A DNA stretch of 64,000 bases from an uncultured Lachnospiraceae bacterium (GTDB lineage: Bacteria > Bacillota > Clostridia > Lachnospirales > Lachnospiraceae): assembly GCA_902761225.1 (NCBI GenBank), contig CACWJQ010000014.1, positions 12,698 through 76,697 on the forward strand, given 5' to 3'. The translations under genes were made by a program, and so were the position numbers. Numbering within the stretch: position 1 is the first letter of the stretch; each line of letters begins with the position of its first letter. The notes below the pieces were generated by a model that had not been told where the DNA came from, did not search any database, and saw nothing but the letters and a program-made list of their open reading frames with translations. This document shows positions 1 to 64,000 of the stretch, one piece after another.

Positions 1-275
1 ATTATCGAGCACAGGTCGCAGGTGGCATCAGTGGCAAAAATCTGGCCCCTGAAGCCTCTTGCATACAGAAGGGGAAGAAGTCCCGAGTGATCGATATGTG
101 CATGGGTAAGGAATACATAGTCGATATGTGCCTCAGGCACAGGGAGGGGAACATTCTCAAAAGTATCTATTCCCTGCTCCATTCCGTAATCCACAAGAAT
201 GTTCTTGCCGCATGCTTCGAGAAAATGGCAGCTTCCAGTTACTTCATGCGTGGCTCCTACAAAGATAAGCTTCAT
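1..275 (-). CDS. MBL-fold metallo-hydrolase (RNA-processing beta-CASP type), N-terminal part; runs off the window
   Basis: Not in the ORF track. Manual translation from ATG at 275 (RBS AAGGAGG): MKLIFVGATHEVTGSCHFLEACGKNILVDYGMEQG...VFLTHAHIDHSGLLP, which has the HxHxDH metallo-beta-lactamase motif. Confidence 0.9.
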   Translation of the reverse strand, partial: MKLIFVGATHEVTGSCHFLEACGKNILVDYGMEQGIDTFENVPLPVPEAHIDYVFLTHAHIDHSGLLPLLYARGFRGQIFATDATCDLCSI

Positions 276-313
276 AGACTGCCTCCTTTTACATAAGAGT
301 TAAGAACCTTTTA

Positions 314-1459
314 TCAATCTGTAACACCGGCATCTTCAAGAGTTCTGGGCATCTGTCTGGGAACATCTGCCAGATACCATACACCGTCTCTCTTAATGAA
401 TACCCATACGGCATCGCTTCCCTCGTTCTTGGTCTGGTATGCCGTGGAATTGAACTTTACAACAAGGTCGAACACGATATCTGCGGATACACAGTTATCG
501 CAGTATGTTACGAAATTATCCGCGCTCACATTGTAATAATTATATGACGTGATCCTCGAGGTCGGATAGAAATTGGTCATGGCTGTGGAAAGCGATGCCC
601 TGTATTCCGAATCGGGAAGCAGATAATTATATACTGCGCTGCTGCTGACTCCGATGAAATGCTTTCCGTAAGCCTCTACGATGGACGGAAGTATTGCATT
701 TATCTCGTCTGCTACGCTGTTATCAGTCTGAAGAGGTGCGGAATAGCTGGTCCCTTCACAGGTAAGATCTACAGGTGTGCCGTCGGCTGTTCTTGCGGAT
801 ACGACCGGGTTAGACCACAGTCCCGATACCTGATAAGTGGTAAATGTGGGCACATATGTCATGTACTGGGTGACGTTCTGTATCAGATCGATACCCTTTA
901 CCACATCGTTACCGTTCTCATCCTTCATGATGTCTGCAGGTCCGAGGTCTCTTCCGGAAACATTCACGATGACATCCGTAGGAACCGTGATGGTATACAC
1001 ATCATTACAGGTCAGATATGCATCGGGATAGAACTTATCGCAGCCCCAGAGATTCATATTGTAATCATTCTGACCAATGACCTTGAGAGTGACATCGATA
1101 ACAGGCTCTCCCGCTGCCTTGATCACGTATCTGGGAACCTCCGCGGAGGAAAGAGGCGATTCTTCAACAGTCACTTCCTTGCCTACTATGAGTTCCTTGA
1201 TATGTGCTTCGTAATCGAAAATATTATAATATGCCGAATCGGTAACCAGATTATCCTTGGACATCACGGTCTCGATGGCTCCGGTCTCAAATGCGGCCCT
1301 GACCTCTGCAATCCCGGTACCGGGAAGAGAGGTCTCATATGCGGTGAGATACCCGTTGAACCAGCGCAGGAAAAAGAATATTCCGATGCATCCCAGGATA
1401 AAATAGATCAAGAGTCCAACTCCGAAAAAGCTCTTTTTAGTACGGTTATCTCTGCTCAT
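314..1459 (-). CDS. Hypothetical membrane-anchored extracellular protein
   Basis: 381-aa ORF with one N-terminal hydrophobic helix; its start overlaps the stop of the upstream gene. Confidence 0.75.
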   Translation of the reverse strand: MSRDNRTKKSFFGVGLLIYFILGCIGIFFFLRWFNGYLTAYETSLPGTGIAEVRAAFETGAIETVMSKDNLVTDSAYYNIFDYEAHIKELIVGKEVTVEESPLSSAEVPRYVIKAAGEPVIDVTLKVIGQNDYNMNLWGCDKFYPDAYLTCNDVYTITVPTDVIVNVSGRDLGPADIMKDENGNDVVKGIDLIQNVTQYMTYVPTFTTYQVSGLWSNPVVSARTADGTPVDLTCEGTSYSAPLQTDNSVADEINAILPSIVEAYGKHFIGVSSSAVYNYLLPDSEYRASLSTAMTNFYPTSRITSYNYYNVSADNFVTYCDNCVSADIVFDLVVKFNSTAYQTKNEGSDAVWVFIKRDGVWYLADVPRQMPRTLEDAGVTD

Positions 1460-2574
1460 CAGTTTCCCTCCCTCATAAGTGCAAGTGCATCGTAGGAGGA
1501 ATTAGCCTCGGTGCTCATGATAAGAAATGCAGTGGGACATCTTCTGGGTCCCGTGGGTGAATAAGGATTGTTGACTGTTATTCCGTTATACTCCATCTGA
1601 GTTGAGGTACCACCGTCAAGGCAGGCGGCATTAACGGCACCGTAATCCTGCATGATATCTATCATCTCCTTGAAGGTTGCTCCAAGGCTGGATGCCTGAC
1701 GTCCGTCAATGACGCACATAAGGATCGCACCGTCGGAACGCTGGCCGATTGCGGTACGGGGATTCTTGCCTCCGCCGTATACATCCACACTGGGAACCTC
1801 GAGAGGTTCACCGTCTATGATAAGGAATGGGCCTGTCTCATGCTTTACGTGGACGGCATCCCTTACGTTCATCTCAAGTGCCTGCTGTACGGAATATCCC
1901 TTGAGAAGGATAAGCTTATTGTCATTGGTCAGGCATACAAGATTCCACTTGCCGATATTGTTATTCTCATATACGGGCTGTCCCTGTGAGATAACTCCTC
2001 CCACAGGACATGCGGTATAGCTGTAGGATCCCATATCCACGAACTCACCGCCGTTGACACCGCCGATAGCTCCGTAACGGTCACAGAACTTCTTGACCAC
2101 ATCTCCGTCGGTCTGGGCAAAACGCTCCACCGTTCCCACAAATACAGTCGAAGGATCCTGGATTATCATCATATATCCGTGATAGGTTCCGCCGTTTATC
2201 TCCTCAATGATGAGAGGCTTAACGTTCTCGTCCACCACCGTCTCATCGGGAATCACGATAAGTTCTGTATTGGATGCGGTACCTTCAGCCGCTTCGGGCA
2301 TGGTGTTTTCCGCGATGATCTTCTGGAATTCATCATTTCCTAGGAAAAGCTTGGGAAGCCACTTAAGAGCGCTGGTCTCATATGCGAACATTGCAAACTG
2401 GCTTCTGAACGCGGGGCTGGGACCGTGCATCGCAAGGAAGCAGGCTCCCACAAGCAGGATAAGGACGAGAAGTAAGGTGACTCCGATAACTGCAAGAGAC
2501 CTTAAGAGAATTTTGAGTACGATCTTCAGAGTACGTACTCCCGATGATGATTTCTTTTCACCTTGACTGGACAT
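1459..2574 (-). CDS. Phosphodiester glycosidase family protein (NAGPA/DUF2233-like)
   Basis: N-terminal TM helix; motifs NGGEF, PRTAIGQ, DGRQ and LDGGTST. Confidence 0.8.
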   Translation of the reverse strand: MSSQGEKKSSSGVRTLKIVLKILLRSLAVIGVTLLLVLILLVGACFLAMHGPSPAFRSQFAMFAYETSALKWLPKLFLGNDEFQKIIAENTMPEAAEGTASNTELIVIPDETVVDENVKPLIIEEINGGTYHGYMMIIQDPSTVFVGTVERFAQTDGDVVKKFCDRYGAIGGVNGGEFVDMGSYSYTACPVGGVISQGQPVYENNNIGKWNLVCLTNDNKLILLKGYSVQQALEMNVRDAVHVKHETGPFLIIDGEPLEVPSVDVYGGGKNPRTAIGQRSDGAILMCVIDGRQASSLGATFKEMIDIMQDYGAVNAACLDGGTSTQMEYNGITVNNPYSPTGPRRCPTAFLIMSTEANSSYDALALMREGN

Positions 2575-2593
2575 TTAATACATACAACCTTTC

Positions 2594-3664
2594 TTACTTA
2601 TTCTTGAAAACCCAGTTTCTCTGGATCTTAAAGCTTACAAAAAACAGACATGTATCGACAACCGCCTTCAGGAGAGTCTTGAGCCAGTCGCTGTTTACCC
2701 TTAAAACCGTGGTAAGCAGTGCGACCAGTCCTAAGGATGCTCCAAGCTGGCACAGAGCAAGTATGGTATACCTCAGGGCACTTTTACCGGTATTGCCGCT
2801 GTGCCCGAAGACTGCCTTTTTGTTGACGATGAAATTGCAGGCCGCAGAGATGATACGTGCAACGGTCCCCGCTATCGTTCCCCTCGATGCTTCGGATATG
2901 ATTGCGGGTATGAAAAAGAGTATCACCCTGAAAGCAACAAGGTCTATTATACACGATAATACGGAACTTGCGGCAAATTTCAGGATCACTCCGTAAATCC
3001 TTGCAGAATCCCTCAAGGGGTGGAAATGTGAGGTCTGATTATCGTCTATATATACCGTCTCTATCGGGACCTCGGAATATGGAATGGAGTCCGATCCTAT
3101 CTTAAGAAGCTGGTTGGTCTCATATTCATATCTGTCTCCGTCCACATGAGTCATATACTCAAGAAGTGATGCCGGGACCGCCCTGAGACCTGTCTGGGTA
3201 TCCGAGACCTTTATACCGCACACATAACGGAATACATTCCTGGTTATCACATTTCCCAGCCTGCTCCTGAAGGGAACCTGAGGAAGGGAAAAGTCCCTGC
3301 ATCCTATGATAAATGCCTTCTTTTCAACCATGGCATCTATACACTTTGCGGCATCAACCGGTGTATGCTGTCCGTCACCGTCAACCGTCACGACTCCGAG
3401 GGAATCCGGCCTTTCCCTGAGAACATACTCAAAGGCAGTCTTCATCGCTCTTCCCTTGCCCTTATTTACTTCGTGGACAAGCACCGTAACCTTATCGGGG
3501 AAACTCTCCTTTATCCTGTCGAACTCACCTGAATGCTTTTCATCCGATCCGTCATCAACCAGTATGACATCCGTGAAGCCCTTCTCTATCATTCCCTGCG
3601 CTGTCTTAAAGAGCTTCTCATCGGGATTCAGCGAAGGGATTATAACCTGAACATTATCGTACAT
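2594..3664 (-). CDS. Bifunctional GT2 glycosyltransferase / GtrA-like flippase
   Basis: IIPSLNP, VDDGS, NKGKG, DGDGQH and DTQTGLR GT2 motifs, then four C-terminal hydrophobic helices. Start moved to MYDN (3664). Confidence 0.85.
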   Translation of the reverse strand: MYDNVQVIIPSLNPDEKLFKTAQGMIEKGFTDVILVDDGSDEKHSGEFDRIKESFPDKVTVLVHEVNKGKGRAMKTAFEYVLRERPDSLGVVTVDGDGQHTPVDAAKCIDAMVEKKAFIIGCRDFSLPQVPFRSRLGNVITRNVFRYVCGIKVSDTQTGLRAVPASLLEYMTHVDGDRYEYETNQLLKIGSDSIPYSEVPIETVYIDDNQTSHFHPLRDSARIYGVILKFAASSVLSCIIDLVAFRVILFFIPAIISEASRGTIAGTVARIISAACNFIVNKKAVFGHSGNTGKSALRYTILALCQLGASLGLVALLTTVLRVNSDWLKTLLKAVVDTCLFFVSFKIQRNWVFKNK

Positions 3665-3723
3665 AAAAACCTCATTTTGTGTTATCATTAAGCCTATCAA
3701 TCAATACGAAAGGAATATACAAA

Positions 3724-4353
3724 ATGGACGCACTCTTACACATGCAGTGGGATGATCAGTTCCTTCTTTTCCTTCAGGAAAATGTCAGAAACGATGTTCT
3801 CACGCCCATCATGAAATTCATCACTCACCTTGGAGACAAGGGAATCCTCTGGATACTTATCGCAGTTCTCCTCTGCTGCTTCAAGAAGACCAGACCCATC
3901 GGGATTATGGCAGGTATCGCACTTGCAATGTCAGTTATTATCAACAATGCGATCCTCAAAAACCTTGTTGCAAGACCCAGGCCCTATCTTCCCGAAACCG
4001 TAGGCGGTCAGGGACTTAAGCTTCTCATCGAAGAACAGGACGACTGGTCATTCCCTTCGGGACATTCGGGAGCATCCTTTGCAGCTGCTGTGGTCTTCCT
4101 TGTAAAGAGCCCCAAAAAATTCGGAATACCTGCGATCATCATGGCATCCCTTATAGCTTTCTCAAGACTTTATGTCGGAGTTCATTATCCCACCGATGTA
4201 TTGGCAGGCATCATCACCGGAACCTTCTGTGCGATAATCTCATTCATGATCTGGAAGATCGTAGAGAATAAAGCATCCGTTAAGATGGCAGGTCTTCTCG
4301 GCATTAAAGCAAAGCCTGAAAATGCGGGATCCGATACAGAAACAAAAGCCTGA
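3724..4353 (+). CDS. PAP2-family phosphatase (probable undecaprenyl-pyrophosphate phosphatase)
   Basis: KNLVARPRP, SFPSGH and SRLYVGVHYPTD acid-phosphatase motifs. Start MDALL follows an RBS-like GAAAGGA. Confidence 0.85.
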   Translation: MDALLHMQWDDQFLLFLQENVRNDVLTPIMKFITHLGDKGILWILIAVLLCCFKKTRPIGIMAGIALAMSVIINNAILKNLVARPRPYLPETVGGQGLKLLIEEQDDWSFPSGHSGASFAAAVVFLVKSPKKFGIPAIIMASLIAFSRLYVGVHYPTDVLAGIITGTFCAIISFMIWKIVENKASVKMAGLLGIKAKPENAGSDTETKA

Positions 4354-4373
4354 AAAAATTTTTTAAAATTTTG

Positions 4374-4402
4374 TTGACAACAAGTCTGCTTTTTAGTATA
4401 TT
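4374..4402 (+). promoter_or_regulatory. Sigma-A promoter of tRNA-Gly
   Basis: TTGACA (4374-4379), 17-bp spacer, TATATT (4397-4402). Confidence 0.85.
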
Positions 4403-4429
4403 AACTTTTGTCGTGCGAAAGCAGACAAT

Positions 4430-4502
4430 GCGACAGTAGCTTAGTTGGTAAAGCGCCACCTTGCCAAGGTGGAGACCGCGGGTTCGAGCCCCGTCTGTCG
4501 CT
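4430..4502 (+). tRNA. tRNA-Gly (GCC); CCA not encoded
   Basis: Cloverleaf: acceptor GCGACAG/CTGTCGC, D stem GCTT/AAGC, anticodon arm CCACC-TTGCCAA-GGTGG, T arm GCGGG-TTCGAGC-CCCGT, discriminator T. Confidence 0.95.
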
Positions 4503-4509
4503 TTTTTTT

Positions 4510-4542
4510 ATTCCTCAGGATCAGGTTCTGAGGAATTTTTTT
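4510..4542 (+). terminator. Intrinsic terminator after tRNA-Gly
   Basis: ATTCCTCAGGA...TTCTGAGGAAT stem followed by a T run. Confidence 0.75.
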
Positions 4543-4587
4543 ATCCTCAGGGGGCGGCCATGATGATGAGCACCGCCCCCGTTTTGT

Positions 4588-6612
4588 TTAGTACTGGACT
4601 CCGGTAAGATCCACACCCATGGCCTGGGCTTCAGCCTCATACTCTGCCCTGAACTGCTCCAAAGCATCTGCGTATCTGATACGGTATATCCTTACCAGCG
4701 CATCGTTGATCCTCTCTTCAGAGATCACACCGCTTCCCACAGCCTCGATAATACCCTCAGCAGCAGCCTTGGGATCGGGTGATGAGTAGATCATGTCACA
4801 GCCTGCCTTAAGGGCCATTACAGCGCTTTCAGAAGCCGTATAGTAGGATGTTATGGCTGCATCGCTCAAAGGGCCGCTAATGATGACTCCGTCGTACTTA
4901 AGTTCATCCCTGAGAACTCCGGTAACGGTCTTGTCCGAGATTGTCGAAGGAAGGGAATCGCTGTCGATGGAAGGATAGATGACATTACTCATCTGGATCA
5001 TCCTGGCACCTGCATTTATGGCAGAAAGCCATACCTGGAACTCATTGCTCCTGAAATCCTCAAGCGTTCTGTCGCTTACAGCTCTTCCGTTTGCGGGATT
5101 CTGTGTCGTTGCGGCAAGTGAAGGAAAGTACCTGTAAGCTGCCACAACTCCACTCTGATAAAGCCCCTCTGCCATGCCTGTAACATAAGGGGTGATGGAA
5201 GCTGCATCGCTGCCGTAGCATGTGCCTGCCATGACTCCTCCGTTCGTAACGGCCAGATCGGCAAGAGGTGCAAAGTTAACGGTTATTCCCACGGAACCCA
5301 GTCCGGTACCGATGGCAGCACCTGTAGATACAACTTCTTCCACGTTACCGCCCTCAGCAGCCTGTGCAGGTGTAAGAACAGACTCTATGATCCCGGCCTT
5401 GATGAGTCCGGATTCATCCATTCCCGTCTCTGTAGTGGCAAGAAATACGGGATGATCCACAAGAGTCAGTGTAGTCTCCATCATGGTGCGGAACTGATCT
5501 GCAGAGGTCACATTTTTGGCGGAATACACTATACCGCCGGGGTTGAATTCCGAAAGAGCATTAGCCGTTCCCTCACCGGCGATAACAACACGGTCAACTC
5601 CCGTTATCGATTCGGGAGTTATGAACATGATAGCCTGAACCTTCTCTTCAAGAGTCATATTCGCTATCTCGGATTCTATGACCTCATCGAGACGCTGCAT
5701 AGGAGTCTGACCGAGGTCCGCTACAGTGGGTGCGGGAGGCACATCCTCCACTGACTGCTGCTGAGCCTGAGCAGCTGCCGCCTCCTCTTCAAGCTGCTGC
5801 TGAAGAGCCGCCTGCTCCTGTGCCAGTGCTTCAGCCTGTCTTTGATGCGATACACTCACGATCTTCTTCACGGCGAAGAATATTCCGCATCCTATAGCTG
5901 CAAGGATAAGGAGAAGGATAAGATATGCCGTGAACTGCTGGCGGATCCTTCTCTTATGTCTGGCTTCGCGTCTGATCCTCTCGTTCTCCGACTGTTCCCT
6001 GAGAGCATTTCTGCTGACCTTGGAATCCCGGGACTTCTTCCTGTCGTCCTCATCGGATTCGTCATCCTCCGAATCTTTGTCGTCATCGGATCTCTCTTCA
6101 TCAGACTTATCTTCGCCGGATCTCTCTTTGTCGGATTTTTCTTTATCGGATTTTTCTTTGTCAGACTTATCCTCATCTGACTTATCTTCATCCGGCTTAT
6201 CTTCATCTGACTTTTCTTCGTCAGCTTTGGATTTCTTATCCGAGTCTTCTGCAGCTTCTGATTCTGATGATGTATCATCTGCAGCTGCTCCGGCTGTCTT
6301 TTCGGCATCCGCATTTCCTTCGGATGTACTTTCGGGATCAGGCTCGGCAGATACACCGCCTTCGGCTGATGCTGCTTCCCGGGTTTCTTCAGCAAATGCA
6401 ATATCTTCAGAAACAGCGTTTTCGGTATTTTCCTCAGCCTGAGCCTCTTTGGAAACGGGCTCTGCCTCATCGAAATCCGACAGATCGAATGTCAGCTCCT
6501 GAGTATAATCTTCGACATTATCACCTGCAGAGCCTTCATTTACCGTCTTCTGCTGCTCCCTGATCTCTTCTTTAGATTGGTTATTCCTGTTTTTCTTCTT
6601 ATGTCTGCTCAA
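4588..6612 (-). CDS. Membrane-anchored GH3 (NagZ-like) domain protein with a long acidic N-terminus; catalytic residues degenerate
   Basis: C-terminal half follows the GH3 N-domain pattern (MTLEEKV, NFAPLADL, LRDELKYDGVII, ALKAGCDMI, ISEERINDALVRI). One TM helix; D/E/K/S-rich N-terminus. Confidence 0.8.
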   Translation of the reverse strand: MSRHKKKNRNNQSKEEIREQQKTVNEGSAGDNVEDYTQELTFDLSDFDEAEPVSKEAQAEENTENAVSEDIAFAEETREAASAEGGVSAEPDPESTSEGNADAEKTAGAAADDTSSESEAAEDSDKKSKADEEKSDEDKPDEDKSDEDKSDKEKSDKEKSDKERSGEDKSDEERSDDDKDSEDDESDEDDRKKSRDSKVSRNALREQSENERIRREARHKRRIRQQFTAYLILLLILAAIGCGIFFAVKKIVSVSHQRQAEALAQEQAALQQQLEEEAAAAQAQQQSVEDVPPAPTVADLGQTPMQRLDEVIESEIANMTLEEKVQAIMFITPESITGVDRVVIAGEGTANALSEFNPGGIVYSAKNVTSADQFRTMMETTLTLVDHPVFLATTETGMDESGLIKAGIIESVLTPAQAAEGGNVEEVVSTGAAIGTGLGSVGITVNFAPLADLAVTNGGVMAGTCYGSDAASITPYVTGMAEGLYQSGVVAAYRYFPSLAATTQNPANGRAVSDRTLEDFRSNEFQVWLSAINAGARMIQMSNVIYPSIDSDSLPSTISDKTVTGVLRDELKYDGVIISGPLSDAAITSYYTASESAVMALKAGCDMIYSSPDPKAAAEGIIEAVGSGVISEERINDALVRIYRIRYADALEQFRAEYEAEAQAMGVDLTGVQY
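6089..6222 (-). repeat. Imperfect 15-bp tandem repeat encoding (E/K)(D/E)KSD pentapeptides
   Basis: Protein reads EEKSD EDKPD EDKSD EDKSD KEKSD KEKSD KERSG EDKSD EERSD. Confidence 0.8.
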
Positions 6613-6670
6613 TTTGTTTTCTCCGGATTATAGAGCTGGTCATAAAAAATGTGTTCTTCCTACAAACAGA

Positions 6671-6700
6671 ATCTGTATCCGGCAGATGCCGGATACAGAT
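6671..6700 (-). terminator. Hairpin downstream of lysC
   Basis: Perfect 14-bp inverted repeat ATCTGTATCCGGCA-GA-TGCCGGATACAGAT. Confidence 0.7.
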
Positions 6701-6709
6701 ACCTGGTCA

Positions 6710-8032
6710 TTATAGCTTGGTCTCTACAAAGATGTCGTAGATCGCCTTGATGGCTGTCTCGAAATCCGAGTTTGCAACACCTATGATGATATTGATCTCG
6801 GAGGATCCCTGATCGATCATCTTGACATTCACATGTGCGTGTGCAAGTGCCGAGAATATCCTTCCCGCAGTACCTCTTGTGGACTTCATTCCGCGTCCCA
6901 CAACAGCGATGAGCGCAAGATCGGATTCGATGTCGATCACGTCGGGATCAGTCATTCTGCGGATAGCTGAGACTACGCTCTGCTCCTTATCCCTGAACTC
7001 ATCCTGATGGACGAATACGGTCATGGTATCGATTCCGGAAGGGAGATGCTCGAAGGAGATGTTGTTCTCCTCAAATGCCTGAAGCACTCTTCTTCCGAAG
7101 CCTATCTCGGAGTTCATCATGTCCTTGTCCACATTGACTGCACAGAAGCCCTTCTTGCCTGCGATACCGGTGATGACATACTTGGACTTCTTGGATGTGG
7201 TCTCTACGATCCATGTTCCGTCATCGGAAGGATCGTTGGTATTCCTGATGTTGATGGGGATGCCTTCCTGTCTTACAGGGAAAATAGCATCTTCATGAAG
7301 CACGCCTGCGCCCATGTATGCCAGCTCTCTGAGCTCTCTGTATGTGATGGTCTCGATCTTGGCGGGATTGCTGATGATCCTGGGATCTGCGATAAGGAAT
7401 CCGGATACATCGGTCCAGTTCTCATAGACATCGGCATGGATGGCTCTTGCAACTATGGAACCTGTAATGTCGGATCCTCCCCTTGAGAAGGTCTTGACGG
7501 TGCCGTCTGCATACGCGCCGTAGAATCCGGGTATAACGGCATTCTGAACCTTTTCAAGCTTCTTGCTGAGATTCTTATAAGTCTTCTCGGGATCATAGTT
7601 CTCGGTCTTCTTGTCGAAAATGATATAATCGGCGGGATCGAGGAATTCATATCCGAGATAAGCGGCCATAATGTGACCGTTCAGGAATTCACCTCTGGAT
7701 GCCGCATAGTCTTTGTCGGCTCCTGCCTTAAGATCTGCTGCGATCTTATCGAATTCCTTAGTCAGATCGAGCTTAAGTCCGAGGCCCTTGATTATCTCGT
7801 CGTATCTTGCGCGGATATCGGCAAGTACCTTGGAAAAGCTCCTCTCATCGGATACACTTCCGTGAAGATTGTAGAGCATATCGGTTACCTTGGTATCTCT
7901 CGGAGATCTCTTACCGGGAGCTGAAGGAACCACATATCTTCTCTCGCTGTCGGCTCTTATTATGTCACCGACCTTCTTGAACTGCTCGGCTGATGCAAGA
8001 GAACTTCCGCCGAATTTTACTACCTTAGCCAT
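6710..8032 (-). CDS. lysC: Aspartate kinase
   Basis: KFGGSS, VPSAPG, SRGGSDITG and WTDV motifs, plus two C-terminal ACT domains. Confidence 0.95.
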   Translation of the reverse strand: MAKVVKFGGSSLASAEQFKKVGDIIRADSERRYVVPSAPGKRSPRDTKVTDMLYNLHGSVSDERSFSKVLADIRARYDEIIKGLGLKLDLTKEFDKIAADLKAGADKDYAASRGEFLNGHIMAAYLGYEFLDPADYIIFDKKTENYDPEKTYKNLSKKLEKVQNAVIPGFYGAYADGTVKTFSRGGSDITGSIVARAIHADVYENWTDVSGFLIADPRIISNPAKIETITYRELRELAYMGAGVLHEDAIFPVRQEGIPINIRNTNDPSDDGTWIVETTSKKSKYVITGIAGKKGFCAVNVDKDMMNSEIGFGRRVLQAFEENNISFEHLPSGIDTMTVFVHQDEFRDKEQSVVSAIRRMTDPDVIDIESDLALIAVVGRGMKSTRGTAGRIFSALAHAHVNVKMIDQGSSEINIIIGVANSDFETAIKAIYDIFVETKL

Positions 8033-8060
8033 CTTTACCTGAACCTCTTAATCATTAATC

Positions 8061-9269
8061 TCATTCATATACTCTGATACTGTTAAGTACTGCATCGCCC
8101 AGCTTCGCAAGCCTTGCCTCGAACTCGGCTCCGCTCAGTGTCTCGGTGATGAATCCGGATTCACCGCCGAACTTTCCGATACGGCATCCTCCGGGGAACT
8201 GTGCCTGAACATCATCGAACTTCTCTTCAGGGCATCTGACATAATACTTAAACTCAAGATCATCTGCGGGTGTAGCCTTGACAGGTGTCTCATCCCATCC
8301 CTGATACATGGTGGATGAACCCTTTCTCGCCGCATCTATGACATCGGCCACAACCGCACTGGCAGTCGCAAGCTTTCCTGCGCCCTTGCCGTAGTACATG
8401 GTCTCGCCGAGCATGTTGCCGGTTACGTATATTGCATTGAAGACATCACATACGCCTGCCAGGGGATGACCCTTTTTCACAAGGAAAGGTGCTACAAATG
8501 CAGCCACTGAATCATCTTCACTCCTGTCAGCAATACCGAGAAGCCTGATGGAGAAACCGGCCTCCTTAGCAAGTGTGATATCCGTGGCGGTGATACCGGT
8601 GATACCCGTAGTCTTCACTGCATCGGAATCGGTAAAATGTCCCGACATGATGTCGGAAAGGATCGATATCTTTCTTGCCGTATCGTGGCCTTCTATGTCA
8701 GCGGTAGGATCCTTCTCGGCATATCCGAGTTCCTGGGCTTTCCTGAGCGTCTCATCGAAATCAGCTCCATCCTCCTCCATCCTGGTGAGGATAAAGTTGG
8801 TGGTTCCGTTAAGGATACCTGCGATCTTAGTGATCCTCTCCGCGGTGAGAGCAGTGGTAAGGGTCCTGAGAACAGGGATTCCGCCTCCCACACTTGCTTC
8901 GAAGAGATATGCACAGCCGTTTTCCCTGGCGATGCGCATAAGCTCTGCACCATGCTTTGCTACGAGCTCCTTATTGGAACTGCATACGCTCTTGCCCTTT
9001 TCGAGAGCCATTTTCGTGAACTTGTAAGCAGCTCCCACTCCTCCCATGGTCTCACAGCAGATGGACACTTCATCATCGTTGATGATCGTCTCTACATCGT
9101 GGACAAGCTTGGATTCATAAGGATCTCCCGGAAATTCACGAAGATCGAGGATATACTTTACGCTTACCTTGTCACCTGAGTTGGCGGAGACATAAGAGTT
9201 ATTGCGCTCTATGACCTCCACGACTCCGCTTCCTACGGTTCCATAACCAAATACAGCAACATGTACCAT
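8061..9269 (-). CDS. hom: Homoserine dehydrogenase
   Basis: GYGTVGSG, SNK, FEASVGGGIP, GILNGTTN and GYAEKDPTADIEG motifs. Confidence 0.95.
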   Translation of the reverse strand: MVHVAVFGYGTVGSGVVEVIERNNSYVSANSGDKVSVKYILDLREFPGDPYESKLVHDVETIINDDEVSICCETMGGVGAAYKFTKMALEKGKSVCSSNKELVAKHGAELMRIARENGCAYLFEASVGGGIPVLRTLTTALTAERITKIAGILNGTTNFILTRMEEDGADFDETLRKAQELGYAEKDPTADIEGHDTARKISILSDIMSGHFTDSDAVKTTGITGITATDITLAKEAGFSIRLLGIADRSEDDSVAAFVAPFLVKKGHPLAGVCDVFNAIYVTGNMLGETMYYGKGAGKLATASAVVADVIDAARKGSSTMYQGWDETPVKATPADDLEFKYYVRCPEEKFDDVQAQFPGGCRIGKFGGESGFITETLSGAEFEARLAKLGDAVLNSIRVYE

Positions 9270-9373
9270 TTCATTCTCCAGTCAATTCATCAATCCCGCC
9301 GGAGGCTGCCATGGGAAAGAGCAGCTGCCTCCGCACGGGACTGTTTATTTCTATGGGGCAGGTTCAAAACTCC

Positions 9374-10612
9374 TCACATGAGGGGATACTTGGCGGTGAG
9401 AGCCATGACGATAGCCTTAGCCTTCTCTACGCCTGCTTCCTTCTCCTTGACTATCAGGCTGATAGCCTCTGCGAGCTGATCCATATCCTCAGTGTTGAGG
9501 CCTCTTGAGGTAACAGCGGGAGTTCCGAGTCTGATACCGCTTGTAACATTAGCCTTCTGGGGATCGTTGGGAATAGTGTTCTTGTTGGCGGTGATATGTG
9601 CCTCATCAAGAAGTGCCTCGATTTCCTTACCTGTCTCGTTAAAGGGAGTGAGGTCAAGGAGCATGAGGTGATTGTCGGTGCCGCCTGATACGATCTTAAG
9701 TCCTCTTGAGATAAGTCCCTTTGCAAGAGCCTGTGCGTTGTCGTAGATGTTCTGCTGATATACCTTGAATGAAGGATCGAGAGCCTCCTTGAAGCATACA
9801 GCCTTTGCAGCGATGACATGCATGAGAGGTCCGCCCTGGATTCCGGGGAACACTGCCTTGTTAAGCTTGTGCTCCTTGGCAAATTCAGCACTTGAAAGGA
9901 TCATTCCTCCTCTGGGTCCGCGAAGGGTCTTGTGAGTGGTTGTGGTAACTACATGCGCATAAGGGATGGGGCTGGGATGAAGTCCTGCAGCTACAAGTCC
10001 TGCGATGTGTGCCATATCAACCATGAGATATGCGCCGACCTCGTCAGCGATCTCTCTGAAACGCTTGAAATCGATGGTTCTTGCATATGCGGAAGCACCT
10101 GCGATGATCATCTTGGGCTTGCACTCTTTTGCAATCTCCTCAAGCTTGTCATAATCGATGAAGCCGTCGTCGTTAACGCCGTAAGGAACAACGTTGAAGT
10201 AGGTTCCGGAAATATTGACCGGTGAACCATGGGTAAGATGTCCGCCGTGATCGAGGTTCATGCCCATAATGGTATCGCCGGGCTGAAGGAGTGCGAACTG
10301 AACAGCAAGGTTAGCCTGTGCACCTGAGTGAGGCTGAACATTGGCATATGTGCATCCGTAGAGTTCCATTGCACGGTTTCTTGCAAGCTCCTCTACGACG
10401 TCCACGCACTGGCATCCGCCGTAATAACGCTTTCCGGGATATCCTTCAGCGTACTTATTGGTAAGGGGGCTTCCCATAGCTGCCATAACAGCCTTGCTTA
10501 CCCAGTTCTCTGAAGCGATAAGCTCAAGATGGGAATTCTGTCTCTCCTGCTCGTCTACTATGGCCTGAGCAACTTCGGGGTCTACTGACTTTACTTCATC
10601 AAGCGAATACAT
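9374..10612 (-). CDS. glyA: Serine hydroxymethyltransferase
   Basis: [33 protein letters not shown] and [13 protein letters not shown] motifs. Confidence 0.98.
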
Positions 10613-10761
10613 TACAAAAACCTCCTGAAAAATATAAACATTTTATATCACGCCATTTATTTGAAGGCACAATCATTATTATTTTACTATCAAACGGCTA
10701 TTTCATCAAGTAAAACACCTGCTGATCACAGTTTGCTCGACGCCGGCCCATGGCAGCCCTG

Positions 10762-11766
10762 TCATACGGTTCCTGCGACGTTTCCGATATTCGACTCATC
10801 ATAGTATGTAAGGGCATACATCAGCCTTTCGCTGACCAGCTGTCTGCCCTCTTCATTAAGATGTCTTCCGTCGGACAGATACCCGGATCCGTCGGGGAAA
10901 TTGATCCCGGTGTAATAGTTATCCAGGAAGGTGATGTCAAAGTCATTGACACACATCCTGTACAATCCAAGGACATAATCCGAAAGGTCCGCTCCCTCCG
11001 AATTGGGATGATCCTCGCAGGCCTCCGGTTTTCCGTCTTTTCCGCTGATATACATATACGGCGCGCTCATTATGATGAACCTGGCTTTCGGTGCATACAT
11101 CCTGAGCATCTCAACCGTTGATGAGAAGGCTCCCAGATATGTGGAATAGGGATCCGAATACCTTGCTTCATCAAGTCCTGTGGGGGTTCCCTTGAGATAA
11201 TCCTCTCCGTCGTAGAAGATAACGATCACATCCACAGACGATATATCCAGCTCACCGAGAAGAGACAGTATCTCCCTGCCCTCCTCCGGAAAAGAATTCC
11301 CCAGTGCCGTCTCAGCCATCTCAAGATCAGTGGTGTAATCCTTGCCGCCGCAGGCTACGCATGCCAGATAGTAAGGCGAGAAGATGTTCATCGGGTTTAC
11401 GGAAAAATCAAAGCATGGCTCAGTCATTCCAATGTATGAACCGGACACTGCACAGTTGATCACACTTGCACCTGAAAGTTTCCCAAGCATCGTCCCGAGA
11501 CCTTTTTCATCACCCCGGTCTGCCGCAAAGGGATCGTTGCCAAGGATAAGGATGGTCTCTTCATTCTGCCTAATGAGATTATATTCCTCATCCGTCAGGG
11601 GCATTATATGATCATGACATTCGTAGTCCGCGATCCCTTCCCCGGTTCCCGGTATCGCTGCAGGGTCCACAACCCTGACCCAGCCCTTTATCCTGAGGAA
11701 AACGGCCAGTCCGAGAAAGAGTATCAGCGCTATGAAAATGATGTGGAATACATTAAACTTTTTCAT
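10762..11766 (-). CDS. SGNH/GDSL-like membrane-anchored protein
   Basis: N-terminal TM helix; block-like motifs ILGND, NCAVSG and DGRHLN. Confidence 0.6.
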   Translation of the reverse strand: MKKFNVFHIIFIALILFLGLAVFLRIKGWVRVVDPAAIPGTGEGIADYECHDHIMPLTDEEYNLIRQNEETILILGNDPFAADRGDEKGLGTMLGKLSGASVINCAVSGSYIGMTEPCFDFSVNPMNIFSPYYLACVACGGKDYTTDLEMAETALGNSFPEEGREILSLLGELDISSVDVIVIFYDGEDYLKGTPTGLDEARYSDPYSTYLGAFSSTVEMLRMYAPKARFIIMSAPYMYISGKDGKPEACEDHPNSEGADLSDYVLGLYRMCVNDFDITFLDNYYTGINFPDGSGYLSDGRHLNEEGRQLVSERLMYALTYYDESNIGNVAGTV

Positions 11767-11784
11767 GAAAACGGATCCGGACTG

Positions 11785-12720
11785 TTACCAGCACAGAACT
11801 TCATTACCCTCTTCCGTGATAAGGACCATGATCTCCCATTGTGCGGAGGGCTTTCCGTCCTTTGTGGAGACCTCCCATCCGTTGTCCTTATCGGTGACTA
11901 TATCTTCCTTTCCCATATTGACCATGGGTTCGATGGTAAAGATCATTCCGGGAACAAGGAGCATCTCGGTGCCCTTTCTGGAATGATAGCCCACCCAGGG
12001 ATCTTCATGGAATTCAAGTCCGACTCCGTGCCCGCCGATCTCCCTTACCACGGTATAACCGTTATCGTAGCAGTAATCGTGTACAGCCTGTCCCACATCG
12101 CCCAGGAATCCCCAGGGCTTGCAGTACTTGAGTCCTTCATAGCAGGCTTCCCTTGTGATCTTAACAAGGCGCTGCTTTTCCTCGGATACTTCACCGATAC
12201 AGAACATTCTGGATGAATCGGAAAAGAATCCGTTCAGGATGGTGGAACAGTCAACGTTTACGATATCCCCGCTCTTAAGGATCACCTTATCCGAGGGAAA
12301 ACCGTGGCAGACCTGTTCATTAACGGATGTACATACAGAATAGGGATACCCCTCATAGTTAAGGGGTGCAGGTATGCCGCCTGCCTCCACGCTCATATCG
12401 TAAACTATCTTATCGATCTCCGAGGTGGCCATCCCCTCATGGATCTCCTTCTCAATCCTGTCCAGGATCGCGATATTAACGGCACAGGACTCCTTTATCT
12501 TCGCAACCTGTTCGGGGGTCTTGAGAATGCTGTGGTCGGGGGTGATCTTGCCCATAAGGGAATACTTCTTAAGCTTATCGTCAAATGCCGCATGGCAGGC
12601 CTTGTACTTCCTGCCGCTTCCGCACCAGCATGCGTCGTTCCTGCCGAGGTGCCTTACCACATCTTCCGAATGCTTTGCCATTTCAGGGCATAAGGTTTCT
12701 AAATGTTCTCTGTTAGTCAT
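11785..12720 (-). CDS. map: Methionine aminopeptidase with N-terminal SEC-C motif
   Basis: GRNDACWCGSGRKYKACH; CTSVNEQVCHG, DSSRMF, GHGVGLEFHE and FTIEPM motifs. Start MTNRE follows GAAGGAG. Confidence 0.95.
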   Translation of the reverse strand: MTNREHLETLCPEMAKHSEDVVRHLGRNDACWCGSGRKYKACHAAFDDKLKKYSLMGKITPDHSILKTPEQVAKIKESCAVNIAILDRIEKEIHEGMATSEIDKIVYDMSVEAGGIPAPLNYEGYPYSVCTSVNEQVCHGFPSDKVILKSGDIVNVDCSTILNGFFSDSSRMFCIGEVSEEKQRLVKITREACYEGLKYCKPWGFLGDVGQAVHDYCYDNGYTVVREIGGHGVGLEFHEDPWVGYHSRKGTEMLLVPGMIFTIEPMVNMGKEDIVTDKDNGWEVSTKDGKPSAQWEIMVLITEEGNEVLCW

Positions 12721-12958
12721 AGCTATCTCCTTCAAAAACTATGTCATTATAACATAATTCGGACGGTAAATTCCTAAAATATAAAACAGGGCAGGCCATG
12801 TAAAGCAAGAGTTAAGAGAAAAGGCGGAGATCCTTGAGATGTCTGCCGCACCGGAGCCTGCCAGTATTCCGTGTCACATCTTGAAAAAAGGATACAGATT
12901 TCATATAGTATTATTACCTGTAAACAATGCATTGATATCTTTATATGAGGTCAGGCTT

Positions 12959-13489
12959 ATGTATTACGGAACGATCAAAAAATCAGATGTTGCAGACGGC
13001 CCCGGCGTAAGGGTTTCACTTTTTGTAAGCGGATGCCGCCACAGATGCGAGGGATGCTTCAATCCCGCAACCTGGGATTTTAAATACGGCAATGTCTATA
13101 CCGCCGAAGTGGAAGCAGAGCTGCTTGAAGCCGTAGCTCCACCATACATCGCAGGCTTCACCTTCTTAGGAGGCGAACCCCTCGAGCCCGAAAACAGACC
13201 CTTCGTCTTCTCCCTTGCAAGGAAACTCCGGGAGAAATATCCCGAGAAGACGATATGGCTCTACAGCGGATATACCTTCGAGACCGACATACTGAAGTGG
13301 GGCGAGACCGATGAGATGGTCATGAATCTTCTCTCCCTCATCGACGTGCTGGTAGACGGAGAATTCCACATAAAGGAAAAGAGCCTCATGCTCAAATTCC
13401 GCGGAAGCTCCAACCAGAGACTTATAGATGTTCAGAGATCGCTTGCAGAGGGTAAGACCGTGCTCTGCGATGAAGATAACCTGAGATAA
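12959..13489 (+). CDS. nrdG: Anaerobic ribonucleotide reductase activating protein
   Basis: DVADGPGVRVSLFVSGCRHRCEGCFN radical-SAM motif, LGGEP and FRGSSNQR. Upstream promoter TTGAAA-17-TATAGT at 12881-12909. Confidence 0.92.
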   Translation: MYYGTIKKSDVADGPGVRVSLFVSGCRHRCEGCFNPATWDFKYGNVYTAEVEAELLEAVAPPYIAGFTFLGGEPLEPENRPFVFSLARKLREKYPEKTIWLYSGYTFETDILKWGETDEMVMNLLSLIDVLVDGEFHIKEKSLMLKFRGSSNQRLIDVQRSLAEGKTVLCDEDNLR

Positions 13490-13490
13490 G

Positions 13491-13520
13491 AAGAGGCAGC
13501 CTGACGGCTGCCTCTTTTTT
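13491..13520 (+). terminator. Intrinsic terminator of nrdG
   Basis: AAGAGGCAGCC-TGAC-GGCTGCCTCTT followed by TTTT. Confidence 0.85.
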
Positions 13521-13561
13521 ACATTGAAAGCATGTGATCGGGGACTGTTCCCCGGTTCACC

Positions 13562-14020
13562 TCAGAACAGACCGAAGCGGTTAAGCTTATCAAGCGCGGA
13601 CTGTATATCGTCCATGGTCTGATTGATCTTATCTATATCAAGTCCGTCAAGGGAATGGACAAGCTGATCAAGATCAAGGGATCCGAGAGTCTCGTTGATC
13701 TCTTCCAGATCAAGAGAGTCTATGGTATCCTTTATCTCCTTAAGATCAAGTTCATTAAGCTGTTCGGAAAGTGCCTGCCAGTCAACAGAATCGATTGCTT
13801 CGGCAGTTGTGTGCATATCCTCTGCAAGCTTCGGAAGATTGATCTTCTTGAGATCCTTAACCAGCGTGATAGTGGTATCTATATCATTCCTGTATTCCTG
13901 GAATACTCTCACACCCTGGAGCATAATCACGATAACTCCGAGAAACATTGCCAGCATCAAAATACAGAGGGACTGTGTGACTATAAGGGATCTTCTGAGT
14001 TTTCTGATCTCGTCTTCCAT
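13562..14020 (-). CDS. Hypothetical membrane-anchored protein with LDL-rich helical repeats
   Basis: Start MEDEI follows GGAGG. One TM helix, then ~12-aa periodic L-D-L/I repeats. Confidence 0.7.
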   Translation of the reverse strand: MEDEIRKLRRSLIVTQSLCILMLAMFLGVIVIMLQGVRVFQEYRNDIDTTITLVKDLKKINLPKLAEDMHTTAEAIDSVDWQALSEQLNELDLKEIKDTIDSLDLEEINETLGSLDLDQLVHSLDGLDIDKINQTMDDIQSALDKLNRFGLF

Positions 14021-14086
14021 ATGTATCCTCCTAATTTTATCAGCTAAAACAACACTGACTGCATAACACCGGTCTTCCAAATAACA

Positions 14087-14836
14087 TCAGCATCCCAGGC
14101 AGGTTGCACACAACAGCATGCTCATGCAGGAATTGGAACATCTCGAACAGTCCGTATTGATGGTGCCGGTTCCATATCCATAGGAATTCCTTCTGTCATT
14201 ATACCATCCCGTATATGTTCCCGCACCCTCCTGGGTACTTCTCGTAAAGGGTCCGCCTGACAGATAGTCGTACAGCACCGAATACTCCGAATTGGAAGGT
14301 TCCATGGAGGCTGCCGCTCTGGCATGGTACATGGCCTGGGACTTATTCCCCAGCCTTGCATAGCATATTGCGCTGTAGTAATACCATCTGGCGTTTCTCA
14401 GTGAAGGATCGATACTATCAAGAATATTTCTCGCTTCTCTCAGATAACCGTTTGCTATGAAATTGGCTGCCGCCTCAAGATGAACAGCCGCATCGCCGGA
14501 GTCCGAAGTGGTATTCCTTGTATATCCGCTGTACGAACCGCCTCCCGGCCTGTATCCCTGGTACGATCTTCCCGATGAATACGATGAACCGGATGATGAA
14601 TATGAAGAACCCGAAGAACTCTGTCTGTATACTCTGGGATCCACCTTGCCGTCTATGATATTCTCATATGCGGTCTGGACTTCCTTGAACTTCTCTTCCG
14701 CCTGTTTTTTCTCATACTCGGATTTATCCATATTGGAATCCGGATGATACATGCGGCTGAGTTTTCTGTATGCTTTTTTTATCTCTTCCTCGGATGCTGT
14801 CGGAGACACACCGAGTACTCTATAAGGATCCGTCAT
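14087..14836 (-). CDS. J-domain (DnaJ) protein with TPR-like middle and Cys-rich tail
   Basis: DPYRVLGV...YHPD...[12 protein letters not shown] domain; C-terminus [20 protein letters not shown]. Confidence 0.85.
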
Positions 14837-15776
14837 TTTCTGCCTCCTTACGGTCTTCGGATCCTTCCGAAACGCTGTCTGTCATCATTCCATCTGTTTC
14901 TGCCCGGTTCAAAGCCTGTCCGTCACCTGCCGGTTCACCCTCAGTATTCTGTGATCCGGAGCGCTTTGCAGCAACGATATTAAATCTCATCCATATGCCG
15001 GAATACAGTATGTTCCTGAGTATATCAACATTCTCGATAAGAGGGAGCTTCTCAAAAGCAATGCACGCTTCCTGTAGCTCTGCGGTTACCATCTGTCTTG
15101 CGATACCTTCAAAGTCCGGCCTTGTATATATGTCTGAATAGGGATTGTATCTTTTCTTCTTAAGGTCTGAATAAATATCCTCATACGCATCCATAAAGTA
15201 GATGGCACGACCCAGATGATCTCCGAAGGTTCTCAGATACTTCTCCCATTCATCATGTCTGTAGACATAGACCTCGGCCATGCTCCGTCCGAAGATCTCG
15301 GCCATCCTCTCAGGCTCGGGCTTTCCGGTGGCCTCGATCTCATCCATGTCCTTCATGGACTTAACGATGACCTCAACCTTGGACTCATATTCCTTTCTGG
15401 TCTTTCCGGTCTTATGCTCAAGGATATCTGCGATGATCTTTCTTCCGAGTTTCCTGTCATCGTGCCAGTCATCACGGCATTTATACATCGCCATCAGCAC
15501 GTTCATATCCGCTGCATAATCCGTCACTGCGTTGGTCCTTATGGCATGCTTTCCGATAGGGTGCATGGCGCATCTTCTTGCGCTCACCACATCAACTTCA
15601 TCGTACAGATCACTGAGAAGGGCGCACAGAAAGGCTCCGTCATATGAAAGAGTGAACTCTCCCATGATCCCGTATCTCTTCCTGAGTACAGTACAAAGTC
15701 CGCAGTAGTACGAATGGTACAGATCGTACTCTTTGAATTTCATCTCAGGCTTATCAACCGTAGTGTATCCAAACAT
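14820..15776 (-). CDS. DUF5685-like protein
   Basis: MFGY, YCGLC, LSYD and C-x-x-H-P pattern; D-rich DDWHDD motif; overlaps the J-domain gene. Confidence 0.65.
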
Positions 15777-15889
15777 GATAAACTCCTCGTTTTATAAATC
15801 CATTTACTAACGAGCGATCTTCACACCGATCATTGTCAAAGTAATCTAACGGCAAAACTACATGACTTGCAAGAACAGATCATGTTACT

Positions 15890-15920
15890 AAAAAACGGGC
15901 CCTTGTGGATCAGGGCCCGT
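15890..15920 (-). terminator. Intrinsic terminator of pnp
   Basis: ACGGGCCCT...AGGGCCCGT stem followed by a T run on the minus strand. Confidence 0.8.
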
Positions 15921-15939
15921 CCTTGCGCCGACTGTTTAA

Positions 15940-18030
15940 TTAGTTCTGAGCAACATCCTTCATGGAGAAGCTGATGCGTCCCATCTTGTCCTTTCCAAGA
16001 CACTTAACGGTAACAACATCTCCGAGGGTCAGATAATCCTCAACATGCTCAACTCTCTCCTTGGCAATCTTGGAGATGTGAACCATGCCTTCCTTGCCGG
16101 GAGCGAACTCAACGAATGCACCGAACTCCTTGATGGAGACAACCTTTCCCTTGAGAACCTGTCCTTCCTCAAACTCGGTGGTAATGATCTTGACCATATC
16201 GATGGCCTTGTCCATACCCTCTTTGTCGGTTCCGCAGATGTCAACTCTTCCGCTCTCATCGATATCGATCTTAACGCCGGTTCTGGCAATGATCTCATTG
16301 ATGGTCTTTCCACGCTGTCCGACAACATCGCCGATCTTCTCGGGATCGATATTGATGGATACGATCTTGGGAGCATACTTGCCAACCTCAGCACGGGGTA
16401 CAGCGATAGCGGGCTTCATGCAGGTATCCATGATGAAGAGTCTTGCATCACGGCATCTGGAGATAGCACCCTCAACGATGGGTCTGGTAAGTCCGTGGAT
16501 CTTGATATCCATCTGGATAGCGGTGATTCCCTCGGTGGTACCGGTTACCTTGAAGTCCATGTCTCCGAAGAAGTCCTCGAGACCCTGGATGTCGGTAAGA
16601 AGTACGAAATCGTCATCAGTCTCACCGGTAACAAGACCGCAGCTGATACCTGCTACCATCTTCTTGATGGGAACACCTGCTGCCATGAGTGACATACAGG
16701 ATGCGCAGGTAGAAGCCATTGAAGTGGATCCGTTGGACTCGAAGGTCTCGGATACGCATCTGATGGCATAAGGGAACTCCTCGGGGCTGGGAAGAACGGG
16801 AAGAAGGGCACGCTCTGCAAGAGCTCCGTGTCCGATCTCACGACGTCCGGGACCGCGGCTGACCTTGGTCTCACCAACCGAATATGCGGGGAAATTATAC
16901 TGATGGATATATCTCTTCTCTGTTACGTAAGGATCAAGTCCCTCAACCCTCTGAGCCTCGGAAAGAGGAGCAAGGGTACATACATCACAGATCTGGGTCT
17001 GTCCTCTGGTGAACATAGCTGATCCGTGAACTCTGGGAATGATATCAACCTCAGCTGCAAGAGGTCTGATCTGGGTGATCTCACGGCCATCGGGACGCTT
17101 GTGATCCTTGAGGATCATCTTTCTTACAGTCTTCTTCTCATACTGATATACTGCCTCGCCGAGAACTGCAAGATACTCCTCGTTGTCGGCAAATGCTTCC
17201 TTAAGACGCTCGGTGATCTCAGCGATATTGCCCTCTCTGGTCTGCTTGTCATCGGTGAAGACAGCGGTCTCCATCTCAGCGGGAGGAACGATCTCCTTCA
17301 TCTTCTCGAACATCTCGGCAGGGATAGCACATGAGGTGTACTCGTGCTTCTTCTTGCCAACCTCAGCTACGATGGTATCGATGAAGTTGATGATGGTCTG
17401 GTTGACATCGTGAGCCATGTAGATAGCCTCGAGCATGCGTGCCTCGGGGATCTCATTAGCTCCTGCCTCGATCATGATGACCTTCTGCTTTGTTGATGCA
17501 ACGGTAAGCTTAAGGTCGCCCTTGTCCCATACTTCCTGGGAAGGGTTGACTACGAACTCTCCGTCCTTCATACCTACCTGGGTCATTGCACAGGGGCCGT
17601 CGAAGGGGATATCGGAGATGCAGGTAGAGATTGCAGCGCCAAGCATTGCAACAAGCTCAGGTCTGCACTCGGGATCAACACTCATGACCATGCAGTCAAG
17701 AGTAACGTCATTGCGGTAATCCTTGGGGAAGAGAGGTCTCATGGGACGGTCGATAACACGGCTGGTAAGGATAGCGTTCTCGCTTGCCTTTCCCTCACGC
17801 TTATTGAATCCTCCGGGGAGCTTTCCAACTGCGTAGAACTTCTCTTCATACTCTACAGAAAGAGGGAAGAAATCAATTCCGTCTCTGGGAGCACTTGATG
17901 CTGTAGCGGTAGCAAGAACGGTGGTATCACCGTAATGCATGAGCGCACAGCCGTTAGCCTGCTTACCGACTCTGTCGATATCAACGACAAGCTTTCTGCC
18001 GGCAAGGTCCATTTCATACTTCTTGTACAT
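15940..18030 (-). CDS. pnp: Polyribonucleotide nucleotidyltransferase
   Basis: FFPLSV, RVIDRPMRPLFP, RREIGHGALAER, ESNGSTSMAS and DMDFKV motifs, plus KH and S1 domains. Confidence 0.98.
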   Translation of the reverse strand: MYKKYEMDLAGRKLVVDIDRVGKQANGCALMHYGDTTVLATATASSAPRDGIDFFPLSVEYEEKFYAVGKLPGGFNKREGKASENAILTSRVIDRPMRPLFPKDYRNDVTLDCMVMSVDPECRPELVAMLGAAISTCISDIPFDGPCAMTQVGMKDGEFVVNPSQEVWDKGDLKLTVASTKQKVIMIEAGANEIPEARMLEAIYMAHDVNQTIINFIDTIVAEVGKKKHEYTSCAIPAEMFEKMKEIVPPAEMETAVFTDDKQTREGNIAEITERLKEAFADNEEYLAVLGEAVYQYEKKTVRKMILKDHKRPDGREITQIRPLAAEVDIIPRVHGSAMFTRGQTQICDVCTLAPLSEAQRVEGLDPYVTEKRYIHQYNFPAYSVGETKVSRGPGRREIGHGALAERALLPVLPSPEEFPYAIRCVSETFESNGSTSMASTCASCMSLMAAGVPIKKMVAGISCGLVTGETDDDFVLLTDIQGLEDFFGDMDFKVTGTTEGITAIQMDIKIHGLTRPIVEGAISRCRDARLFIMDTCMKPAIAVPRAEVGKYAPKIVSINIDPEKIGDVVGQRGKTINEIIARTGVKIDIDESGRVDICGTDKEGMDKAIDMVKIITTEFEEGQVLKGKVVSIKEFGAFVEFAPGKEGMVHISKIAKERVEHVEDYLTLGDVVTVKCLGKDKMGRISFSMKDVAQN

Positions 18031-18061
18031 AATGCCTCCTTAAATATATTATATATATTCC

Positions 18062-18148
18062 GGAACAGAAGGCGCCGAAACTACTGAAAAACCCGCGAAC
18101 CCGGGGACTCACATGCTTTTCAGCAATCTCGGAGCAGCTTTCTGTTCC
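18062..18148 (-). promoter_or_regulatory. Long imperfect hairpin in the pnp leader (RNase III-type site)
   Basis: On the minus strand GGAACAGAA pairs with TTCTGTTCC, enclosing TTGCTGAAAA/TTTTCAGTAG. Confidence 0.55.
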
Positions 18149-18251
18149 TTGTTCACATCACCATGGAACCGCAGGATCCATACCTCTGACAGTTCCCTTA
18201 AAAACAATATGAGAGGCTGCACTTTCCGTACAACCTCTCGTCAGCTTTAGA

Positions 18252-18518
18252 TTATTTACGAAGTCCGAGCTTCTCGATAAGCGCACGGTATCTGTTGATA
18301 TCCTTGTCTGCAAGATAATCAAGAAGTCCTCTTCTCTGTCCGATCATCTTGAGCATTCCGCGGCGTGAATGGTTATCCTTGGGATTAGCCTTAAGGTGCT
18401 CGGTGAGCTCGTTGATACGAGCGGTGAGTACTGCAACCTGAACCTCAGGTGAACCGGTGTCACCGGGTGTTCTTGCATACTCGTTCATGATAGCTGTCTT
18501 TTTTTCCTTACTGATCAT
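18252..18518 (-). CDS. rpsO: 30S ribosomal protein S15
   Basis: [13 protein letters not shown]...[16 protein letters not shown]. Start MISKE follows GGAGG. Confidence 0.98.
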
Positions 18519-18524
18519 TTTGTT

Positions 18525-18625
18525 TTCCTCCATTTGGATATTATAGTTTCCCGCGCTTTGCCTGTGACATAAGCCCCGGTTGGAGTTTCCAGTGGACTGA
18601 GCCACGGTAAGACCGCGCGCAAAAT
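18525..18625 (-). promoter_or_regulatory. Putative S15 autoregulatory leader
   Basis: GC-rich structured 5' UTR (GCGCG...GCGCG-type long-range pairing) before rpsO; S15 leaders are established in Firmicutes. Confidence 0.5.
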
Positions 18626-18685
18626 ACATAGTACCACTACATCAGCTAAAACACAAGGGAAAGTTTACATAAGCATAATGCCGGA

Positions 18686-19609
18686 TCAGACCCTGTAGCT
18701 TTCGATATCCGAAGCAAGCTGTGTCTTAAGCTCATCAAGTGAGCCGAACCTCATCTCGGGCCTGCAGAAATGCTTAAGATATACCTCGGCATCGAGCCCG
18801 TAGACATCCCTGTCAAAATCATATATGTAAGTCTCCACTCCCCGGTCCTCATGATCCGAAACAGTGGGTTTTCTGCCTATATTTGTAAGGCCCCTGTACT
18901 TTTTACCGTCTATGATCACATCAGATGTGTAGACTCCGTAGGGCGGGAGCATCTTGTCAGGGTCAGGAAGGATATTGATGGTGGGAAATCCAAGCCCTGC
19001 TCCGATATGGTTGCCATGCACCACCCTGCCGAATATAAAGTAGGGGATACCCAGAAGTATCTCGGCTTCCTCCATTTTAGCCTGCAGGATCAGTTCCCTG
19101 ATAAGGGTGGAGCTCACCTCGCACTCTCCGTCAAGGTCTATCTTCAGCTTGTCTATGATCCTTACATCGATATCGTTCTCAGCACCGTACTTCTGAAGAA
19201 AAGTGCAGTCTCCCGCACCTTTCCTGCCGAAGGAAAGGTCCCTGCCTGCGGCAATGACCCCGGCTCCTATCCTGCCTACGATGATGTCATCAAGAAAATC
19301 GGAGGGCTCAGTATCTGCAGTTTCCCTGTCAAAGGGATACTCTATGAGTATGTCGATCCCCTTTCTTTCGAACAGTATCCTCTTTTCCTTCCTTGTGGTA
19401 AGAAGGCTGCTCTCTGCTCCGAAGAAAACGGATGGTGCAGGGTCGAAGGTAAACACACAGGTCCTCATCTCTTCATCGCATGAAGCCGCTGCATCCGACA
19501 GTTCCATAAGAAGCTTCTGATGCCCTATATGGACACCGTCAAACTTGCCTATGGCAACTGCAGTCCTGCCGTTTATATAGAATTCTTTTGTATCAGAGAT
19601 TATATCCAT
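18686..19609 (-). CDS. ribF: Bifunctional riboflavin kinase / FAD synthetase
   Basis: GKFDGVHIGH, SSTLIR, GFPTIN, TNIGRKPTV and ETYIYDF motifs. Confidence 0.95.
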   Translation of the reverse strand: MDIISDTKEFYINGRTAVAIGKFDGVHIGHQKLLMELSDAAASCDEEMRTCVFTFDPAPSVFFGAESSLLTTRKEKRILFERKGIDILIEYPFDRETADTEPSDFLDDIIVGRIGAGVIAAGRDLSFGRKGAGDCTFLQKYGAENDIDVRIIDKLKIDLDGECEVSSTLIRELILQAKMEEAEILLGIPYFIFGRVVHGNHIGAGLGFPTINILPDPDKMLPPYGVYTSDVIIDGKKYRGLTNIGRKPTVSDHEDRGVETYIYDFDRDVYGLDAEVYLKHFCRPEMRFGSLDELKTQLASDIESYRV

Positions 19610-19612
19610 TGA

Positions 19613-20539
19613 TCAGAACATCCTGTAAGGCTTATACATATTCGAAGCACTGTCGTATTCATATACCGCAGCAAAGCTTCCGTCATGATGATATATCCTG
19701 AAGCGTTCATGGTCGGAAGGTACAATATCCGTCTCAACATCATCCGAAGAAAGCTTATTGCCGTTTGAGAGTATCTTCTCTGAATCCTGCTTTACCGTCA
19801 GCTTTCCAAGACCGGCAAAGACCATGTCAAGCGGCATGAGACAGCCCATAAGCTCATCCTCCCTGCCCTCATCCCGGAGCTTTTGGATCATATCAAGTGA
19901 AACGGCATTGGAGGTATTAAAGGGGCCGACAGCGGTTCTCTTAAGGGACTTCATGCATCCGCCGCACTGAAGATCTCTCCCTATGTCATCACAAAGGGAT
20001 CTGATATATGTTCCCTTGGAGCATAGAACACGTATCTTCACAATGGGCTTTTCAATGGCAAGGACCTCTATGCTGTGAATGGTAACTGTCCGGGCCTGTC
20101 TTTCAACCACGCCTCCGCTTCTTGCGATATCGTAAAGGCGTCTTCCGTCCTTCTTAAGCGCAGAGTACATGGGCGGGATCTGTTCTATCACACCCCGGTA
20201 CTTAAGCACCGCAGCCCTGATGCTGTCTTCATCAAGGTTCATCGCAGCCTCCGGATCACCTCCGTTATCTTCACCCGTAACATCCAGGGTATCCGTTGTC
20301 CTTCCCAGAAGGAGCTCCGCTTCATATTCCTTGTCCCAGTCGGTCAGCATCCCGCATACCTTGGTCGCTTTGCCAAGGGCCACCGGAAGGACTCCCGTAG
20401 CCATGGGATCGAGAGTGCCGGTATGACCGCATTTTCTCTGGCGGTATACTCCGCGGACTACCGCAACAACATCAAAGGAGGTGTATCCCGCCTCCTTTGA
20501 AATATTAAGTATTCCGTTTATTCCCGGGTCAGCCTTCAA
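19613..20539 (-). CDS. truB: tRNA pseudouridine(55) synthase
   Basis: GHTGTLDPMATGVLP, QIPPMYSALK and CSKGTYIRSL motifs. Likely TTG start at 20539 after GGAGGGAG. Confidence 0.95.
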   Translation of the reverse strand: MKADPGINGILNISKEAGYTSFDVVAVVRGVYRQRKCGHTGTLDPMATGVLPVALGKATKVCGMLTDWDKEYEAELLLGRTTDTLDVTGEDNGGDPEAAMNLDEDSIRAAVLKYRGVIEQIPPMYSALKKDGRRLYDIARSGGVVERQARTVTIHSIEVLAIEKPIVKIRVLCSKGTYIRSLCDDIGRDLQCGGCMKSLKRTAVGPFNTSNAVSLDMIQKLRDEGREDELMGCLMPLDMVFAGLGKLTVKQDSEKILSNGNKLSSDDVETDIVPSDHERFRIYHHDGSFAAVYEYDSASNMYKPYRMF

Positions 20540-20540
20540 T

Positions 20541-21512
20541 CTATGCTCCCTCCGGGCCTGCATTAAGCTGCTTATCGATGTATTTGGAAAGATTGTTCAC
20601 GCAGTCGTAAACAGTTCCGCTCATGGTGCATCCCGCAGCTCTTGCATGTCCGCCGCCGCCGAAGCGTACGGCTATCTGTGCCACATTGACCTTCTCGGAA
20701 GATCTCATTGACACCTTGTATTCCTGATTCTCGGTCTCGTACATAAAGATCGATACATCGACACCGCGGATATTCCTCAGCTGGGAAACGATTCCCTCAA
20801 AGTCCTTGCTGGTAACCTGGTAGAAATCCTGGGTCTTCCTGTCGATCCAGCTCACAACACACTTTCCGTCCATGAACCTTACGCTTTCCATAAGGCATCT
20901 TCCGAGTATCTGTGTCTGCAGATAGGTCTTCTCATAAAACGCTCTCTGGATGAGTGCTGAGTGGTCAAAACCATACTCCATCAGCTCGGCAGCTCTTCTC
21001 ATGGTCTCCGGAGAGGTGCATGAATACTGGAATACTCCGGTATCCGTTACCATTCCGGTAAAGATGCAGATGGCTATTTCTCTATCAACATATTTTTTGT
21101 CAAAAAGTGTGTAGAGCAGTTCACAGGTGGAACTTATATCGGGCTCTATGGCATTCACATCGCCCACACCCTCTTTATTGCTCTCATGGTGATCGATATT
21201 GATCCTCTTGCCTGCGGCATCAAAATACTTGCCTGCGCTTCCGAGTCTCTCACGGTTACAGTCGAGAGCAAAGTACACATCGTACGATACTCCGTCGGGA
21301 AAATCCCTTCTGATCAGTTCATACCCGGCCTCTCCGTCGAAGATGGTCGGTATGGGATTCTCCAGATTAACATCAACCTCCGCCTCAGGAAAGGCATTGA
21401 GGAGATATTTTCTCAGCGCAAGACACGATGATATGGCGTCACCGTCCGGTCTCACATGACCGCTGATGCCTATCCTCTTTGCGCCTTCACATTCCCTGAT
21501 GATATCAAGCAT
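20541..21512 (-). CDS. nrnA: DHH-family oligoribonuclease / pAp phosphatase
   Basis: HVRPDGDA, IDHH, TDTG and GGGHARAAG motifs. Start MLDII follows GAGG. Confidence 0.9.
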   Translation of the reverse strand: MLDIIRECEGAKRIGISGHVRPDGDAISSCLALRKYLLNAFPEAEVDVNLENPIPTIFDGEAGYELIRRDFPDGVSYDVYFALDCNRERLGSAGKYFDAAGKRINIDHHESNKEGVGDVNAIEPDISSTCELLYTLFDKKYVDREIAICIFTGMVTDTGVFQYSCTSPETMRRAAELMEYGFDHSALIQRAFYEKTYLQTQILGRCLMESVRFMDGKCVVSWIDRKTQDFYQVTSKDFEGIVSQLRNIRGVDVSIFMYETENQEYKVSMRSSEKVNVAQIAVRFGGGGHARAAGCTMSGTVYDCVNNLSKYIDKQLNAGPEGA

Positions 21513-21525
21513 TTGGTAATTCCTC

Positions 21526-21924
21526 TTATTCTCCGTCAGATACATCCTCATCAGTATCGACATGTCTGGCCTCATCCTCGGCCACGATCTCATCGATCTT
21601 ATGGATCATATCGACACCGTACTCCGTTGATGAATCGGAGATAAATGTAAGTTCGGGAGTATTGCGCAGGTTCATCCTGTGAGCAAGCTCATGTCTGATG
21701 AAGCCTGCAGCGGACTCAAGTCCCCTGATGGTATTGTCCCTGTCCTCTTCAGATCCGAGGACCGAGATCCATACCTTACAGGTCTTGAGATCAGGAGCAA
21801 CGTACACTTCGATCACACTTGCCCAGGGACTTACCCTCGGATCCTTGACATCCCGGATTATCGAGGACAGTTCCTTCTGAACTTCCGAATTAAGTCTGAT
21901 ATTTTTTATACTGTTCTTTCTCAC
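21526..21924 (-). CDS. rbfA: Ribosome-binding factor A
   Basis: [21 protein letters not shown] motifs; located after infB. Confidence 0.95.
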
Positions 21925-24900
21925 GTTCTGGGAACCTCTACCATTACATATGCTTCAACACGGTCAAGCTCCTGGATGGAATCGAATCCGTCAAATACGA
22001 GTCCGCATTCGAAGCCTTCCTTAACTTCCTTGGCATCGTCCTTAAATCTCTTGAGGGATGAAAGAACTCCTTCGTAAACCTGTTCCTCGCCTCTTGTGAT
22101 ACGCACCTTGCAGCCTCTCTGCATGACACCGTCGAGCACGTAGGAACCTGCGATATTACCGATGGCAGATGCCTTGAAGATCTGTCTGATCTCGGCATGT
22201 CCGATGATCTTCTCCTCGAATACGGGATCGAGAAGTCCCTTCATCGCACGCTCGATATCTTCGATTGCCTTGTAGATGACATCATAGCATCTTACATCAA
22301 CGTTCTCCTGCTCAGCCTTCTCTGCTGCCTGGGTATCGGGCTTGACATTGAAGCCGATGATGATCGCATTGGATGCACCGGCAAGGTTGACATCGGATTC
22401 GTTGATGGCACCTACGCCGCCATGGATAACCTTGACAACAACCTCGTCTCCGGAGAGCTTGAGCAGTGATTCCTTGAGTGCCTCAACAGAACCCTGTACG
22501 TCTGCCTTGATGATAAGGTCGAGTTCCTTGAGGTTCTCCTCCTTGATCTTGGAGAAGAGATCCTCGAGGCTCATACGGCCCTGAGTCTCCGCAAGCTTCT
22601 GCTTCTTGTTCTCTGCAGTATAGGTATCCGCATAGGACTTGGCTTCCTTATCGGATTCATGTGCAAGGAATACTTCGCCTGCTTCAGGAACGGAGTTAAG
22701 TCCGAGTATCTCGACGGGAGTGGAAGGTCCGCATGTCTTAACATTCTCACCCTTGTCATCTATCATCGCACGTACTTTGCCGTGTGCAGCACCTGCCGAT
22801 ACAAAGTCACCGACACGTAAAGTTCCCTTCTGAACAAGGATGGTGGCAACAGGACCTCTGCCTTTGTCGAGCTTGGCCTCGATGACGACACCTCTTGCCT
22901 TTCTGTTGGGATTAGCCTTAAGTTCGAGCACATCAGCAGTAAGAAGGATCATATCAAGGAGATTATCAAGTCCCTCTCCTGTCTTGGCTGAAACGGGAGC
23001 AAATACAGTGGATCCTCCCCAGTCCTCAGATATGAGTTCATACTCTGAGAGTTCCTGCTTTACTCTGTCTATATTGGCTGAAGGCTTATCGATCTTGTTG
23101 ACTGCAACGATGATCTCTACGCCTGCTGCCTTGGCATGATTGATAGCTTCAACGGTCTGGGGCATGACGCCGTCATCGGCAGCAACAACCAGGATCGCGA
23201 TATCGGTGGAATTAGCTCCACGCATACGCATTGCAGTGAATGCTTCGTGTCCGGGGGTATCAAGGAAAGTGATGGACTTGCCCTTGACATCAACGGTATA
23301 CGCACCGATAGCCTGAGTGATACCGCCTGCCTCCTTGGAGGTAACGTGTGTCTCTCTGATGGCATCAAGGAGTGAAGTCTTACCGTGATCTACATGTCCC
23401 ATTACGCAGACAACGGGAGGTCTCTCAACAAGCTTGCCCTCATCCTCTTCATCCTCTTTGAGAAGCTCTTCAATAACGTTGACCTTAACCTCATGCTCGC
23501 AGAGTATCTCGTACTCCATTGCGATATTCTCGGCATCCTCGTATGAGATCTCCTGGTTAACGGTAACGATCTTGCCTGTAAGGAAGAGCTTCTTGATGAT
23601 ATCGGAAGCCTTCATCTTCATCTTGGCTGCAAGATCACCGATGGTTATGGAATCGGGAAGGGTGATCACCTTGATCTGTTCTTCCACTACTTCCTCCACC
23701 TTCTTCTCGGGCTTGATGAAACGCCCTGCCTTCTTGCCGGAGGACATCTCCTCCTCGTTATACTTTATATCCTTGTGTCTGTTGTTCTTTTCTTCGTTCC
23801 TGCGCCTTGCGTCGCGGCCCCCTTTATTGCTCGTAGGGCCGTCTGAGGTAAAGATCTTGCCTCCGCCAGCACCTTTACCGCCTCCGAATCCAGCTCCCGG
23901 TCTCGCATTTGGTCTCTGATTTCCAGGCCCACCAGCAAAGCCCCTGCCAGGAGCTCCAGCAAAAGAGCCGCCCTTTTGAGGGTTTTGCGTCCCCTGGAAA
24001 GAGTTCGTACGGCCTTGCCCATTTTGCCTGTAGGACGGGTTTTGTGAACCCGCTTTGTCATTTGTCTGCGCGCCTTGGCCATATCCGTTTCCTCCGCGGT
24101 ATCCACCCTTAGAACGCTGTCCGGGTCTGTCGTTGATGCTTATGGAATGACTTCTGCCTCCATTATCCCTGCCATCCCTGCCGGGCTGAGGTCTGCTCTG
24201 CTGTCCGGCATTGCGTGAATTCTGGGCTGCAGCATTTTGTGCAGGTGCATTTGAAACAGGTCTGTCATTATTCTTAACCTGCTGCGTCTCTGCTTCGGGA
24301 GCAGGCTTAGCGGCAGGTGCATTGTTGACAGGTGAAGCGGGTGCAGCAGGAGCCGGTGTATTTTCAGGCTTCGGCTTTCTCGCATTCTGAATGCTCTTGG
24401 GATCCTGTACCATATTGATGGTAGGGGTATCCGAAGGAGCGGTAAGAGGCTTGATGATCCTTCTTGCCTCGGGTCTTCCGGACTGAACTGCGTTACCGGG
24501 CCTTGAAGGCTTAGCCTGATTGTGTGTACCGGGCTGAACGGAGGGTCTTACATTGGAGCCTCCGGTATAAGCCCTGGGAGGCTGTGATGAGCCCTGTCCC
24601 TGTGCTTTGCCCTGGTTGTTATTAACGATTATGATCTTCTTTCTCTGCTGCGCAGGAGCCGCACCCTGACCTGATGCAGGTGCTGCAGAGGGAGCCTGTA
24701 CAGGTCTTGCTGCTTCTGCTGCGGACTTTTCGGAATGCTCTTTGCCGGCATTTGAAACCGGTGCAGCTTCTTTGCTTTCTGCAGGAGCAGGCTTAGGCGC
24801 AGGTGCTTCGCTCTTTCCCGCACCGAATCTGGCTCTGAGCTTATTCGCCTCTTCATCCGAAACAGAGCTTGAATGTGACTTTACATCCATGCCCATTTCG

Positions 24901-24974
24901 ATAGCAGCATTAACAACCTCATTACTCTTCAAGCCCAATTCTTTTGCAATTTCATGTAGTCTGGTTTTTGCCAT
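21921..24974 (-). CDS. infB: Translation initiation factor IF-2
   Basis: [25 protein letters not shown] and NKID G-domain motifs; long low-complexity N-terminus. Confidence 0.98.
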
Positions 24975-24977
24975 TAA

Positions 24978-25301
24978 TTAAAAATCCTCCTCAAAAAGCT
25001 CAGGTGCCGCCTTCTTCATAGCGCGACACAAACCTTCATCCTTTACCGCCAGAGCACTTCGCAGATTCTTTCCCACAGCCCTGCCGAGAGACTCTCTGTC
25101 CGAATATACCGCAAATGGTACTTCGTAATATTTACATTTGTCCGTATACATCTTCCGTGAACCTTCCGATGCATCACCGGCTATGATGACGCACACTGCT
25201 GTACCGTCTCTGATACTTTCGAGAACCTGTGTCTCACCGCCGGCTATCTTTCCTGCCTTCTGGGCAAGCCCCAGAAGCGATAAAATCCTGTCTCCCGTAA
25301 T
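24978..25301 (-). CDS. ylxQ: L7Ae/L30e-family RNA-binding protein; start codon non-canonical or uncertain
   Basis: Frame reads ITGDRILSLLGLAQKAGKIAGGETQVLESIRDGTAVCVIIAGDAS..., the L7Ae signature, between ylxR and infB. No ATG, GTG or TTG occurs between the upstream in-frame TAG-TAG and the conserved core. Confidence 0.85.
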   Translation of the reverse strand: MTGDRILSLLGLAQKAGKIAGGETQVLESIRDGTAVCVIIAGDASEGSRKMYTDKCKYYEVPFAVYSDRESLGRAVGKNLRSALAVKDEGLCRAMKKAAPELFEEDF

Positions 25302-25308
25302 GACTCCT

Positions 25309-25575
25309 TTACTGTTTGTGTCCTACTATGAACTCTGTTACTTTTCCTATGGTCTCTTCCGAAACCGCAGTCTTAAATGCCCTGTCCAGTCCCCGTCTCT
25401 TAAGAGCCTTCTCCAGGCAGCTTTCGGACACGCATATGTATGCTCCGCGGCCGTTTGCACGGCCGGTCTCATCAGGGACTATCTCTCCCTGTGTATTACG
25501 CACGATACGGAGCATGGTCTTCTTGTCATGCACCTCTCCGCATCCCACACATGTTCTGGACACTTCTGACTTCAT
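25309..25575 (-). CDS. ylxR: YlxR/RnpM family protein (DUF448)
   Basis: RTCVGC...LRIVR...GRGAYIC motif; conserved position after nusA. Confidence 0.92.
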   Translation of the reverse strand: MKSEVSRTCVGCGEVHDKKTMLRIVRNTQGEIVPDETGRANGRGAYICVSESCLEKALKRRGLDRAFKTAVSEETIGKVTEFIVGHKQ

Positions 25576-25577
25576 TA

Positions 25578-26741
25578 TTACTGCTCTTCCTCTGAAGGCG
25601 CTTCGCTGTAGCCTTCCTCATAGTTCTCATCATATGCTTCATCGGCTTCATCTGAATACTCGTAATCCTCATAACGGAATCCGGGAGCATCCTTAGCCTG
25701 TGATTCTGACTTGATATCGATCTTGTATCCGGTGAGTCTTGCCGCAAGTCTTGCGTTCTGTCCTTCCTTGCCGATCGCAAGAGAAAGCTGGTCATCGGGA
25801 ACGACTACCTTAGCGGTCTTCTCATAAGGATCTGCAAATACCGCAAGAACGGATGCGGGTGAAAGTGCATTCTGAACAAGGTTTCCGGGGTTGTCATCCC
25901 AGCATACGATATCGATCTTCTCATCGTTGAGCTCGCTTACGACTGCATTTACTCTGTCTCCGTTCATGCCTACGCATGCGCCGACAGGATCCACATCGGG
26001 ATTGTTGCTCCATACGGCGATCTTGGAACGGCTTCCGGGCTCACGTGCGATGCTTCTGATCTCAACGATACCGTCAGCGATCTCGGTGACTTCATTCTCG
26101 AATAGACATCTTACAAGCTCCGGATGAGTGCGGCTTACGCTGATACGGGGGCCCTTGGGAGTGGACTTAACATCAAGAACATACACCTTAAGTCTGTCTC
26201 CGTTACTGTATTTCTCGCCGGGGATCATCTCGGACTCTGCAAGTATTCCGTCTGCCTTGCCGAGGTTGAGGCTTGCATTGCCTCCCACATAGTGATTAAA
26301 GGTTCCGGTAACAACATTCTTTCTTCTTCCGGAGAACTGATCGAATACTGCATGTCTCTCCTCTTCACGGATCTTCTGAAGGATCACGTTCTTGGCGCTC
26401 ATTGCAGCGATACGAGTAAGATCATCGGACTTTATATCAACCTGTACAACGTCTCCAACCTGTGCATCGGGAGCGATAGCCCTTGCATCTTCGGGGGAGA
26501 TATCCTCAAGAGGGTCCATAACATCATCCGCAGTCTCGACAACAGTCTTCTCTGCGTAGATACGATAATCACCGGTGTCGCGATTGATCTCGGCACGGAT
26601 GTTTTTGATGTTCTCATTTCTGCCGTACAGGTTTCTGCAGCCTGCAACGAGTGCATTTTCAATAGCTTCGAAAATGGACTCTCTGTCAATGCCTTTTTCC
26701 TTTGCAAGCAGATCAAGACTCTCAATAAGTTCGCTGTTCAT
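25578..26741 (-). CDS. nusA: Transcription termination/antitermination factor NusA
   Basis: [35 protein letters not shown] and [16 protein letters not shown] motifs. Confidence 0.98.
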
Positions 26742-26768
26742 TTTGTTTTTTCCCTTTTCCTTTCTGTA

Positions 26769-27266
26769 TTAAAGATCAAAAGTAAGTTTTATGACTGATA
26801 TGTCGCTTCTGTTCCAGACAGCATCAAGCTCTGTTTCAGGATCCGTGATGGTCACGGTGTCCTTATCGAATGCCTTGAGGATCCCAACTGTCTGTTTGCC
26901 CTTTACAGGCTTTTCTTCGGTTCCGCCGATGACCTGAGGTTTGTAGAACGAGATCTCCACCTCTTCTCCTACGGACTGACTTAAATGCCTGTCCTTGGAG
27001 AGTGTTCTTCCAAGTCCCGGACTCGATACCTCCAGTATGTACTGTTCCTCGATCAGTCCGGATTCATCCAGCTTAGCTTCGAAAGCACGGCTTACTGCTT
27101 CACAGTCGTCTATCGTAACTCCGCCTTCCTTGTCAATATATGCCCTGAGATACTTCTCACCGTTTTCAGTGACATATTCCACATCGTAGACCGTCACTCC
27201 ATACTCTTCGGTAACAGGTATCAGCAGCTTCTCGGCCTTAGCGGCCAAAACATCGGCTTTGCCCAT
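26769..27266 (-). CDS. rimP: Ribosome maturation factor RimP
   Basis: YIDKEGGVTIDDC and YILEVSSPGLGR motifs. Confidence 0.95.
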   Translation of the reverse strand: MGKADVLAAKAEKLLIPVTEEYGVTVYDVEYVTENGEKYLRAYIDKEGGVTIDDCEAVSRAFEAKLDESGLIEEQYILEVSSPGLGRTLSKDRHLSQSVGEEVEISFYKPQVIGGTEEKPVKGKQTVGILKAFDKDTVTITDPETELDAVWNRSDISVIKLTFDL

Positions 27267-27312
27267 TATTATCCCTCATGTAAATGTGTAAAAAGAGTTC
27301 CTAACAAACACA

Positions 27313-27337
27313 TAAGAGTGGCCGGTGGCCACTCTTA
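27313..27337 (-). promoter_or_regulatory. Leader hairpin of the rimP-nusA-infB operon
   Basis: Perfect 11-bp stem TAAGAGTGGCC-GGT-GGCCACTCTTA downstream of a TTGACA-17-TACATT promoter (27356-27384). Confidence 0.55.
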
Positions 27338-27420
27338 CGATCAACTACATAGGTTAATGTATACCACATATAGTGTAATGTCAAGAAAAATCCCTGCCAT
27401 TTATTACACATAAGGCCCTG

Positions 27421-29094
27421 TCAGATCTTCTTCTCAAGTTCACTGACAAGCTTTTCGATACATCCGTCCCTGAAGGGACTCTCCAGCCCGACACTTTCAA
27501 GCATCGGCTCATAGAATCTGGTAGCTGACAGCCTGCAGAGCTTCAGGTAATCCTCAAAAGCACCTCTGAAATCCTTATCCATCCTCACCTTGAACTGCAT
27601 TGCACAGATGCTGGCAAGGACATAATCTATGTAATAGAAGGGACTCTGGAAGATATGTCCCTGTCTCTGCCAGTATCCGCCCTCTCCGAAGAAAGGATCG
27701 TTATCATAGTCCATATGAGGTCTGTAGACCTTCTCAAGTTCCCTCCAGACATTCTTCCTTTCAAGCGGAGTCATGCCGGGGTTATCGTAAATGATATGCT
27801 GGAATTCATCAACCATGCAGCCGTAGGGAACAAAGATGATGGAATCCTCGAGATGCATTGTATAGTAGTCGTCCTTCCTGTCTCCGAAGAACTTCTCCAT
27901 CCATCCGTATGTAAAATACTCCATGGACATGGAATGGATCTCAGCCGTCTCCATGGTTATCTCATTGTGCTCGGGGATGGGATCGTTCCTTGTGATAAAT
28001 CCCTGGAAAGCGTGACCGCACTCGTGGGTTATGACATCCACATCTCCGCTGGTGCCGTTGAAGTTGGCGAAGATGAAGGGAGCCTTATACTCAGGCATAA
28101 ATGTCATATATCCGCCCTGGCGCTTGGTCTTGCGTCCCAGAACATCGAAGAGATCGTACTGTCTCATAAAGTCTATGAATTCAGCGGTCTCAGGCGAAAG
28201 CTCGCGGTACATTTCCTGACCTGCCGCAAGTATCTCTTCAGGAGTTCCTATGGGCTTGGGATTGCCGTTGGTGAAGTAGACACCATTGTCATAATATTTC
28301 AGACTGTCTACGCCGATGCGGCTGCGTCTCTTTTCATGTATCTTCGTTGCAAGGGGAACAAAGGCTTCCTTGACCTGTCTGCGGAAGTTCTCAACCTGCT
28401 CCCTTCCGTAGCTGTTCCTGTTCATGCGCATGTAGGCAAGGGGGATGTAATTGTCATATCCCATCTCCTTCGCCTGGGCAGTACGGTTTGCCACCATCTT
28501 ATCGTAGATATCGTCGATATCTCCCGTGACGGTAAGGAAGTAATCGCTGATGGCCTTCCATGCACGCTTTCTGACATCCCTGTCAGAAGATGTGGTGAAC
28601 TTTGTCATAAGGCTTAAGTTGTACTCTTCTCCGTCAAAGGGAATCTTAGCGGTTGCGATGAGCTTGGTATATCTGCTTGAAAGCTCATTCTCTTCCTGGG
28701 CAAGTGAGACTATCTTCTCATCAAATGCCTTGATGGCAAGTTCCATGCTCTTAAAAGCCACGGGTCCCAGCTTTTCTTCAAACTGCGCCCTGAAGGGTGT
28801 CTTAAACAGCACCTTGTTATATTCTGTTGTACAGCTCATAAGAAGGGGCTCTACGCTGTCATAGTAATCATTTTCCCTGTCATAGAACTCATCTGTGGTA
28901 TCTATGTCATGGCGTATGTGGGCGATGACGATCTGGGTCATGGCATGCTCGGAAAGCTTTGTCACTTTCTCATGCACGCTCCACGCCTCTTCGAAGCTTG
29001 CTGCCTTTGCAAGAGCTTCGGTAAGTTCCCTGTATTCCTTTATGACACCGTCTCCATCAACGCGTTCATAGGGAAGATCCTTGAATTTCTGCAT
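27421..29094 (-). CDS. M3-family oligoendopeptidase (PepF-like)
   Basis: HECGH zinc motif, AEIHSMSME and FYYIDY. Start MQKFK. Confidence 0.9.
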   Translation of the reverse strand: MQKFKDLPYERVDGDGVIKEYRELTEALAKAASFEEAWSVHEKVTKLSEHAMTQIVIAHIRHDIDTTDEFYDRENDYYDSVEPLLMSCTTEYNKVLFKTPFRAQFEEKLGPVAFKSMELAIKAFDEKIVSLAQEENELSSRYTKLIATAKIPFDGEEYNLSLMTKFTTSSDRDVRKRAWKAISDYFLTVTGDIDDIYDKMVANRTAQAKEMGYDNYIPLAYMRMNRNSYGREQVENFRRQVKEAFVPLATKIHEKRRSRIGVDSLKYYDNGVYFTNGNPKPIGTPEEILAAGQEMYRELSPETAEFIDFMRQYDLFDVLGRKTKRQGGYMTFMPEYKAPFIFANFNGTSGDVDVITHECGHAFQGFITRNDPIPEHNEITMETAEIHSMSMEYFTYGWMEKFFGDRKDDYYTMHLEDSIIFVPYGCMVDEFQHIIYDNPGMTPLERKNVWRELEKVYRPHMDYDNDPFFGEGGYWQRQGHIFQSPFYYIDYVLASICAMQFKVRMDKDFRGAFEDYLKLCRLSATRFYEPMLESVGLESPFRDGCIEKLVSELEKKI

Positions 29095-29204
29095 ATCTTT
29101 TTTCCTTTTTATTTTCTGATATTTCATCCTGTAGTTAAAAGGATGAGTTACATTTTAAGAAAAATACGGTGAACGGAAATGATCATCCGTTCACCGGTAT
29201 ATCA

Positions 29205-30401
29205 TTATTTTTTCTTACCCTTCGGTTTTCCGTTATCTTTTTTTGACGGATCGTCTGCGGGCTTTTCTTTTGCAGACTCTTTGCCTGCGGTCTCTTTCTC
29301 TATTGCAATCTCTTTGTCCGGTGTCTTGTCTGCAGGCTTTTCCTCAGTCTTTGCAGTATCTGCGGAAGTAGCGGTCTTGTCCAGATCAGGATCGTAGAGA
29401 TGGCATGCACAGAAATGTCCGGGCTCCACCTCTCTCATCTCAGGGGATACGGTCTTGCATATCTCCATGCACTTCTCGCATCTTGTATGGAACTTGCATC
29501 CGGATGGAGGATTTGCAGGCGAAGGAATGCTTCCCTGAAGGACTATACGGTTCATCTTGTAATCGGGATCCGGTACAGGAATCGCAGAAAACAGTGCCAT
29601 GGTATAAGGGTGAAGAGGCTTTGAATAGATCTTCTCCGTCTCCGAATACTCTACCATGTTGCCAAGGTACATAACTCCCACGGTATCAGATATATGCTCT
29701 ACCACCGACAGGTCGTGAGAGATGAACAGATATGTCAGTCCGAACTGCTTCTGAAGATCCCTGAGCAGATTGATGATCTGTGCCTGGATTGAGACATCGA
29801 GAGCCGAAACGGGCTCATCACAGAGTATGAACTCGGGATTGAGGGCAAGGGCTCTTGCGATACAGATCCTCTGACGCTGTCCGCCGGAGAACTCGTGAGG
29901 ATAACGGTTCTTGTGCCACTCCTGAAGTCCGCATGCCTCCATTACCCTGGTGATATAATCATCGATCTCTTCCTTCGGTACAATGTTATGTTCCCTGACT
30001 GCCTCTCCTATGATTTCCCCGATGGGAAGTCTGGGTGAAAGACTTGAATAGGGATCCTGGAAGATTATCTGTATCCTGGGACGAAGCTTTCTCAGCTCTT
30101 CCTTGGACAGCTTGAAGATATCCTGTCCGTCAAAGATAACTTCACCCTCAGTCTTTTCCTGAAGTCTCAATATGGTCCTTCCGGTGGTGGATTTTCCGCA
30201 TCCCGACTCTCCAACAAGGCCCATTGTGGTACCTCTTTTTATGGAGAAGGACACGCCGTCAACAGCCTTGACATTACCGACAGTCATCTTAAAGAAGCTG
30301 GATTTGATGGGGAAGTACTTCTTCAGATTTCTGACCACAAGAAGGTTTTCGCTATCGTTTTCAGCACCGGCGATAACGCCCTGTTCTTTTACCTCACTCA
30401 T
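29205..30401 (-). CDS. oppF: Oligopeptide ABC transporter ATP-binding subunit
   Basis: [25 protein letters not shown] and HPYT motifs; Cys-rich C-terminus and K/E-rich tail. Confidence 0.9.
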   Translation of the reverse strand: MSEVKEQGVIAGAENDSENLLVVRNLKKYFPIKSSFFKMTVGNVKAVDGVSFSIKRGTTMGLVGESGCGKSTTGRTILRLQEKTEGEVIFDGQDIFKLSKEELRKLRPRIQIIFQDPYSSLSPRLPIGEIIGEAVREHNIVPKEEIDDYITRVMEACGLQEWHKNRYPHEFSGGQRQRICIARALALNPEFILCDEPVSALDVSIQAQIINLLRDLQKQFGLTYLFISHDLSVVEHISDTVGVMYLGNMVEYSETEKIYSKPLHPYTMALFSAIPVPDPDYKMNRIVLQGSIPSPANPPSGCKFHTRCEKCMEICKTVSPEMREVEPGHFCACHLYDPDLDKTATSADTAKTEEKPADKTPDKEIAIEKETAGKESAKEKPADDPSKKDNGKPKGKKK

Positions 30402-31645
30402 TTTACAAGCTCCTCTACGTTAACAGTCTCAGGATATCCGAGAACCGATCCTTCATCATAGAATCTGTAGCATGATACAAAGTGTGTATCGGATATCTTG
30501 ATCTCAGGGGGATAGTCACCTCCGACCTTGTCCACCTTGGCCTTGCATCTGTCGCACTGCATCTCGCAGCGGTCACGGAAATAGCAATAGTCCGGCATGT
30601 TTACGGGATTGGGTACGCTTCCCTCGATATTGTAAAGAGAATCAACCTTCTTGCCCACGACAGGCTTGGACTTCATAAGTCCTATGGTATAAGGATGAGC
30701 AGGATGATGGAAAATATCATCGGCGGTACCCTTTTCTATAACTCTTCCCGCATACATCACCACCACGTAGTCAGCCATGCTTGCAACAACTCCCAGGTCG
30801 TGGGTTATGAGCATGATCGACGAATTGATCTTGTCCTTGAGTGCAGACAGAAGATCGAGGATCTGCGCCTGGATGGTAACATCGAGTGCAGTGGTGGGCT
30901 CGTCTGCGATTATGAGTTCTGGGCTGCAGGCAAGAGCGATGGCAATCATGACACGCTGTCTCATTCCTCCCGAAAGCTCATGAGGATACATCTCATATAC
31001 ACCCTCTTTGTTGGCGATGCCTACCATCTCCAGCATCTCGAGTGTACGGTTCTTGATCTCTTCCTTGCTCATCTCGGGATGATGCAGCTCGAGAACCTCA
31101 TTGACCTGCATACCGATCTTGAATACTGGGTTAAGACTGGTCATGGGCTCCTGGAAGATCATGGACACCTTGTTGCCACGGATCTCCTGCATCTTGGATG
31201 TAGGTGTATTGACGATATTGTATGCGGTTCCGTCCCCGAGATTGAATCTTATCTCGCCGCCCACGGTCTGTCCGCTGGGGCGCTGGAGGAGCTGCATAAG
31301 GGAAAGGCTTGTAACGCTCTTTCCACATCCGGATTCTCCTACCACTCCTACAGTGGAGCACTTGGGAATGTTGAAGGAGATACCATCGACAGCCTTGACC
31401 ACACCCACGTCACTGAAGAAATAGGTGCAGACATTATCGAACTCGACGACATTCTTGTCATCCTTCATATGGGTCATATAAAGCGAAGGATCCTTCTTGG
31501 CATTAGCTCTGTCAGCTTCAAGCTTTTTGGTCACCTTGCGGTTAAACTTAGTGATCCTTCTTGATTCCTTGCCGGACATGAAAGAAGATTTATTCTCTTT
31601 ATTATCTTCCTTCTTCTCTTCTTTTATCTCTTTGTTATCAGCCAT
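30398..31645 (-). CDS. oppD: Oligopeptide ABC transporter ATP-binding subunit
   Basis: [28 protein letters not shown] and DEPTTALDV motifs. Confidence 0.9.
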
Positions 31646-31675
31646 GATCAACCTCATTAATACAGATATGAATTA

Positions 31676-33709
31676 TTATCTCTTGGACTTAGGATCATAT
31701 GCATCTCTTAATCCGTCACCCACAAAGTTGAATGCGATTACGGTAAGACATATGAGAAGACCTACAGGGATCCAGATGTGCTGGTAATGTGCCATTGCCG
31801 TTGCGGAGGATACCGAGTTGATGATGGTTCCCCAGGTCGCCAGAGGGTGCTTGACTCCCAGGCCGAGGAAACTTAAGGTCGACTCGGTAAGAATGACCGA
31901 ACCCATACCCATGGTGGCAATGACGATCAGCTGCGGCATGACATTGGGGATAAGGTGACGGAAGATCCTGTCCTTGACCCTGATGCCTGTAGCCTCTGCA
32001 GCTACCATAAACTCCTGCTCTCGCAGTGAGAGGATCTGTCCTCTTACCATTCTGGCCACTCCTGCCCATCCCAGTATTCCGAGGGTTGCCATCATTATCA
32101 TCAGTCTTATGTAGGTATCCATTCTGAGTGAATCCATCATTGCACCGAGTATGATCATGATGGGAAGTGAAGGCAGGCAATAGAATATATCTACCATTCT
32201 CATGATGAGGTTATCGACCCAGCCTCCGTAATATCCGGCGAGACCGCCCATGATAACTCCAAGGATTATCTCCAGGAATACGACCACGAATCCGACCATC
32301 AGGGAGATCCTTCCGCCGTACATGACTCTGGCAAGAACATCGAAGCCGTCACCGTCGGTACCGAGGATATGCTCCTTCGAAGCAGGTGAGAACATATCGA
32401 TCAGATAGATGATCTGATCACAGTTGATCACATACTCTCCGGTATCTCTTCTCGTGATAACGAGTTCAGCCTCGGAGTACTTGAGATTGCCCTCCTCATC
32501 GTATGTGTACAGACCGCTCTCATCCTGAAGAGGGATGTTATATACAAGTGTCTCGGACTTGGCGCCTGTTTCAGCCATTGTAAGGACCAGCTCTTCGATC
32601 TCCTTCTTCAGATCGTATTCAATGCTGTCCTCACCGGTATAACGCCTTACGGAAAACTGTGACAGCTCTGCGATCTCGCCGCCATTCTCATCCTTGAGGA
32701 TCATAAGGCCTTCAGACTCGGCGACAACGTAGCTGTTTCCGTCAACCTTAAAGGATGTTCCGTCCATGATATGGGTAAGTGTATTGGCCTTAAGTTCATC
32801 CGAGATCTTCACATCGGAGGAAATGGCGTTGAAGGTAAGTCTGGTGAATACCATTGCAGCCTTTTCTCCGGATACAAAATACGCATCATATCCGTTAGTG
32901 CTCTCCACAAGGAAATATGTCTTACCGCTTACAACAAATGAATAAGCCTTGCTTCCTGCAGCTTTCTCGAAGGCTCCTTCAAATGATGCGGGAAGGTCTG
33001 TATCATACATCACAACACCGTTCATCTCGGAATAGATATTGTAGGACTTGGCTACATCCTTCTCGTAGGCATAGGTGACACCTTCGAATGTGAACTCTCC
33101 TCCGGCGCGGTTAAAATCAGCCTTAAGGGCTTCGAGAAGACCATCGATCTTCTGACCGTTAAATGTGATGGTGTCATCGATCATGTCATATGTGCCCACA
33201 AGTGCGCTTCCGGATCCTACCGATGCAACCTTCCTGGTGGCGACTGAAGAAAGATTGAATACATCATCATTTATCCTGTTCAGAAGAAATGCATCATCAT
33301 CTGCCACAAGGAGAGCTCCGTCACCGTCTGCGGCGATCAGCTTCTTGGCCATACTGTTTATAGAAGTGGTAACAGTCCTGGGAACAGTGATATCCGAAGA
33401 CAGCTTATAACCTGTATAGGAGGTGATCTCCTTGGCAAGTGCATAGTTGACATTCTGGGTATCGTACTTATAGAAGATCTCCTTCTGTCCGTAGGGATAG
33501 AACAGCGGACCGAGGAAAGAGAATACGAACATAAGTATAAGGAGACCGCTTCCGAATACGGCAAGACGGTTTCTCATGAATCTCTTGAAGACCTGTCTTC
33601 CGGGAGAAAGTACCTTGACACGGGAGACATCATCAAGTCCAACGCTGCCGGTCTTCTCAGTTTTACCGGCTTTCTGTTTCAGTATTTCATTCAGATTATA
33701 TGAAGCCAT
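31676..33709 (-). CDS. oppC: Oligopeptide ABC transporter permease with a large inserted soluble domain
   Basis: FMRNRLAVFG, then ~350 non-membrane residues, then HILGTDGDGFDVLARVMYGGRISL and EQEFMVAA...HLIPN. Confidence 0.88.
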   Translation of the reverse strand: MASYNLNEILKQKAGKTEKTGSVGLDDVSRVKVLSPGRQVFKRFMRNRLAVFGSGLLILMFVFSFLGPLFYPYGQKEIFYKYDTQNVNYALAKEITSYTGYKLSSDITVPRTVTTSINSMAKKLIAADGDGALLVADDDAFLLNRINDDVFNLSSVATRKVASVGSGSALVGTYDMIDDTITFNGQKIDGLLEALKADFNRAGGEFTFEGVTYAYEKDVAKSYNIYSEMNGVVMYDTDLPASFEGAFEKAAGSKAYSFVVSGKTYFLVESTNGYDAYFVSGEKAAMVFTRLTFNAISSDVKISDELKANTLTHIMDGTSFKVDGNSYVVAESEGLMILKDENGGEIAELSQFSVRRYTGEDSIEYDLKKEIEELVLTMAETGAKSETLVYNIPLQDESGLYTYDEEGNLKYSEAELVITRRDTGEYVINCDQIIYLIDMFSPASKEHILGTDGDGFDVLARVMYGGRISLMVGFVVVFLEIILGVIMGGLAGYYGGWVDNLIMRMVDIFYCLPSLPIMIILGAMMDSLRMDTYIRLMIMMATLGILGWAGVARMVRGQILSLREQEFMVAAEATGIRVKDRIFRHLIPNVMPQLIVIATMGMGSVILTESTLSFLGLGVKHPLATWGTIINSVSSATAMAHYQHIWIPVGLLICLTVIAFNFVGDGLRDAYDPKSKR

Positions 33710-33736
33710 AATTCCTTGATTCCTTTTCAAATAATA

Positions 33737-34726
33737 TCAGCTCAGACGGACTCTTGGGTCTACCGCTGCATACAGCAGATCGGAGATCAGGTTGCCGAGA
33801 AGTGTCAGGACTGAGATAAATGCAAGATAGAACATGATGAACGGGATATCCGCCTGTGTCATGGAATTGTAGGAAGCATAGCCGATTCCTCTGATACCGA
33901 ACAGCGTCTCCGTGATAAGTGCTCCGGAGAAAAGTCCGGGAAGCGAACCGCCGAGCATTGTAACAAGAGGGATAAGAGTATTTCTGAAAGCGTGCTTTCC
34001 GATGACCTTCTTCTCGGGAACGCCCTTTGCACGGGCAGTTCTGATGTAATCGGAATTCAGCACTTCAAGCATATTTGTACGGGTATAGCGCATCAGGCTT
34101 CCGATACCGACAACGGTAAGTGTTACGGCAGGAAGAACAAAATGTTTCGCCAGATCCAGGAATTTTCCGAATGTAGATAAGAACTGATAGTCACGGCCCT
34201 GCATACCGGTGAGGTCCACCCATCCGAGCTTGACCGCAAATACATACTTAAGAAGCGTCGCCAGGAAGAATGTGGGAAGGGATATACTCACCATGGCGAC
34301 GACTGTGGTGAAATAATCCGTGAAGCTGTACTGCTTCTTGGCCGCTGTGATACCCAGCGGTATTGCTATAAGTATTTCGAAGATAAATGAAACGAGTCCG
34401 AGTACAAAACTGTACCATACAGTGTCATTGAACTTCTCGATAACGGGAATGGTCCAGACCCAGCTGTCACCCCAGTCACCGCGAACGGCACTGTGAAGCC
34501 AAACGAAGTAACCCTGTACCACACCCTTGTCCATACCGTACTGCGCGTTCAGATCAGCCAGCCACTCCGTATAGCTCTTGGTTGCTCCGGGACGGGATGC
34601 AAGCTCTCTTGCCTTGGTCTCCACGAAGCTCATCGGCATGTTATACATCAGTACGTAAATGAGAAACATGACGAAGAAAAGGATAAGTACACTGTAAAGT
34701 AATCGTTTGGTTATAAACTTTGCCAT
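33737..34726 (-). CDS. oppB: Oligopeptide ABC transporter permease
   Basis: GDWGDSW, MLEVLNSDYIRTARAKG, HAFRN and DPRVR motifs. Confidence 0.92.
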   Translation of the reverse strand: MAKFITKRLLYSVLILFFVMFLIYVLMYNMPMSFVETKARELASRPGATKSYTEWLADLNAQYGMDKGVVQGYFVWLHSAVRGDWGDSWVWTIPVIEKFNDTVWYSFVLGLVSFIFEILIAIPLGITAAKKQYSFTDYFTTVVAMVSISLPTFFLATLLKYVFAVKLGWVDLTGMQGRDYQFLSTFGKFLDLAKHFVLPAVTLTVVGIGSLMRYTRTNMLEVLNSDYIRTARAKGVPEKKVIGKHAFRNTLIPLVTMLGGSLPGLFSGALITETLFGIRGIGYASYNSMTQADIPFIMFYLAFISVLTLLGNLISDLLYAAVDPRVRLS

Positions 34727-34806
34727 TTTAAATCCTGCCTTTTAAACCGTTTCGGAGAGGAGGCGCATGTCCCCCTCTCCTTTCACGGAAATTATAATGC
34801 TGATGA

Positions 34807-37137
34807 TTATTTGGTAGCCATGGTATTGATCTCAGCATACCATCCCCAATAAGGAGTCATATCCTGAGGAATGGTTGCGATATCGATACGCTCGGTTGAG
34901 AAGGTGGTGCAATCCTTTCTCTGATAAAGAGGAAGCTCGCAGCCCCAATCCATGATGATCTCCATAGCCTCTTTGTAGATTGACTTTCTCTCTTCGGTAT
35001 CAGCGCTTGCACGTCCTGCTCTGATGAGTTCGTCGAGTTCGGAATCATCTACTGCATAGTGGTTGGAGTTGGTTCCGTTACCATGTGCATTTGCACTTGA
35101 ATAAACCTGGGTCATGTCGGGATCTACGGTAGCCTGCCAAGCAGCTGCCCACATCATAGCGGTATTGGACTCAAGAGCATTGTTCCAAACGCTGGTTCCT
35201 ACGTCGTTAACCTGGAGCTTGATGCCGAGCTCTTCAAGAACTTCGGATGCTGCAACGGCAACACCGTATGCAGGGTGATCCTGAGTTCCCTGTCCGGGGA
35301 TCATGATCTCGTAGGTCTGAGTGCAGTCGGTGAACTTTCCGCTTGCTTCATCAAAGGTAAATCCTGCAGCCTTGAAGTATCCGATGGCTGCCTCTCTTGC
35401 TGCTGCGTAACGCTGCTCTTCGTTCATTGAAGAATCATAGATGGCATTTCCGTCAACATCAACTGAGTAAGCGGTAACATATCCTTCATCTGCAGGCTGA
35501 GGTGCTGCCCATGAGGTATTGGAGATGGGATACTGGATAACAGCTGCACGGTCTCCGTAGTAAGAGTTGATAACTGTATCACGGTAAACAGAGAACAGGG
35601 TCATGAATCCCTTACGAAGATTCTTGGATGCCTCTGAAGAAGGATCTCCGCCGACATTTACAAGATCTGCGCTGATTCCGAGATATCCGTATCCACGGTA
35701 GTCAACAAGTACTGTAGTGATGGTATTTCCTACAAGCTGTCCGCCGTTAGCGTCCTTGATAGCCTTAACAACATCATCGCTGATGGAGGGAACTGCGATA
35801 TCGAAGGAACCGGTAACGATACCGGGAACATAGTCGGAATCAACAGACTCCTGAAGAAGGAGGTATGTGGTCTTAGGCTCTCCGTCGAAGTAATAAGGAT
35901 TAGCCTTAAGAGTTACAACACCGTTTGAATATCCTTCGTAGGTATAAGGTCCGCATCCGAGAGGCTGGGTATTCTTAGCCTTTACTCCGGAAAGGTCACC
36001 CTTTACGAAGCCGAAGCTGTTGTTATCGTAGTCATAAAGAGCAGTATCACCATAGTAGTGAAGAGGAGCGATGGTGAATGCCATGTTGTAGATGGCGGTA
36101 GCATCGAACTCAGTCATATGAATGGTGAGGCTGTGGTCTCCGGTCCTGATGACACCTGAAATGCTGTCAGCTGACTCGCCGGTTGAAACACCGGACTCAA
36201 AGTCTGCGCCAAGTGCAGCAATGGTAAGAGAAAGTCTGGTGGATCCTGCAGACTCTACTGACTCAGCGGTCTCAGCATCATTATCATATGCCTCAAGAAT
36301 GGCATCCCAGAAATCCTGAGCTGTAGCTGACTCAGGGATATCGAATCCCCAGTTTGCAGCACATGCGGAAACTGAATCATCGGGAGCGTTGTATCCGTTA
36401 TCGATACAGTAGTCAACGATCTCCTGTGCAAAATCCGCACCTGCGTTGTTGTTGTAATAATCCCAGAACTTGGTGTACTGAGCTTCGGTGTAGAGGTCGT
36501 TAGCGGCATATCCGCCCTCGCCTGCAGCGAAGATAACGTTTCCTCTTGAATCCATGCCGCCGCGGTATGCATCCATTCCCTCGATGGGAAGTGCATAGAT
36601 GGTGGAGCTTCCGTCGTAGGTAGGATCACAGAGAACATAGATGGTGAAGATGACATCATCGATGGTAGCATCAACACCGTCAGAGAACTTGATGCCTTCC
36701 TTCATGGTAAGGTTGTAGTCAACAGATCCGTCGGCATTCTGAACAACCTCAACATTACCCATTCCGTCATAGTGATAATCAGATCCGTTGTAAACAACGT
36801 TCTCACCTGCGATACCGTTGTTGATGACAGCACCGCCACGGTCTGCTGCGAGGAGTCCGCCCTGGGTAAGATCGACAACCTCCATATCATAAGCGGTTGT
36901 TGCGAAGAAGGGGCTGAACTTCTGACCAAAGGTGGAGGTAGCGTACACGATGGTAGTATCTCCGGCAGGTGCAGGGGTCTGGCCCTGATCCGGTGCGGGA
37001 TCAGTGTTTCCTCCCTGGCTCTGATCTTCTACTGTGTCTGCGGGTACGGCAGGTGTGTTTTCCTGCGAACAGCCGGCGATCATTGAGAGCGTCATGCCTG
37101 CAGAAAGAAGAAGAGCCAAAACTTTCTTGCTTTTCAT
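34807..37137 (-). CDS. oppA: Oligopeptide-binding lipoprotein
   Basis: Lipobox MIAGC; FSPFFA, FSDG, GCGPY and ELPLYQR family-5 SBP motifs. Confidence 0.88.
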   Translation of the reverse strand: MKSKKVLALLLSAGMTLSMIAGCSQENTPAVPADTVEDQSQGGNTDPAPDQGQTPAPAGDTTIVYATSTFGQKFSPFFATTAYDMEVVDLTQGGLLAADRGGAVINNGIAGENVVYNGSDYHYDGMGNVEVVQNADGSVDYNLTMKEGIKFSDGVDATIDDVIFTIYVLCDPTYDGSSTIYALPIEGMDAYRGGMDSRGNVIFAAGEGGYAANDLYTEAQYTKFWDYYNNNAGADFAQEIVDYCIDNGYNAPDDSVSACAANWGFDIPESATAQDFWDAILEAYDNDAETAESVESAGSTRLSLTIAALGADFESGVSTGESADSISGVIRTGDHSLTIHMTEFDATAIYNMAFTIAPLHYYGDTALYDYDNNSFGFVKGDLSGVKAKNTQPLGCGPYTYEGYSNGVVTLKANPYYFDGEPKTTYLLLQESVDSDYVPGIVTGSFDIAVPSISDDVVKAIKDANGGQLVGNTITTVLVDYRGYGYLGISADLVNVGGDPSSEASKNLRKGFMTLFSVYRDTVINSYYGDRAAVIQYPISNTSWAAPQPADEGYVTAYSVDVDGNAIYDSSMNEEQRYAAAREAAIGYFKAAGFTFDEASGKFTDCTQTYEIMIPGQGTQDHPAYGVAVAASEVLEELGIKLQVNDVGTSVWNNALESNTAMMWAAAWQATVDPDMTQVYSSANAHGNGTNSNHYAVDDSELDELIRAGRASADTEERKSIYKEAMEIIMDWGCELPLYQRKDCTTFSTERIDIATIPQDMTPYWGWYAEINTMATK

Positions 37138-37221
37138 TTTTTCAATTCCTCCTTTTATACTCTACCCCGGTAAAGTCACCGGGAAATATAACACATCCGA
37201 ATCCGGATGAAGTTAACATAT

Positions 37222-37602
37222 TCAGTGTCTGTCCGGAGCCTTATTCTCCACTGTCTCCGCGAATCCCTTTGCCCTGAAGATCATAACGGAACAGATAAAA
37301 AGAAGCAGTGTGCTTACCGTGATCACGGTATCTGCCGCAAGAAATCCGTTTTTTACATGCCATATGATCTGTCCCACGAAAGATGTGAAGGAAAAGATCA
37401 TATCAAAAAGCGACCAGATGGCCAGCCTCTCAAATCCGGCCTTTACCTCGTCACGCTTTAGAGGCTCGGATGAACGCAGGTAACATACAAGGCCCATCAC
37501 CAGATGTATATCCGCAAAAAGGCATACTATAAAGGGAAGGGAGGTATACCACTTATGCATCAGTTCATTCGCCATAAGTTCCGAAATTCTGTCGGGGTCC
37601 AT
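37222..37602 (-). CDS. Small hypothetical membrane protein (three TM helices)
   Basis: 126-aa hydrophobic ORF. Confidence 0.65.
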   Translation of the reverse strand: MDPDRISELMANELMHKWYTSLPFIVCLFADIHLVMGLVCYLRSSEPLKRDEVKAGFERLAIWSLFDMIFSFTSFVGQIIWHVKNGFLAADTVITVSTLLLFICSVMIFRAKGFAETVENKAPDRH

Positions 37603-37665
37603 AATCGGAATCTATTTTAACATATTTTCATACAAAAATGCCCAAAAAAATCAATAAAATGCACA

Positions 37666-37700
37666 AAAAAAGGGTTTTCCGGAAACGAAAAACCCTTTTG
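37666..37700. terminator. Bidirectional-type terminator
   Basis: AAAAGGGTTTTC...GAAAACCCTTTT inverted repeat flanked by A and T runs. Confidence 0.65.
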
Positions 37701-37788
37701 GACGATCACAGATCTCCGGAATGCGCGAAAACACTGATCATGATGGTGCAGTTCGGAAACTGTTTTAAAATATTTAGTTTACATTTTT

Positions 37789-39453
37789 TTATCTGTTCAT
37801 CAGAAAATGAGGTGAAAGTGATGCAAAAAGCATTCCGAGAAGCAGATTACATACCGCACCGATCATCAGGAATACTGCAACCTGTCCCAGCAATACTCCT
37901 GCCACCACAAAAGCTGCGGCGGGGATCATTCCGAAGTAGATAAATATCACCTGAAGCATTGTCTTGATCGTCTGTGCATGATCTCCGGGCACGGACAGAT
38001 TGATGAACGTGCCGACGGTGGTACCGAATACCGATACGCTGAGCAGGAACACAAACCACAGGATCACATTAAGCGGCGAAGTTCCGACCAGCGCTCCGGA
38101 AAGGATAATGGGCACCGACAGATCGATGGCCGTGACAACAATGCTTCCCATAAGTGATGCCATTATCTTCTTAAAAGGGCTTTCCGGAACAAGCACGAAG
38201 AATTCTCTGGATGTATCCTCACTGAGAGGATTTCCCAGTGTCCTGTAAAATGCGATAACAAGCAGCAATGCACCCGGCACGATAAACGGATCTATGCTGA
38301 GCTTTGTATCCCTTATCAGATAGATCGAGAAAAGGGACACTGCGAGAGCTATGAGCATTGTCTTGGAAAAGATCCTGAATATCCCGAAACGGAAACGGTT
38401 GATCAGTGACTTGTAGAAGAAAACACTTGCGCCGAAGCCGTAATGGAAGCCGTCTCTTACAAGCTTATCGCTTCTGCTCTTCTCTCTTGTAGCCACCGCT
38501 CCCTTGTCCGCATTCCTGGCATCCTCCAGTCTGGAGGCTATCTTCTCTGCAGCAAACATGGCATCCTCATAGAAATCAGCCTTTATATTCCATATCAGGA
38601 TGACGATACCCACGCACGCAATGACAAAGAGTACAGTATAGATAACCGACTTGACGGCATCTCCGCATACAGCATGGTAGATCATGCCTCTGATCCATCC
38701 GTAGAAGGGGATCCAGAAGGTCTTCTTGCTTCCGAAAAACGATAAGGCCGCAGGTATGGCATCCTTGCCCGAAAGGGTCTTATATATGATAAAGCAGACA
38801 CCCAGCACGCCGTAGAAGATATAGGTTCCGTTAGTCGCCCACTTGCTTTTACCCTTTTCTCCCCTGCATACGATGGTATAGAAGGATACCTGGATCAGGG
38901 TACTGAACACCATTACAAGGCCGTAAGCGATTATGATGGAAAATGCAGCCCATGTACTAAAGCCCGCATTGTATATAAGATTGGGGATCTGGAACATCAT
39001 GTACAGGCACATGAACAGGGTAAAACCAAGATTCATGAGAAGTCTGAACATCAGGACCGATTGCGGCTTTAGCGGCGAAGAGAAAAGCATCGGAACATCG
39101 GCCGGCTTGAAAAGCTGTCCCGACTTCCCGGAGTTTGTTATGCTTAGAGTGATCATGAAAAAGAATGCCGCAACAACGATCAGGTCTGTCACATCGGCCT
39201 TATCCAGATCATAGTTCTGCATAAAGGTGGTAAGAGCACCGGGCTCATCAGCCAAATCTTCAGGCTCATCTTCTTCCTCCGTTACGGTTTCTTCACTGAT
39301 GGTTCCCGCAATCTTAGGGACTATGGTTCCCACAACAAACCCGACGACTCCGCCCATCACCATAATGATCAGAAAAAACGCAACCCAGGTCTTAAGAAGC
39401 TTTTTGATCGTATTGATCGCAGTATGAATGAAATAATAGAGAAAGAGTCTCAT
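37789..39453 (-). CDS. Putative ABC exporter membrane subunit
   Basis: Multi-TM protein (FKPADVPMLFSSP, DFYEDA); translationally coupled to the ATPase gene. Confidence 0.8.
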   Translation of the reverse strand: MRLFLYYFIHTAINTIKKLLKTWVAFFLIIMVMGGVVGFVVGTIVPKIAGTISEETVTEEEDEPEDLADEPGALTTFMQNYDLDKADVTDLIVVAAFFFMITLSITNSGKSGQLFKPADVPMLFSSPLKPQSVLMFRLLMNLGFTLFMCLYMMFQIPNLIYNAGFSTWAAFSIIIAYGLVMVFSTLIQVSFYTIVCRGEKGKSKWATNGTYIFYGVLGVCFIIYKTLSGKDAIPAALSFFGSKKTFWIPFYGWIRGMIYHAVCGDAVKSVIYTVLFVIACVGIVILIWNIKADFYEDAMFAAEKIASRLEDARNADKGAVATREKSRSDKLVRDGFHYGFGASVFFYKSLINRFRFGIFRIFSKTMLIALAVSLFSIYLIRDTKLSIDPFIVPGALLLVIAFYRTLGNPLSEDTSREFFVLVPESPFKKIMASLMGSIVVTAIDLSVPIILSGALVGTSPLNVILWFVFLLSVSVFGTTVGTFINLSVPGDHAQTIKTMLQVIFIYFGMIPAAAFVVAGVLLGQVAVFLMIGAVCNLLLGMLFASLSPHFLMNR

Positions 39454-40217
39454 CAGACACCTGCCTCCTTCTCAGGAGAAGCGGTCTGCTCCGGCTTATC
39501 TTCGCTCAGATCCTCCTTGCTGAGTCCTTCGGTAACTTCGAAGAAAAGATCCTCCAGACTGATGTTTCTTCCCTCTATCTCATTCTTGGTAACTCTTGCT
39601 TTTACCGTTCCGCCCTGCATGATTATGGCCTGATCCCAGAGCATATCCACGCTGTCGATGATATGTGTGCTTACAAGCATGGTCTTTCCTGCCTGACGCA
39701 TCTCCTCTATCATCTTCTTCAGTTCCTTGATGGCATGAGGATCGAGTCCGAGCAACGGCTCATCAAGAAGCAGGATATCCGGATCAGGAAGAAGGCCTAT
39801 GCAGAGGTTAAGCTTCTGCTGCATGCCCTTTGAAAGTTCATCACCGAATTTCTTTTTCTTGTCTGCCAGTTCAAAACGCTCGAGAAGTTCATCGATCCTG
39901 CCCTTGTAATCGGTCATCTTATAAGCGCGGGCGATGAATTCCATATGCTCCACAACAGTCAGGGTGGGATACAGTGAAGGCATCTCAGGAATATATCCGA
40001 GAACTCTTCTGGCTTCGGATGTCTTGTTCGGGATACCGTTTACGGTGATGGAACCGCTGTACTTGAGAAATCCGATTATGGACTTCATGATGGTGCTCTT
40101 TCCGGCACCATTGGGACCGAGAAGGACTGAAAGGCTTCCCGGATCAAGGACGAAGGATACATCGTTACAGGCAATGTTCTTGCCGTATTTTTTGGTTACA
40201 TGATCAACTACAAGCAT
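39453..40217 (-). CDS. ABC transporter ATP-binding protein
   Basis: GPNGAGKST, LSKGMQQK and LLLDEP motifs. Confidence 0.92.
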   Translation of the reverse strand: MLVVDHVTKKYGKNIACNDVSFVLDPGSLSVLLGPNGAGKSTIMKSIIGFLKYSGSITVNGIPNKTSEARRVLGYIPEMPSLYPTLTVVEHMEFIARAYKMTDYKGRIDELLERFELADKKKKFGDELSKGMQQKLNLCIGLLPDPDILLLDEPLLGLDPHAIKELKKMIEEMRQAGKTMLVSTHIIDSVDMLWDQAIIMQGGTVKARVTKNEIEGRNISLEDLFFEVTEGLSKEDLSEDKPEQTASPEKEAGV

Positions 40218-40311
40218 ATTATTCTCCCCAGAAAAAAGTATGATAAAAACAAACATAGAAAGATTAACACATTATGAGGGAAAAAGGTATAGACTGACGA
40301 TACTGCGATTG

Positions 40312-40464
40312 GCAGATATGAGCCGTGCTCATTCGGAAATCTCACTGCGTTCGATTTCCTCATGTCGGGCTTCGCCCTATTAAAATAATAAAATGCCCTT
40401 GCCATTCTGCGTGCGAGCACGCTCATGGCAAGGGCATTTATTATTTTAGCACGGCTCAGTTTGC
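40312..40464. repeat. Nested inverted-repeat element including the groEL terminator (MITE/REP-like)
   Basis: Terminal IR TGAGCCGTGCT (40319-40329)/AGCACGGCTCA (40448-40458); internal hairpins; long IR 40381-40448. Confidence 0.5.
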
Positions 40465-40466
40465 GA

Positions 40467-42397
<1,931 letters not shown>

Positions 42398-42446
42398 ATC
42401 ATTGCCTCCTTCTTAACGCATATGAATGCGTTTTATGCTTTCTTTG

Positions 42447-42473
42447 TTAGCACTCGATTTATTTGAGTGCTAA
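42447..42473. promoter_or_regulatory. CIRCE (HrcA operator)
   Basis: Exact TTAGCACTC-N9-GAGTGCTAA; upstream minus-strand promoter TTGCAT-17-TAATAT at 42486-42514. Confidence 0.97.
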
Positions 42474-42611
42474 TTGACATTACATATATTAGTATTTCCA
42501 CTTTTGAAATGCAAGAAAAAATATCATATTTTCCAAAATTTTTTATTTTCCCGGAAGGAAATAAAAAACCGGCCGCATAAAGCGGCCGGCAAAAGTCCTG
42601 TACGTAAGCTG

Positions 42612-43283
42612 TCAGATCTTGATCTCCAGATATCCCACAAGCTTGCTCATGTCATACTCTTCCATGATACCGAGATTGGGATCGTAGTATTTTCCGTCAA
42701 AATAGAGAAGATAATGGCTGAAACGTCCCATCTTCTCCATGAGGATGGCACATTTGGGAAGGACCACCTTCTCTCCCTCAGCAGGATATACGATGATATC
42801 GGTATGGTCGATGCCGTAGTAATTAAGAGCGGAAATCAGTCTTCCCATGGTGCCCTGCCACTCACGGCAGTCCATGACTGCAATGACATCGGCGATGGTA
42901 ACACCGGCGAGCATTGCGATACAGGTCTGTCCGCAGAGTCCGTCTCCGGGTTGGATGATAAGCTCGACGGAATCGATCTTCCTGATGGGCTTATCAAAAC
43001 TGTAGGGTGAATTCTGATCCATCCTGATCAGGGAATCCTTGATATGCAGGAGAAGCTTGTGTGTGGAATCATAGTCCACCTTAAGCTCTGTGCCTGCAGG
43101 GATCACGATCTTATAACGTCCCTTCTCAAGAGGTATCAGGGTGCAGTCGATGATCTGATTGTCCACCACGATATCTGCGCTGATTTCCTCACGCTGCTTG
43201 CATACTTCCCAGATATTGAAGGGTATCTGGATCTGAACCTCTCCGTTTTCCTTTTCGATATTGGATGTAAAATAATATCTCAT
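42612..43283 (-). CDS. Two-domain protein: DUF1905-like N-terminus plus C39/papain-like peptidase domain
   Basis: N-terminal QIPFNIWEV pattern; C-terminal QPGDGLCGQTCIAML...HYLLY...YDP (Cys-His-Asp). Start MRYYF. Confidence 0.55.
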   Translation of the reverse strand: MRYYFTSNIEKENGEVQIQIPFNIWEVCKQREEISADIVVDNQIIDCTLIPLEKGRYKIVIPAGTELKVDYDSTHKLLLHIKDSLIRMDQNSPYSFDKPIRKIDSVELIIQPGDGLCGQTCIAMLAGVTIADVIAVMDCREWQGTMGRLISALNYYGIDHTDIIVYPAEGEKVVLPKCAILMEKMGRFSHYLLYFDGKYYDPNLGIMEEYDMSKLVGYLEIKI

Positions 43284-43433
43284 ATCCCCGTTAACCCCCG
43301 TAAAAGATTTACAGTTAAATGTATTTTTAACCGGCTTTTTTCTTACATTACAGCCGTTTCTTTCATACAAAATTTAGTATATATATCCTCAAAACAATTG
43401 TCAATGCAAGGATGTAAGTGCTTTCATGATATT

Positions 43434-44063
43434 TCAGTAAAAAACCTTTTCCCCGGATGTCGCAGAGGCTCTTCCACCTGTCTGGTCCACCACCCTCTTC
43501 ATAAGCATCTCAGCCTTTTCCTCGGGGCCGAGCACGTTCAGGGTAACCTTCTCGGTATAGCCCGCATCCTTAAGTATGAACTCCTCCGCATCAAGCAGCC
43601 TCCTGATACCGCCCTCGTCCTGATAATCGCATACTATGCTCAGATACATGCCAGGCCTTATTGGTGACAGACTGCAGGAAGACAGTGCCTGTGCGGCGGC
43701 ATCGGTATACGCTCTTACAAGCCCTCCGGTTCCCAGCAGCACTCCTCCGAAATACCTTGTAACGACGCAGACGGCATTAACAAGGGATGCCCCCTCCAAA
43801 ACAGCCAGCATCGGTCTTCCCGCGGTGCCGGAGGGTTCTCCGTCATCAGAACACTTTTTGACCGGTCCGTTTTCGCCCATTATGATGTAAGCCCAGCAGT
43901 TATGCCTGGCATCATTATATTTTTTCCTGACGGAAAGTATGATCTCCTCTGCCTCCTCAGCGGTCCCGGCGGGGGCCAGCAATCCGATGAACTTCGACTT
44001 TGTGACAACGATCTCAGACGATCCGCTTTCTTTTATTATGTTGTATGTTGCAGGTGTATCCAA
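43434..44063 (-). CDS. yigZ: YigZ/IMPACT family protein
   Basis: KSKFIG, ARHNCWAY, SDDGEPSGTAG and RYFGGVLLGTGGLVRAY motifs. Confidence 0.93.
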   Translation of the reverse strand: MDTPATYNIIKESGSSEIVVTKSKFIGLLAPAGTAEEAEEIILSVRKKYNDARHNCWAYIIMGENGPVKKCSDDGEPSGTAGRPMLAVLEGASLVNAVCVVTRYFGGVLLGTGGLVRAYTDAAAQALSSCSLSPIRPGMYLSIVCDYQDEGGIRRLLDAEEFILKDAGYTEKVTLNVLGPEEKAEMLMKRVVDQTGGRASATSGEKVFY

Positions 44064-44270
44064 TCTTATTCCTTTTCAAAAACGCCCAGTGGCATGACAC
44101 GTACTTAAAACCTATGGGTCTATGATATAACACCACGGCCAATAGGTAAAACTTTTATAAAATTTTACACTGCAGATGGCGAAGGGGAAAATATATGTTA
44201 TAGTAATGAATATTAAAAAGAAGCAGTCTTTAGCTTCAGATAAATCAAGCATGAAGGAGGCGTTTGCAAT

Positions 44271-44591
44271 ATGGACGTTTTCGAAAAATTAGGTGAATCG
44301 GTATATATGGCCGGCATGCAGGTTAAGAACAAGGCCAAGGAAGTTGCGGATATCGCCAGCCTCAAAACACAGATATCAACCTGCGATGAAGTCATTCGCA
44401 AGAACTATATCGCCATCGGAAAAGCTTACTATGATAAGTATAAGGATTCCGAGGACGCGGAATTTGCCAAGCAGTGCACCGCAATAAGGAATGCCGAGTC
44501 AGGTAAGGAAAGACTTCTCAAAGAGATCGAGGACAGAAAGAACGGTCTCGATCCCGAAGCAGAGACAGATGCAGATCCCGAAGATGAATAA
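44271..44591 (+). CDS. Hypothetical helical protein
   Basis: RBS AAGGAGG, 106 aa; followed by a hairpin at 44637-44663 (AAACGGCGGAAGA...TCTTCCGCCGTTT). Confidence 0.75.
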   Translation: MDVFEKLGESVYMAGMQVKNKAKEVADIASLKTQISTCDEVIRKNYIAIGKAYYDKYKDSEDAEFAKQCTAIRNAESGKERLLKEIEDRKNGLDPEAETDADPEDE

Positions 44592-44688
44592 CCTGATACG
44601 GGCATACGCACACTTGTCAGATCAGACTCAAAAATAAACGGCGGAAGAAATCTTCCGCCGTTTTTCATTAACCTTTTATCACGTCAGA

Positions 44689-47427
44689 TCAGCCGTCCTG
44701 GGATGCCACATCTCCGTTCAGAGCAGCCATGGCAGCAGCTTCGTTGGCAAGCCGCACAGCTTCAAGCTCCGCCATCTGTGTGGCAAGTATCGCATCATAT
44801 CCCGGGGTTATGAGCATATCATCCGTATGCTGACAGTAGTGATCCATATCGGGAACGGTGATCAGCTGGGTACCGTCTTCATTATCGATGATGACTGTAT
44901 TGCCGGCCATAAGTGAAGGATCACCCATACACAGTTCAGGATTATATCCGTCTACCTTGGGAAGCAGTGTCACGCCCTCGTATGCAAACGGACAGTTGGC
45001 ACATGCGATCTTATTATCATATGCACAGAGACGTCCCGCATAATGAAGATCACAGAAATACTGAGGCTCCGTCCCTTCTTCAAACCATTCGGTTATCACG
45101 CATGCATCACACAGTCCCTCAATGGGAAGGAGTCCGGATTCGGCACATACGTCTACCTGTACAAGACCCTCGGGCTGATCGAACTGCTTGAACTCAAGAT
45201 CAGAATGAACCCTGCTCATTATCGCATGCCAGAGCATCTCTGAGGTATGCATCTCATCCCATGTCTGCTCGGTATTGTCATCATATCCGGTCCATACGCC
45301 CGCTGTGTAATAAGGTGTCATGCCGACGAACCAGTGGTCCCAGCCGGCGGATGTGGTACCTGTCTTACCTGCTATATCCATGTTGGCGAAGCGCACTCTC
45401 GTACCTGTACCGTAATTGACGCAGTCTCTCATTGCACTTATAAGAAGCCATGCTGTTGTGGGCTTGAATACCTGCCTGGACTTAGGGTTGGTATTATCCA
45501 GTATCACATTACCGTATGAATCCGTAACCTTCGTGTAAAGATGGGGCTTTATGAAGGATCCGCCGTTAGCGATACATGCATATGCTCCGGTAACATCCTC
45601 ATTGGTAACACCGTAGGTAAGTCCGCCGAGAGCAAGCGACTGCGTGACATCCGAGTAGATCTGTCCGTTTATCTCCTTGCCTGCTGTCAGGGTGGTAAAG
45701 CCCAGATTCTGAAGATATGTGAATCCGGTCTCAGGCGATATATATGTCAGGTTCTTGACCGCAACAATGTTCATGGAATATGCGATGCAATACCTGAGAG
45801 AAAGATTTCTGTAGCTGCAGGTCTTGGATGTGTTCTGAACCGGTGCTCCGCTGTTGTAATTGAAGGGGGCATCCAGATATGTGGTGGCAAGGTTGACCAT
45901 TCCCGTATCGATACCGGGGCCGACAGATGCAAGAACCTTGAATACCGAACCCGGAGAACGGCTCGATCCGGTGGCACGGTTAAGAGTTCTCCTGCCCTCC
46001 TTGTCTCCTCGTCCGCCTGCGATGGCAACGACCTCACCTGTTGCCTGGTTCTCAATGACCATGGACATCTGGGGCTGGATGGTGAAGGTTACCTTCTCGA
46101 CGAAATTATCATCGGTCTGAACAAGTCCGAGCTCCTCAAAGCATCCTGCCCTGTATTCTTCGATGGCAAGAAGTCCGCTCTCCTGTGAGCTGTACAGGAG
46201 CTTATACTTGCTGTATCCGTACTTATTCTTGAACCATGTCGCCATATTCTCCTTGGAGAAATTATGGGTATCACCCTTCTCGTCATAGATGGTGAGTGCA
46301 TAGTCAAGAGCCCATCTGTCGTTGAACTTGAAGTTATCGGGATTTGCGAACTCCTCGTCAACGATCTGCTGGATATAGGGATCCATTGTGGAATAGATCC
46401 TGAGACCGCCGCTGGTAAGCATATGCTCCGCCTGGGATCTGTCATAACCCGCCACATGGATCAAATCGTAGAGTACATCATCATAAAGTGAATCGGAAAA
46501 GTAGTTACCCTCCTGGGTATTGCTCTCCGCAATGGATGTATTGTGATACTGGATCCTGTCGTATACCGCTTCGGTATCGGCAATGGCCTCGTCATACTCT
46601 TCCTGTGAGATGAAGCCCAGCTCAAGCATCTTATTGAGACAGGTCCTGCGTCTCTTTACATTGTTCTCGGGATGAGAAATGGGATTGTACCAGGAAGGAT
46701 TCTGGGTGATGGCCGCAAGCACCGCACACTCGGAAAGATTAAGGTCAATGGCAGACTTTCCGAAGTATCTCTGGGATGCAGATTCAACGCCAAGGGTATT
46801 CTGTCCCATGTTGATGGCGTTCAGGTATCTGAGAAGCACCTCATCCTTGGTGGTGGATTTGGTAACCTCAATGGCAAGATACTGTTCCTGTATCTTACGC
46901 TTGAGCTTCTTGATCATGTTGTCGCCTTCTTCGGTCCACTCGGTGAAGACGGTGTTCTTGAGAAGCTGCTGGGTGATGGTGGATGCACCCTGGGTCTCTT
47001 CTCCGTGGGAACGGATGAACTCATATCCCGCACGGATCATACCTTTATAGTCAACGCCGTTGTGCTCGAAGAATCTCTCGTCCTCGCAGGCCACGAATGC
47101 AAGACCCAGCTGCTTGGGAATGCCGTCCCAGGTAACCTCTATACGGTTGGCATCGCGTCCCACGTAATGATCGAACTCATTGCCCATGGCATCATACACG
47201 ATGGTGGCCTGGCCGTTGGCGATGATATCCGATATGTGAATGACCGGTGTTCCGGCCAGGATAGAGTTGAACAGACCTATGCCGCCTGCGGCAAGGCACA
47301 CTCCAAGGCCGATGAATGCTGCAATGACAACCTTAATGACAAGAAGTATTATCTTCCTTACGATCTTGCCGCCGTATGAATTTAACTGACGTCTTCTTGC
47401 TATGACGCCGCTCTTACTGTAATTCAT
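44689..47427 (-). CDS. Class A penicillin-binding protein (PBP1A family)
   Basis: Transglycosylase EDERF, GASTITQQL and RKIQE; transpeptidase SVFK, SMN and KTGT. Confidence 0.93.
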   Translation of the reverse strand: MNYSKSGVIARRRQLNSYGGKIVRKIILLVIKVVIAAFIGLGVCLAAGGIGLFNSILAGTPVIHISDIIANGQATIVYDAMGNEFDHYVGRDANRIEVTWDGIPKQLGLAFVACEDERFFEHNGVDYKGMIRAGYEFIRSHGEETQGASTITQQLLKNTVFTEWTEEGDNMIKKLKRKIQEQYLAIEVTKSTTKDEVLLRYLNAINMGQNTLGVESASQRYFGKSAIDLNLSECAVLAAITQNPSWYNPISHPENNVKRRRTCLNKMLELGFISQEEYDEAIADTEAVYDRIQYHNTSIAESNTQEGNYFSDSLYDDVLYDLIHVAGYDRSQAEHMLTSGGLRIYSTMDPYIQQIVDEEFANPDNFKFNDRWALDYALTIYDEKGDTHNFSKENMATWFKNKYGYSKYKLLYSSQESGLLAIEEYRAGCFEELGLVQTDDNFVEKVTFTIQPQMSMVIENQATGEVVAIAGGRGDKEGRRTLNRATGSSRSPGSVFKVLASVGPGIDTGMVNLATTYLDAPFNYNSGAPVQNTSKTCSYRNLSLRYCIAYSMNIVAVKNLTYISPETGFTYLQNLGFTTLTAGKEINGQIYSDVTQSLALGGLTYGVTNEDVTGAYACIANGGSFIKPHLYTKVTDSYGNVILDNTNPKSRQVFKPTTAWLLISAMRDCVNYGTGTRVRFANMDIAGKTGTTSAGWDHWFVGMTPYYTAGVWTGYDDNTEQTWDEMHTSEMLWHAIMSRVHSDLEFKQFDQPEGLVQVDVCAESGLLPIEGLCDACVITEWFEEGTEPQYFCDLHYAGRLCAYDNKIACANCPFAYEGVTLLPKVDGYNPELCMGDPSLMAGNTVIIDNEDGTQLITVPDMDHYCQHTDDMLITPGYDAILATQMAELEAVRLANEAAAMAALNGDVASQDG

Positions 47428-47452
47428 CTTATTCTCCGATATCTTGCGGGGA

Positions 47453-47740
47453 TCACAGATAATCCACGGGATTCTTCTGGGAGATCATGCGGATCTCAGG
47501 ATCATCCTCCCCGAATATGTCATAAACTATATCTTCCGCTTCAGCCAGACTGTTCTCGTTCACGCAGAAAATGCAGTTGAACTTGTGACGGTCGAAAAGC
47601 TTTCTTCGCGGAAAACTGATGTAATATGAGATCCTTGCCTTCAGAAGTGCCTGTTCAAGCAGCACCTTGGCCTCCTCCGAATACACATTGCAAAGCTCAT
47701 ATTCATTGTTGATCTTAAGCGATGAATAAATTGTCTCCAT
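47453..47740 (-). CDS. Small hypothetical protein
   Basis: Start METIY follows GGAG; 95 aa. Confidence 0.6.
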   Translation of the reverse strand: METIYSSLKINNEYELCNVYSEEAKVLLEQALLKARISYYISFPRRKLFDRHKFNCIFCVNENSLAEAEDIVYDIFGEDDPEIRMISQKNPVDYL

Positions 47741-47823
47741 ATATGATTCTCCGTCCGCACAGGGCGGATCAGCTTCCTTCAAAACAACCGGTATGCCAAA
47801 TGATTATTATACACTAAAAACGA

Positions 47824-49575
47824 CTATTTTGAAAGCAGGCACACCCTGTCGCCATGAACCCCATCTTCCATCAGCACGGTGATGGAGGTAAATCCGTACA
47901 TGCTTCCAAGCTCCGACATTACCCTGTCCCTGTCAACTCCGATACCTTCTATCACGATAAGATCGTGCTCTGCGCCGATGCGCTCATCATATACGGAGAG
48001 CTCATCTTCCTTAAGGAGCAGACAATTACTGTAATTCATAAGCTCAGGAACATTTCTGTAAAAACCGGTCCCGTCATATACCACCAGGGCATCATGGGAT
48101 GCGTATCTTTCGGAAAGACTTATCTGTGAGGAATACCCGGTGAACAGATAATCCGGCTCCGATACAGCGGCAAGCACAATGCACATCACGCCGCACAGTA
48201 TCAGTGCAAAATTGTAGACGCCCTTTCTGAAACCTTCCGTTCTGATGAACCTGTCACCGATAAAGGCAAGTGTAAAAGCAATGCCTATGGAAAAGCACAT
48301 GCTCACAATGGGAAAAACAGGCATCATATACCTGTCCACCGTATAGGGTGATATCTTACTGACCACAAGCAGATATCCCAGAGCCGATGTGCAGAGCACC
48401 GGAGCATAGGCCTTCATCCTGCGGGTGCCGAGAGCGATAAGACATCCTGCCGCCATGATCATAAGGATCACACATACTGCCTGTCTGGACCATGCAGTCT
48501 CCTCAGCAAGTATCAGGGCAAAAGCCTTAAGCTTATCGGCATATCCTCCAAGTCCCGACAGACTGTCCCTTACAGAGTCCCCTATCCTTGTTCCGAAGAG
48601 ATCGTGATACACAAATGGATACAGGACAAGCCCCCATACAGCGGAGATCAGCATCACGCGGATAAGATTCCCCACAGTCCTCAGTTTTTTCTTTGATGAC
48701 AGGTATATCACAAGGGATACGATAAGGAAAAAGTAATAGATGCATACAAAGTACTGGGTCAGAAATCCCAGGACCGTCACCAGGATAAGAGTCTTATTCT
48801 TCTTCGTAAAGTCATCCTTATCCTCAAGCTTTTTAAATACGATGTAGGTAAAAGCAAGGCAGAAGAAAGCCGTCATGGCATACATTCTGATAAGGAGGAC
48901 AGTATCTATCCCCGCGGGCGAAAGTCCGTAGAACAAAGCACAGACCGGTCCCAGATATCTTCTGTGAACGATATCCCGGAAGAACAGATTGATGATCACA
49001 AGAGAGCCCGCCATAAAGATCATGTTAAGAATGCATCCGGGCCATACAGAAAGCGAGCCGAAGGAAATAAGGGAATAAACCGCAGAGATAACATTCAGCA
49101 GCATGAAGTAAAGGGGAGGATGATTGTCGGTGGTGGTGTTGTAATATGCGGAAAGTGCGATGACCGAATCCTTGCGGTAGAAAGTGACATATTCCGTCAT
49201 ATCCTCCGAAGTCATCCACTGGGGAGTATCGTATACATCAGCCGTATAATTCGCCGCGGTTGAGGCCGACCTTCTGGTGACCACATCCTTTACCTGGGAT
49301 CGTAGATTGGACAGTAAAGTCCCGAAACTGTCACTGTAGATCTCCGCACGATAATACTTCTCGAGCCTGCCCTCCGGCTGGGTCGGAGTGATCCATGGGG
49401 TGAACTCAGAATTGGAAAGCTCATAGCTGAGGATCTCATCCATGTGATAGCCTTCCTTACGGGATACGAAAAAGACATCAAAGGCAAGCACAATGATGAC
49501 AGAAAGCATGGCAAGTATAAAAAATTTACTGTCCTTTTCTTTCATGACCGGATCATTTACAGACATAGATGTCAT
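47824..49575 (-). CDS. GT-C-type integral membrane glycosyltransferase (PMT/ArnT-like)
   Basis: GYHMDE acidic motif after TM1, DNHPPLYF and IRMY; about 12 TM helices. Confidence 0.75.
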   Translation of the reverse strand: MTSMSVNDPVMKEKDSKFFILAMLSVIIVLAFDVFFVSRKEGYHMDEILSYELSNSEFTPWITPTQPEGRLEKYYRAEIYSDSFGTLLSNLRSQVKDVVTRRSASTAANYTADVYDTPQWMTSEDMTEYVTFYRKDSVIALSAYYNTTTDNHPPLYFMLLNVISAVYSLISFGSLSVWPGCILNMIFMAGSLVIINLFFRDIVHRRYLGPVCALFYGLSPAGIDTVLLIRMYAMTAFFCLAFTYIVFKKLEDKDDFTKKNKTLILVTVLGFLTQYFVCIYYFFLIVSLVIYLSSKKKLRTVGNLIRVMLISAVWGLVLYPFVYHDLFGTRIGDSVRDSLSGLGGYADKLKAFALILAEETAWSRQAVCVILMIMAAGCLIALGTRRMKAYAPVLCTSALGYLLVVSKISPYTVDRYMMPVFPIVSMCFSIGIAFTLAFIGDRFIRTEGFRKGVYNFALILCGVMCIVLAAVSEPDYLFTGYSSQISLSERYASHDALVVYDGTGFYRNVPELMNYSNCLLLKEDELSVYDERIGAEHDLIVIEGIGVDRDRVMSELGSMYGFTSITVLMEDGVHGDRVCLLSK

Positions 49576-51148
49576 ATCCTGCTACAGATGATTTAAATTC
49601 AGCGCCGGCAATGCTCCTCACATCAGTTCCCTCAGGAAGCGCAAGGAAATCCCCGTGCGATACCTCCTCACCATAGAAACGCTGTGGAGTGGACCACAGG
49701 AAAAATCCGTTAAGATCACCTCTCAGGGCTCCCACCTGAAGCTCCCCGTCCGAAAGCTCAACCAGGATATTGGAATCGTCATACAGTGTGTATCCGTGGG
49801 TAAGTCCGTTGTCCATCAGATATCCGGCAACTGCCCTGCGGGCTTCATTCTTATCGTTGGTTGCAAGGGAATATGATATCTTGAGCACGCTGAGTGCAAG
49901 GCAGAAGGCAAGAGCGGCCAGATAGACCTGCCTGAATGCCGTATCGCTTTCCCTTGTAAGCCATATGACAAGCATGGGAAGTGCCATATATATGCATGAG
50001 GAAAAATATCTCGGTGTAAGTGTGGTATCGGTAAATGCAAGGAAGAATGTCATTATTGCAAAGCCGCATATAAAAAAGTGGACAAAGAACAGATCCGACA
50101 TGTCGGACACAGTGAAATTGTCCAGCCCTCCAAGAGATCCCGTTCCCTGTGACACATCCCCGAAGATCCTCTTAAGCAGTACAAACATAAGGAAGATCAT
50201 GACAAAGGCCGCCACGGTGACCACTCCCCTTAAGGAAAGAACGCTTCCTCCCGGGATGTATCCGAAGATCTCAAGAAGGCATCCGATGACGGAAGCAATC
50301 CTCTCATACCATATACCGTTATTGATCGGTACGAAGGATACAGATTCATATGTGGTAAAAACATATGATGAGCGTATATAGACAGTGTTATATACATATC
50401 CGGCAAGAGCTGCAGCCGATGAACATGCAGCGATCACAAACAGCCTCATATTGGCACGCCATTTTTTCAGCGCTCCCTCAGAGATCCCGCATATCCTGTA
50501 CATTCTCCATATACCCGTAAGGATCAGCGGAGCATAGATCATAAGGAAATACCTGACACCGGACGCACCGCATATAATGCTAAGTACCCCAAGCATCACG
50601 CACCATGCACTCTTCATATTGCGGGAGTACTCTCCCACATCTATGCGTCTTACAAGCCCTATGCAGAGGAACATGAGTATCATGTGTGACATATAGGTAT
50701 TACCCAGCTGCATATGCTGGGCTATGGTCTCAGATATTGGAAGAAGGAGCACAGCCGAAGAAAGGGCCACATATTTTCTCTCATATCCGTACATCATGAA
50801 AAAATATGACAGCACAAGGAATGCATAGAAAAAGATATTGGTGATCACACGTACAGCCGCCCAGCTGCCCATCATCTTAAGAAGAGGCACGAACAGAAGC
50901 TGGGTATAGGCAATACGGAATTCTGTGGAATAATACCATTCGGGACTTGCGATATAATGCCCTGTATCCCCGAGAAGATCGGAAAAGACCATCTCCGCGG
51001 ACATATCGGAATCGATCCAGTTCTGTCCCCATACGATATTCAGTATGAGCAGCAGAACGAAGGAAGCCGCAAGCGGTATATAGTATTTTAAAGCAGATCT
51101 GTCATCAGCCGAAAAGCGGCTGTTACCGGTTTTCAAAATCGTATTCAT
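49553..51148 (-). CDS. Polytopic membrane protein, probable GT-C fold
   Basis: DSDMSAE acidic loop after TM1, WYYSTE and PRYF; many TM helices. Confidence 0.6.
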   Translation of the reverse strand: MNTILKTGNSRFSADDRSALKYYIPLAASFVLLLILNIVWGQNWIDSDMSAEMVFSDLLGDTGHYIASPEWYYSTEFRIAYTQLLFVPLLKMMGSWAAVRVITNIFFYAFLVLSYFFMMYGYERKYVALSSAVLLLPISETIAQHMQLGNTYMSHMILMFLCIGLVRRIDVGEYSRNMKSAWCVMLGVLSIICGASGVRYFLMIYAPLILTGIWRMYRICGISEGALKKWRANMRLFVIAACSSAAALAGYVYNTVYIRSSYVFTTYESVSFVPINNGIWYERIASVIGCLLEIFGYIPGGSVLSLRGVVTVAAFVMIFLMFVLLKRIFGDVSQGTGSLGGLDNFTVSDMSDLFFVHFFICGFAIMTFFLAFTDTTLTPRYFSSCIYMALPMLVIWLTRESDTAFRQVYLAALAFCLALSVLKISYSLATNDKNEARRAVAGYLMDNGLTHGYTLYDDSNILVELSDGELQVGALRGDLNGFFLWSTPQRFYGEEVSHGDFLALPEGTDVRSIAGAEFKSSVAGYDIYVCK

Positions 51149-52448
51149 ATTTTATTTTGTCGCTCACGCTTATCTCATCACCATTCTGAACTTCAATGAG
51201 TTCAAGTCTGGTCTTCGCTATGATCGTATGCTTTACGCCTGCAGGCAGCTTTATGACATCACCGTCGCTAACATCCATCTTCCTGCCGTCCACTACCACT
51301 GTACCCTCACCCTCGGTAATGGTCCACACCTCATCTCTTCTTTCGTGGGAATGGTAATACATGTGATGACCCGGAAGAAGCGTAACCTTTATGGTAAGAC
51401 TGGTTCTGGTCGAATCCAGGACCTTGAAGGATCCCCAGCTCTTCTCGGAGTACTTGATCTCACCTGCGATGGAATCCACTATAGGCTTAATATAACTTGA
51501 CTGATGCTTGTCGCTTACAAGTATCCCGTCGGGGCCGGCAGCGACCACGACATTTTTCAGTCCCATGCAGACGATGGGGATATCCAGATCGTTGATCGCC
51601 GAGGTATTCTCCGTATCCCCGCCGATCACCACATTTCCGAAGCTTGACTTCTCCATGGTCTCTGCAAGCGTATTCCAGGTTCCCACATCCTTCCACTGTC
51701 CGGAATGTCTGAGTACCCTGATATCATCCCCATTCTCAAGTACGGCATAGTCAAAGCTTATACTTTCAAGTTCCTCATATCTGTCATACAGATCATCATA
51801 TCCCTTATATCCTATGGCATCCCTTGCTATGTCCAGAACTGTCCGTGCCCTGAAAGCAAAAACTCCGGCATTCCACAGAGCTCCCTCTCTGATAAGTTCC
51901 GCAGCCTCTTCTTCCGAAGGCTTTTCCTTGAACCTGGTAACTCCGCTTATCTCTTCCCTGCTTTCCGGAATGATATACCCGTACTTGGCTGTGGGAAATG
52001 TAGGTTCTATACCAAGCAGGCATATGCCCCCATCCTTACTCCTGACCATCTGCTCAAGTGTTATGAAGGATCTGAAATACTCATCATCAACATAAGGATC
52101 CACAGGGCATATTATCACAGGCTCTTCGGGATCAACCCCTTTTTTGTCCACAAGGAAAGAAACCGCGAGGACGATGGCCGGGAATGTATCCCTTCTGCAG
52201 GGTTCAGGCGATATTCCCACACTGTCTCCGAGTTGATTGACAATGGAAGAAAGCTGGGCCTTTGATGCCGCAATGGTAACATCGGCACCGGGTGCCTGCG
52301 AGACGATCTGTCTGTAGACCCTCTGTACCATTGATTCCGTTTCACCGTCCGGAGACCTGAAAAAACGGATGAACTGTTTACTTCTCACTTCATTGGAAAG
52401 CGGCCAGAGCCTTCTGCCCGAGCCGCCGGAAAGCAATACGATATTCAT
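51123..52448 (-). CDS. manC: Mannose-1-phosphate guanylyltransferase with C-terminal cupin (PMI type II)
   Basis: LSGGSGRRLWPLS...SKQF, FKEKP, WNAG, SFDYAVLE and DVGTW; cupin motif HSHERRDEVW. Confidence 0.9.
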   Translation of the reverse strand: MNIVLLSGGSGRRLWPLSNEVRSKQFIRFFRSPDGETESMVQRVYRQIVSQAPGADVTIAASKAQLSSIVNQLGDSVGISPEPCRRDTFPAIVLAVSFLVDKKGVDPEEPVIICPVDPYVDDEYFRSFITLEQMVRSKDGGICLLGIEPTFPTAKYGYIIPESREEISGVTRFKEKPSEEEAAELIREGALWNAGVFAFRARTVLDIARDAIGYKGYDDLYDRYEELESISFDYAVLENGDDIRVLRHSGQWKDVGTWNTLAETMEKSSFGNVVIGGDTENTSAINDLDIPIVCMGLKNVVVAAGPDGILVSDKHQSSYIKPIVDSIAGEIKYSEKSWGSFKVLDSTRTSLTIKVTLLPGHHMYYHSHERRDEVWTITEGEGTVVVDGRKMDVSDGDVIKLPAGVKHTIIAKTRLELIEVQNGDEISVSDKIKYEYDFENR

Positions 52449-53488
52449 TATTTCATTTCCGCTTCTGATGAAACCTTGGCCATATCAGCTTCCATCATCA
52501 TCTTAACGAGTTCTTCGAAGGATGTTTCCGAAGGATCCCATCCCAGTTCTTCTCTTGCTTTTGAAGGATCACCGAGAAGATTGACCACATCGGTAGGTCT
52601 GAAGAAATCGGGGCTCACCTCAATAAGCACCTTTCCCGTAGCCTTGTCGATACCCTTCTCATCTATTCCCTCACCGGTAAATTCAAGCTCGATGCCGGCG
52701 TAACGGAATGCCAGAGTGCAGAACTCTCTTACCGAATGCTGCAGACCGGTTGCAATGACATAATCATCGGGAGTATCCTTCTGAAGCATCAGATACATAC
52801 ACTTTACATAGTCACCCGCATATCCCCAGTCACGAAGTGATGAGAGATTCCCGAGATAGAGCCTGTCCTGAAGTCCTGCCTTTATCCTTGCAGCTGCCAG
52901 GGTGATCTTACGGGTAACAAAATTCTCACCACGTCTTGGTGATTCATGATTGAACAGGATCCCGGAGCATGCAAACATTCCGTATGCCTCGCGGTATTCC
53001 TTGACGATCCAGTACCCGTACTGTTTTGCGACAGCATATGGAGAATAGGGATGAAAAGGTGTCTTCTCACTCTGGGGAACTTCCTCCACCTTTCCGTACA
53101 GCTCCGAGGTGGAGGCCTGATAGATACGGCAGGTCTTCTCAAGTCCTGTTATCCTCACTGCCTCAAGTACCCTGAGAACTCCGGTGGCATCAACATCCGC
53201 TGTGAACTCGGGGACGTCAAATGATACCTGAACATGGCTCTGAGCCGCAAGATTGTATATCTCATCAGGTCTCACCTCACCTATTATCTTGACCAGGCTT
53301 AGAGAATCGGTAAGATCACCGTAATGCAGGCGAAAATCCGGTCTCCCCTCAAGATGGGCAATACGTTCTCTGTATTCGGTGGAGGATCTGCGGATAATTC
53401 CGTGGACCTCATAGCCCTTCTCAAGAAGAAACTCTGAAAGATAGCTTCCATCCTGTCCGGTGATACCTGTGATAAGTGCTTTTTTCAT
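52448..53488 (-). CDS. gmd: GDP-mannose 4,6-dehydratase
   Basis: [38 protein letters not shown] and FVTRKIT motifs. Confidence 0.97.
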
Positions 53489-53537
53489 AACTTTTCGTCC
53501 TATATACAAGGCATTTGATATGCCTTATATCCCGTGA

Positions 53538-54734
53538 TCATTTTCTGTAATATTCCGCAAGCTTTCTTACGGCGTGTATGGTATCTTCCACATCCTTATC
53601 ACTCATCCTGGGATAAAGCGGGATACTCATGATACCCTTGTAGACCTCCTCGGCATTGGGACACATACCCTTTTCATATCCCAGATGTCTGTAGTAAGGG
53701 AACCAGTATACCGGCACGTAATGAACCTGGCACTGTACATTCTCGGCGCTCATTGCATCGAAGAATTCCCTCCTGGTACATTTAAGCTTATCAAGATCAA
53801 GTCTTATGATATACAGATGTCTGGATGTATCCGAGTTCGGTATCTCCTTCTGGACAATGATGCCCTCCACATCCGCAAAGGCCTCGTCATATCTCTTTAC
53901 TATCTCCTTGCGTCTTGCGATAAAATCATCGATCCTGTCCATCTGGCTCATAAGGAGCGCAGCCTGGAAATCCGTCATCCTGTAATTGTATCCGAGGGAT
54001 ATCTGCTCGTAATACCAGACGCCCTCATGAGGTGCATCTTCCATCTGCTCCTCATCATGGGTGATACCGTGGGCGTGGGCAAGAACAAGCTTATTATAAA
54101 GCTCATCGCTGTTTGTCAGTATCGCGCCGCCTTCACCTGCCGTAACAGTCTTGACGGGATGGAATGAAAAGCAGGTCATATCGGCAAGATTGCCCACCTT
54201 CACTCCGTTGTATGCAGAGCCTATGGAATGAGCCGCATCCTCGATAAAGATAAGTCCGAACTCATCGCATATCTCACTGATCTCCTTCACCCTGACTACC
54301 TGTCCGGTAAAATCAACCGCTATGACAGCCTTGGTCCTGGGAGTGATATGAGCTCTTATACTGTCCGGATCGATATTGTATGTCTCAGGATCGATATCCG
54401 CGAAAACAGGAGTTCCCCCACAATAGAGAACACAGTTTGCGGAGGCTGCAAAGGTAATGGGAGTTGTGATCACCTCGTCCCCTTCACCGATGCCCGCTGC
54501 TATGCATGCACAGTGAAGCGCGCTTGTTCCGCTGTTTACCACAACTGCATGCTTCGCGCCGGTATAGCTTTCAAGTCTTCTCTCAGCCTCGCTTACCTTG
54601 GGACCGCATGTGATATACGGACCCTCCAGTACCTTTCTGACTGCTTCTATATCATCTTCATTGACCCACTGTCTCCCGTAGAAGATCTTGTCCTCCCTGA
54701 CAGGGGTTCCACCCAGTATTGCGGGTAATTCCAT
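53538..54734 (-). CDS. DegT/PseC-family PLP-dependent sugar-nucleotide aminotransferase
   Basis: NSGTSALH, TFAASAN, IEDAAHS, FSFHPVKTVTAGEGG and GYNYRM motifs. Start MELPA follows GGAGG. Confidence 0.9.
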   Translation of the reverse strand: MELPAILGGTPVREDKIFYGRQWVNEDDIEAVRKVLEGPYITCGPKVSEAERRLESYTGAKHAVVVNSGTSALHCACIAAGIGEGDEVITTPITFAASANCVLYCGGTPVFADIDPETYNIDPDSIRAHITPRTKAVIAVDFTGQVVRVKEISEICDEFGLIFIEDAAHSIGSAYNGVKVGNLADMTCFSFHPVKTVTAGEGGAILTNSDELYNKLVLAHAHGITHDEEQMEDAPHEGVWYYEQISLGYNYRMTDFQAALLMSQMDRIDDFIARRKEIVKRYDEAFADVEGIIVQKEIPNSDTSRHLYIIRLDLDKLKCTRREFFDAMSAENVQCQVHYVPVYWFPYYRHLGYEKGMCPNAEEVYKGIMSIPLYPRMSDKDVEDTIHAVRKLAEYYRK

Positions 54735-54763
54735 TGGATATTCCTCCTGAAAAACAGTATTGC

Positions 54764-55525
54764 TTACTGTTCTTCGCTCTTTTTCCTGGCGGCGTTTCTC
54801 AGCCTTACGAACTTCCTGAAGTTCCTCTTTTCCTGAATCCTTGAGATAAAGTAATTCGACGTCTTGAGCTGGCATGCTTCCTCAAAGCTTATGACATGGT
54901 ACAGATTGGTCCTGAGGAAATCGAATATGGTCTCTCTGCCGTCAAGATTCTCATTGTTGGTGTAGATACACATTGTCAGCACACCGCTCCTGCGTCTCTT
55001 CCAGAAAGGGGTGGCGGGAATGCACTTTACTCCCTCCAGCATATAAGGGTTCTTGCTGAGGCCGTCCGATATGTAGTTAAGTCCCAGCTTCTTGCATGCC
55101 CTTAATGTATTCCTGTCATAGGAATGATTGGGCGCTGCGAAGACCTCGGTGTCGCATCCGTTCTGGGCAAGAAAATGCTTGCCCTCTCTTAATTTCTTAA
55201 GCTGTGCATCATATGACATGCCGGCATATTCCGTGGGAACATCACCTGAGATTATCCCAAGGCTCTTACCGGTAGCAAGGTGATATGTTCCGTGCATCGC
55301 AATGCCCCAGCCTTCCGCCTTCAGTTCTCTGATAAGTGACCAGAAATCCCTGTCAACGGTGCTCTTTACAAGCTTGGGATCTCTGTTTTCGGGAATAACA
55401 CACAGCAGGGGCTTGATCCCCATCTCGTCGAAGAATTTCCTGAATATATCGAACTTCTGTCTGTCCATGGTGGGACAGATATCCTCAAGACGTACGACAA
55501 TGGGATGATTGTATTTTCTGCTCAT
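54764..55525 (-). CDS. DUF2334 / polysaccharide deacetylase-fold protein
   Basis: VRLEDICP, IAMHGTYH and FAAPNHSYD (NodB-like) motifs. Confidence 0.75.
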   Translation of the reverse strand: MSRKYNHPIVVRLEDICPTMDRQKFDIFRKFFDEMGIKPLLCVIPENRDPKLVKSTVDRDFWSLIRELKAEGWGIAMHGTYHLATGKSLGIISGDVPTEYAGMSYDAQLKKLREGKHFLAQNGCDTEVFAAPNHSYDRNTLRACKKLGLNYISDGLSKNPYMLEGVKCIPATPFWKRRRSGVLTMCIYTNNENLDGRETIFDFLRTNLYHVISFEEACQLKTSNYFISRIQEKRNFRKFVRLRNAARKKSEEQ

Positions 55526-55631
55526 AATATGCCCTTTCACTCATACGTGGACCGGCCGGTCCACAGCCAATAAGAAACAATTAACGCAGCATTCGGGTAA
55601 ACGAAAGATAAATTTACCCACAATTATATGT

Positions 55632-55660
55632 ATTATATGATTTTTTGGGGATTTAGGCAA
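55632..55660 (-). promoter_or_regulatory. Sigma-A promoter of the glycosylation operon
   Basis: TTGCCT, 17-bp spacer, TATAAT on the minus strand. Confidence 0.7.
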
Positions 55661-55766
55661 CTTTCAGAGCCATCCGAAGACACATTTTCCGCAAAGATCA
55701 TGGCCGGAAGCCAAAGCATATGAGAATAAAAAAACGGACCCTCATTCAAGGATCCGTATCTTCAAG

Positions 55767-55808
55767 AGCTGATGACCAGAATCGAACTGGTGACCTCCGC
55801 CTTACCAA
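55767..55808 (-). pseudogene. 3' half of tRNA-Thr(GGT): attachment-site (att) duplication
   Basis: Minus strand reads TTGGTAA GGCGG AGGTC ACCAG-TTCGATT-CTGGT CATCAGC T. The 5' anticodon strand, D arm and 5' acceptor strand are absent. Confidence 0.88.
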
Positions 55809-55925
55809 CGGGTAAAAATGCTTTGTCCATTTTTTCATAAATTGCCGCAAATTCAAGTTTTATGCAGTCTGCAGCAATTCATTGTTTTATCCCGTTTTTT
55901 GTTTTTTTATATGTTTTTACAATTT

Positions 55926-55947
55926 TGTTAGCCAAATGTTAGCCAAA
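55926..55947 (+). repeat. Tandem 11-bp direct repeat, candidate integrase arm-type sites
   Basis: TGTTAGCCAAA twice, about 120 bp inside the att core. Confidence 0.6.
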
Positions 55948-55978
55948 AACGAACTGCCGAACTCACATCTAAAAACTG

Positions 55979-56581
55979 TTAGGCATTGTAATCTTTATGC
56001 TGATACAAAACAGTCAGGTTATCCCCAAAAACCTTTGTCTTCTGCATCCAGTATAAAATATCTCCGCCATAAACCGCTTTGTCCTTCTTGAAAAAAGACA
56101 CCACGCAACAATACTCAGGGTTCTCTTCCCTATGTTTTAGGAAAATATATACCGTATCCGAATCTCCCTTAAATTGACTCTCTATAATATAGTCGGCATT
56201 GATCAGTGATGCCATATGTGGCTGGTTTCTTGTAGTAAATACTCTGATAATATTGTCAGTATCTATATATTCCTCCAGAAACCTTAGCGAGCTTATTCGA
56301 CTTTGAATGTCTTTATCCGGAACCGGATTCACATAAAATCTGCTATTCTCAAGTCTTGAATCGGTTATCCTTTTCTTATAAATGATATCATCCAATGTCT
56401 TCTTTCTGTTTCGCGGAATATCAATATCCTTTAAATACTGTAATCCTGTCAGATGATAAAAGTCTTCATCACGGAAATCTACTCTTAACTCCAATAGTTT
56501 TCTATTCCTCGACAGTATGAATTTGTACTCATATCTTGATAAAGCAACATATTTTGCAGCCGCTTCATATATTTTATCCAT
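55979..56581 (-). CDS. PBECR4-like (BECR-fold) putative ribonuclease
   Basis: 200 aa with the F-x-H-L-x-G-L-x-Y-L pattern (DFYHLTGLQYL), I-x-A-D-Y and VSFF, recalled from stand-alone PBECR4 proteins. RBS AAGGA. Confidence 0.6.
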   Translation of the reverse strand: MDKIYEAAAKYVALSRYEYKFILSRNRKLLELRVDFRDEDFYHLTGLQYLKDIDIPRNRKKTLDDIIYKKRITDSRLENSRFYVNPVPDKDIQSRISSLRFLEEYIDTDNIIRVFTTRNQPHMASLINADYIIESQFKGDSDTVYIFLKHREENPEYCCVVSFFKKDKAVYGGDILYWMQKTKVFGDNLTVLYQHKDYNA

Positions 56582-56598
56582 GCTATAATATCCTTATC

Positions 56599-56636
56599 AT
56601 GACAAAAAGCCCTACATTCCTGCAGGGCTTTGTCAT
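56599..56636 (-). terminator. Intrinsic terminator between the ncRNA and the nuclease gene
   Basis: ATGACAAA GCCCTGCA-GGAA-TGTAGGGC TTTTT GTCAT. Confidence 0.8.
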
Positions 56637-56789
56637 CACTCTAAGCAACTTTCTTTCGCCGAAGCTAAGATGGGCTATGGTAAGTTGCCACCTTTGTAAA
56701 CCTCCATGTTCACCGCTTCCCATCGCGGATTCCACTTCATCGGCATATAAAGCATTTTTACGAGTGTGCTTCTCGGGAAGTCACCTTCC
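56603..56789 (-). ncRNA. Candidate structured ncRNA upstream of the PBECR4-like gene
   Basis: Bounded by its own promoter and terminator; several hairpins with GNRA/UUCG loops and a loop-loop complementarity. Confidence 0.6.
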
Positions 56790-56824
56790 GATAATATTAT
56801 CGGAAAAGCACTGCAAAAAGTCAA
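56786..56824 (-). promoter_or_regulatory. Sigma-A promoter with an overlapping 20-bp palindrome
   Basis: TTGACT (56824-56819), 17 bp, GATAAT (56801-56796); palindrome TTCCGATAATATTATCGGAA at 56786-56805. Confidence 0.75.
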
Positions 56825-56865
56825 TAGTATTCAAATATGTTTTTTCATCCGAATCAGATTAGGAA

Positions 56866-58098
56866 CTAGCTGCAAAACAAAATATTCCTGAGAACATCCG
56901 CAGCGACTTTATCCATACTCTTTAAGGCATGCCCATATATATCGAGTGTAACACTGGGATTTGCATGTCCAAGCCGCTCTGCTATAGTTTCGATATTTAC
57001 ATTCCTGCCTATAAGCATTGTTGCATGAGTGTGACGCAGATCATGAAGCCTAATAATTGGAAGCTTTTCCTCAGGGTCAGAAACAGAAGAATTATACAGT
57101 TTTAAGAAATCAACAAATTTCTTCGACGGAGTATCAATATACATAATTGATCCAATCGAATCATCGGTTCTGATAAAGATATAATTCTTGTCGAATTCCT
57201 TACCACGATATCCCGTCCATTTTGAACCAACAGAAAGCGATAATTCCCTCTGCTGATTTTTCCATTCTCTTAACCTATCAAAGCATTCCGGAGGAAGAGT
57301 AATCCTCCTGATTGAAGCCTTTGTTTTAGGTTTTTTAATGATTATTCCACCCGACCTGGTCTTTGATGCAGCTTTATTTATATCTATCTCATATTTTTCA
57401 AAATCTATATCCTTCCAGGTAAGCGCAATCATCTCACCCCGTCTGAAGCCGGAATTCAGGGCTATCATATAAAAAACTTGAAACTGATAAGGCAAGGTTA
57501 TCGGATACTCATAGTCGGGTACTGTATATTTCTCTCCGGTTTTTCTCAGGACCCTCGTATGACCTTTTCGCACAACCATATATGTACGTGGTGTAGGATA
57601 GAAACCATTGTCGATACCAGCTGCCCAACCATAATTGCTATTACCACCATCAGAACCCAGTTCAGGATCCATACCTGAATATTTGGTGAAAGTGAAGACC
57701 GAAGACATTCCGTCTTCTTCCATCTCATTATAAATAGCCTGAAGATGTACTGGGGATATTTTTCCAATAACAAGGTTTCCAATAACAGGCACAGCCCTCC
57801 GTTCAAGATTATACTCGTAATCTTCACGGGCACGGATTGTCAGATCTTTATATGTTTGGTCACATTTCCAATACTGTATCACATCGCAAAACGTCAGCCT
57901 ATCTCCCTCAATGTATTTTCCTTCTTTTATCTTATTCTCAAATTCAACAGCAAAGGCCTGCACCTCCTTTTCAGCCTTTGACGGAGCTGATGAAGTCGGC
58001 TTAAATGTTGTCGTTTTAATAATCTGTTTTCCTTTTTGATCTCTTCCGAGAGAAATAGTTATCTGATAGTTATTTCCTCGTTTTTTTATGCTCGCCAT
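56866..58098 (-). CDS. Tyrosine recombinase/integrase; core-binding region interrupted by a foreign-looking segment
   Basis: MASIKKRG arm-binding N-terminus; catalytic GFRRGE, KPKT, HDLRH, LGH and IYGH. Confidence 0.93.
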   Translation of the reverse strand: MASIKKRGNNYQITISLGRDQKGKQIIKTTTFKPTSSAPSKAEKEVQAFAVEFENKIKEGKYIEGDRLTFCDVIQYWKCDQTYKDLTIRAREDYEYNLERRAVPVIGNLVIGKISPVHLQAIYNEMEEDGMSSVFTFTKYSGMDPELGSDGGNSNYGWAAGIDNGFYPTPRTYMVVRKGHTRVLRKTGEKYTVPDYEYPITLPYQFQVFYMIALNSGFRRGEMIALTWKDIDFEKYEIDINKAASKTRSGGIIIKKPKTKASIRRITLPPECFDRLREWKNQQRELSLSVGSKWTGYRGKEFDKNYIFIRTDDSIGSIMYIDTPSKKFVDFLKLYNSSVSDPEEKLPIIRLHDLRHTHATMLIGRNVNIETIAERLGHANPSVTLDIYGHALKSMDKVAADVLRNILFCS

Positions 58099-58115
58099 CT
58101 TTTATCCTCAAAAAA

Positions 58116-58943
58116 TCAGATCAGTTTTGGTATAGTATCACTATCATCACATGAGGTCCGTATTACCTTCTCATCTAATACAGTCATCTGGGCAGGATCA
58201 ACCAAGATTATAGATACAAACAAATTAAGTATCGGAAATGATTTATCTGACAATTTCCTGAATTTCTGCTCATCAGTAGTTACAAATGATATTTTATCCC
58301 CCGCATTTTCCATTGCTCGAAACACAATATGGGAACATTCCTCTATCGAAGCAGGTTCTTGATAATGCATTACCGCAAATGGCTTCTCAACCATATATAT
58401 GAATGCCCAACGCTGAATGGGTTGCTCATATATGGATACCAGAAAATCCAGTTCAGAGGTATTGGGAGTCGAATTTTTATCCTCTCCTCTCCATTTATAT
58501 CCATGCATTGCAAGAGCATTTGTAATCGTCCCGGTAATACGATTTATATTCTGTTCTACCAGCATGGATTTTCTATCATAAATATCCGTCACTGAGTCAT
58601 AATATCGCACCATACGTCCGTCATAAGATCGAGTTAGTTTTTCTTCTTCACTTAATCTTCGTATTAATTTTTCATTCCATATAAAGTTTTCCGGATTATA
58701 TCCGGATGCTAAAAGCAGCTCTTCAATAGTGACTCCATTAGCTGATACCAATGAAATCTTGAGTAAAGTAGATGGAGTAAGCGGATGATCCATCTTCCCG
58801 CTTAAATAGCAATTCAAATAACTTTTGTTCATTCCTATTTCTTTTGCAAATTCGTTCTGTTGACGATCACCCTTAGCCTTCGATAGAACCATTGAAAATT
58901 CGCGACCATCAAATCCATAATCCGTTTCAACTTTTCTACTCAT
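58116..58943 (-). CDS. XRE-family HTH repressor
   Basis: N-terminal HTH (QQNEFAKEIGMNKSYLNCYLSG); divergent from xis. Confidence 0.75.
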   Translation of the reverse strand: MSRKVETDYGFDGREFSMVLSKAKGDRQQNEFAKEIGMNKSYLNCYLSGKMDHPLTPSTLLKISLVSANGVTIEELLLASGYNPENFIWNEKLIRRLSEEEKLTRSYDGRMVRYYDSVTDIYDRKSMLVEQNINRITGTITNALAMHGYKWRGEDKNSTPNTSELDFLVSIYEQPIQRWAFIYMVEKPFAVMHYQEPASIEECSHIVFRAMENAGDKISFVTTDEQKFRKLSDKSFPILNLFVSIILVDPAQMTVLDEKVIRTSCDDSDTIPKLI

Positions 58944-59057
58944 AATGATCTCCTTATTTGAAATCGATATTTGGATTATAACACGTTAATTCAAATAATG
59001 AAACATAAAATTACGCAAAAATAGATAAAAACCTCTTTTGAAAGTTTTATTTATATG

Positions 59058-59086
59058 TTGACAGTTTTATTTATAGATAATAAAAT
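59058..59086 (+). promoter_or_regulatory. Promoter of the xis-AAA operon
   Basis: TTGACA-17-TAAAAT, overlapped by AGTTTTATTTATA direct repeats. Confidence 0.8.
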
Positions 59087-59144
59087 AAATCTGAACCAAA
59101 TAAATGAAACATATGTTCATTCAAAGAAAGAGAGGTAAAAAAAT

Positions 59145-59342
59145 ATGATTACAGACACCATCCCCGAAATGCTTACCATTAAGGAGACAGCTGAACGTTC
59201 AGGGTTATCCTACGACTCCATTCGCAAAAGGTGCCTAAGAGGAGAAATCGTCTGCATACGTAATGGCAGGAAATTCTTCGTGAATTGGGAAAAATTCGTC
59301 GAATATCTGAACACCGGCATCACAGTAACCGATAATATCTAA
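59145..59342 (+). CDS. Excisionase-like HTH protein
   Basis: MLTIKETAERSGLSYDSIRKRCLRGEI...GRKFFVN (HTH_17/MerR-like). Confidence 0.85.
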   Translation: MITDTIPEMLTIKETAERSGLSYDSIRKRCLRGEIVCIRNGRKFFVNWEKFVEYLNTGITVTDNI

Positions 59343-59360
59343 ACAAATGAAAGGAAAGAT

Positions 59361-60515
59361 ATGAACGATACAAAAGAAAAAGCTGTTCTTGATTCAGCTG
59401 CGGCAACAGCTGAAGAACAGCTTCTTTCGTCTAACGACAATAGTATTATAACAAAATCTCATTATGGAGACAACATAAACCAAGTTGTCTCTTCTTCATG
59501 TCAGTCAGCCCTGGAAACATTTACTGTGTCCGAGTTACTAGATATGTCTTTCAAACCTAAAATCCCGGTTGTAGATGGAATAATCAACCCGGGAACTTAT
59601 ATTTTTGCCGGCGCTCCCAAAGTAGGAAAATCTTTTCTCATGCTTCAGTTTGCATATCATATCGCAAAGGGAATACCACTTTGGAATTATCCTGTACGTC
59701 AAGGATCCGTACTATACCTTGCATTGGAAGACGATTACTCCAGACTTCAGCAAAGAGTTGCCAGAATGTTTGGAGAGGAAGGAAATGAAAACCTACATTT
59801 GGCTACAAAATCCAAAACCATCAAAGATGGCCTGATAGAAGAAATGACAAATTTTGCGCAGAAATACCTTGATGCCAGATTAATAATTATCGATACCCTT
59901 AAGCGTGTCAGAGAATATGATGATGCTCCCATTAGTTATGCCTCAGACTATGACATCATGAAACCTCTAAAGGATTTTAGTGATCAGACTGGTATATCGA
60001 TAATAATAGTTCACCACACCAGAAAAATGGCCGCTGATGACATTTGTGAAACCATTTCCGGAACAAATGGGCTGTTCGGAGCTGTAGATGGAGCACTAAT
60101 ACTTCACAAGAGCAAACGCACTGACACTGAAGCTATTCTTAATGTTATCGGAAGAGACCAGCAGGAACTTGAATTGACTCTTGAAATGGAATCCGAAACA
60201 TGCATATGGAACAAAGTTAAATCCGAAACTGAATTGTTTCCTGTAAAGCCTGATCCGATTCTTGTTGAAATCTCGCAATTCATTACTATTGAGAATCCAT
60301 GCTGGGAAGGCACAGCATCAGAACTTATTGAAGCCGTACCTAATATCCAATACTTAATAAAACCAAATACACTTGTCAGAAAACTTAACATCCATCGTTC
60401 TGGCCTATACAAGGATTTCGGAATTCTCTACGAACCTTTGCAAAGGTCCAGCGAAAGAAAGATTTTCAGATTATCTCTTACATTCGATGATTCCTCGAAT
60501 CCATCATATGACTAA
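59361..60515 (+). CDS. AAA_25 / RepA-helicase-like ATPase
   Basis: Walker A GAPKVGKS, VLYLALED, Walker B IIIDT and IVHHTRK motifs. Confidence 0.85.
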   Translation: MNDTKEKAVLDSAAATAEEQLLSSNDNSIITKSHYGDNINQVVSSSCQSALETFTVSELLDMSFKPKIPVVDGIINPGTYIFAGAPKVGKSFLMLQFAYHIAKGIPLWNYPVRQGSVLYLALEDDYSRLQQRVARMFGEEGNENLHLATKSKTIKDGLIEEMTNFAQKYLDARLIIIDTLKRVREYDDAPISYASDYDIMKPLKDFSDQTGISIIIVHHTRKMAADDICETISGTNGLFGAVDGALILHKSKRTDTEAILNVIGRDQQELELTLEMESETCIWNKVKSETELFPVKPDPILVEISQFITIENPCWEGTASELIEAVPNIQYLIKPNTLVRKLNIHRSGLYKDFGILYEPLQRSSERKIFRLSLTFDDSSNPSYD

Positions 60516-60650
60516 TATGTCGATTATGACGATTGTTAAGGTTACGTCATTAAATACTGATATATCGTCATACGTGCGGTATAAAAGTAATCGTCATCAT
60601 CGTCATTACAGTCACTGTGCATTTCAGAATAATCAAAAAAGCAGGAGGAT

Positions 60651-61016
60651 ATGTTAGTGTATCGACATAATAAGATTACTAAAGAAGATATTGCAAATAA
60701 AATCCGCCTCAATAATCTTCTTACAGACGAGAATATCAGTGAAACCGATCGAATAATCATAAGAGCATTCATAAATATTATTTTCGACATGCTTAACTGC
60801 AAGGAAGAATTAATACATTTCGAATTATTTCACTGTTATGTACGAGCTGAAGGAGTAAAAGAAAATTTTTCTTTAATCGGGTATAAAGAGATCCTATATT
60901 CCCTGGATGAAGTTCACAAGAACTGGTCTTCTATCACAAATGAGACTTTCTTCGAATATGCAAAGAAATATCTTTATGACTCAGTTGGTTACTTTATCCG
61001 AAGAAGATATCGATAA
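60651..61016 (+). CDS. Hypothetical protein
   Basis: RBS AGGAGG, 121 aa; 14 bp upstream of the relaxase gene. Confidence 0.65.
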   Translation: MLVYRHNKITKEDIANKIRLNNLLTDENISETDRIIIRAFINIIFDMLNCKEELIHFELFHCYVRAEGVKENFSLIGYKEILYSLDEVHKNWSSITNETFFEYAKKYLYDSVGYFIRRRYR

Positions 61017-61030
61017 TAGCGGAGTATGAA

Positions 61031-62587
61031 ATGGCAAAAAAACGCGTAACAAACCATACCGGCAGAGTTTCGAAAAAGACCGGTAAGCCCTATAGTCCCA
61101 AACATAATGACAGGGATTTTGATACAGAAAATGCAAAAAACATCATTGAAGAACGTACATCTGAGAACATAAATTGGAGATGGACAGATGAACTGACACA
61201 GGTTCAAAAGGATCATATTTCTCTGGCAGTAGGTAAATGTGTTTCCGAAATGAAAAATGAAGATGTAGAGCAACTCTTCTATGAATTAAACTATTCGGAG
61301 TGGCTCGCAGATCAGAACGAAAAACACATCAAATCCCGTCACACAGAACGTATTAAAACCATGGAACAGATCAGGACAAACAAAAACTATTGTCCTGAAG
61401 AAGATGATCTTCAGATCGGTAAATTATCAGATGAGAGAACAGATCCTGAAATACATGATAAATGCATCGAAGAATATATACGGTTTCTTAATGAAGAATA
61501 CGGATCTCATCTTCACATACTTGACTGGAATACGCATAAGGATGAAGCCGGAGTAACACACACGCAGGTCAGATGGGTATGGGATTATACAGATGAAAAC
61601 GGGTTACTGCGTATCGGTCAAGACAAAGCCCTTGAAGCTCTCGGATTTGATCTTCCGATTCCCGAAGGTACAATATTAAAAGATCAAGACGGAAATATTC
61701 TTTATGAAAGGGACAAAAAAGGTAATATAAAGATCGACAAGGAAACAGGAACTCCTATACCACAAACTGCAAAGCGAAGCCGGTTCAACAACCGCAAAAT
61801 GCCCTTCTCTGCAAGAAACAGAGAAAAATGGCTCGATATATGCGAAGCCCACGGTATTGATGTTGAAAGGGAAGCTGACAAAGAGGCAAAATATGGCCGC
61901 GATCTTGAAGAAGTCATTAATGAAAACAAAACCATCGAAAAAAAGAATGAATCTCTAAAAAAAGAAGAATATTCTCTGGAAGAAAAAATACAAAATCTCG
62001 AGGTAAAAGAAACATTTCTAAATACAAACATATCATCACTTGAAATTCAGAAAAAAGATCTCGAAGATGATGTAAAAAGGCTGTGGGAAATCGTCGATAT
62101 AATTGACAAACAGACTGATAAAAAGAGTAATGACAAAACTACGCCAGAACTACTTACGGAAGAAAAAATCAAAGCTATAAAAATAGAGGAACCTATAGTA
62201 GGACACAGATCTCAAATTCTGATACAAAAAGAGGATTTCAAAAACTTAAAACACACTGCCCTCCAAGTTCAAAAACTAAAAAGATCGATCATCAAACCGC
62301 TTCAAGATATTATAGATTCTCTCAAGAAAAAGATCAGTGATCTTATTGAAAAATTAAAAATAAAAGATAACACTATCGATAAGCAGAAAAAGGAAATTTC
62401 CACGCTTAACCAACAGATTAATATTTTAAAAGAACACAGCGCAAATGACAGTTCAAGGGCAACAAATTATCAGAGATATACCGACTACTGCAGAGGTATA
62501 TGCCGTGAAGCAGGCATAAAAATTTTGACTCCGAATGAATTCATATATGGTCATAAAAAAGATAGAGATCAGAGTCACGGCAGGTGA
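61031..62587 (+). CDS. MOB_V/Pre-like relaxase with C-terminal coiled coil
   Basis: HNDR motif I; HKDEAGVTHTQ resembles HxDExxPHxH; long heptad-rich C-terminus. Confidence 0.75.
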   Translation: MAKKRVTNHTGRVSKKTGKPYSPKHNDRDFDTENAKNIIEERTSENINWRWTDELTQVQKDHISLAVGKCVSEMKNEDVEQLFYELNYSEWLADQNEKHIKSRHTERIKTMEQIRTNKNYCPEEDDLQIGKLSDERTDPEIHDKCIEEYIRFLNEEYGSHLHILDWNTHKDEAGVTHTQVRWVWDYTDENGLLRIGQDKALEALGFDLPIPEGTILKDQDGNILYERDKKGNIKIDKETGTPIPQTAKRSRFNNRKMPFSARNREKWLDICEAHGIDVEREADKEAKYGRDLEEVINENKTIEKKNESLKKEEYSLEEKIQNLEVKETFLNTNISSLEIQKKDLEDDVKRLWEIVDIIDKQTDKKSNDKTTPELLTEEKIKAIKIEEPIVGHRSQILIQKEDFKNLKHTALQVQKLKRSIIKPLQDIIDSLKKKISDLIEKLKIKDNTIDKQKKEISTLNQQINILKEHSANDSSRATNYQRYTDYCRGICREAGIKILTPNEFIYGHKKDRDQSHGR

Positions 62588-62628
62588 CCACTCCAACAAA
62601 ATACCTTGGCGGTCTGTGTCATGTAGTA

Positions 62629-62669
62629 CCCCGTACTCCTTGTCGCAAGCGACAAGGGTACAACCGGGG
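62629..62669. other. Candidate oriT hairpin
   Basis: CCCCG-TACT-CCTTGTCGC-AA-GCGACAAGG-GTACAA-CCGGGG nested inverted repeat next to the relaxase gene. Confidence 0.4.
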
Positions 62670-62877
62670 CTCTCCGAGGGGTCTCTTAGGGCTTGCAGCC
62701 CTGCCGACAGCAGCCCGCTCCCAGTGAAAAGAACACAAAAATCCCTCAACGGGATTTTAATGTTTTTTCACCGGCGCAGAAGAATAGTCTTCTGCGAAAA
62801 CCATCCTCGGGAAGCATCTTCCCGACATCATGCATTCCCTCTCAAAAAATAACATAGATTCCTTACTGAAATCTATG

Positions 62878-63555
62878 TTATTTTTTTCTCACACTATCAA
62901 TCTTCCCATCTCTGATCCGCACAATCCTGTCTGCCTTAGCCGCGATTTCTTCGTTGTGCGTGATCATCACAAGGGTCTGCCCATATCTACGGCAAGTCTC
63001 AAGGAAAAGCGATAGTACCTTTTCACTTATCTCAGAATCCAGATTACCCGTAGGTTCATCAGCAAGTATAATGGTCGGTTTATTTGCAAGAGCTCTTGCA
63101 ATCGCAACTCTCTGCATCTGCCCACCTGAGATTTGTGAAGGAAGTCTCTTCTTAAGATCGGCTATCTCAAGTCCCTTTTCGATTTCCTCAAGATATTCCT
63201 TATCTATCTCGCCTTCATCAATAAGTACCGGCATCTCGATATTCTCCTGTACGGTAAGTGCCGGAAGCAGATTGAATGACTGAAATACAAAGCCAACCGT
63301 TTTACGCCTGTATTTTGCCAGTTCCTGATCTGAATATTCAGATATATCAGCACCATCGATGATCACAGATCCCTTAGTCGGACTGTCCAGGCCTCCAAGT
63401 ATATGGAGCAAAGTACTCTTTCCGGATCCGCTGGGGCCTAGGATTGCCAGGAATTCGCCCTTCTCGATCACTGCCGAGAGACCGTTTAACGCAAAAACCT
63501 CATTCTGTCCCTGCTTGTAGATCTTGTATAAAGATTTCAATTCAACATAACTCAT
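62878..63555 (-). CDS. ABC transporter ATP-binding protein (LolD/MacB type)
   Basis: GPSGSGKST, GFVFQSFNL, SGGQMQRVAIARAL and ADEPTGNLD motifs. Confidence 0.93.
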   Translation of the reverse strand: MSYVELKSLYKIYKQGQNEVFALNGLSAVIEKGEFLAILGPSGSGKSTLLHILGGLDSPTKGSVIIDGADISEYSDQELAKYRRKTVGFVFQSFNLLPALTVQENIEMPVLIDEGEIDKEYLEEIEKGLEIADLKKRLPSQISGGQMQRVAIARALANKPTIILADEPTGNLDSEISEKVLSLFLETCRRYGQTLVMITHNEEIAAKADRIVRIRDGKIDSVRKK

Positions 63556-63561
63556 ACCCCA

Positions 63562-64000
63562 TCACTCCTGTCTTGTCAGCATTACGATATTTTTAGAAAA
63601 TTCGTGATTGCCTTTCAGATAACAGATCAGATAATTGACTGCATAGATTGCTGCCCCAGTGGCAACTGCCACAAGTGTCACATTCAATTTATTAACCTTA
63701 CCGGCAATATCCATCAACCGGCAGGTAAGCGGCACGCTTAGTATAACTCCGGCAAGCACTGCCACCCCTGTAACAGCAACAACCTCGATAACGATCAGTT
63801 TAACTATGTTCTTCCTATCCATCCCCATGGCTCTCATGATCCCGTATTCACGAAGACGCATGCTTATATTGATACTTACATTACACAGGATATTAACGAC
63901 CGCCATAAATCCGACACAGACTGCAACATATATAAATGAATAAGTTACTCCCTTAGCCTGTAATAATATCTCCGACTTCTTATCCTTAAGATCAGAATAA
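63562..64000 (-). CDS. FtsX-like ABC permease, C-terminal part; starts beyond the window
   Basis: Frame is open to the window edge: YSDLKD...NILCNVSINISMRLREYGIMRAMGMDRKNIVKLI (FtsX motif). Confidence 0.88.
   Translation of the reverse strand, partial: YSDLKDKKSEILLQAKGVTYSFIYVAVCVGFMAVVNILCNVSINISMRLREYGIMRAMGMDRKNIVKLIVIEVVAVTGVAVLAGVILSVPLTCRLMDIAGKVNKLNVTLVAVATGAAIYAVNYLICYLKGNHEFSKNIVMLTRQE

What the first reader, a model, noticed from the sequence alone, without database searches (positions are those of the whole stretch)
55979..56824. Candidate new RNA-antitoxin (type III-like) system: structured ~187-nt RNA plus PBECR4-like nuclease
Seen on the minus strand, in order: a TTGACT-17-GATAAT promoter, predicted +1 at G56789, and a 5' hairpin GGAAG-GUGA-CUUCC abutting CGAG-AAGCACA-CUCG. 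Next is a CCGC-GAUGGGAA-GCGG hairpin whose loop GAUGGG (56724-56719) is complementary to CCCAUC (56674-56669). That partner sits inside a GCAACUU/AAGUUGC stem (56688-56682/56651-56645) that also encloses a GC-UUCG-GC hairpin, so a kissing or pseudoknot fold is possible. A GGAA-loop terminator with U5 ends ~56603, and the nuclease RBS follows about 8 nt later. Promoter-RNA-terminator-RNase is the established architecture of type III TA loci (ToxIN, CptIN, TenpIN), where a leaky terminator keeps RNA in excess. Here the protein looks BECR-fold rather than ToxN-like, and the RNA has no tandem repeats. Inference: an undescribed RNA-neutralised nuclease acting in element maintenance or abortive anti-phage defence.
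Basis: partly seen in the sequence, partly recalled or inferred. Interest (0 to 1): 0.85.

Follow-up and report, generated by a model that had tools for sequence, protein, structure and literature searches.

The report
Drum RNA paired with PBECR4 nuclease gene
The structured RNA is real and expressed, but it is a divergent copy of the already catalogued, function-unknown "drum" RNA; it always sits just upstream of a predicted PBECR4 RNase gene, and phages carry lone copies of it among their tRNA and RNA-repair genes, which makes an RNA-antidote role directly testable.

Summary
The pseudoknot GAUGGG/CCCAUC and the other stems are backed by strong covariation across about 40 relatives. Metatranscriptome contigs show a discrete small RNA, with occasional read-through into the ORF.

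The RNA is not a new class. It is a sub-threshold member of Rfam RF02958, the drum RNA (38.8 bits against a cut-off of 43, E 2e-5). Relatives upstream of homologous genes pass the cut-off. The ORF is a clear PBECR4 protein (Pfam E 1e-19).

The cassette promoter–drum–terminator–PBECR4 is conserved in Lachnospiraceae, Ruminococcus, Treponema and Enterococcus plasmids. It has no other conserved neighbour.

Many large phage contigs carry orphan drum RNAs inside tRNA arrays, beside RNA ligase and phosphoesterase genes. One copy is 97% identical to the window's RNA, over exactly the predicted transcript body. One phage carries three drums with three different pseudoknot sequences.

The best reading is a type III-like, RNA-neutralised nuclease module, with phage-borne RNA decoys (confidence about 0.5). 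This is untested: neither toxicity, nor RNA–protein binding, nor the BECR fold is shown. The locus fails two defining features of classical type III systems, having no repeats and no ToxN-type toxin.

The parts
56796..56824 (-). Sigma-70-type promoter-like site: TTGACT, 17-nt spacer, GATAAT
   Evidence: 10 of 12 consensus positions. A comparable site lies upstream of 44 of 48 PBECR4-linked drum RNAs.
56604..56789 (-). Whole predicted small RNA of about 186 nt, from +1 G56789 to the terminator U-run
   Evidence: Whole contigs from RNA runs span 56604-56780. Homology to phage locus L057 starts exactly at 56789.
56761..56789 (-). Two 5' hairpins, GGAAG-GUGA-CUUCC and CGAG-AAGCACA-CUCG. They lie outside the Rfam drum model but are part of the conserved unit.
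   Evidence: Helices 1 and 2 are 81% and 92% paired, with changes on both sides. Both are retained in the phage copy.
56640..56745 (-). Drum RNA core: P1, P2 hairpin, invariant GGU/ACC, long-range stem, inner hairpin and the conserved CGAAAGAAA
   Evidence: Rfam RF02958: 38.8 bits, E 2e-5, model positions 1-112. Own covariance model R1: 109.9 bits.
56719..56724 (-). Pseudoknot 5' strand, GAUGGG, in the loop of the CCGC/GCGG hairpin
   Evidence: All 6 pairs covary and 99.1% of cells are paired.
56669..56674 (-). Pseudoknot 3' strand, CCCAUC, inside the GCAACUU/AAGUUGC stem
56604..56631 (-). Intrinsic terminator: 11-bp stem, GGAA loop, U5 run
   Evidence: Read. A terminator-like hairpin with a T-run follows 44 of 48 PBECR4-linked drums. 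One RNA-run contig (56508-56766) reads through it.
55979..56581 (-). 200-aa PBECR4-family protein (predicted BECR-type RNase), with RBS AAGGA at 56595-56591
   Evidence: Pfam PF18813: E 9.8e-20, 72 bits against a cut-off of 27. 146 homologues were found. H43, S162 and 22 other columns are invariant in the 35-sequence alignment. AF2 model pLDDT 89.9.
56866..58098 (-). Tyrosine integrase of the small integrative element that carries the cassette (context, not part of the module)
   Evidence: Pfam Phage_integrase 1.4e-18. It is not shared with any other drum-PBECR4 locus.
55765..55801 (-). 3' half of a tRNA-like gene. It is a probable attachment-site remnant marking the element's end and is followed by a terminator at 55757-55734.

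Best explanation
**What it is.** The locus is a self-contained two-part cassette. A constitutive-looking promoter makes a ~150-186-nt pseudoknotted RNA of the drum family (RF02958). This RNA usually ends at its own terminator and accumulates. Occasional read-through transcribes and allows translation of the PBECR4 gene 23 nt downstream, a predicted metal-independent RNase.

**How it most likely works.** I propose the drum RNA acts in trans as the cognate inhibitor (antitoxin) of PBECR4, in the manner of type III toxin-antitoxin/abortive-infection modules. RNA in excess keeps the nuclease silent. Loss of the element, or phage-induced shut-off of host transcription, lets the nuclease attack cellular RNA, possibly tRNA. 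Phages counter this by carrying promoter-less, terminator-less drum copies in their tRNA/RNA-repair islands as decoys.

**Shown here.**
- RNA family identity.
- The structure, with covariation.
- Expression as a discrete species, with read-through.
- The strict RNA-gene linkage.
- The absence of any conserved protein partner.
- The phage orphan copies.

**Inferred.**
- PBECR4 is a toxic RNase.
- The RNA binds and neutralises it.
- Any trigger.
- The decoy role of the phage copies.
For: 1. **Linkage, starting from the protein.** 45 of the 47 genome loci encoding homologues down to 27% identity have a drum directly upstream on the same strand. The conserved CGAAAGAAA lies 61-83 nt before the ATG in most of them. 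Of the other two, L039 is cut by a contig end. L047 is missed by the model but shows a drum-like variant by eye. Three Enterococcus plasmid loci at 29% identity also carry it.
2. **Linkage, starting from the RNA.** A search with an RNA-only pattern returned 22 viral-contig loci. In 18 of them a PBECR4 ORF starts about 65 nt downstream.
3. **One RNA per gene.** L046 has two tandem drum-PBECR4 units.
4. **No other conserved neighbour.** The integrase and the other element genes of the window occur in none of the 72 loci held at that point. Neighbourhoods differ between loci and hold no conserved small ORF. The RNA is therefore the only candidate immunity partner for a predicted BECR toxin.
5. 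**RNA in excess.** Seven RNA runs give whole contigs confined to 56604-56780. An eighth (X27, 56508-56766) crosses the terminator into the ORF. None covers the rest of the ORF or the integrase.
6. **Action in trans, phage copy of the window's RNA.** Phage locus L057 has a copy 144/148 identical to the window's RNA over exactly 56789-56642. Its flanks are unrelated, it has no terminator or ORF, and it abuts a tRNA.
7. **Action in trans, other phage copies.** At least 12 further viral contigs hold drums inside tRNA arrays. Next to these arrays lie RNA ligase and phosphoesterase genes.
8. **Several specificities in one phage.** L092 has three drums with three different, internally complementary pseudoknot sequences.
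9. **Precedents.**
   - Another Weinberg-2017 motif, abiF, proved to be a non-repeat RNA antitoxin (PMC12373285).
   - Phage pseudo-ToxI neutralises ToxN (PMC3475682).
   - Phage tRNAs counter tRNA-targeting defences (PMC10264068, PMC11555353).
10. **Conflict-system context.** The cassette occurs on integrative elements, on plasmids beside TIR/AAA genes, and beside a ToxN/AbiQ toxin gene.
Against: - No experiment and no computation here shows that PBECR4 is toxic, is an RNase, or binds the RNA.
- The AF2 model (pLDDT 89.9) matches no solved structure (best Foldseek E 0.37). A profile search of PDB sequences found nothing. The nuclease assignment therefore rests on the Pfam family, on Iyer et al. 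2017, and on the conserved His and Ser.
- PBECR4 is absent from PADLOC and PHROGs.
- The RNA has no repeats. Nothing suggests the protein processes it.
- The highest-scoring drums (62-93 bits) are the phage orphans. They sit beside other enigmatic RNAs such as skipping-rope and ROOL. The family's primary role could therefore be something phages need that has nothing to do with PBECR4.
- L005 has a second drum with no PBECR4 gene after it.
- The RNA-run evidence is from assembled contigs, which have no strand information and give poor quantification.
Confidence: 0.5

Rival explanations
1. Drum is an obligate partner, not an inhibitor. RNA and PBECR4 would form an active ribonucleoprotein in which the RNA acts as scaffold, specificity element or sensor, and the RNP carries out the defence or RNA-processing function.
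For: - The RNA-gene linkage is strict and one-to-one.
- The RNA is complex and highly conserved, with an invariant single-stranded core. That is more elaborate than needed for simple occlusion.
- The discoverers judged the motif likely to have a 'sophisticated biochemical function' (PMC5737381).
Against: - Phages carry the RNA without the protein, in up to three variants and among counter-defence genes. That is hard to explain if the RNA only works as a cofactor of a protein the phage lacks.
- The terminator architecture gives RNA in excess over the protein, which is typical of an antidote.
Confidence: 0.2
2. Drum has a PBECR4-independent job in tRNA/RNA-repair biology, which would explain why phages keep it in tRNA arrays with RNA ligases, skipping-rope and ROOL. 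In cellular elements, PBECR4 would merely be its processing or turnover enzyme, or a co-travelling gene.
For: - The best Rfam scores belong to the orphan phage copies.
- These copies sit with RNA ligase (PF09414), phosphoesterases, skipping-rope and ROOL.
- L005 has a drum with no PBECR4 gene after it.
Against: - This does not explain why every solo PBECR4 gene examined keeps a drum with its own promoter and terminator immediately upstream, across phyla and replicon types.
- It also does not explain why tandem gene copies each keep one.
Confidence: 0.17
3. Drum is only a cis-acting leader. It would be a riboswitch or protein-dependent attenuator that sets read-through of the terminator into PBECR4, with no trans function.
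For: - In the cellular loci it always lies in the 5' leader with a terminator before the ORF.
- Read-through transcripts exist.
- RCd22 of AbiF acts in cis as well as in trans (PMC12373285).
Against: - The spacer between the last drum helix and the terminator varies in length and sequence, and the two do not overlap. No expression platform is therefore shared with the fold.
- Phage copies lack both terminator and ORF, yet keep the whole fold.
- Weinberg et al. also argued against a riboswitch role.
Confidence: 0.1
4. The region encodes a small protein (ORFs at 56735-56583 or 56824-56675), or the hairpins are chance.
For: Two ORFs of about 50 aa overlap the region. One database gene call, P0021, is extended through the homologous stretch.
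Against: - Substitutions are compensatory in stems and in the pseudoknot, with 0 of 500 shuffles reaching the observed values.
- The ORFs are not kept in distant relatives.
- There is an Rfam match.
Confidence: 0.01

Closest known systems
Drum RNA motif (Rfam RF02958; Weinberg et al. 2017, PMC5737381)
   Same: - Full-length match to the model (positions 1-112), with the same stems.
- A 3' intrinsic terminator.
- Association with one nearby protein family.
- Relatives upstream of homologous genes pass the curated cut-off.
   Different: - The window copy scores 38.8 bits, below the 43-bit cut-off.
- It carries two extra conserved 5' hairpins that the Rfam model does not cover.
- No function is known for the family.
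- I could not read the discoverers' supplementary text naming the associated protein, so I cannot say whether the PBECR4 link was already stated.
Type III toxin-antitoxin systems ToxIN, CptIN and TenpIN
   Same: - The order promoter, antitoxin RNA, terminator, toxin gene.
- A pseudoknotted RNA.
- RNA far more abundant than the mRNA.
- Location on mobile elements.
- A phage-borne RNA mimic, analogous to pseudo-ToxI (PMC3475682).
   Different: - The RNA is single-copy, not tandem repeats.
- The protein is PBECR4, not ToxN/AbiQ, CptN or TenpN.
- There is no evidence of self-processing or of a cyclic RNP.
AbiF-RCd22 of Clostridioides difficile (abiF RNA motif; PMC12373285)
   Same: - A structured, non-repeat RNA from the same 2017 motif catalogue, sitting upstream of a toxic RNA-targeting protein on a prophage.
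- It was shown to neutralise the toxin by direct binding, in cis and in trans.
- This is the best functional precedent.
   Different: - The RNA fold is unrelated (two abiF motifs).
- The protein is unrelated (Abi_2/HEPN-like).
- Nothing equivalent has been tested for drum.
Phage tRNA-array RNAs and counter-defence islands (phage tRNAs, skipping-rope, ROOL/GOLLD)
   Same: Orphan drums lie in the same arrays as tRNAs, skipping-rope and ROOL, beside RNA ligase and phosphoesterase genes. Phage tRNAs are known to counter tRNA-targeting defences (PMC10264068, PMC11555353).
   Different: The window copy is not in such an array. It has its own promoter and terminator and is tied to a protein gene.
BECR-fold toxins with protein immunity (colicins D/E5, CdiA-CT, BECR-Tox2/Imm2; bioRxiv 10.64898/2026.08.28.747851)
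   Same: - A predicted metal-independent RNase.
- A His in the pre-alpha helix and a Ser/Thr on a C-terminal strand, as described for PBECR domains (PMC5512222).
   Different: - No adjacent immunity protein gene is conserved.
- The only conserved partner is an RNA.
- Similarity of the fold to solved BECR structures was not detected.

Membership tests
drum RNA (Rfam RF02958) | Covariance-model score at or above the curated gathering score (43 bits) | tested here: not met
   The window scores 38.8 bits, E 2e-5, covering model positions 1-112. Fourteen of the first 20 homologue loci have a drum at 43.7-56.2 bits directly upstream of the gene, and L005 has one downstream. Enterococcus plasmid loci score 50.4-51.8. 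Phage copies score 62-93. I therefore treat the window copy as a divergent member.
drum RNA (Rfam RF02958) | Conserved multi-stem fold supported by covariation | tested here: met
   92.6-92.8% of cells are paired. 22 of 28 and 38 of 48 pairs change on both sides. The pseudoknot is 96-99% paired. Versions with the partner slid by 1-3 columns are only 37-47% paired.
drum RNA (Rfam RF02958) | Rho-independent terminator at the 3' end (as described in PMC5737381) | tested here: met
   Terminator at 56631-56604. A terminator-like hairpin follows 44 of 48 PBECR4-linked drums. The copies in phage tRNA arrays lack one.
drum RNA (Rfam RF02958) | Association with one specific protein family encoded nearby | tested here: met
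   PBECR4 lies directly downstream in 45 of 47 protein-anchored genome loci, in 3 of 3 plasmid loci, and in 18 of 22 RNA-anchored loci. Whether this is the protein the discoverers meant could not be checked, because the supplement is not held.
PBECR4 (Pfam PF18813) | Score above Pfam's gathering threshold | tested here: met
   72.1 bits against a cut-off of 27, E 9.8e-20, residues 3-168.
PBECR4 (Pfam PF18813) | PBECR active-site pattern: His in the N-terminal (pre-alpha) helix and Ser/Thr near the C-terminus (PMC5512222) | tested here: met
   H43 lies in helix 38-45 and S162 on strand 157-165. Both are invariant in 35 sequences. This is sequence-level evidence only.
PBECR4 (Pfam PF18813) | BECR fold resembling solved barnase/EndoU/colicin/RelE nucleases | tested here: inconclusive
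   The model is confident (pLDDT 89.9) but has no PDB match (best E 0.37). The PDB sequence-profile search found nothing. Only two unnamed viral models match.
PBECR4 (Pfam PF18813) | Ribonuclease activity | not testable with these tools
   This needs a biochemical assay.
Type III toxin-antitoxin (ToxIN/CptIN/TenpIN) | Gene order promoter, RNA, terminator, toxin, with RNA in excess | tested here: met
Type III toxin-antitoxin (ToxIN/CptIN/TenpIN) | Antitoxin made of tandem direct repeats that the toxin cleaves into units | tested here: not met
   No tandem repeat lies in 56582-56865. There is one drum per gene.
Type III toxin-antitoxin (ToxIN/CptIN/TenpIN) | Toxin belongs to the ToxN/AbiQ, CptN or TenpN families | tested here: not met
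   Pfam gives only PBECR4 and PADLOC gives no hit. As a positive control, the AbiQ/ToxN protein of L046 is found by both libraries.
Type III toxin-antitoxin (ToxIN/CptIN/TenpIN) | Protein is toxic and is neutralised by direct binding of the RNA | not testable with these tools
   This needs toxicity/rescue and binding assays.
Riboswitch / cis-acting leader | Expression platform overlapping the conserved fold, and occurrence restricted to 5' UTRs | tested here: not met
   The spacer before the terminator is variable and does not overlap the fold. Many copies have no downstream ORF or terminator.

The most novel reading that the evidence does not exclude
Drum RNAs are trans-acting RNA antidotes of PBECR4 nucleases. 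This would be a new class of type III-like toxin-antitoxin or abortive-infection module, with a BECR-type toxin and a single-copy pseudoknotted antitoxin. Large phages would stock orphan drum RNAs, sometimes in several pseudoknot specificities, in their tRNA/RNA-repair islands as anti-defence decoys. It would give a first function to a widespread orphan RNA class. It might also hint at the roles of its neighbours, such as skipping-rope and the DUF3800 RNAs.
Probability: 0.45. Interest if true: 0.8.

Novelty: new variant of a known kind. Interest (0 to 1): 0.65.

Why it matters
Drum has been in Rfam since 2017 as one of a few bacterial RNAs judged complex enough for a 'sophisticated biochemical function'. 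No role has been assigned, and no paper in the searched library links it to PBECR4 or to toxin-antitoxin biology.

This work supplies three concrete facts:
- Every solo PBECR4 gene examined has a drum with its own promoter and terminator directly upstream.
- The cassette has no other conserved partner.
- Phages carry the RNA alone, among tRNAs and RNA-repair enzymes.

Together these turn an open question into a simple, testable hypothesis: express the protein with and without the RNA.

If the hypothesis holds, three things follow:
- RNA-antitoxin systems extend beyond ToxN-type toxins and repeat RNAs.
- PBECR4 joins the list of defence effectors.
- A new kind of phage counter-defence, structured RNA decoys kept in tRNA islands, is identified.

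If it fails, the linkage still defines the protein partner for future work on drum.

Tried and rejected
- **Rfam at curated thresholds.** Only a tRNA was found in the window. The drum hit appeared only in E-value mode.
- **Structure.** Foldseek against the PDB and a profile search of PDB sequences gave nothing usable. BFVD gave two unnamed viral proteins. The BECR fold could therefore not be confirmed.
- **Defence and phage libraries.** PADLOC and PHROGs have no model for the protein.
- **GenBank phage genomes.** No DNA match to the RNA and no protein match. All phage evidence comes from IMG/VR contigs.
- **Shared mobile element.** I tested whether the cassette travels with the window's integrase or other element genes. 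No shared gene was found in the 72 loci held at that point, so the idea of a fixed integrase-linked function was rejected.
- **Second att site.** I looked for a direct repeat marking the other end of the element and found none of 14 nt or more.
- **Literature gaps.** The supplementary text of Weinberg 2017, which names the drum-associated protein, is not held. One 2026 preprint on coevolutionary mining of non-coding elements could not be opened.
- **Small-protein reading.** Considered and rejected for the region, because substitutions are compensatory.
- **Classical riboswitch reading.** Considered and rejected, because there is no overlapping expression platform and orphan copies exist.
Full report
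**Observation.** On the minus strand the window reads, in order:
- a tyrosine integrase (58098-56866; Pfam 1.4e-18);
- a 284-nt intergenic region;
- a 200-codon ORF (56581-55979);
- about 180 nt further on, the 3' half of a tRNA-like gene with a terminator.

- TTGACT-17-GATAAT at 56824-56796, the best promoter-like site in the region;
- two 5' hairpins (56789-56776 and 56775-56761);
- the CCGC-GAUGGGAA-GCGG hairpin;
- loop GAUGGG (56724-56719) complementary to CCCAUC (56674-56669);
- the GCAACUU/AAGUUGC stem (56688-56682 with 56651-56645);
- a GC-UUCG-GC hairpin;
- a GGAA-loop terminator whose U-run ends at 56604;
- AAGGA and then ATG at 56581.

The 201-nt stretch folds better than all 200 shuffles (z = -3.7). 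No tandem repeat lies in it.

**The RNA is a known family.** At curated thresholds Rfam finds only a tRNA in the window. In E-value mode, bases 56745-56640 match RF02958, the drum RNA, over the whole model (1-112) at 38.8 bits. The gathering score is 43 and the E-value is 2e-5.

Drum was described by Weinberg et al. 2017 (PMC5737381). [quoted passage not shown] They considered these motifs improbable riboswitches and ribozymes. The supplementary text that names the protein is not held.

I found no paper in the library that assigns drum a function or links it to PBECR4.

**The protein.** The ORF matches Pfam PBECR4 (PF18813) at E 9.8e-20, 72 bits against a cut-off of 27. There are 146 homologues, almost all solo proteins of about 200 aa.

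In a 35-sequence alignment, H43 (motif DFxHxxG) and S162 are invariant, along with R95, S125, S135, R151, K166, Y171 and K181 among others (24 invariant columns). This fits the PBECR pattern of Iyer et al. [quoted passage not shown]

An AF2 model is confident (pLDDT 89.9, pTM 0.84). It resembles no solved structure (best Foldseek E 0.37). A profile search of PDB sequences is empty, and only two unnamed viral models match. PADLOC and PHROGs have no model for the protein. The call 'nuclease' is therefore a family-level prediction and is not confirmed here.

**Structure is conserved with covariation.** I fetched 47 genome loci encoding homologues at 65% down to 27% identity. They come from Lachnospiraceae, Butyrivibrio, Blautia, Ruminococcus, Oscillospiraceae, Acutalibacteraceae, Treponema and Erysipelothrix. 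Their upstream regions show the same layout by eye and align well.

- 92.8% of cells paired, against 79.7% in shuffles;
- 38 of 48 pairs changed on both sides;
- 0 of 500 shuffles reaching any measure;
- 37-47% paired when the partner is slid by 1-3 columns.

The pseudoknot is 99.1% paired and all six pairs covary. Examples are GAUGGG/CCCAUC, GAUGGA/UCCAUC, CUAGG/CCUAG, UUCAAG/CUUGAA and GCCGAC/GUCGG. The long-range stem is 95.6% paired, with 5 of 7 pairs covarying. GGU/ACC is invariant. A second alignment that includes phage and plasmid copies gives the same picture.

**The RNA and the gene are one cassette.**
- Rfam at curated thresholds finds drum directly upstream of the PBECR4 gene, on the same strand, in 14 of the first 20 loci.
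- My covariance model R1 finds it in every protein-anchored locus except L039, which is cut by a contig end, and L047. L047 shows an Enterococcus-type variant by eye.
- PBECR4 genes on Enterococcus plasmids, at only 29% identity, have a drum at 50-52 bits ending 54 nt before the CDS. Their neighbours are TIR, DUF6414 and AAA-ATPase genes.
- A promoter-like site precedes 44 of 48 of these drums, and a terminator-like hairpin with a T-run follows 44 of 48.
- The conserved CGAAAGAAA lies 61-83 nt before the ATG in most loci.
- Starting from the RNA instead, a drum-core pattern returned 22 viral-contig loci. In 18 of them a PBECR4 ORF starts about 65 nt downstream. Of the other four, two are cut by locus ends and two are orphan copies.
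- L046 has two tandem drum-PBECR4 units, followed by a ToxN/AbiQ toxin gene.
- Nothing else is conserved. None of the 72 loci held at that point shares the window's integrase, repressor, HTH_17, AAA_25 or 518-aa genes. Neighbourhoods differ from place to place and hold no conserved small ORF.

**Expression.** In seven (meta)transcriptomic runs from several studies, whole assembled contigs match the window exactly or with one mismatch, and are confined to 56604-56780. The spans are 56620-56776, 56622-56780, 56604-56771, 56626-56777, 56639-56780, 56633-56780 and 56633-56769.

An eighth run, X27, gives a 56508-56766 contig that runs through the terminator into the ORF. No run covers the rest of the ORF or the integrase.

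This fits a discrete, abundant RNA of about 150-186 nt with partial read-through. These are contigs, not reads, so strand and abundance are only indicative.

**Phage orphan copies.** Phage contig L057 (83 kb) holds a drum that is 144/148 identical to the window's RNA. The identity starts exactly at G56789 and ends at 56642, and the flanks are unrelated. This copy has no promoter box, terminator or PBECR4 gene. It abuts a tRNA within an array of six tRNAs.

A second RNA pattern returned 39 new viral-contig loci, and R1 confirmed 31 drums in 28 of them. Only two of those loci, L100 and L116, have PBECR4 downstream. At least 12 have the drum inside a tRNA array.

These orphans score 62-93 bits on the Rfam model. 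They share their arrays with skipping-rope RNA (L065, L092) and ROOL RNA (L101). They also lie near RNA ligases (PF09414), metallophosphoesterases and HNH endonucleases.

L092 carries three drums whose pseudoknots differ but remain internally complementary: UUCAAG/CUUGAA, UCCAG/CUGGA and GUCGGAA/UUCCGAC.

**Mechanism.** Three facts together are best explained by a type III-like toxin-antitoxin or abortive-infection module:
- the RNA is the only conserved partner of a predicted toxin-class RNase;
- the terminator makes RNA exceed mRNA;
- the RNA alone circulates in phages, among genes that repair or replace damaged tRNA.

In this reading drum binds and silences PBECR4, and the phage copies are decoys.

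Precedents exist. ToxIN has the phage mimic pseudo-ToxI (PMC3475682). The abiF motif, from the same 2017 catalogue, was shown in 2025 to be a non-repeat RNA antitoxin (PMC12373285). Phage tRNAs act as counter-defence (PMC10264068, PMC11555353).

I put this reading at about 0.5. The rivals are:
- an obligate RNP in which the RNA is a cofactor (0.2);
- a PBECR4-independent role in tRNA/RNA-repair biology (0.17);
- a purely cis-acting leader (0.1), weakened by the variable, non-overlapping spacer before the terminator and by the orphan copies;
- coding sequence or chance (0.01).

**Comparison and membership.**
- *Drum family.* The locus is a divergent member. It misses the curated score by 4 bits but meets the structural, terminator and protein-association features.
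- *PBECR4.* It is a clear member.
- *Classical type III families.* It works like a type III system in layout, but it is not a member. The RNA has no repeats, and the toxin is not of the ToxN, CptN or TenpN type.

**Novelty.** The RNA class and the protein family are both already catalogued. The locus itself is a new, divergent member of each.

What appears not to be in the searched literature is the system-level reading (drum as the cognate RNA of PBECR4) and the observation of orphan drums in phage tRNA/RNA-repair islands. If the antitoxin role is confirmed, this is a new variant of the type III principle.

Caveat: the discoverers' supplement may already name the associated protein.

**What led nowhere.** See the field on things tried and rejected. 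In brief:
- PDB fold and sequence searches, PADLOC, PHROGs and GenBank phage genomes found nothing useful.
- No shared integrase and no second att repeat were found.
- Two texts could not be read.

Noticed in passing
window 55734-55801 (-): This is the 3' half of a tRNA-like gene: T-arm ACCAG-TTCGATT-CTGGT plus the acceptor strand. It is unique in the window and is followed by a strong terminator (55757-55734). It is probably the displaced attachment-site remnant at one end of the integrative element. The other end was not found, as no direct repeat of 14 nt or more exists.
   Followed up: partly
window 55765-62700: A small integrative element of about 7 kb carries the cassette. It holds the integrase, a 275-aa cI-like HTH protein (58943-58116), an HTH_17 excisionase-like protein (59145-59342), an AAA_25 primase/helicase-like ATPase (59361-60515), a 121-aa ORF, and a 518-aa ORF with only a weak LmuB-like hit. 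ABC-transporter genes follow from 62878.
   Followed up: partly
window 55926-55947: A perfect 11-nt tandem duplication (TGTTAGCCAAA x2) lies between the PBECR4 stop codon and the tRNA-like fragment. It may be a recombinase arm-type site.
   Followed up: no
L046 2851-5259: Two tandem drum-PBECR4 units. The second gene is split into two ORFs and is probably frameshifted. A ToxN/AbiQ type III toxin gene follows immediately (Pfam 1e-32, PADLOC AbiQ 2e-28). No search was made for its own ToxI-like repeats.
   Followed up: partly
L092 6500-11900: On a 105-kb viral contig, three drum RNAs with different pseudoknot sequences are interleaved with tRNAs. A skipping-rope RNA (6524-6616), an RNA ligase (3434-4606) and two metallophosphoesterases lie nearby.
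   Followed up: yes
L101 3980-9570; L065 2615-3960: ROOL RNA (315 bits) shares a phage tRNA array with a drum in L101. In L065, skipping-rope, drum and tRNA-Tyr share a 2.3-kb stretch with no ORF of 80 aa or more. Several 'orphan' structured RNAs therefore co-reside in phage tRNA islands.
   Followed up: partly
L005 1923-2040: A second drum (56 bits on Rfam) lies downstream of the PBECR4 gene and is followed by a P-loop kinase-like ORF, not by PBECR4. It is either an orphan copy in a cellular genome or the remnant of a lost unit.
   Followed up: partly
L070-L072 (Enterococcus plasmids): The drum-PBECR4 cassette lies next to TIR-domain, DUF6414 and AAA-ATPase genes on conjugative and non-mobilizable Enterococcus plasmids, including an optrA plasmid. 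These are cultured hosts in which the system could be tested.
   Followed up: partly
L016 6180-6655: Two TwoAYGGAY RNAs (112 and 103 bits) lie on opposite strands about 2 kb downstream of a drum-PBECR4 cassette.
   Followed up: no
P0021 / L073 6001-6762: The database gene call for this homologue carries a 50-residue N-terminal extension (MESVTEGGEHGGLQRWQLT...). This is simply the drum RNA translated, so it is an annotation artefact. The window has the same spurious ORF at 56735-56583.
   Followed up: yes
L057 2086-2169: The tRNA that abuts the phage drum copy is 84 nt long. ARAGORN reports an undetermined anticodon for it. It may contain an intron or be otherwise unusual.
   Followed up: no

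What the first reader, a model, noticed from the sequence alone, without database searches (positions are those of the whole stretch)
57574..57699. In-frame fragment resembling a Bacteroidota SusC C-terminus inside the integrase
Codons 134-175 read VFTFTKYSGMDPELGSDGGNSNYGWAAGIDNGFYPTPRTYMV. This matches the C-terminal signature of SusC/RagA TonB-dependent outer-membrane transporters (T-x-Y-S-G-x-D-P-E...G-I-D-x-G-x-Y-P-x-P-R-T-Y), lacking only the last strand. A monoderm host has no use for such a protein. The segment sits where the second half of the core-binding domain should be, between EEDGMS and VRKGHTR, so that part appears replaced. The left junction has a 6-bp direct repeat (minus strand GTCTTC-g-GTCTTC) and a GAAGAC/GTCTTC inverted repeat at 57701-57717. 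This is either a real cross-phylum illegitimate recombination that probably immobilised the element, or an assembly chimera.
Basis: partly seen in the sequence, partly recalled or inferred. Interest (0 to 1): 0.75.

Follow-up and report, generated by a model that had tools for sequence, protein, structure and literature searches.

The report
SusC piece in integrase: assembly chimera
A 106-base piece of a Prevotella outer-membrane transporter gene really does sit in frame inside a Lachnospiraceae integrase gene in this contig, but independent assemblies of the likely source sample show the two genes intact and separate, so it is most likely a metagenome assembly error and not a gene transfer.

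Summary
In the 410-aa integrase ORF (56866-58098, minus strand), codons 134-175 read as the C-terminus of a SusC/RagA transporter. The strictly foreign part is 57593-57698 (106 nt). It replaces 169 nt that encode the second half of the core-binding domain and the linker. The 20 nt at 57573-57592 are identical in the integrase and the SusC gene, because both encode PRTYMV.

The biological reading is not supported. Run X1, a bovine gut metagenome, holds 99% of the host-flank words and is the likely source of the contig. Its independent k=31 contigs show:
- the native integrase sequence continuing through the left junction at depth 8;
- native sequence crossing the 20-mer from the other side;
- the SusC piece on a separate low-depth contig with native SusC flanks.

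Five other runs bridge the native 169 nt. No indexed run, GTDB species-representative genome or JGI metagenome contig holds the chimeric junction. Every close homologue that covers the region carries the native segment.

The 20-nt identity is the kind of short shared word at which small-k de Bruijn assemblers mis-join genomes, especially at low coverage. The left junction has zero overlap and is not explained by that mechanism. A real, rare recombinant therefore cannot be excluded without the raw reads.

The parts
56866..58098 (-). Chimeric 410-aa tyrosine integrase ORF as written in the contig
   Evidence: PF00589 at residues 204-393 (E=1.4e-18) and PF14659 at residues 69-126. The native counterpart P0002 is 431 aa.
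57699..58098 (-). Integrase 5' part (codons 1-133 plus the first base of codon 134), matching native L001 with one difference in the stretch compared (57699-57900)
   Evidence: alignment; integrase contigs of X1-X4 match from 57699 upward.
57593..57698 (-). SusC-only foreign segment, 106 nt, encoding (V)FTFTKYSGMDPELGSDGGNSNYGWAAGIDNGFYPT. It replaces 169 native nt.
   Evidence: in X1-X4 this stretch lies on separate contigs with native SusC flanks (RLYVAANNLFTFT... upstream...YMVGVNIKFKDKS downstream).
57573..57592 (-). 20-nt exact identity between the native integrase (LPRTYMVV) and the SusC gene (TPRTYMVG). This is the right junction, in gene sense.
   Evidence: integrase pieces end at 57592 and SusC pieces start at 57573, in all four runs..
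56866..57572 (-). Integrase 3' part (rest of the linker and the catalytic domain), matching native L001 with one difference in the stretch compared (57400-57572)
57698..57699 (.). Left junction (gene sense) with zero shared bases between the parents
   Evidence: SusC contigs match up to 57698 and then continue GGTTATTGG.... Integrase contigs match from 57699 and are preceded by native ...CATTGTTG. The field 'both' = 0.
57701..57717 (.). GAAGAC-ATTCC-GTCTTC inverted repeat, native to the integrase gene
   Evidence: The same bases are in L001.

Best explanation
The SusC-in-integrase fusion is most likely an artefact of metagenome assembly, or less likely of library preparation, and not a DNA molecule that is common in the rumen.

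The sample contains two things. One is a Lachnospiraceae bacterium carrying a small integrative element with an intact 431-aa integrase. The other is a low-abundance Prevotella whose SusC gene happens to share a 20-nt word (ACCACGTACATATATGGTTG, PRTYMV in both proteins) with that integrase.

Coverage was thin (about 3-8x), and in k=31 contigs the native path breaks a few bases from that word. Under those conditions an assembler starting from k of about 20-21 could walk from the integrase 3' part through the shared word into SusC. That step is inferred.

The return to the integrase 106 nt later has no sequence overlap. It was probably made by a later step that joins linked contig ends without checking overlap, such as paired-end scaffolding or gap closing with trimming. 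That step is also inferred and untested. The in-frame outcome needs no selection: the right junction is in frame automatically because the shared word is codon-aligned, and the left junction had a 1-in-3 chance.
For: (1) X1 holds 0.99 of 1039 sampled words of the host flank 44001-54000, against 0.80 for the next run. It matches the element region without any difference. X1 is therefore the likely source run.

(2) In X1's independent k=31 contigs:
- a 3537-nt contig at depth 8.07 runs from the integrase 5' part through 57699 into 163 nt of native integrase sequence;
- a 290-nt contig crosses the 20-mer from the 3' side and continues 4 nt that do not match the window;
- the SusC piece 57573-57698 sits on its own 249-nt contig at depth 2.7, with SusC sequence on both sides.

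(3) Depth over the foreign segment (2.7) is lower than over the integrase flanks (3.9-8.07). That is the opposite of what is expected if the chimera were the main form.

(4) X2, X4, X5, X9 and X25 carry contigs that skip 57593-57698. In X2, X4, X9 and X25 there are 169 letters between the two sides, which is the native form.

(5) X1's share of 0.94 on 57300-58000 equals all words except about 4 junction-spanning ones. A 60-mer in which every 31-mer spans the left junction is in no indexed run.

(6) A 35-nt left-junction pattern has no match in 185,579 GTDB species genomes or in the JGI metagenome contigs.

(7) The chimeric protein is a singleton. The native cluster has 24 members. Twelve of the 15 members listed cover the region and all 12 read ATMKK...RFMEAL there.

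(8) One junction lies exactly in a 20-nt identity.
Against: The left junction has no shared bases, so a plain de Bruijn graph join cannot produce it. The step proposed for it is an inference, and the assembler used is unknown.

Only Logan contigs could be inspected, not raw reads. Logan contigs drop rare variants and words seen once, so a minority of true chimeric molecules in X1 is not excluded.

X1 differs from the window at six host-flank positions, so other reads may have contributed to the contig.

The colinear, same-orientation, in-frame return to the integrase is also what a real patch replacement would look like.
Confidence: 0.85

Rival explanations
1. It is a real, recent in-vivo recombinant. 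Prevotella DNA was taken up by the Lachnospiraceae cell and replaced a 169-nt patch of the integrase gene. One end was anchored by the 20-nt identity and the other was joined illegitimately. This would resemble homology-facilitated illegitimate recombination or short-patch double illegitimate recombination. It would give a minor subpopulation with a dead integrase, which the assembler then happened to follow.
For: The replacement is colinear, in the same orientation, and bounded on one side by a 20-nt perfect microhomology. The left junction has no overlap, which is more natural for illegitimate joining than for a k-mer graph. Both parents are 100% identical to sequences co-resident in the same rumen samples, as expected for a very recent event. 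SPDIR is a documented though very rare mechanism in which ectopic single strands anneal at microhomologies (bioRxiv 10.1101/2023.11.22.568220, abstract seen).
Against: No junction-spanning sequence is found in the likely source run's contigs or in any other run or collection. The native form is the assembled one at depth 8 in that run. Depth over the patch is lower than over the flanks. The protein is a singleton. From my own knowledge, a 20-nt anchor is far below those usually reported for homology-facilitated illegitimate recombination. A single rare event would also have to reach several-fold coverage in a complex rumen community.
Confidence: 0.08
2. It is an in-vitro chimeric library molecule. 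PCR template switching at the 20-nt identity, and/or ligation of two fragments, produced one or a few chimeric reads. At low coverage the assembler incorporated them.
For: PCR-mediated recombination occurs at short identities such as the 20-mer (my own knowledge). Coverage in X1 is low (2.7-8), so single reads can steer an assembler that keeps words seen once. Logan discards words seen fewer than twice, which would explain why the junction is absent from its contigs.
Against: Two independent junctions 106 nt apart, both returning to the same gene in register, would need two rare in-vitro events in one molecule. This cannot be tested here.
Confidence: 0.06
3. The segment is a native, conserved feature of this integrase lineage, or a chance resemblance to SusC.
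For: None was found.
Against: None of the 119 other top integrase homologues carries a TKYSG or GIDNGFYP motif. The 12 listed cluster members that cover the region all have the native segment. The DNA of the segment is 100% identical to SusC contigs with full SusC context. The TIGR04056 and P0121 matches also count against it.
Confidence: 0.01

Closest known systems
Inter-genome chimeric contig (misassembly) in short-read metagenome assemblies and MAGs
   Same: Both parent sequences are present separately in the same sample. One breakpoint lies exactly on a short exact word shared by unrelated genomes. Coverage is low, with a break in the true path beside that word. The junction is absent from an independent assembly of the same run.
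   Different: The chimera is only 106 nt long and returns to the original gene, instead of switching genomes for the rest of the contig. The second breakpoint has no shared word.
Tyrosine integrases of Firmicutes integrative elements and phages (N-terminal arm-type domain, SAM-like/central core-binding domain, PF00589 catalytic domain)
   Same: The flanks are such an integrase. PF14659 and PF00589 are present, and the conserved catalytic-region motifs RRGE, HDLRHT, LGH and YGH are retained. The neighbours are typical of a small integrative element: an HTH regulator, an HTH_17 excisionase-like protein, an AAA_25 replication-type ATPase and a PBECR4 nuclease.
   Different: As written, the protein lacks residues 134-190 of the native form, that is the second half of PF22022 plus the linker.
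SusC/RagA TonB-dependent transporters of Bacteroidota (TIGR04056)
   Same: The fragment matches the penultimate C-terminal motif ...FTFTKYSGxDPE...GIDNGxYPxPRTY at profile positions 947-975 of 981. A relative in a rumen Prevotella MAG is a bona fide SusC with a neighbouring gene that gives only a weak SusD-family match.
   Different: Only 36-42 residues are present. There is no plug, no barrel and no final strand.
Homology-facilitated illegitimate recombination / short-patch double illegitimate recombination
   Same: A short heterologous patch replaces a short resident stretch, with a microhomology at a junction.
   Different: There is no evidence that the recombinant molecule exists. One junction lacks any microhomology.

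Membership tests
SusC/RagA TonB-dependent transporter (TIGR04056) | Sequence match to the family profile | tested here: inconclusive
   The fragment matches profile positions 947-975 of 981 with E=0.0015 and 16.9 bits, far below the whole-protein cutoff of 368. It is a fragment of a member's gene and not itself a member. Its origin is settled instead by 100% DNA identity to SusC contigs and 91% aa identity to P0121.
SusC/RagA TonB-dependent transporter (TIGR04056) | Plug domain, 22-strand barrel and terminal aromatic strand present | tested here: not met
   Only 106 nt are foreign. The final strand GVNIKF is absent.
SusC/RagA TonB-dependent transporter (TIGR04056) | Adjacent susD-like gene | tested here: not met
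   The window neighbours are integrative-element genes. In the Prevotella relative L003 the downstream gene gives only a weak SusD-family (NanU) match: E=9.6e-6, 24.9 bits against a cutoff of 425.
Tyrosine recombinase / phage integrase (PF00589) | Catalytic domain with the conserved catalytic-region motifs | tested here: met
   PF00589 E=1.4e-18. Invariant columns include R219/R220, K242/K255, H352, R355, H378 and Y388. Assigning these to the canonical R-K-H-R-H-Y catalytic positions is my reading of the alignment.
Tyrosine recombinase / phage integrase (PF00589) | Complete core-binding (central) domain and linker | tested here: not met
   PF22022 covers residues 87-130 only, at 14.1 bits (cutoff 27), in the window protein. 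In native P0002 it covers residues 87-165 at 34.1 bits.
Assembly chimera | Both parental sequences present unjoined in the source sample | tested here: met
   X1 has native integrase contigs and a separate SusC contig. X1 is the likely source run.
Assembly chimera | Breakpoints at exact words shared by the parents | tested here: inconclusive
   The right junction has a 20-nt identity (met). The left junction has zero overlap (not met).
Assembly chimera | No reads span the junctions | not testable with these tools
   X1 is held only as Logan contigs. The junction words are absent from contigs and from the word index, but the raw reads were not available.
Illegitimate recombination (HFIR/SPDIR-like) | Recombinant molecule demonstrable in a population or in independent samples | tested here: not met
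   No junction was found in 24+ runs, in GTDB species-representative genomes or in JGI contigs. The protein is a singleton.

The most novel reading that the evidence does not exclude
A rumen Lachnospiraceae cell took up Prevotella DNA and, using a 20-nt identity as the sole anchor, replaced part of its integrative element's integrase gene with a SusC fragment. That would be a natural, cross-phylum, short-patch illegitimate recombination caught in a metagenome, and it would have locked the element in place.
Probability: 0.08. Interest if true: 0.55.

Novelty: not a real feature. Interest (0 to 1): 0.1.

Why it matters
If it were real, this would be a rare natural example of cross-phylum microhomology-anchored patch replacement, and of how an integrative element becomes immobilised. 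As it stands, its value is practical. It is a clean, small example of an in-frame inter-genome chimera hidden inside an otherwise good MAG contig. It produces a plausible-looking singleton fusion protein in public protein databases. Such cases can be recognised by three signs: a short exact word at a breakpoint, both parents present in the same run, and a lower depth over the insert.

Tried and rejected
- Pfam gave no hit for the excerpt alone. NCBIfam did.
- The protein search with the 45-aa fragment returned only three short JGI fragments, because of the word index.
- A degenerate DNA scan of the JGI metagenome contigs for the donor found nothing. The GTDB scan found one Prevotella relative at about 80% DNA identity by eye from the alignment, not the donor itself.
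- The look-up of the window's own integrase to learn the record name, and perhaps the assembler, returned nothing.
- I looked for a crossover microhomology at the left junction. The TCTTC shared by both parents is offset by 7 nt and duplicated in the window, so the junction is not a simple 5-nt microhomology join.
- X1's loose-end sequences at 55764 and 62924 are not elsewhere in the window, so they give no evidence for an excised circle.
- I rejected a native or chance origin of the segment.

Full report
**What is in the sequence**

The minus-strand ORF 56866-58098 encodes a 410-aa tyrosine integrase. Pfam finds PF14659 at residues 69-126 and PF00589 at residues 204-393.

The resemblance to SusC is more than an impression:
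- NCBIfam TIGR04056 (SusC/RagA) matches the excerpt at profile positions 947-975 of 981, E=0.0015.
- A JGI protein fragment, MDPELGSEGGSGYGWAAGIDNGFYPTPRTYMVGVNIKF, is 91% identical, E=2.5e-11 in a 5.8-billion-protein database.
- A degenerate DNA scan of GTDB species genomes found one relative, in an uncultured rumen Prevotella MAG (L003). Its ORF is a bona fide SusC (TIGR04056 E=3.9e-183). The downstream gene gives only a weak SusD-family match (NanU, E=9.6e-6, 24.9 bits against a cutoff of 425).

**What was replaced**

The closest integrase, P0002 (431 aa, a cluster of 24 members), is encoded on L001. Its DNA differs from the window at only 2 of the ~370 flanking bases compared, about 99.5% identity. 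The window follows it up to ...GGAATGTCTTCGG (window 57699). It then carries 106 nt of SusC sequence (57698-57593) in place of 169 native nt. It rejoins at ACCACGTACATATATGGTTG (57592-57573).

The lost 57 codons (ATMKKLHTAINSVMDYAFRMELIKNNPCDRVRLPKIQKDEEIRYFEYDEAKRFMEAL) are the second half of the central core-binding domain plus the linker. PF22022 spans residues 87-165 at 34.1 bits in P0002. It stops at residue 130 with 14.1 bits in the window protein.

None of the other 119 top integrase homologues has a SusC-like motif. Twelve of the 15 cluster members listed cover the region, and all 12 have the native segment.

The host is a Lachnospiraceae bacterium. Its GroEL is 95-99% identical to MAG proteins named that way. 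The fragment is therefore indeed foreign to the phylum.

**The junctions**

The right junction, in gene sense, lies in a 20-nt stretch that is identical in both parents. The integrase encodes L-PRTYMV-V and the SusC gene encodes T-PRTYMV-G with the same codons. In every run examined, integrase contig pieces end at 57592 and SusC contig pieces begin at 57573.

The left junction has no shared base. SusC contigs match to 57698 and then continue with their own sequence; on the gene strand this reads ...CAATAACC|TCTTCAC, i.e. RLYVAANNLFTFT. Integrase contigs match from 57699 and are preceded by native CAACAATG....

The inverted repeat at 57701-57717 is native integrase sequence.

**Does the joined molecule exist?**

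A word search with 57300-58000 found many bovine and ovine gut metagenome runs. The best, X1, holds 0.94 of the words. Most others hold about 0.75, which corresponds to the integrase flanks only.

X1 holds 0.99 of 1039 words of the host flank 44001-54000, against 0.80 for the next run. It matches the element region with no difference. It is therefore very probably the run from which the contig was assembled.

Logan's contigs of X1 are an independent k=31 assembly, and they do not contain the chimera:
- A 3537-nt contig at depth 8.07 passes from the integrase 5' part through 57699 into 163 nt of native sequence.
- A 290-nt contig at depth 3.9 covers 57307-57592 and goes on for 4 nt that do not fit the window. 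It crosses the 20-mer in a non-chimeric configuration.
- The SusC piece 57573-57698 lies in a 249-nt contig at depth 2.7, with 43 and 80 nt of SusC sequence on either side.

Depth over the patch is thus lower than over the flanks. If the chimera were the main form, the patch depth should be at least as high as the flanks.

X1's missing 6% of words corresponds to about 4 of 68 sampled words. That is the number expected to span the two junctions.

Further negative results:
- A 60-mer in which every 31-mer spans the left junction is in no indexed run.
- A 35-nt junction pattern is absent from the 185,579 GTDB species genomes and from the JGI metagenome contigs.
- In X2, X4, X9 and X25, single contigs bridge the locus with 169 letters in place of 57593-57698. 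X5 also skips the patch.

**Most likely mechanism**

A 20-nt word shared between unrelated genomes is where a small-k de Bruijn graph (k about 20-21, the usual starting value in iterative metagenome assemblers; my own knowledge) merges two paths.

In X1 the native path is covered for 163 + 4 of its 169 nt, with no contig bridging it. There is therefore a coverage break a few bases from the shared word. Similar breaks occur elsewhere in the 20 kb examined.

With the true continuation missing or weak, the walk from the integrase 3' part into the SusC path is the expected error. This step is inferred.

The second junction cannot arise this way because there is no shared word. I infer a later step that joins paired-end-linked contig ends and trims them without verifying overlap. 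This is untested, and the assembler is unknown: the look-up of the record failed.

The reading frame is no argument for biology. The right junction is codon-aligned by the nature of the shared word, and the left one had a 1-in-3 chance.

**Rivals**

A real recent recombinant cannot be excluded. It would be a homology-facilitated or short-patch illegitimate recombination after uptake of Prevotella DNA; SPDIR is described in bioRxiv 10.1101/2023.11.22.568220. It remains possible because only contigs, not reads, were available, and contigs drop rare variants. The overlap-free left junction and the colinear return to the gene would suit it. However, it would have to be a minority form in X1 and absent everywhere else. 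I give it about 8%.

An in-vitro chimeric library molecule is another minor possibility, about 6%.

A native or chance origin is refuted.

**Consequence if the ORF were real**

The protein would keep its N-terminal arm-type region and its catalytic domain, but would lack half of the core-binding domain and the linker. It would very probably be inactive. This follows from established knowledge of tyrosine recombinase architecture and was not tested.

**Verdict**

The fragment is a Prevotella-type SusC C-terminus. The fusion is most likely not a real feature of any genome. Interest is low. The decisive test is a count of junction-spanning raw reads in the source run.

Noticed in passing
window 56640-56745 (-): Rfam 'drum' RNA motif (RF02958) scores 38.8 bits (gathering score 43), E=1.3e-4, with full model length. 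It lies about 120 nt downstream of the integrase stop codon, between the integrase and the PBECR4 nuclease gene.
   Followed up: no
window 55766-55808 (-): A 43-nt stretch reads as the 3' part of a tRNA-Thr(GGU), from the anticodon loop TTGGTAA through the T-arm to the acceptor end; this is read by eye. In run X5 the same 43 nt sit in a different context that completes the anticodon stem. ARAGORN finds no full tRNA in 54000-64000. It is probably the att remnant at the left end of the integrative element. The intact tRNA must lie beyond the window, or the island is composite.
   Followed up: partly
window ~55810-62600: A small mobile element of about 7 kb. It carries a PBECR4 nuclease (55979-56581), the integrase, an HTH regulator (58116-58943), an HTH_17 excisionase-like gene (59145-59342), an AAA_25 ATPase (59361-60515) and a 518-aa protein with no Pfam match (61031-62587). 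Run X5 carries it without this host's flanks, and L001 has the same gene order.
   Followed up: partly
L003 12-3032 (Prevotella MAG); also the X1 SusC contig: This SusC does not end at the usual terminal strand ...GVNVKF. It continues for about 170 aa into an OmpA-like peptidoglycan-binding domain (NF053611 E=3e-11, residues 894-984). The SusC contigs of the window's runs likewise read on, GVNIKFKDKS.... This would be a SusC-OmpA_C fusion subfamily in rumen Prevotella.
   Followed up: no
window 62924 (inside the ABC ATPase ORF 62878-63555): X1 and X5 both have contigs that match from 62924 rightward but carry a different sequence to the left (CCCTGGATCTTACCATCCCGGATCCTTATG). This suggests an alternative junction or a variant of this region in the same samples. 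That sequence is not elsewhere in the window.
   Followed up: partly
window 46017-46391 (inside the PBP1A gene 44689-47427): A high-depth (88.7) X1 contig touches the window with only 20 nt on a side and skips 373 nt. This is probably another short shared word with an abundant unrelated genome, the same kind of coincidence that seeds chimeras.
   Followed up: no
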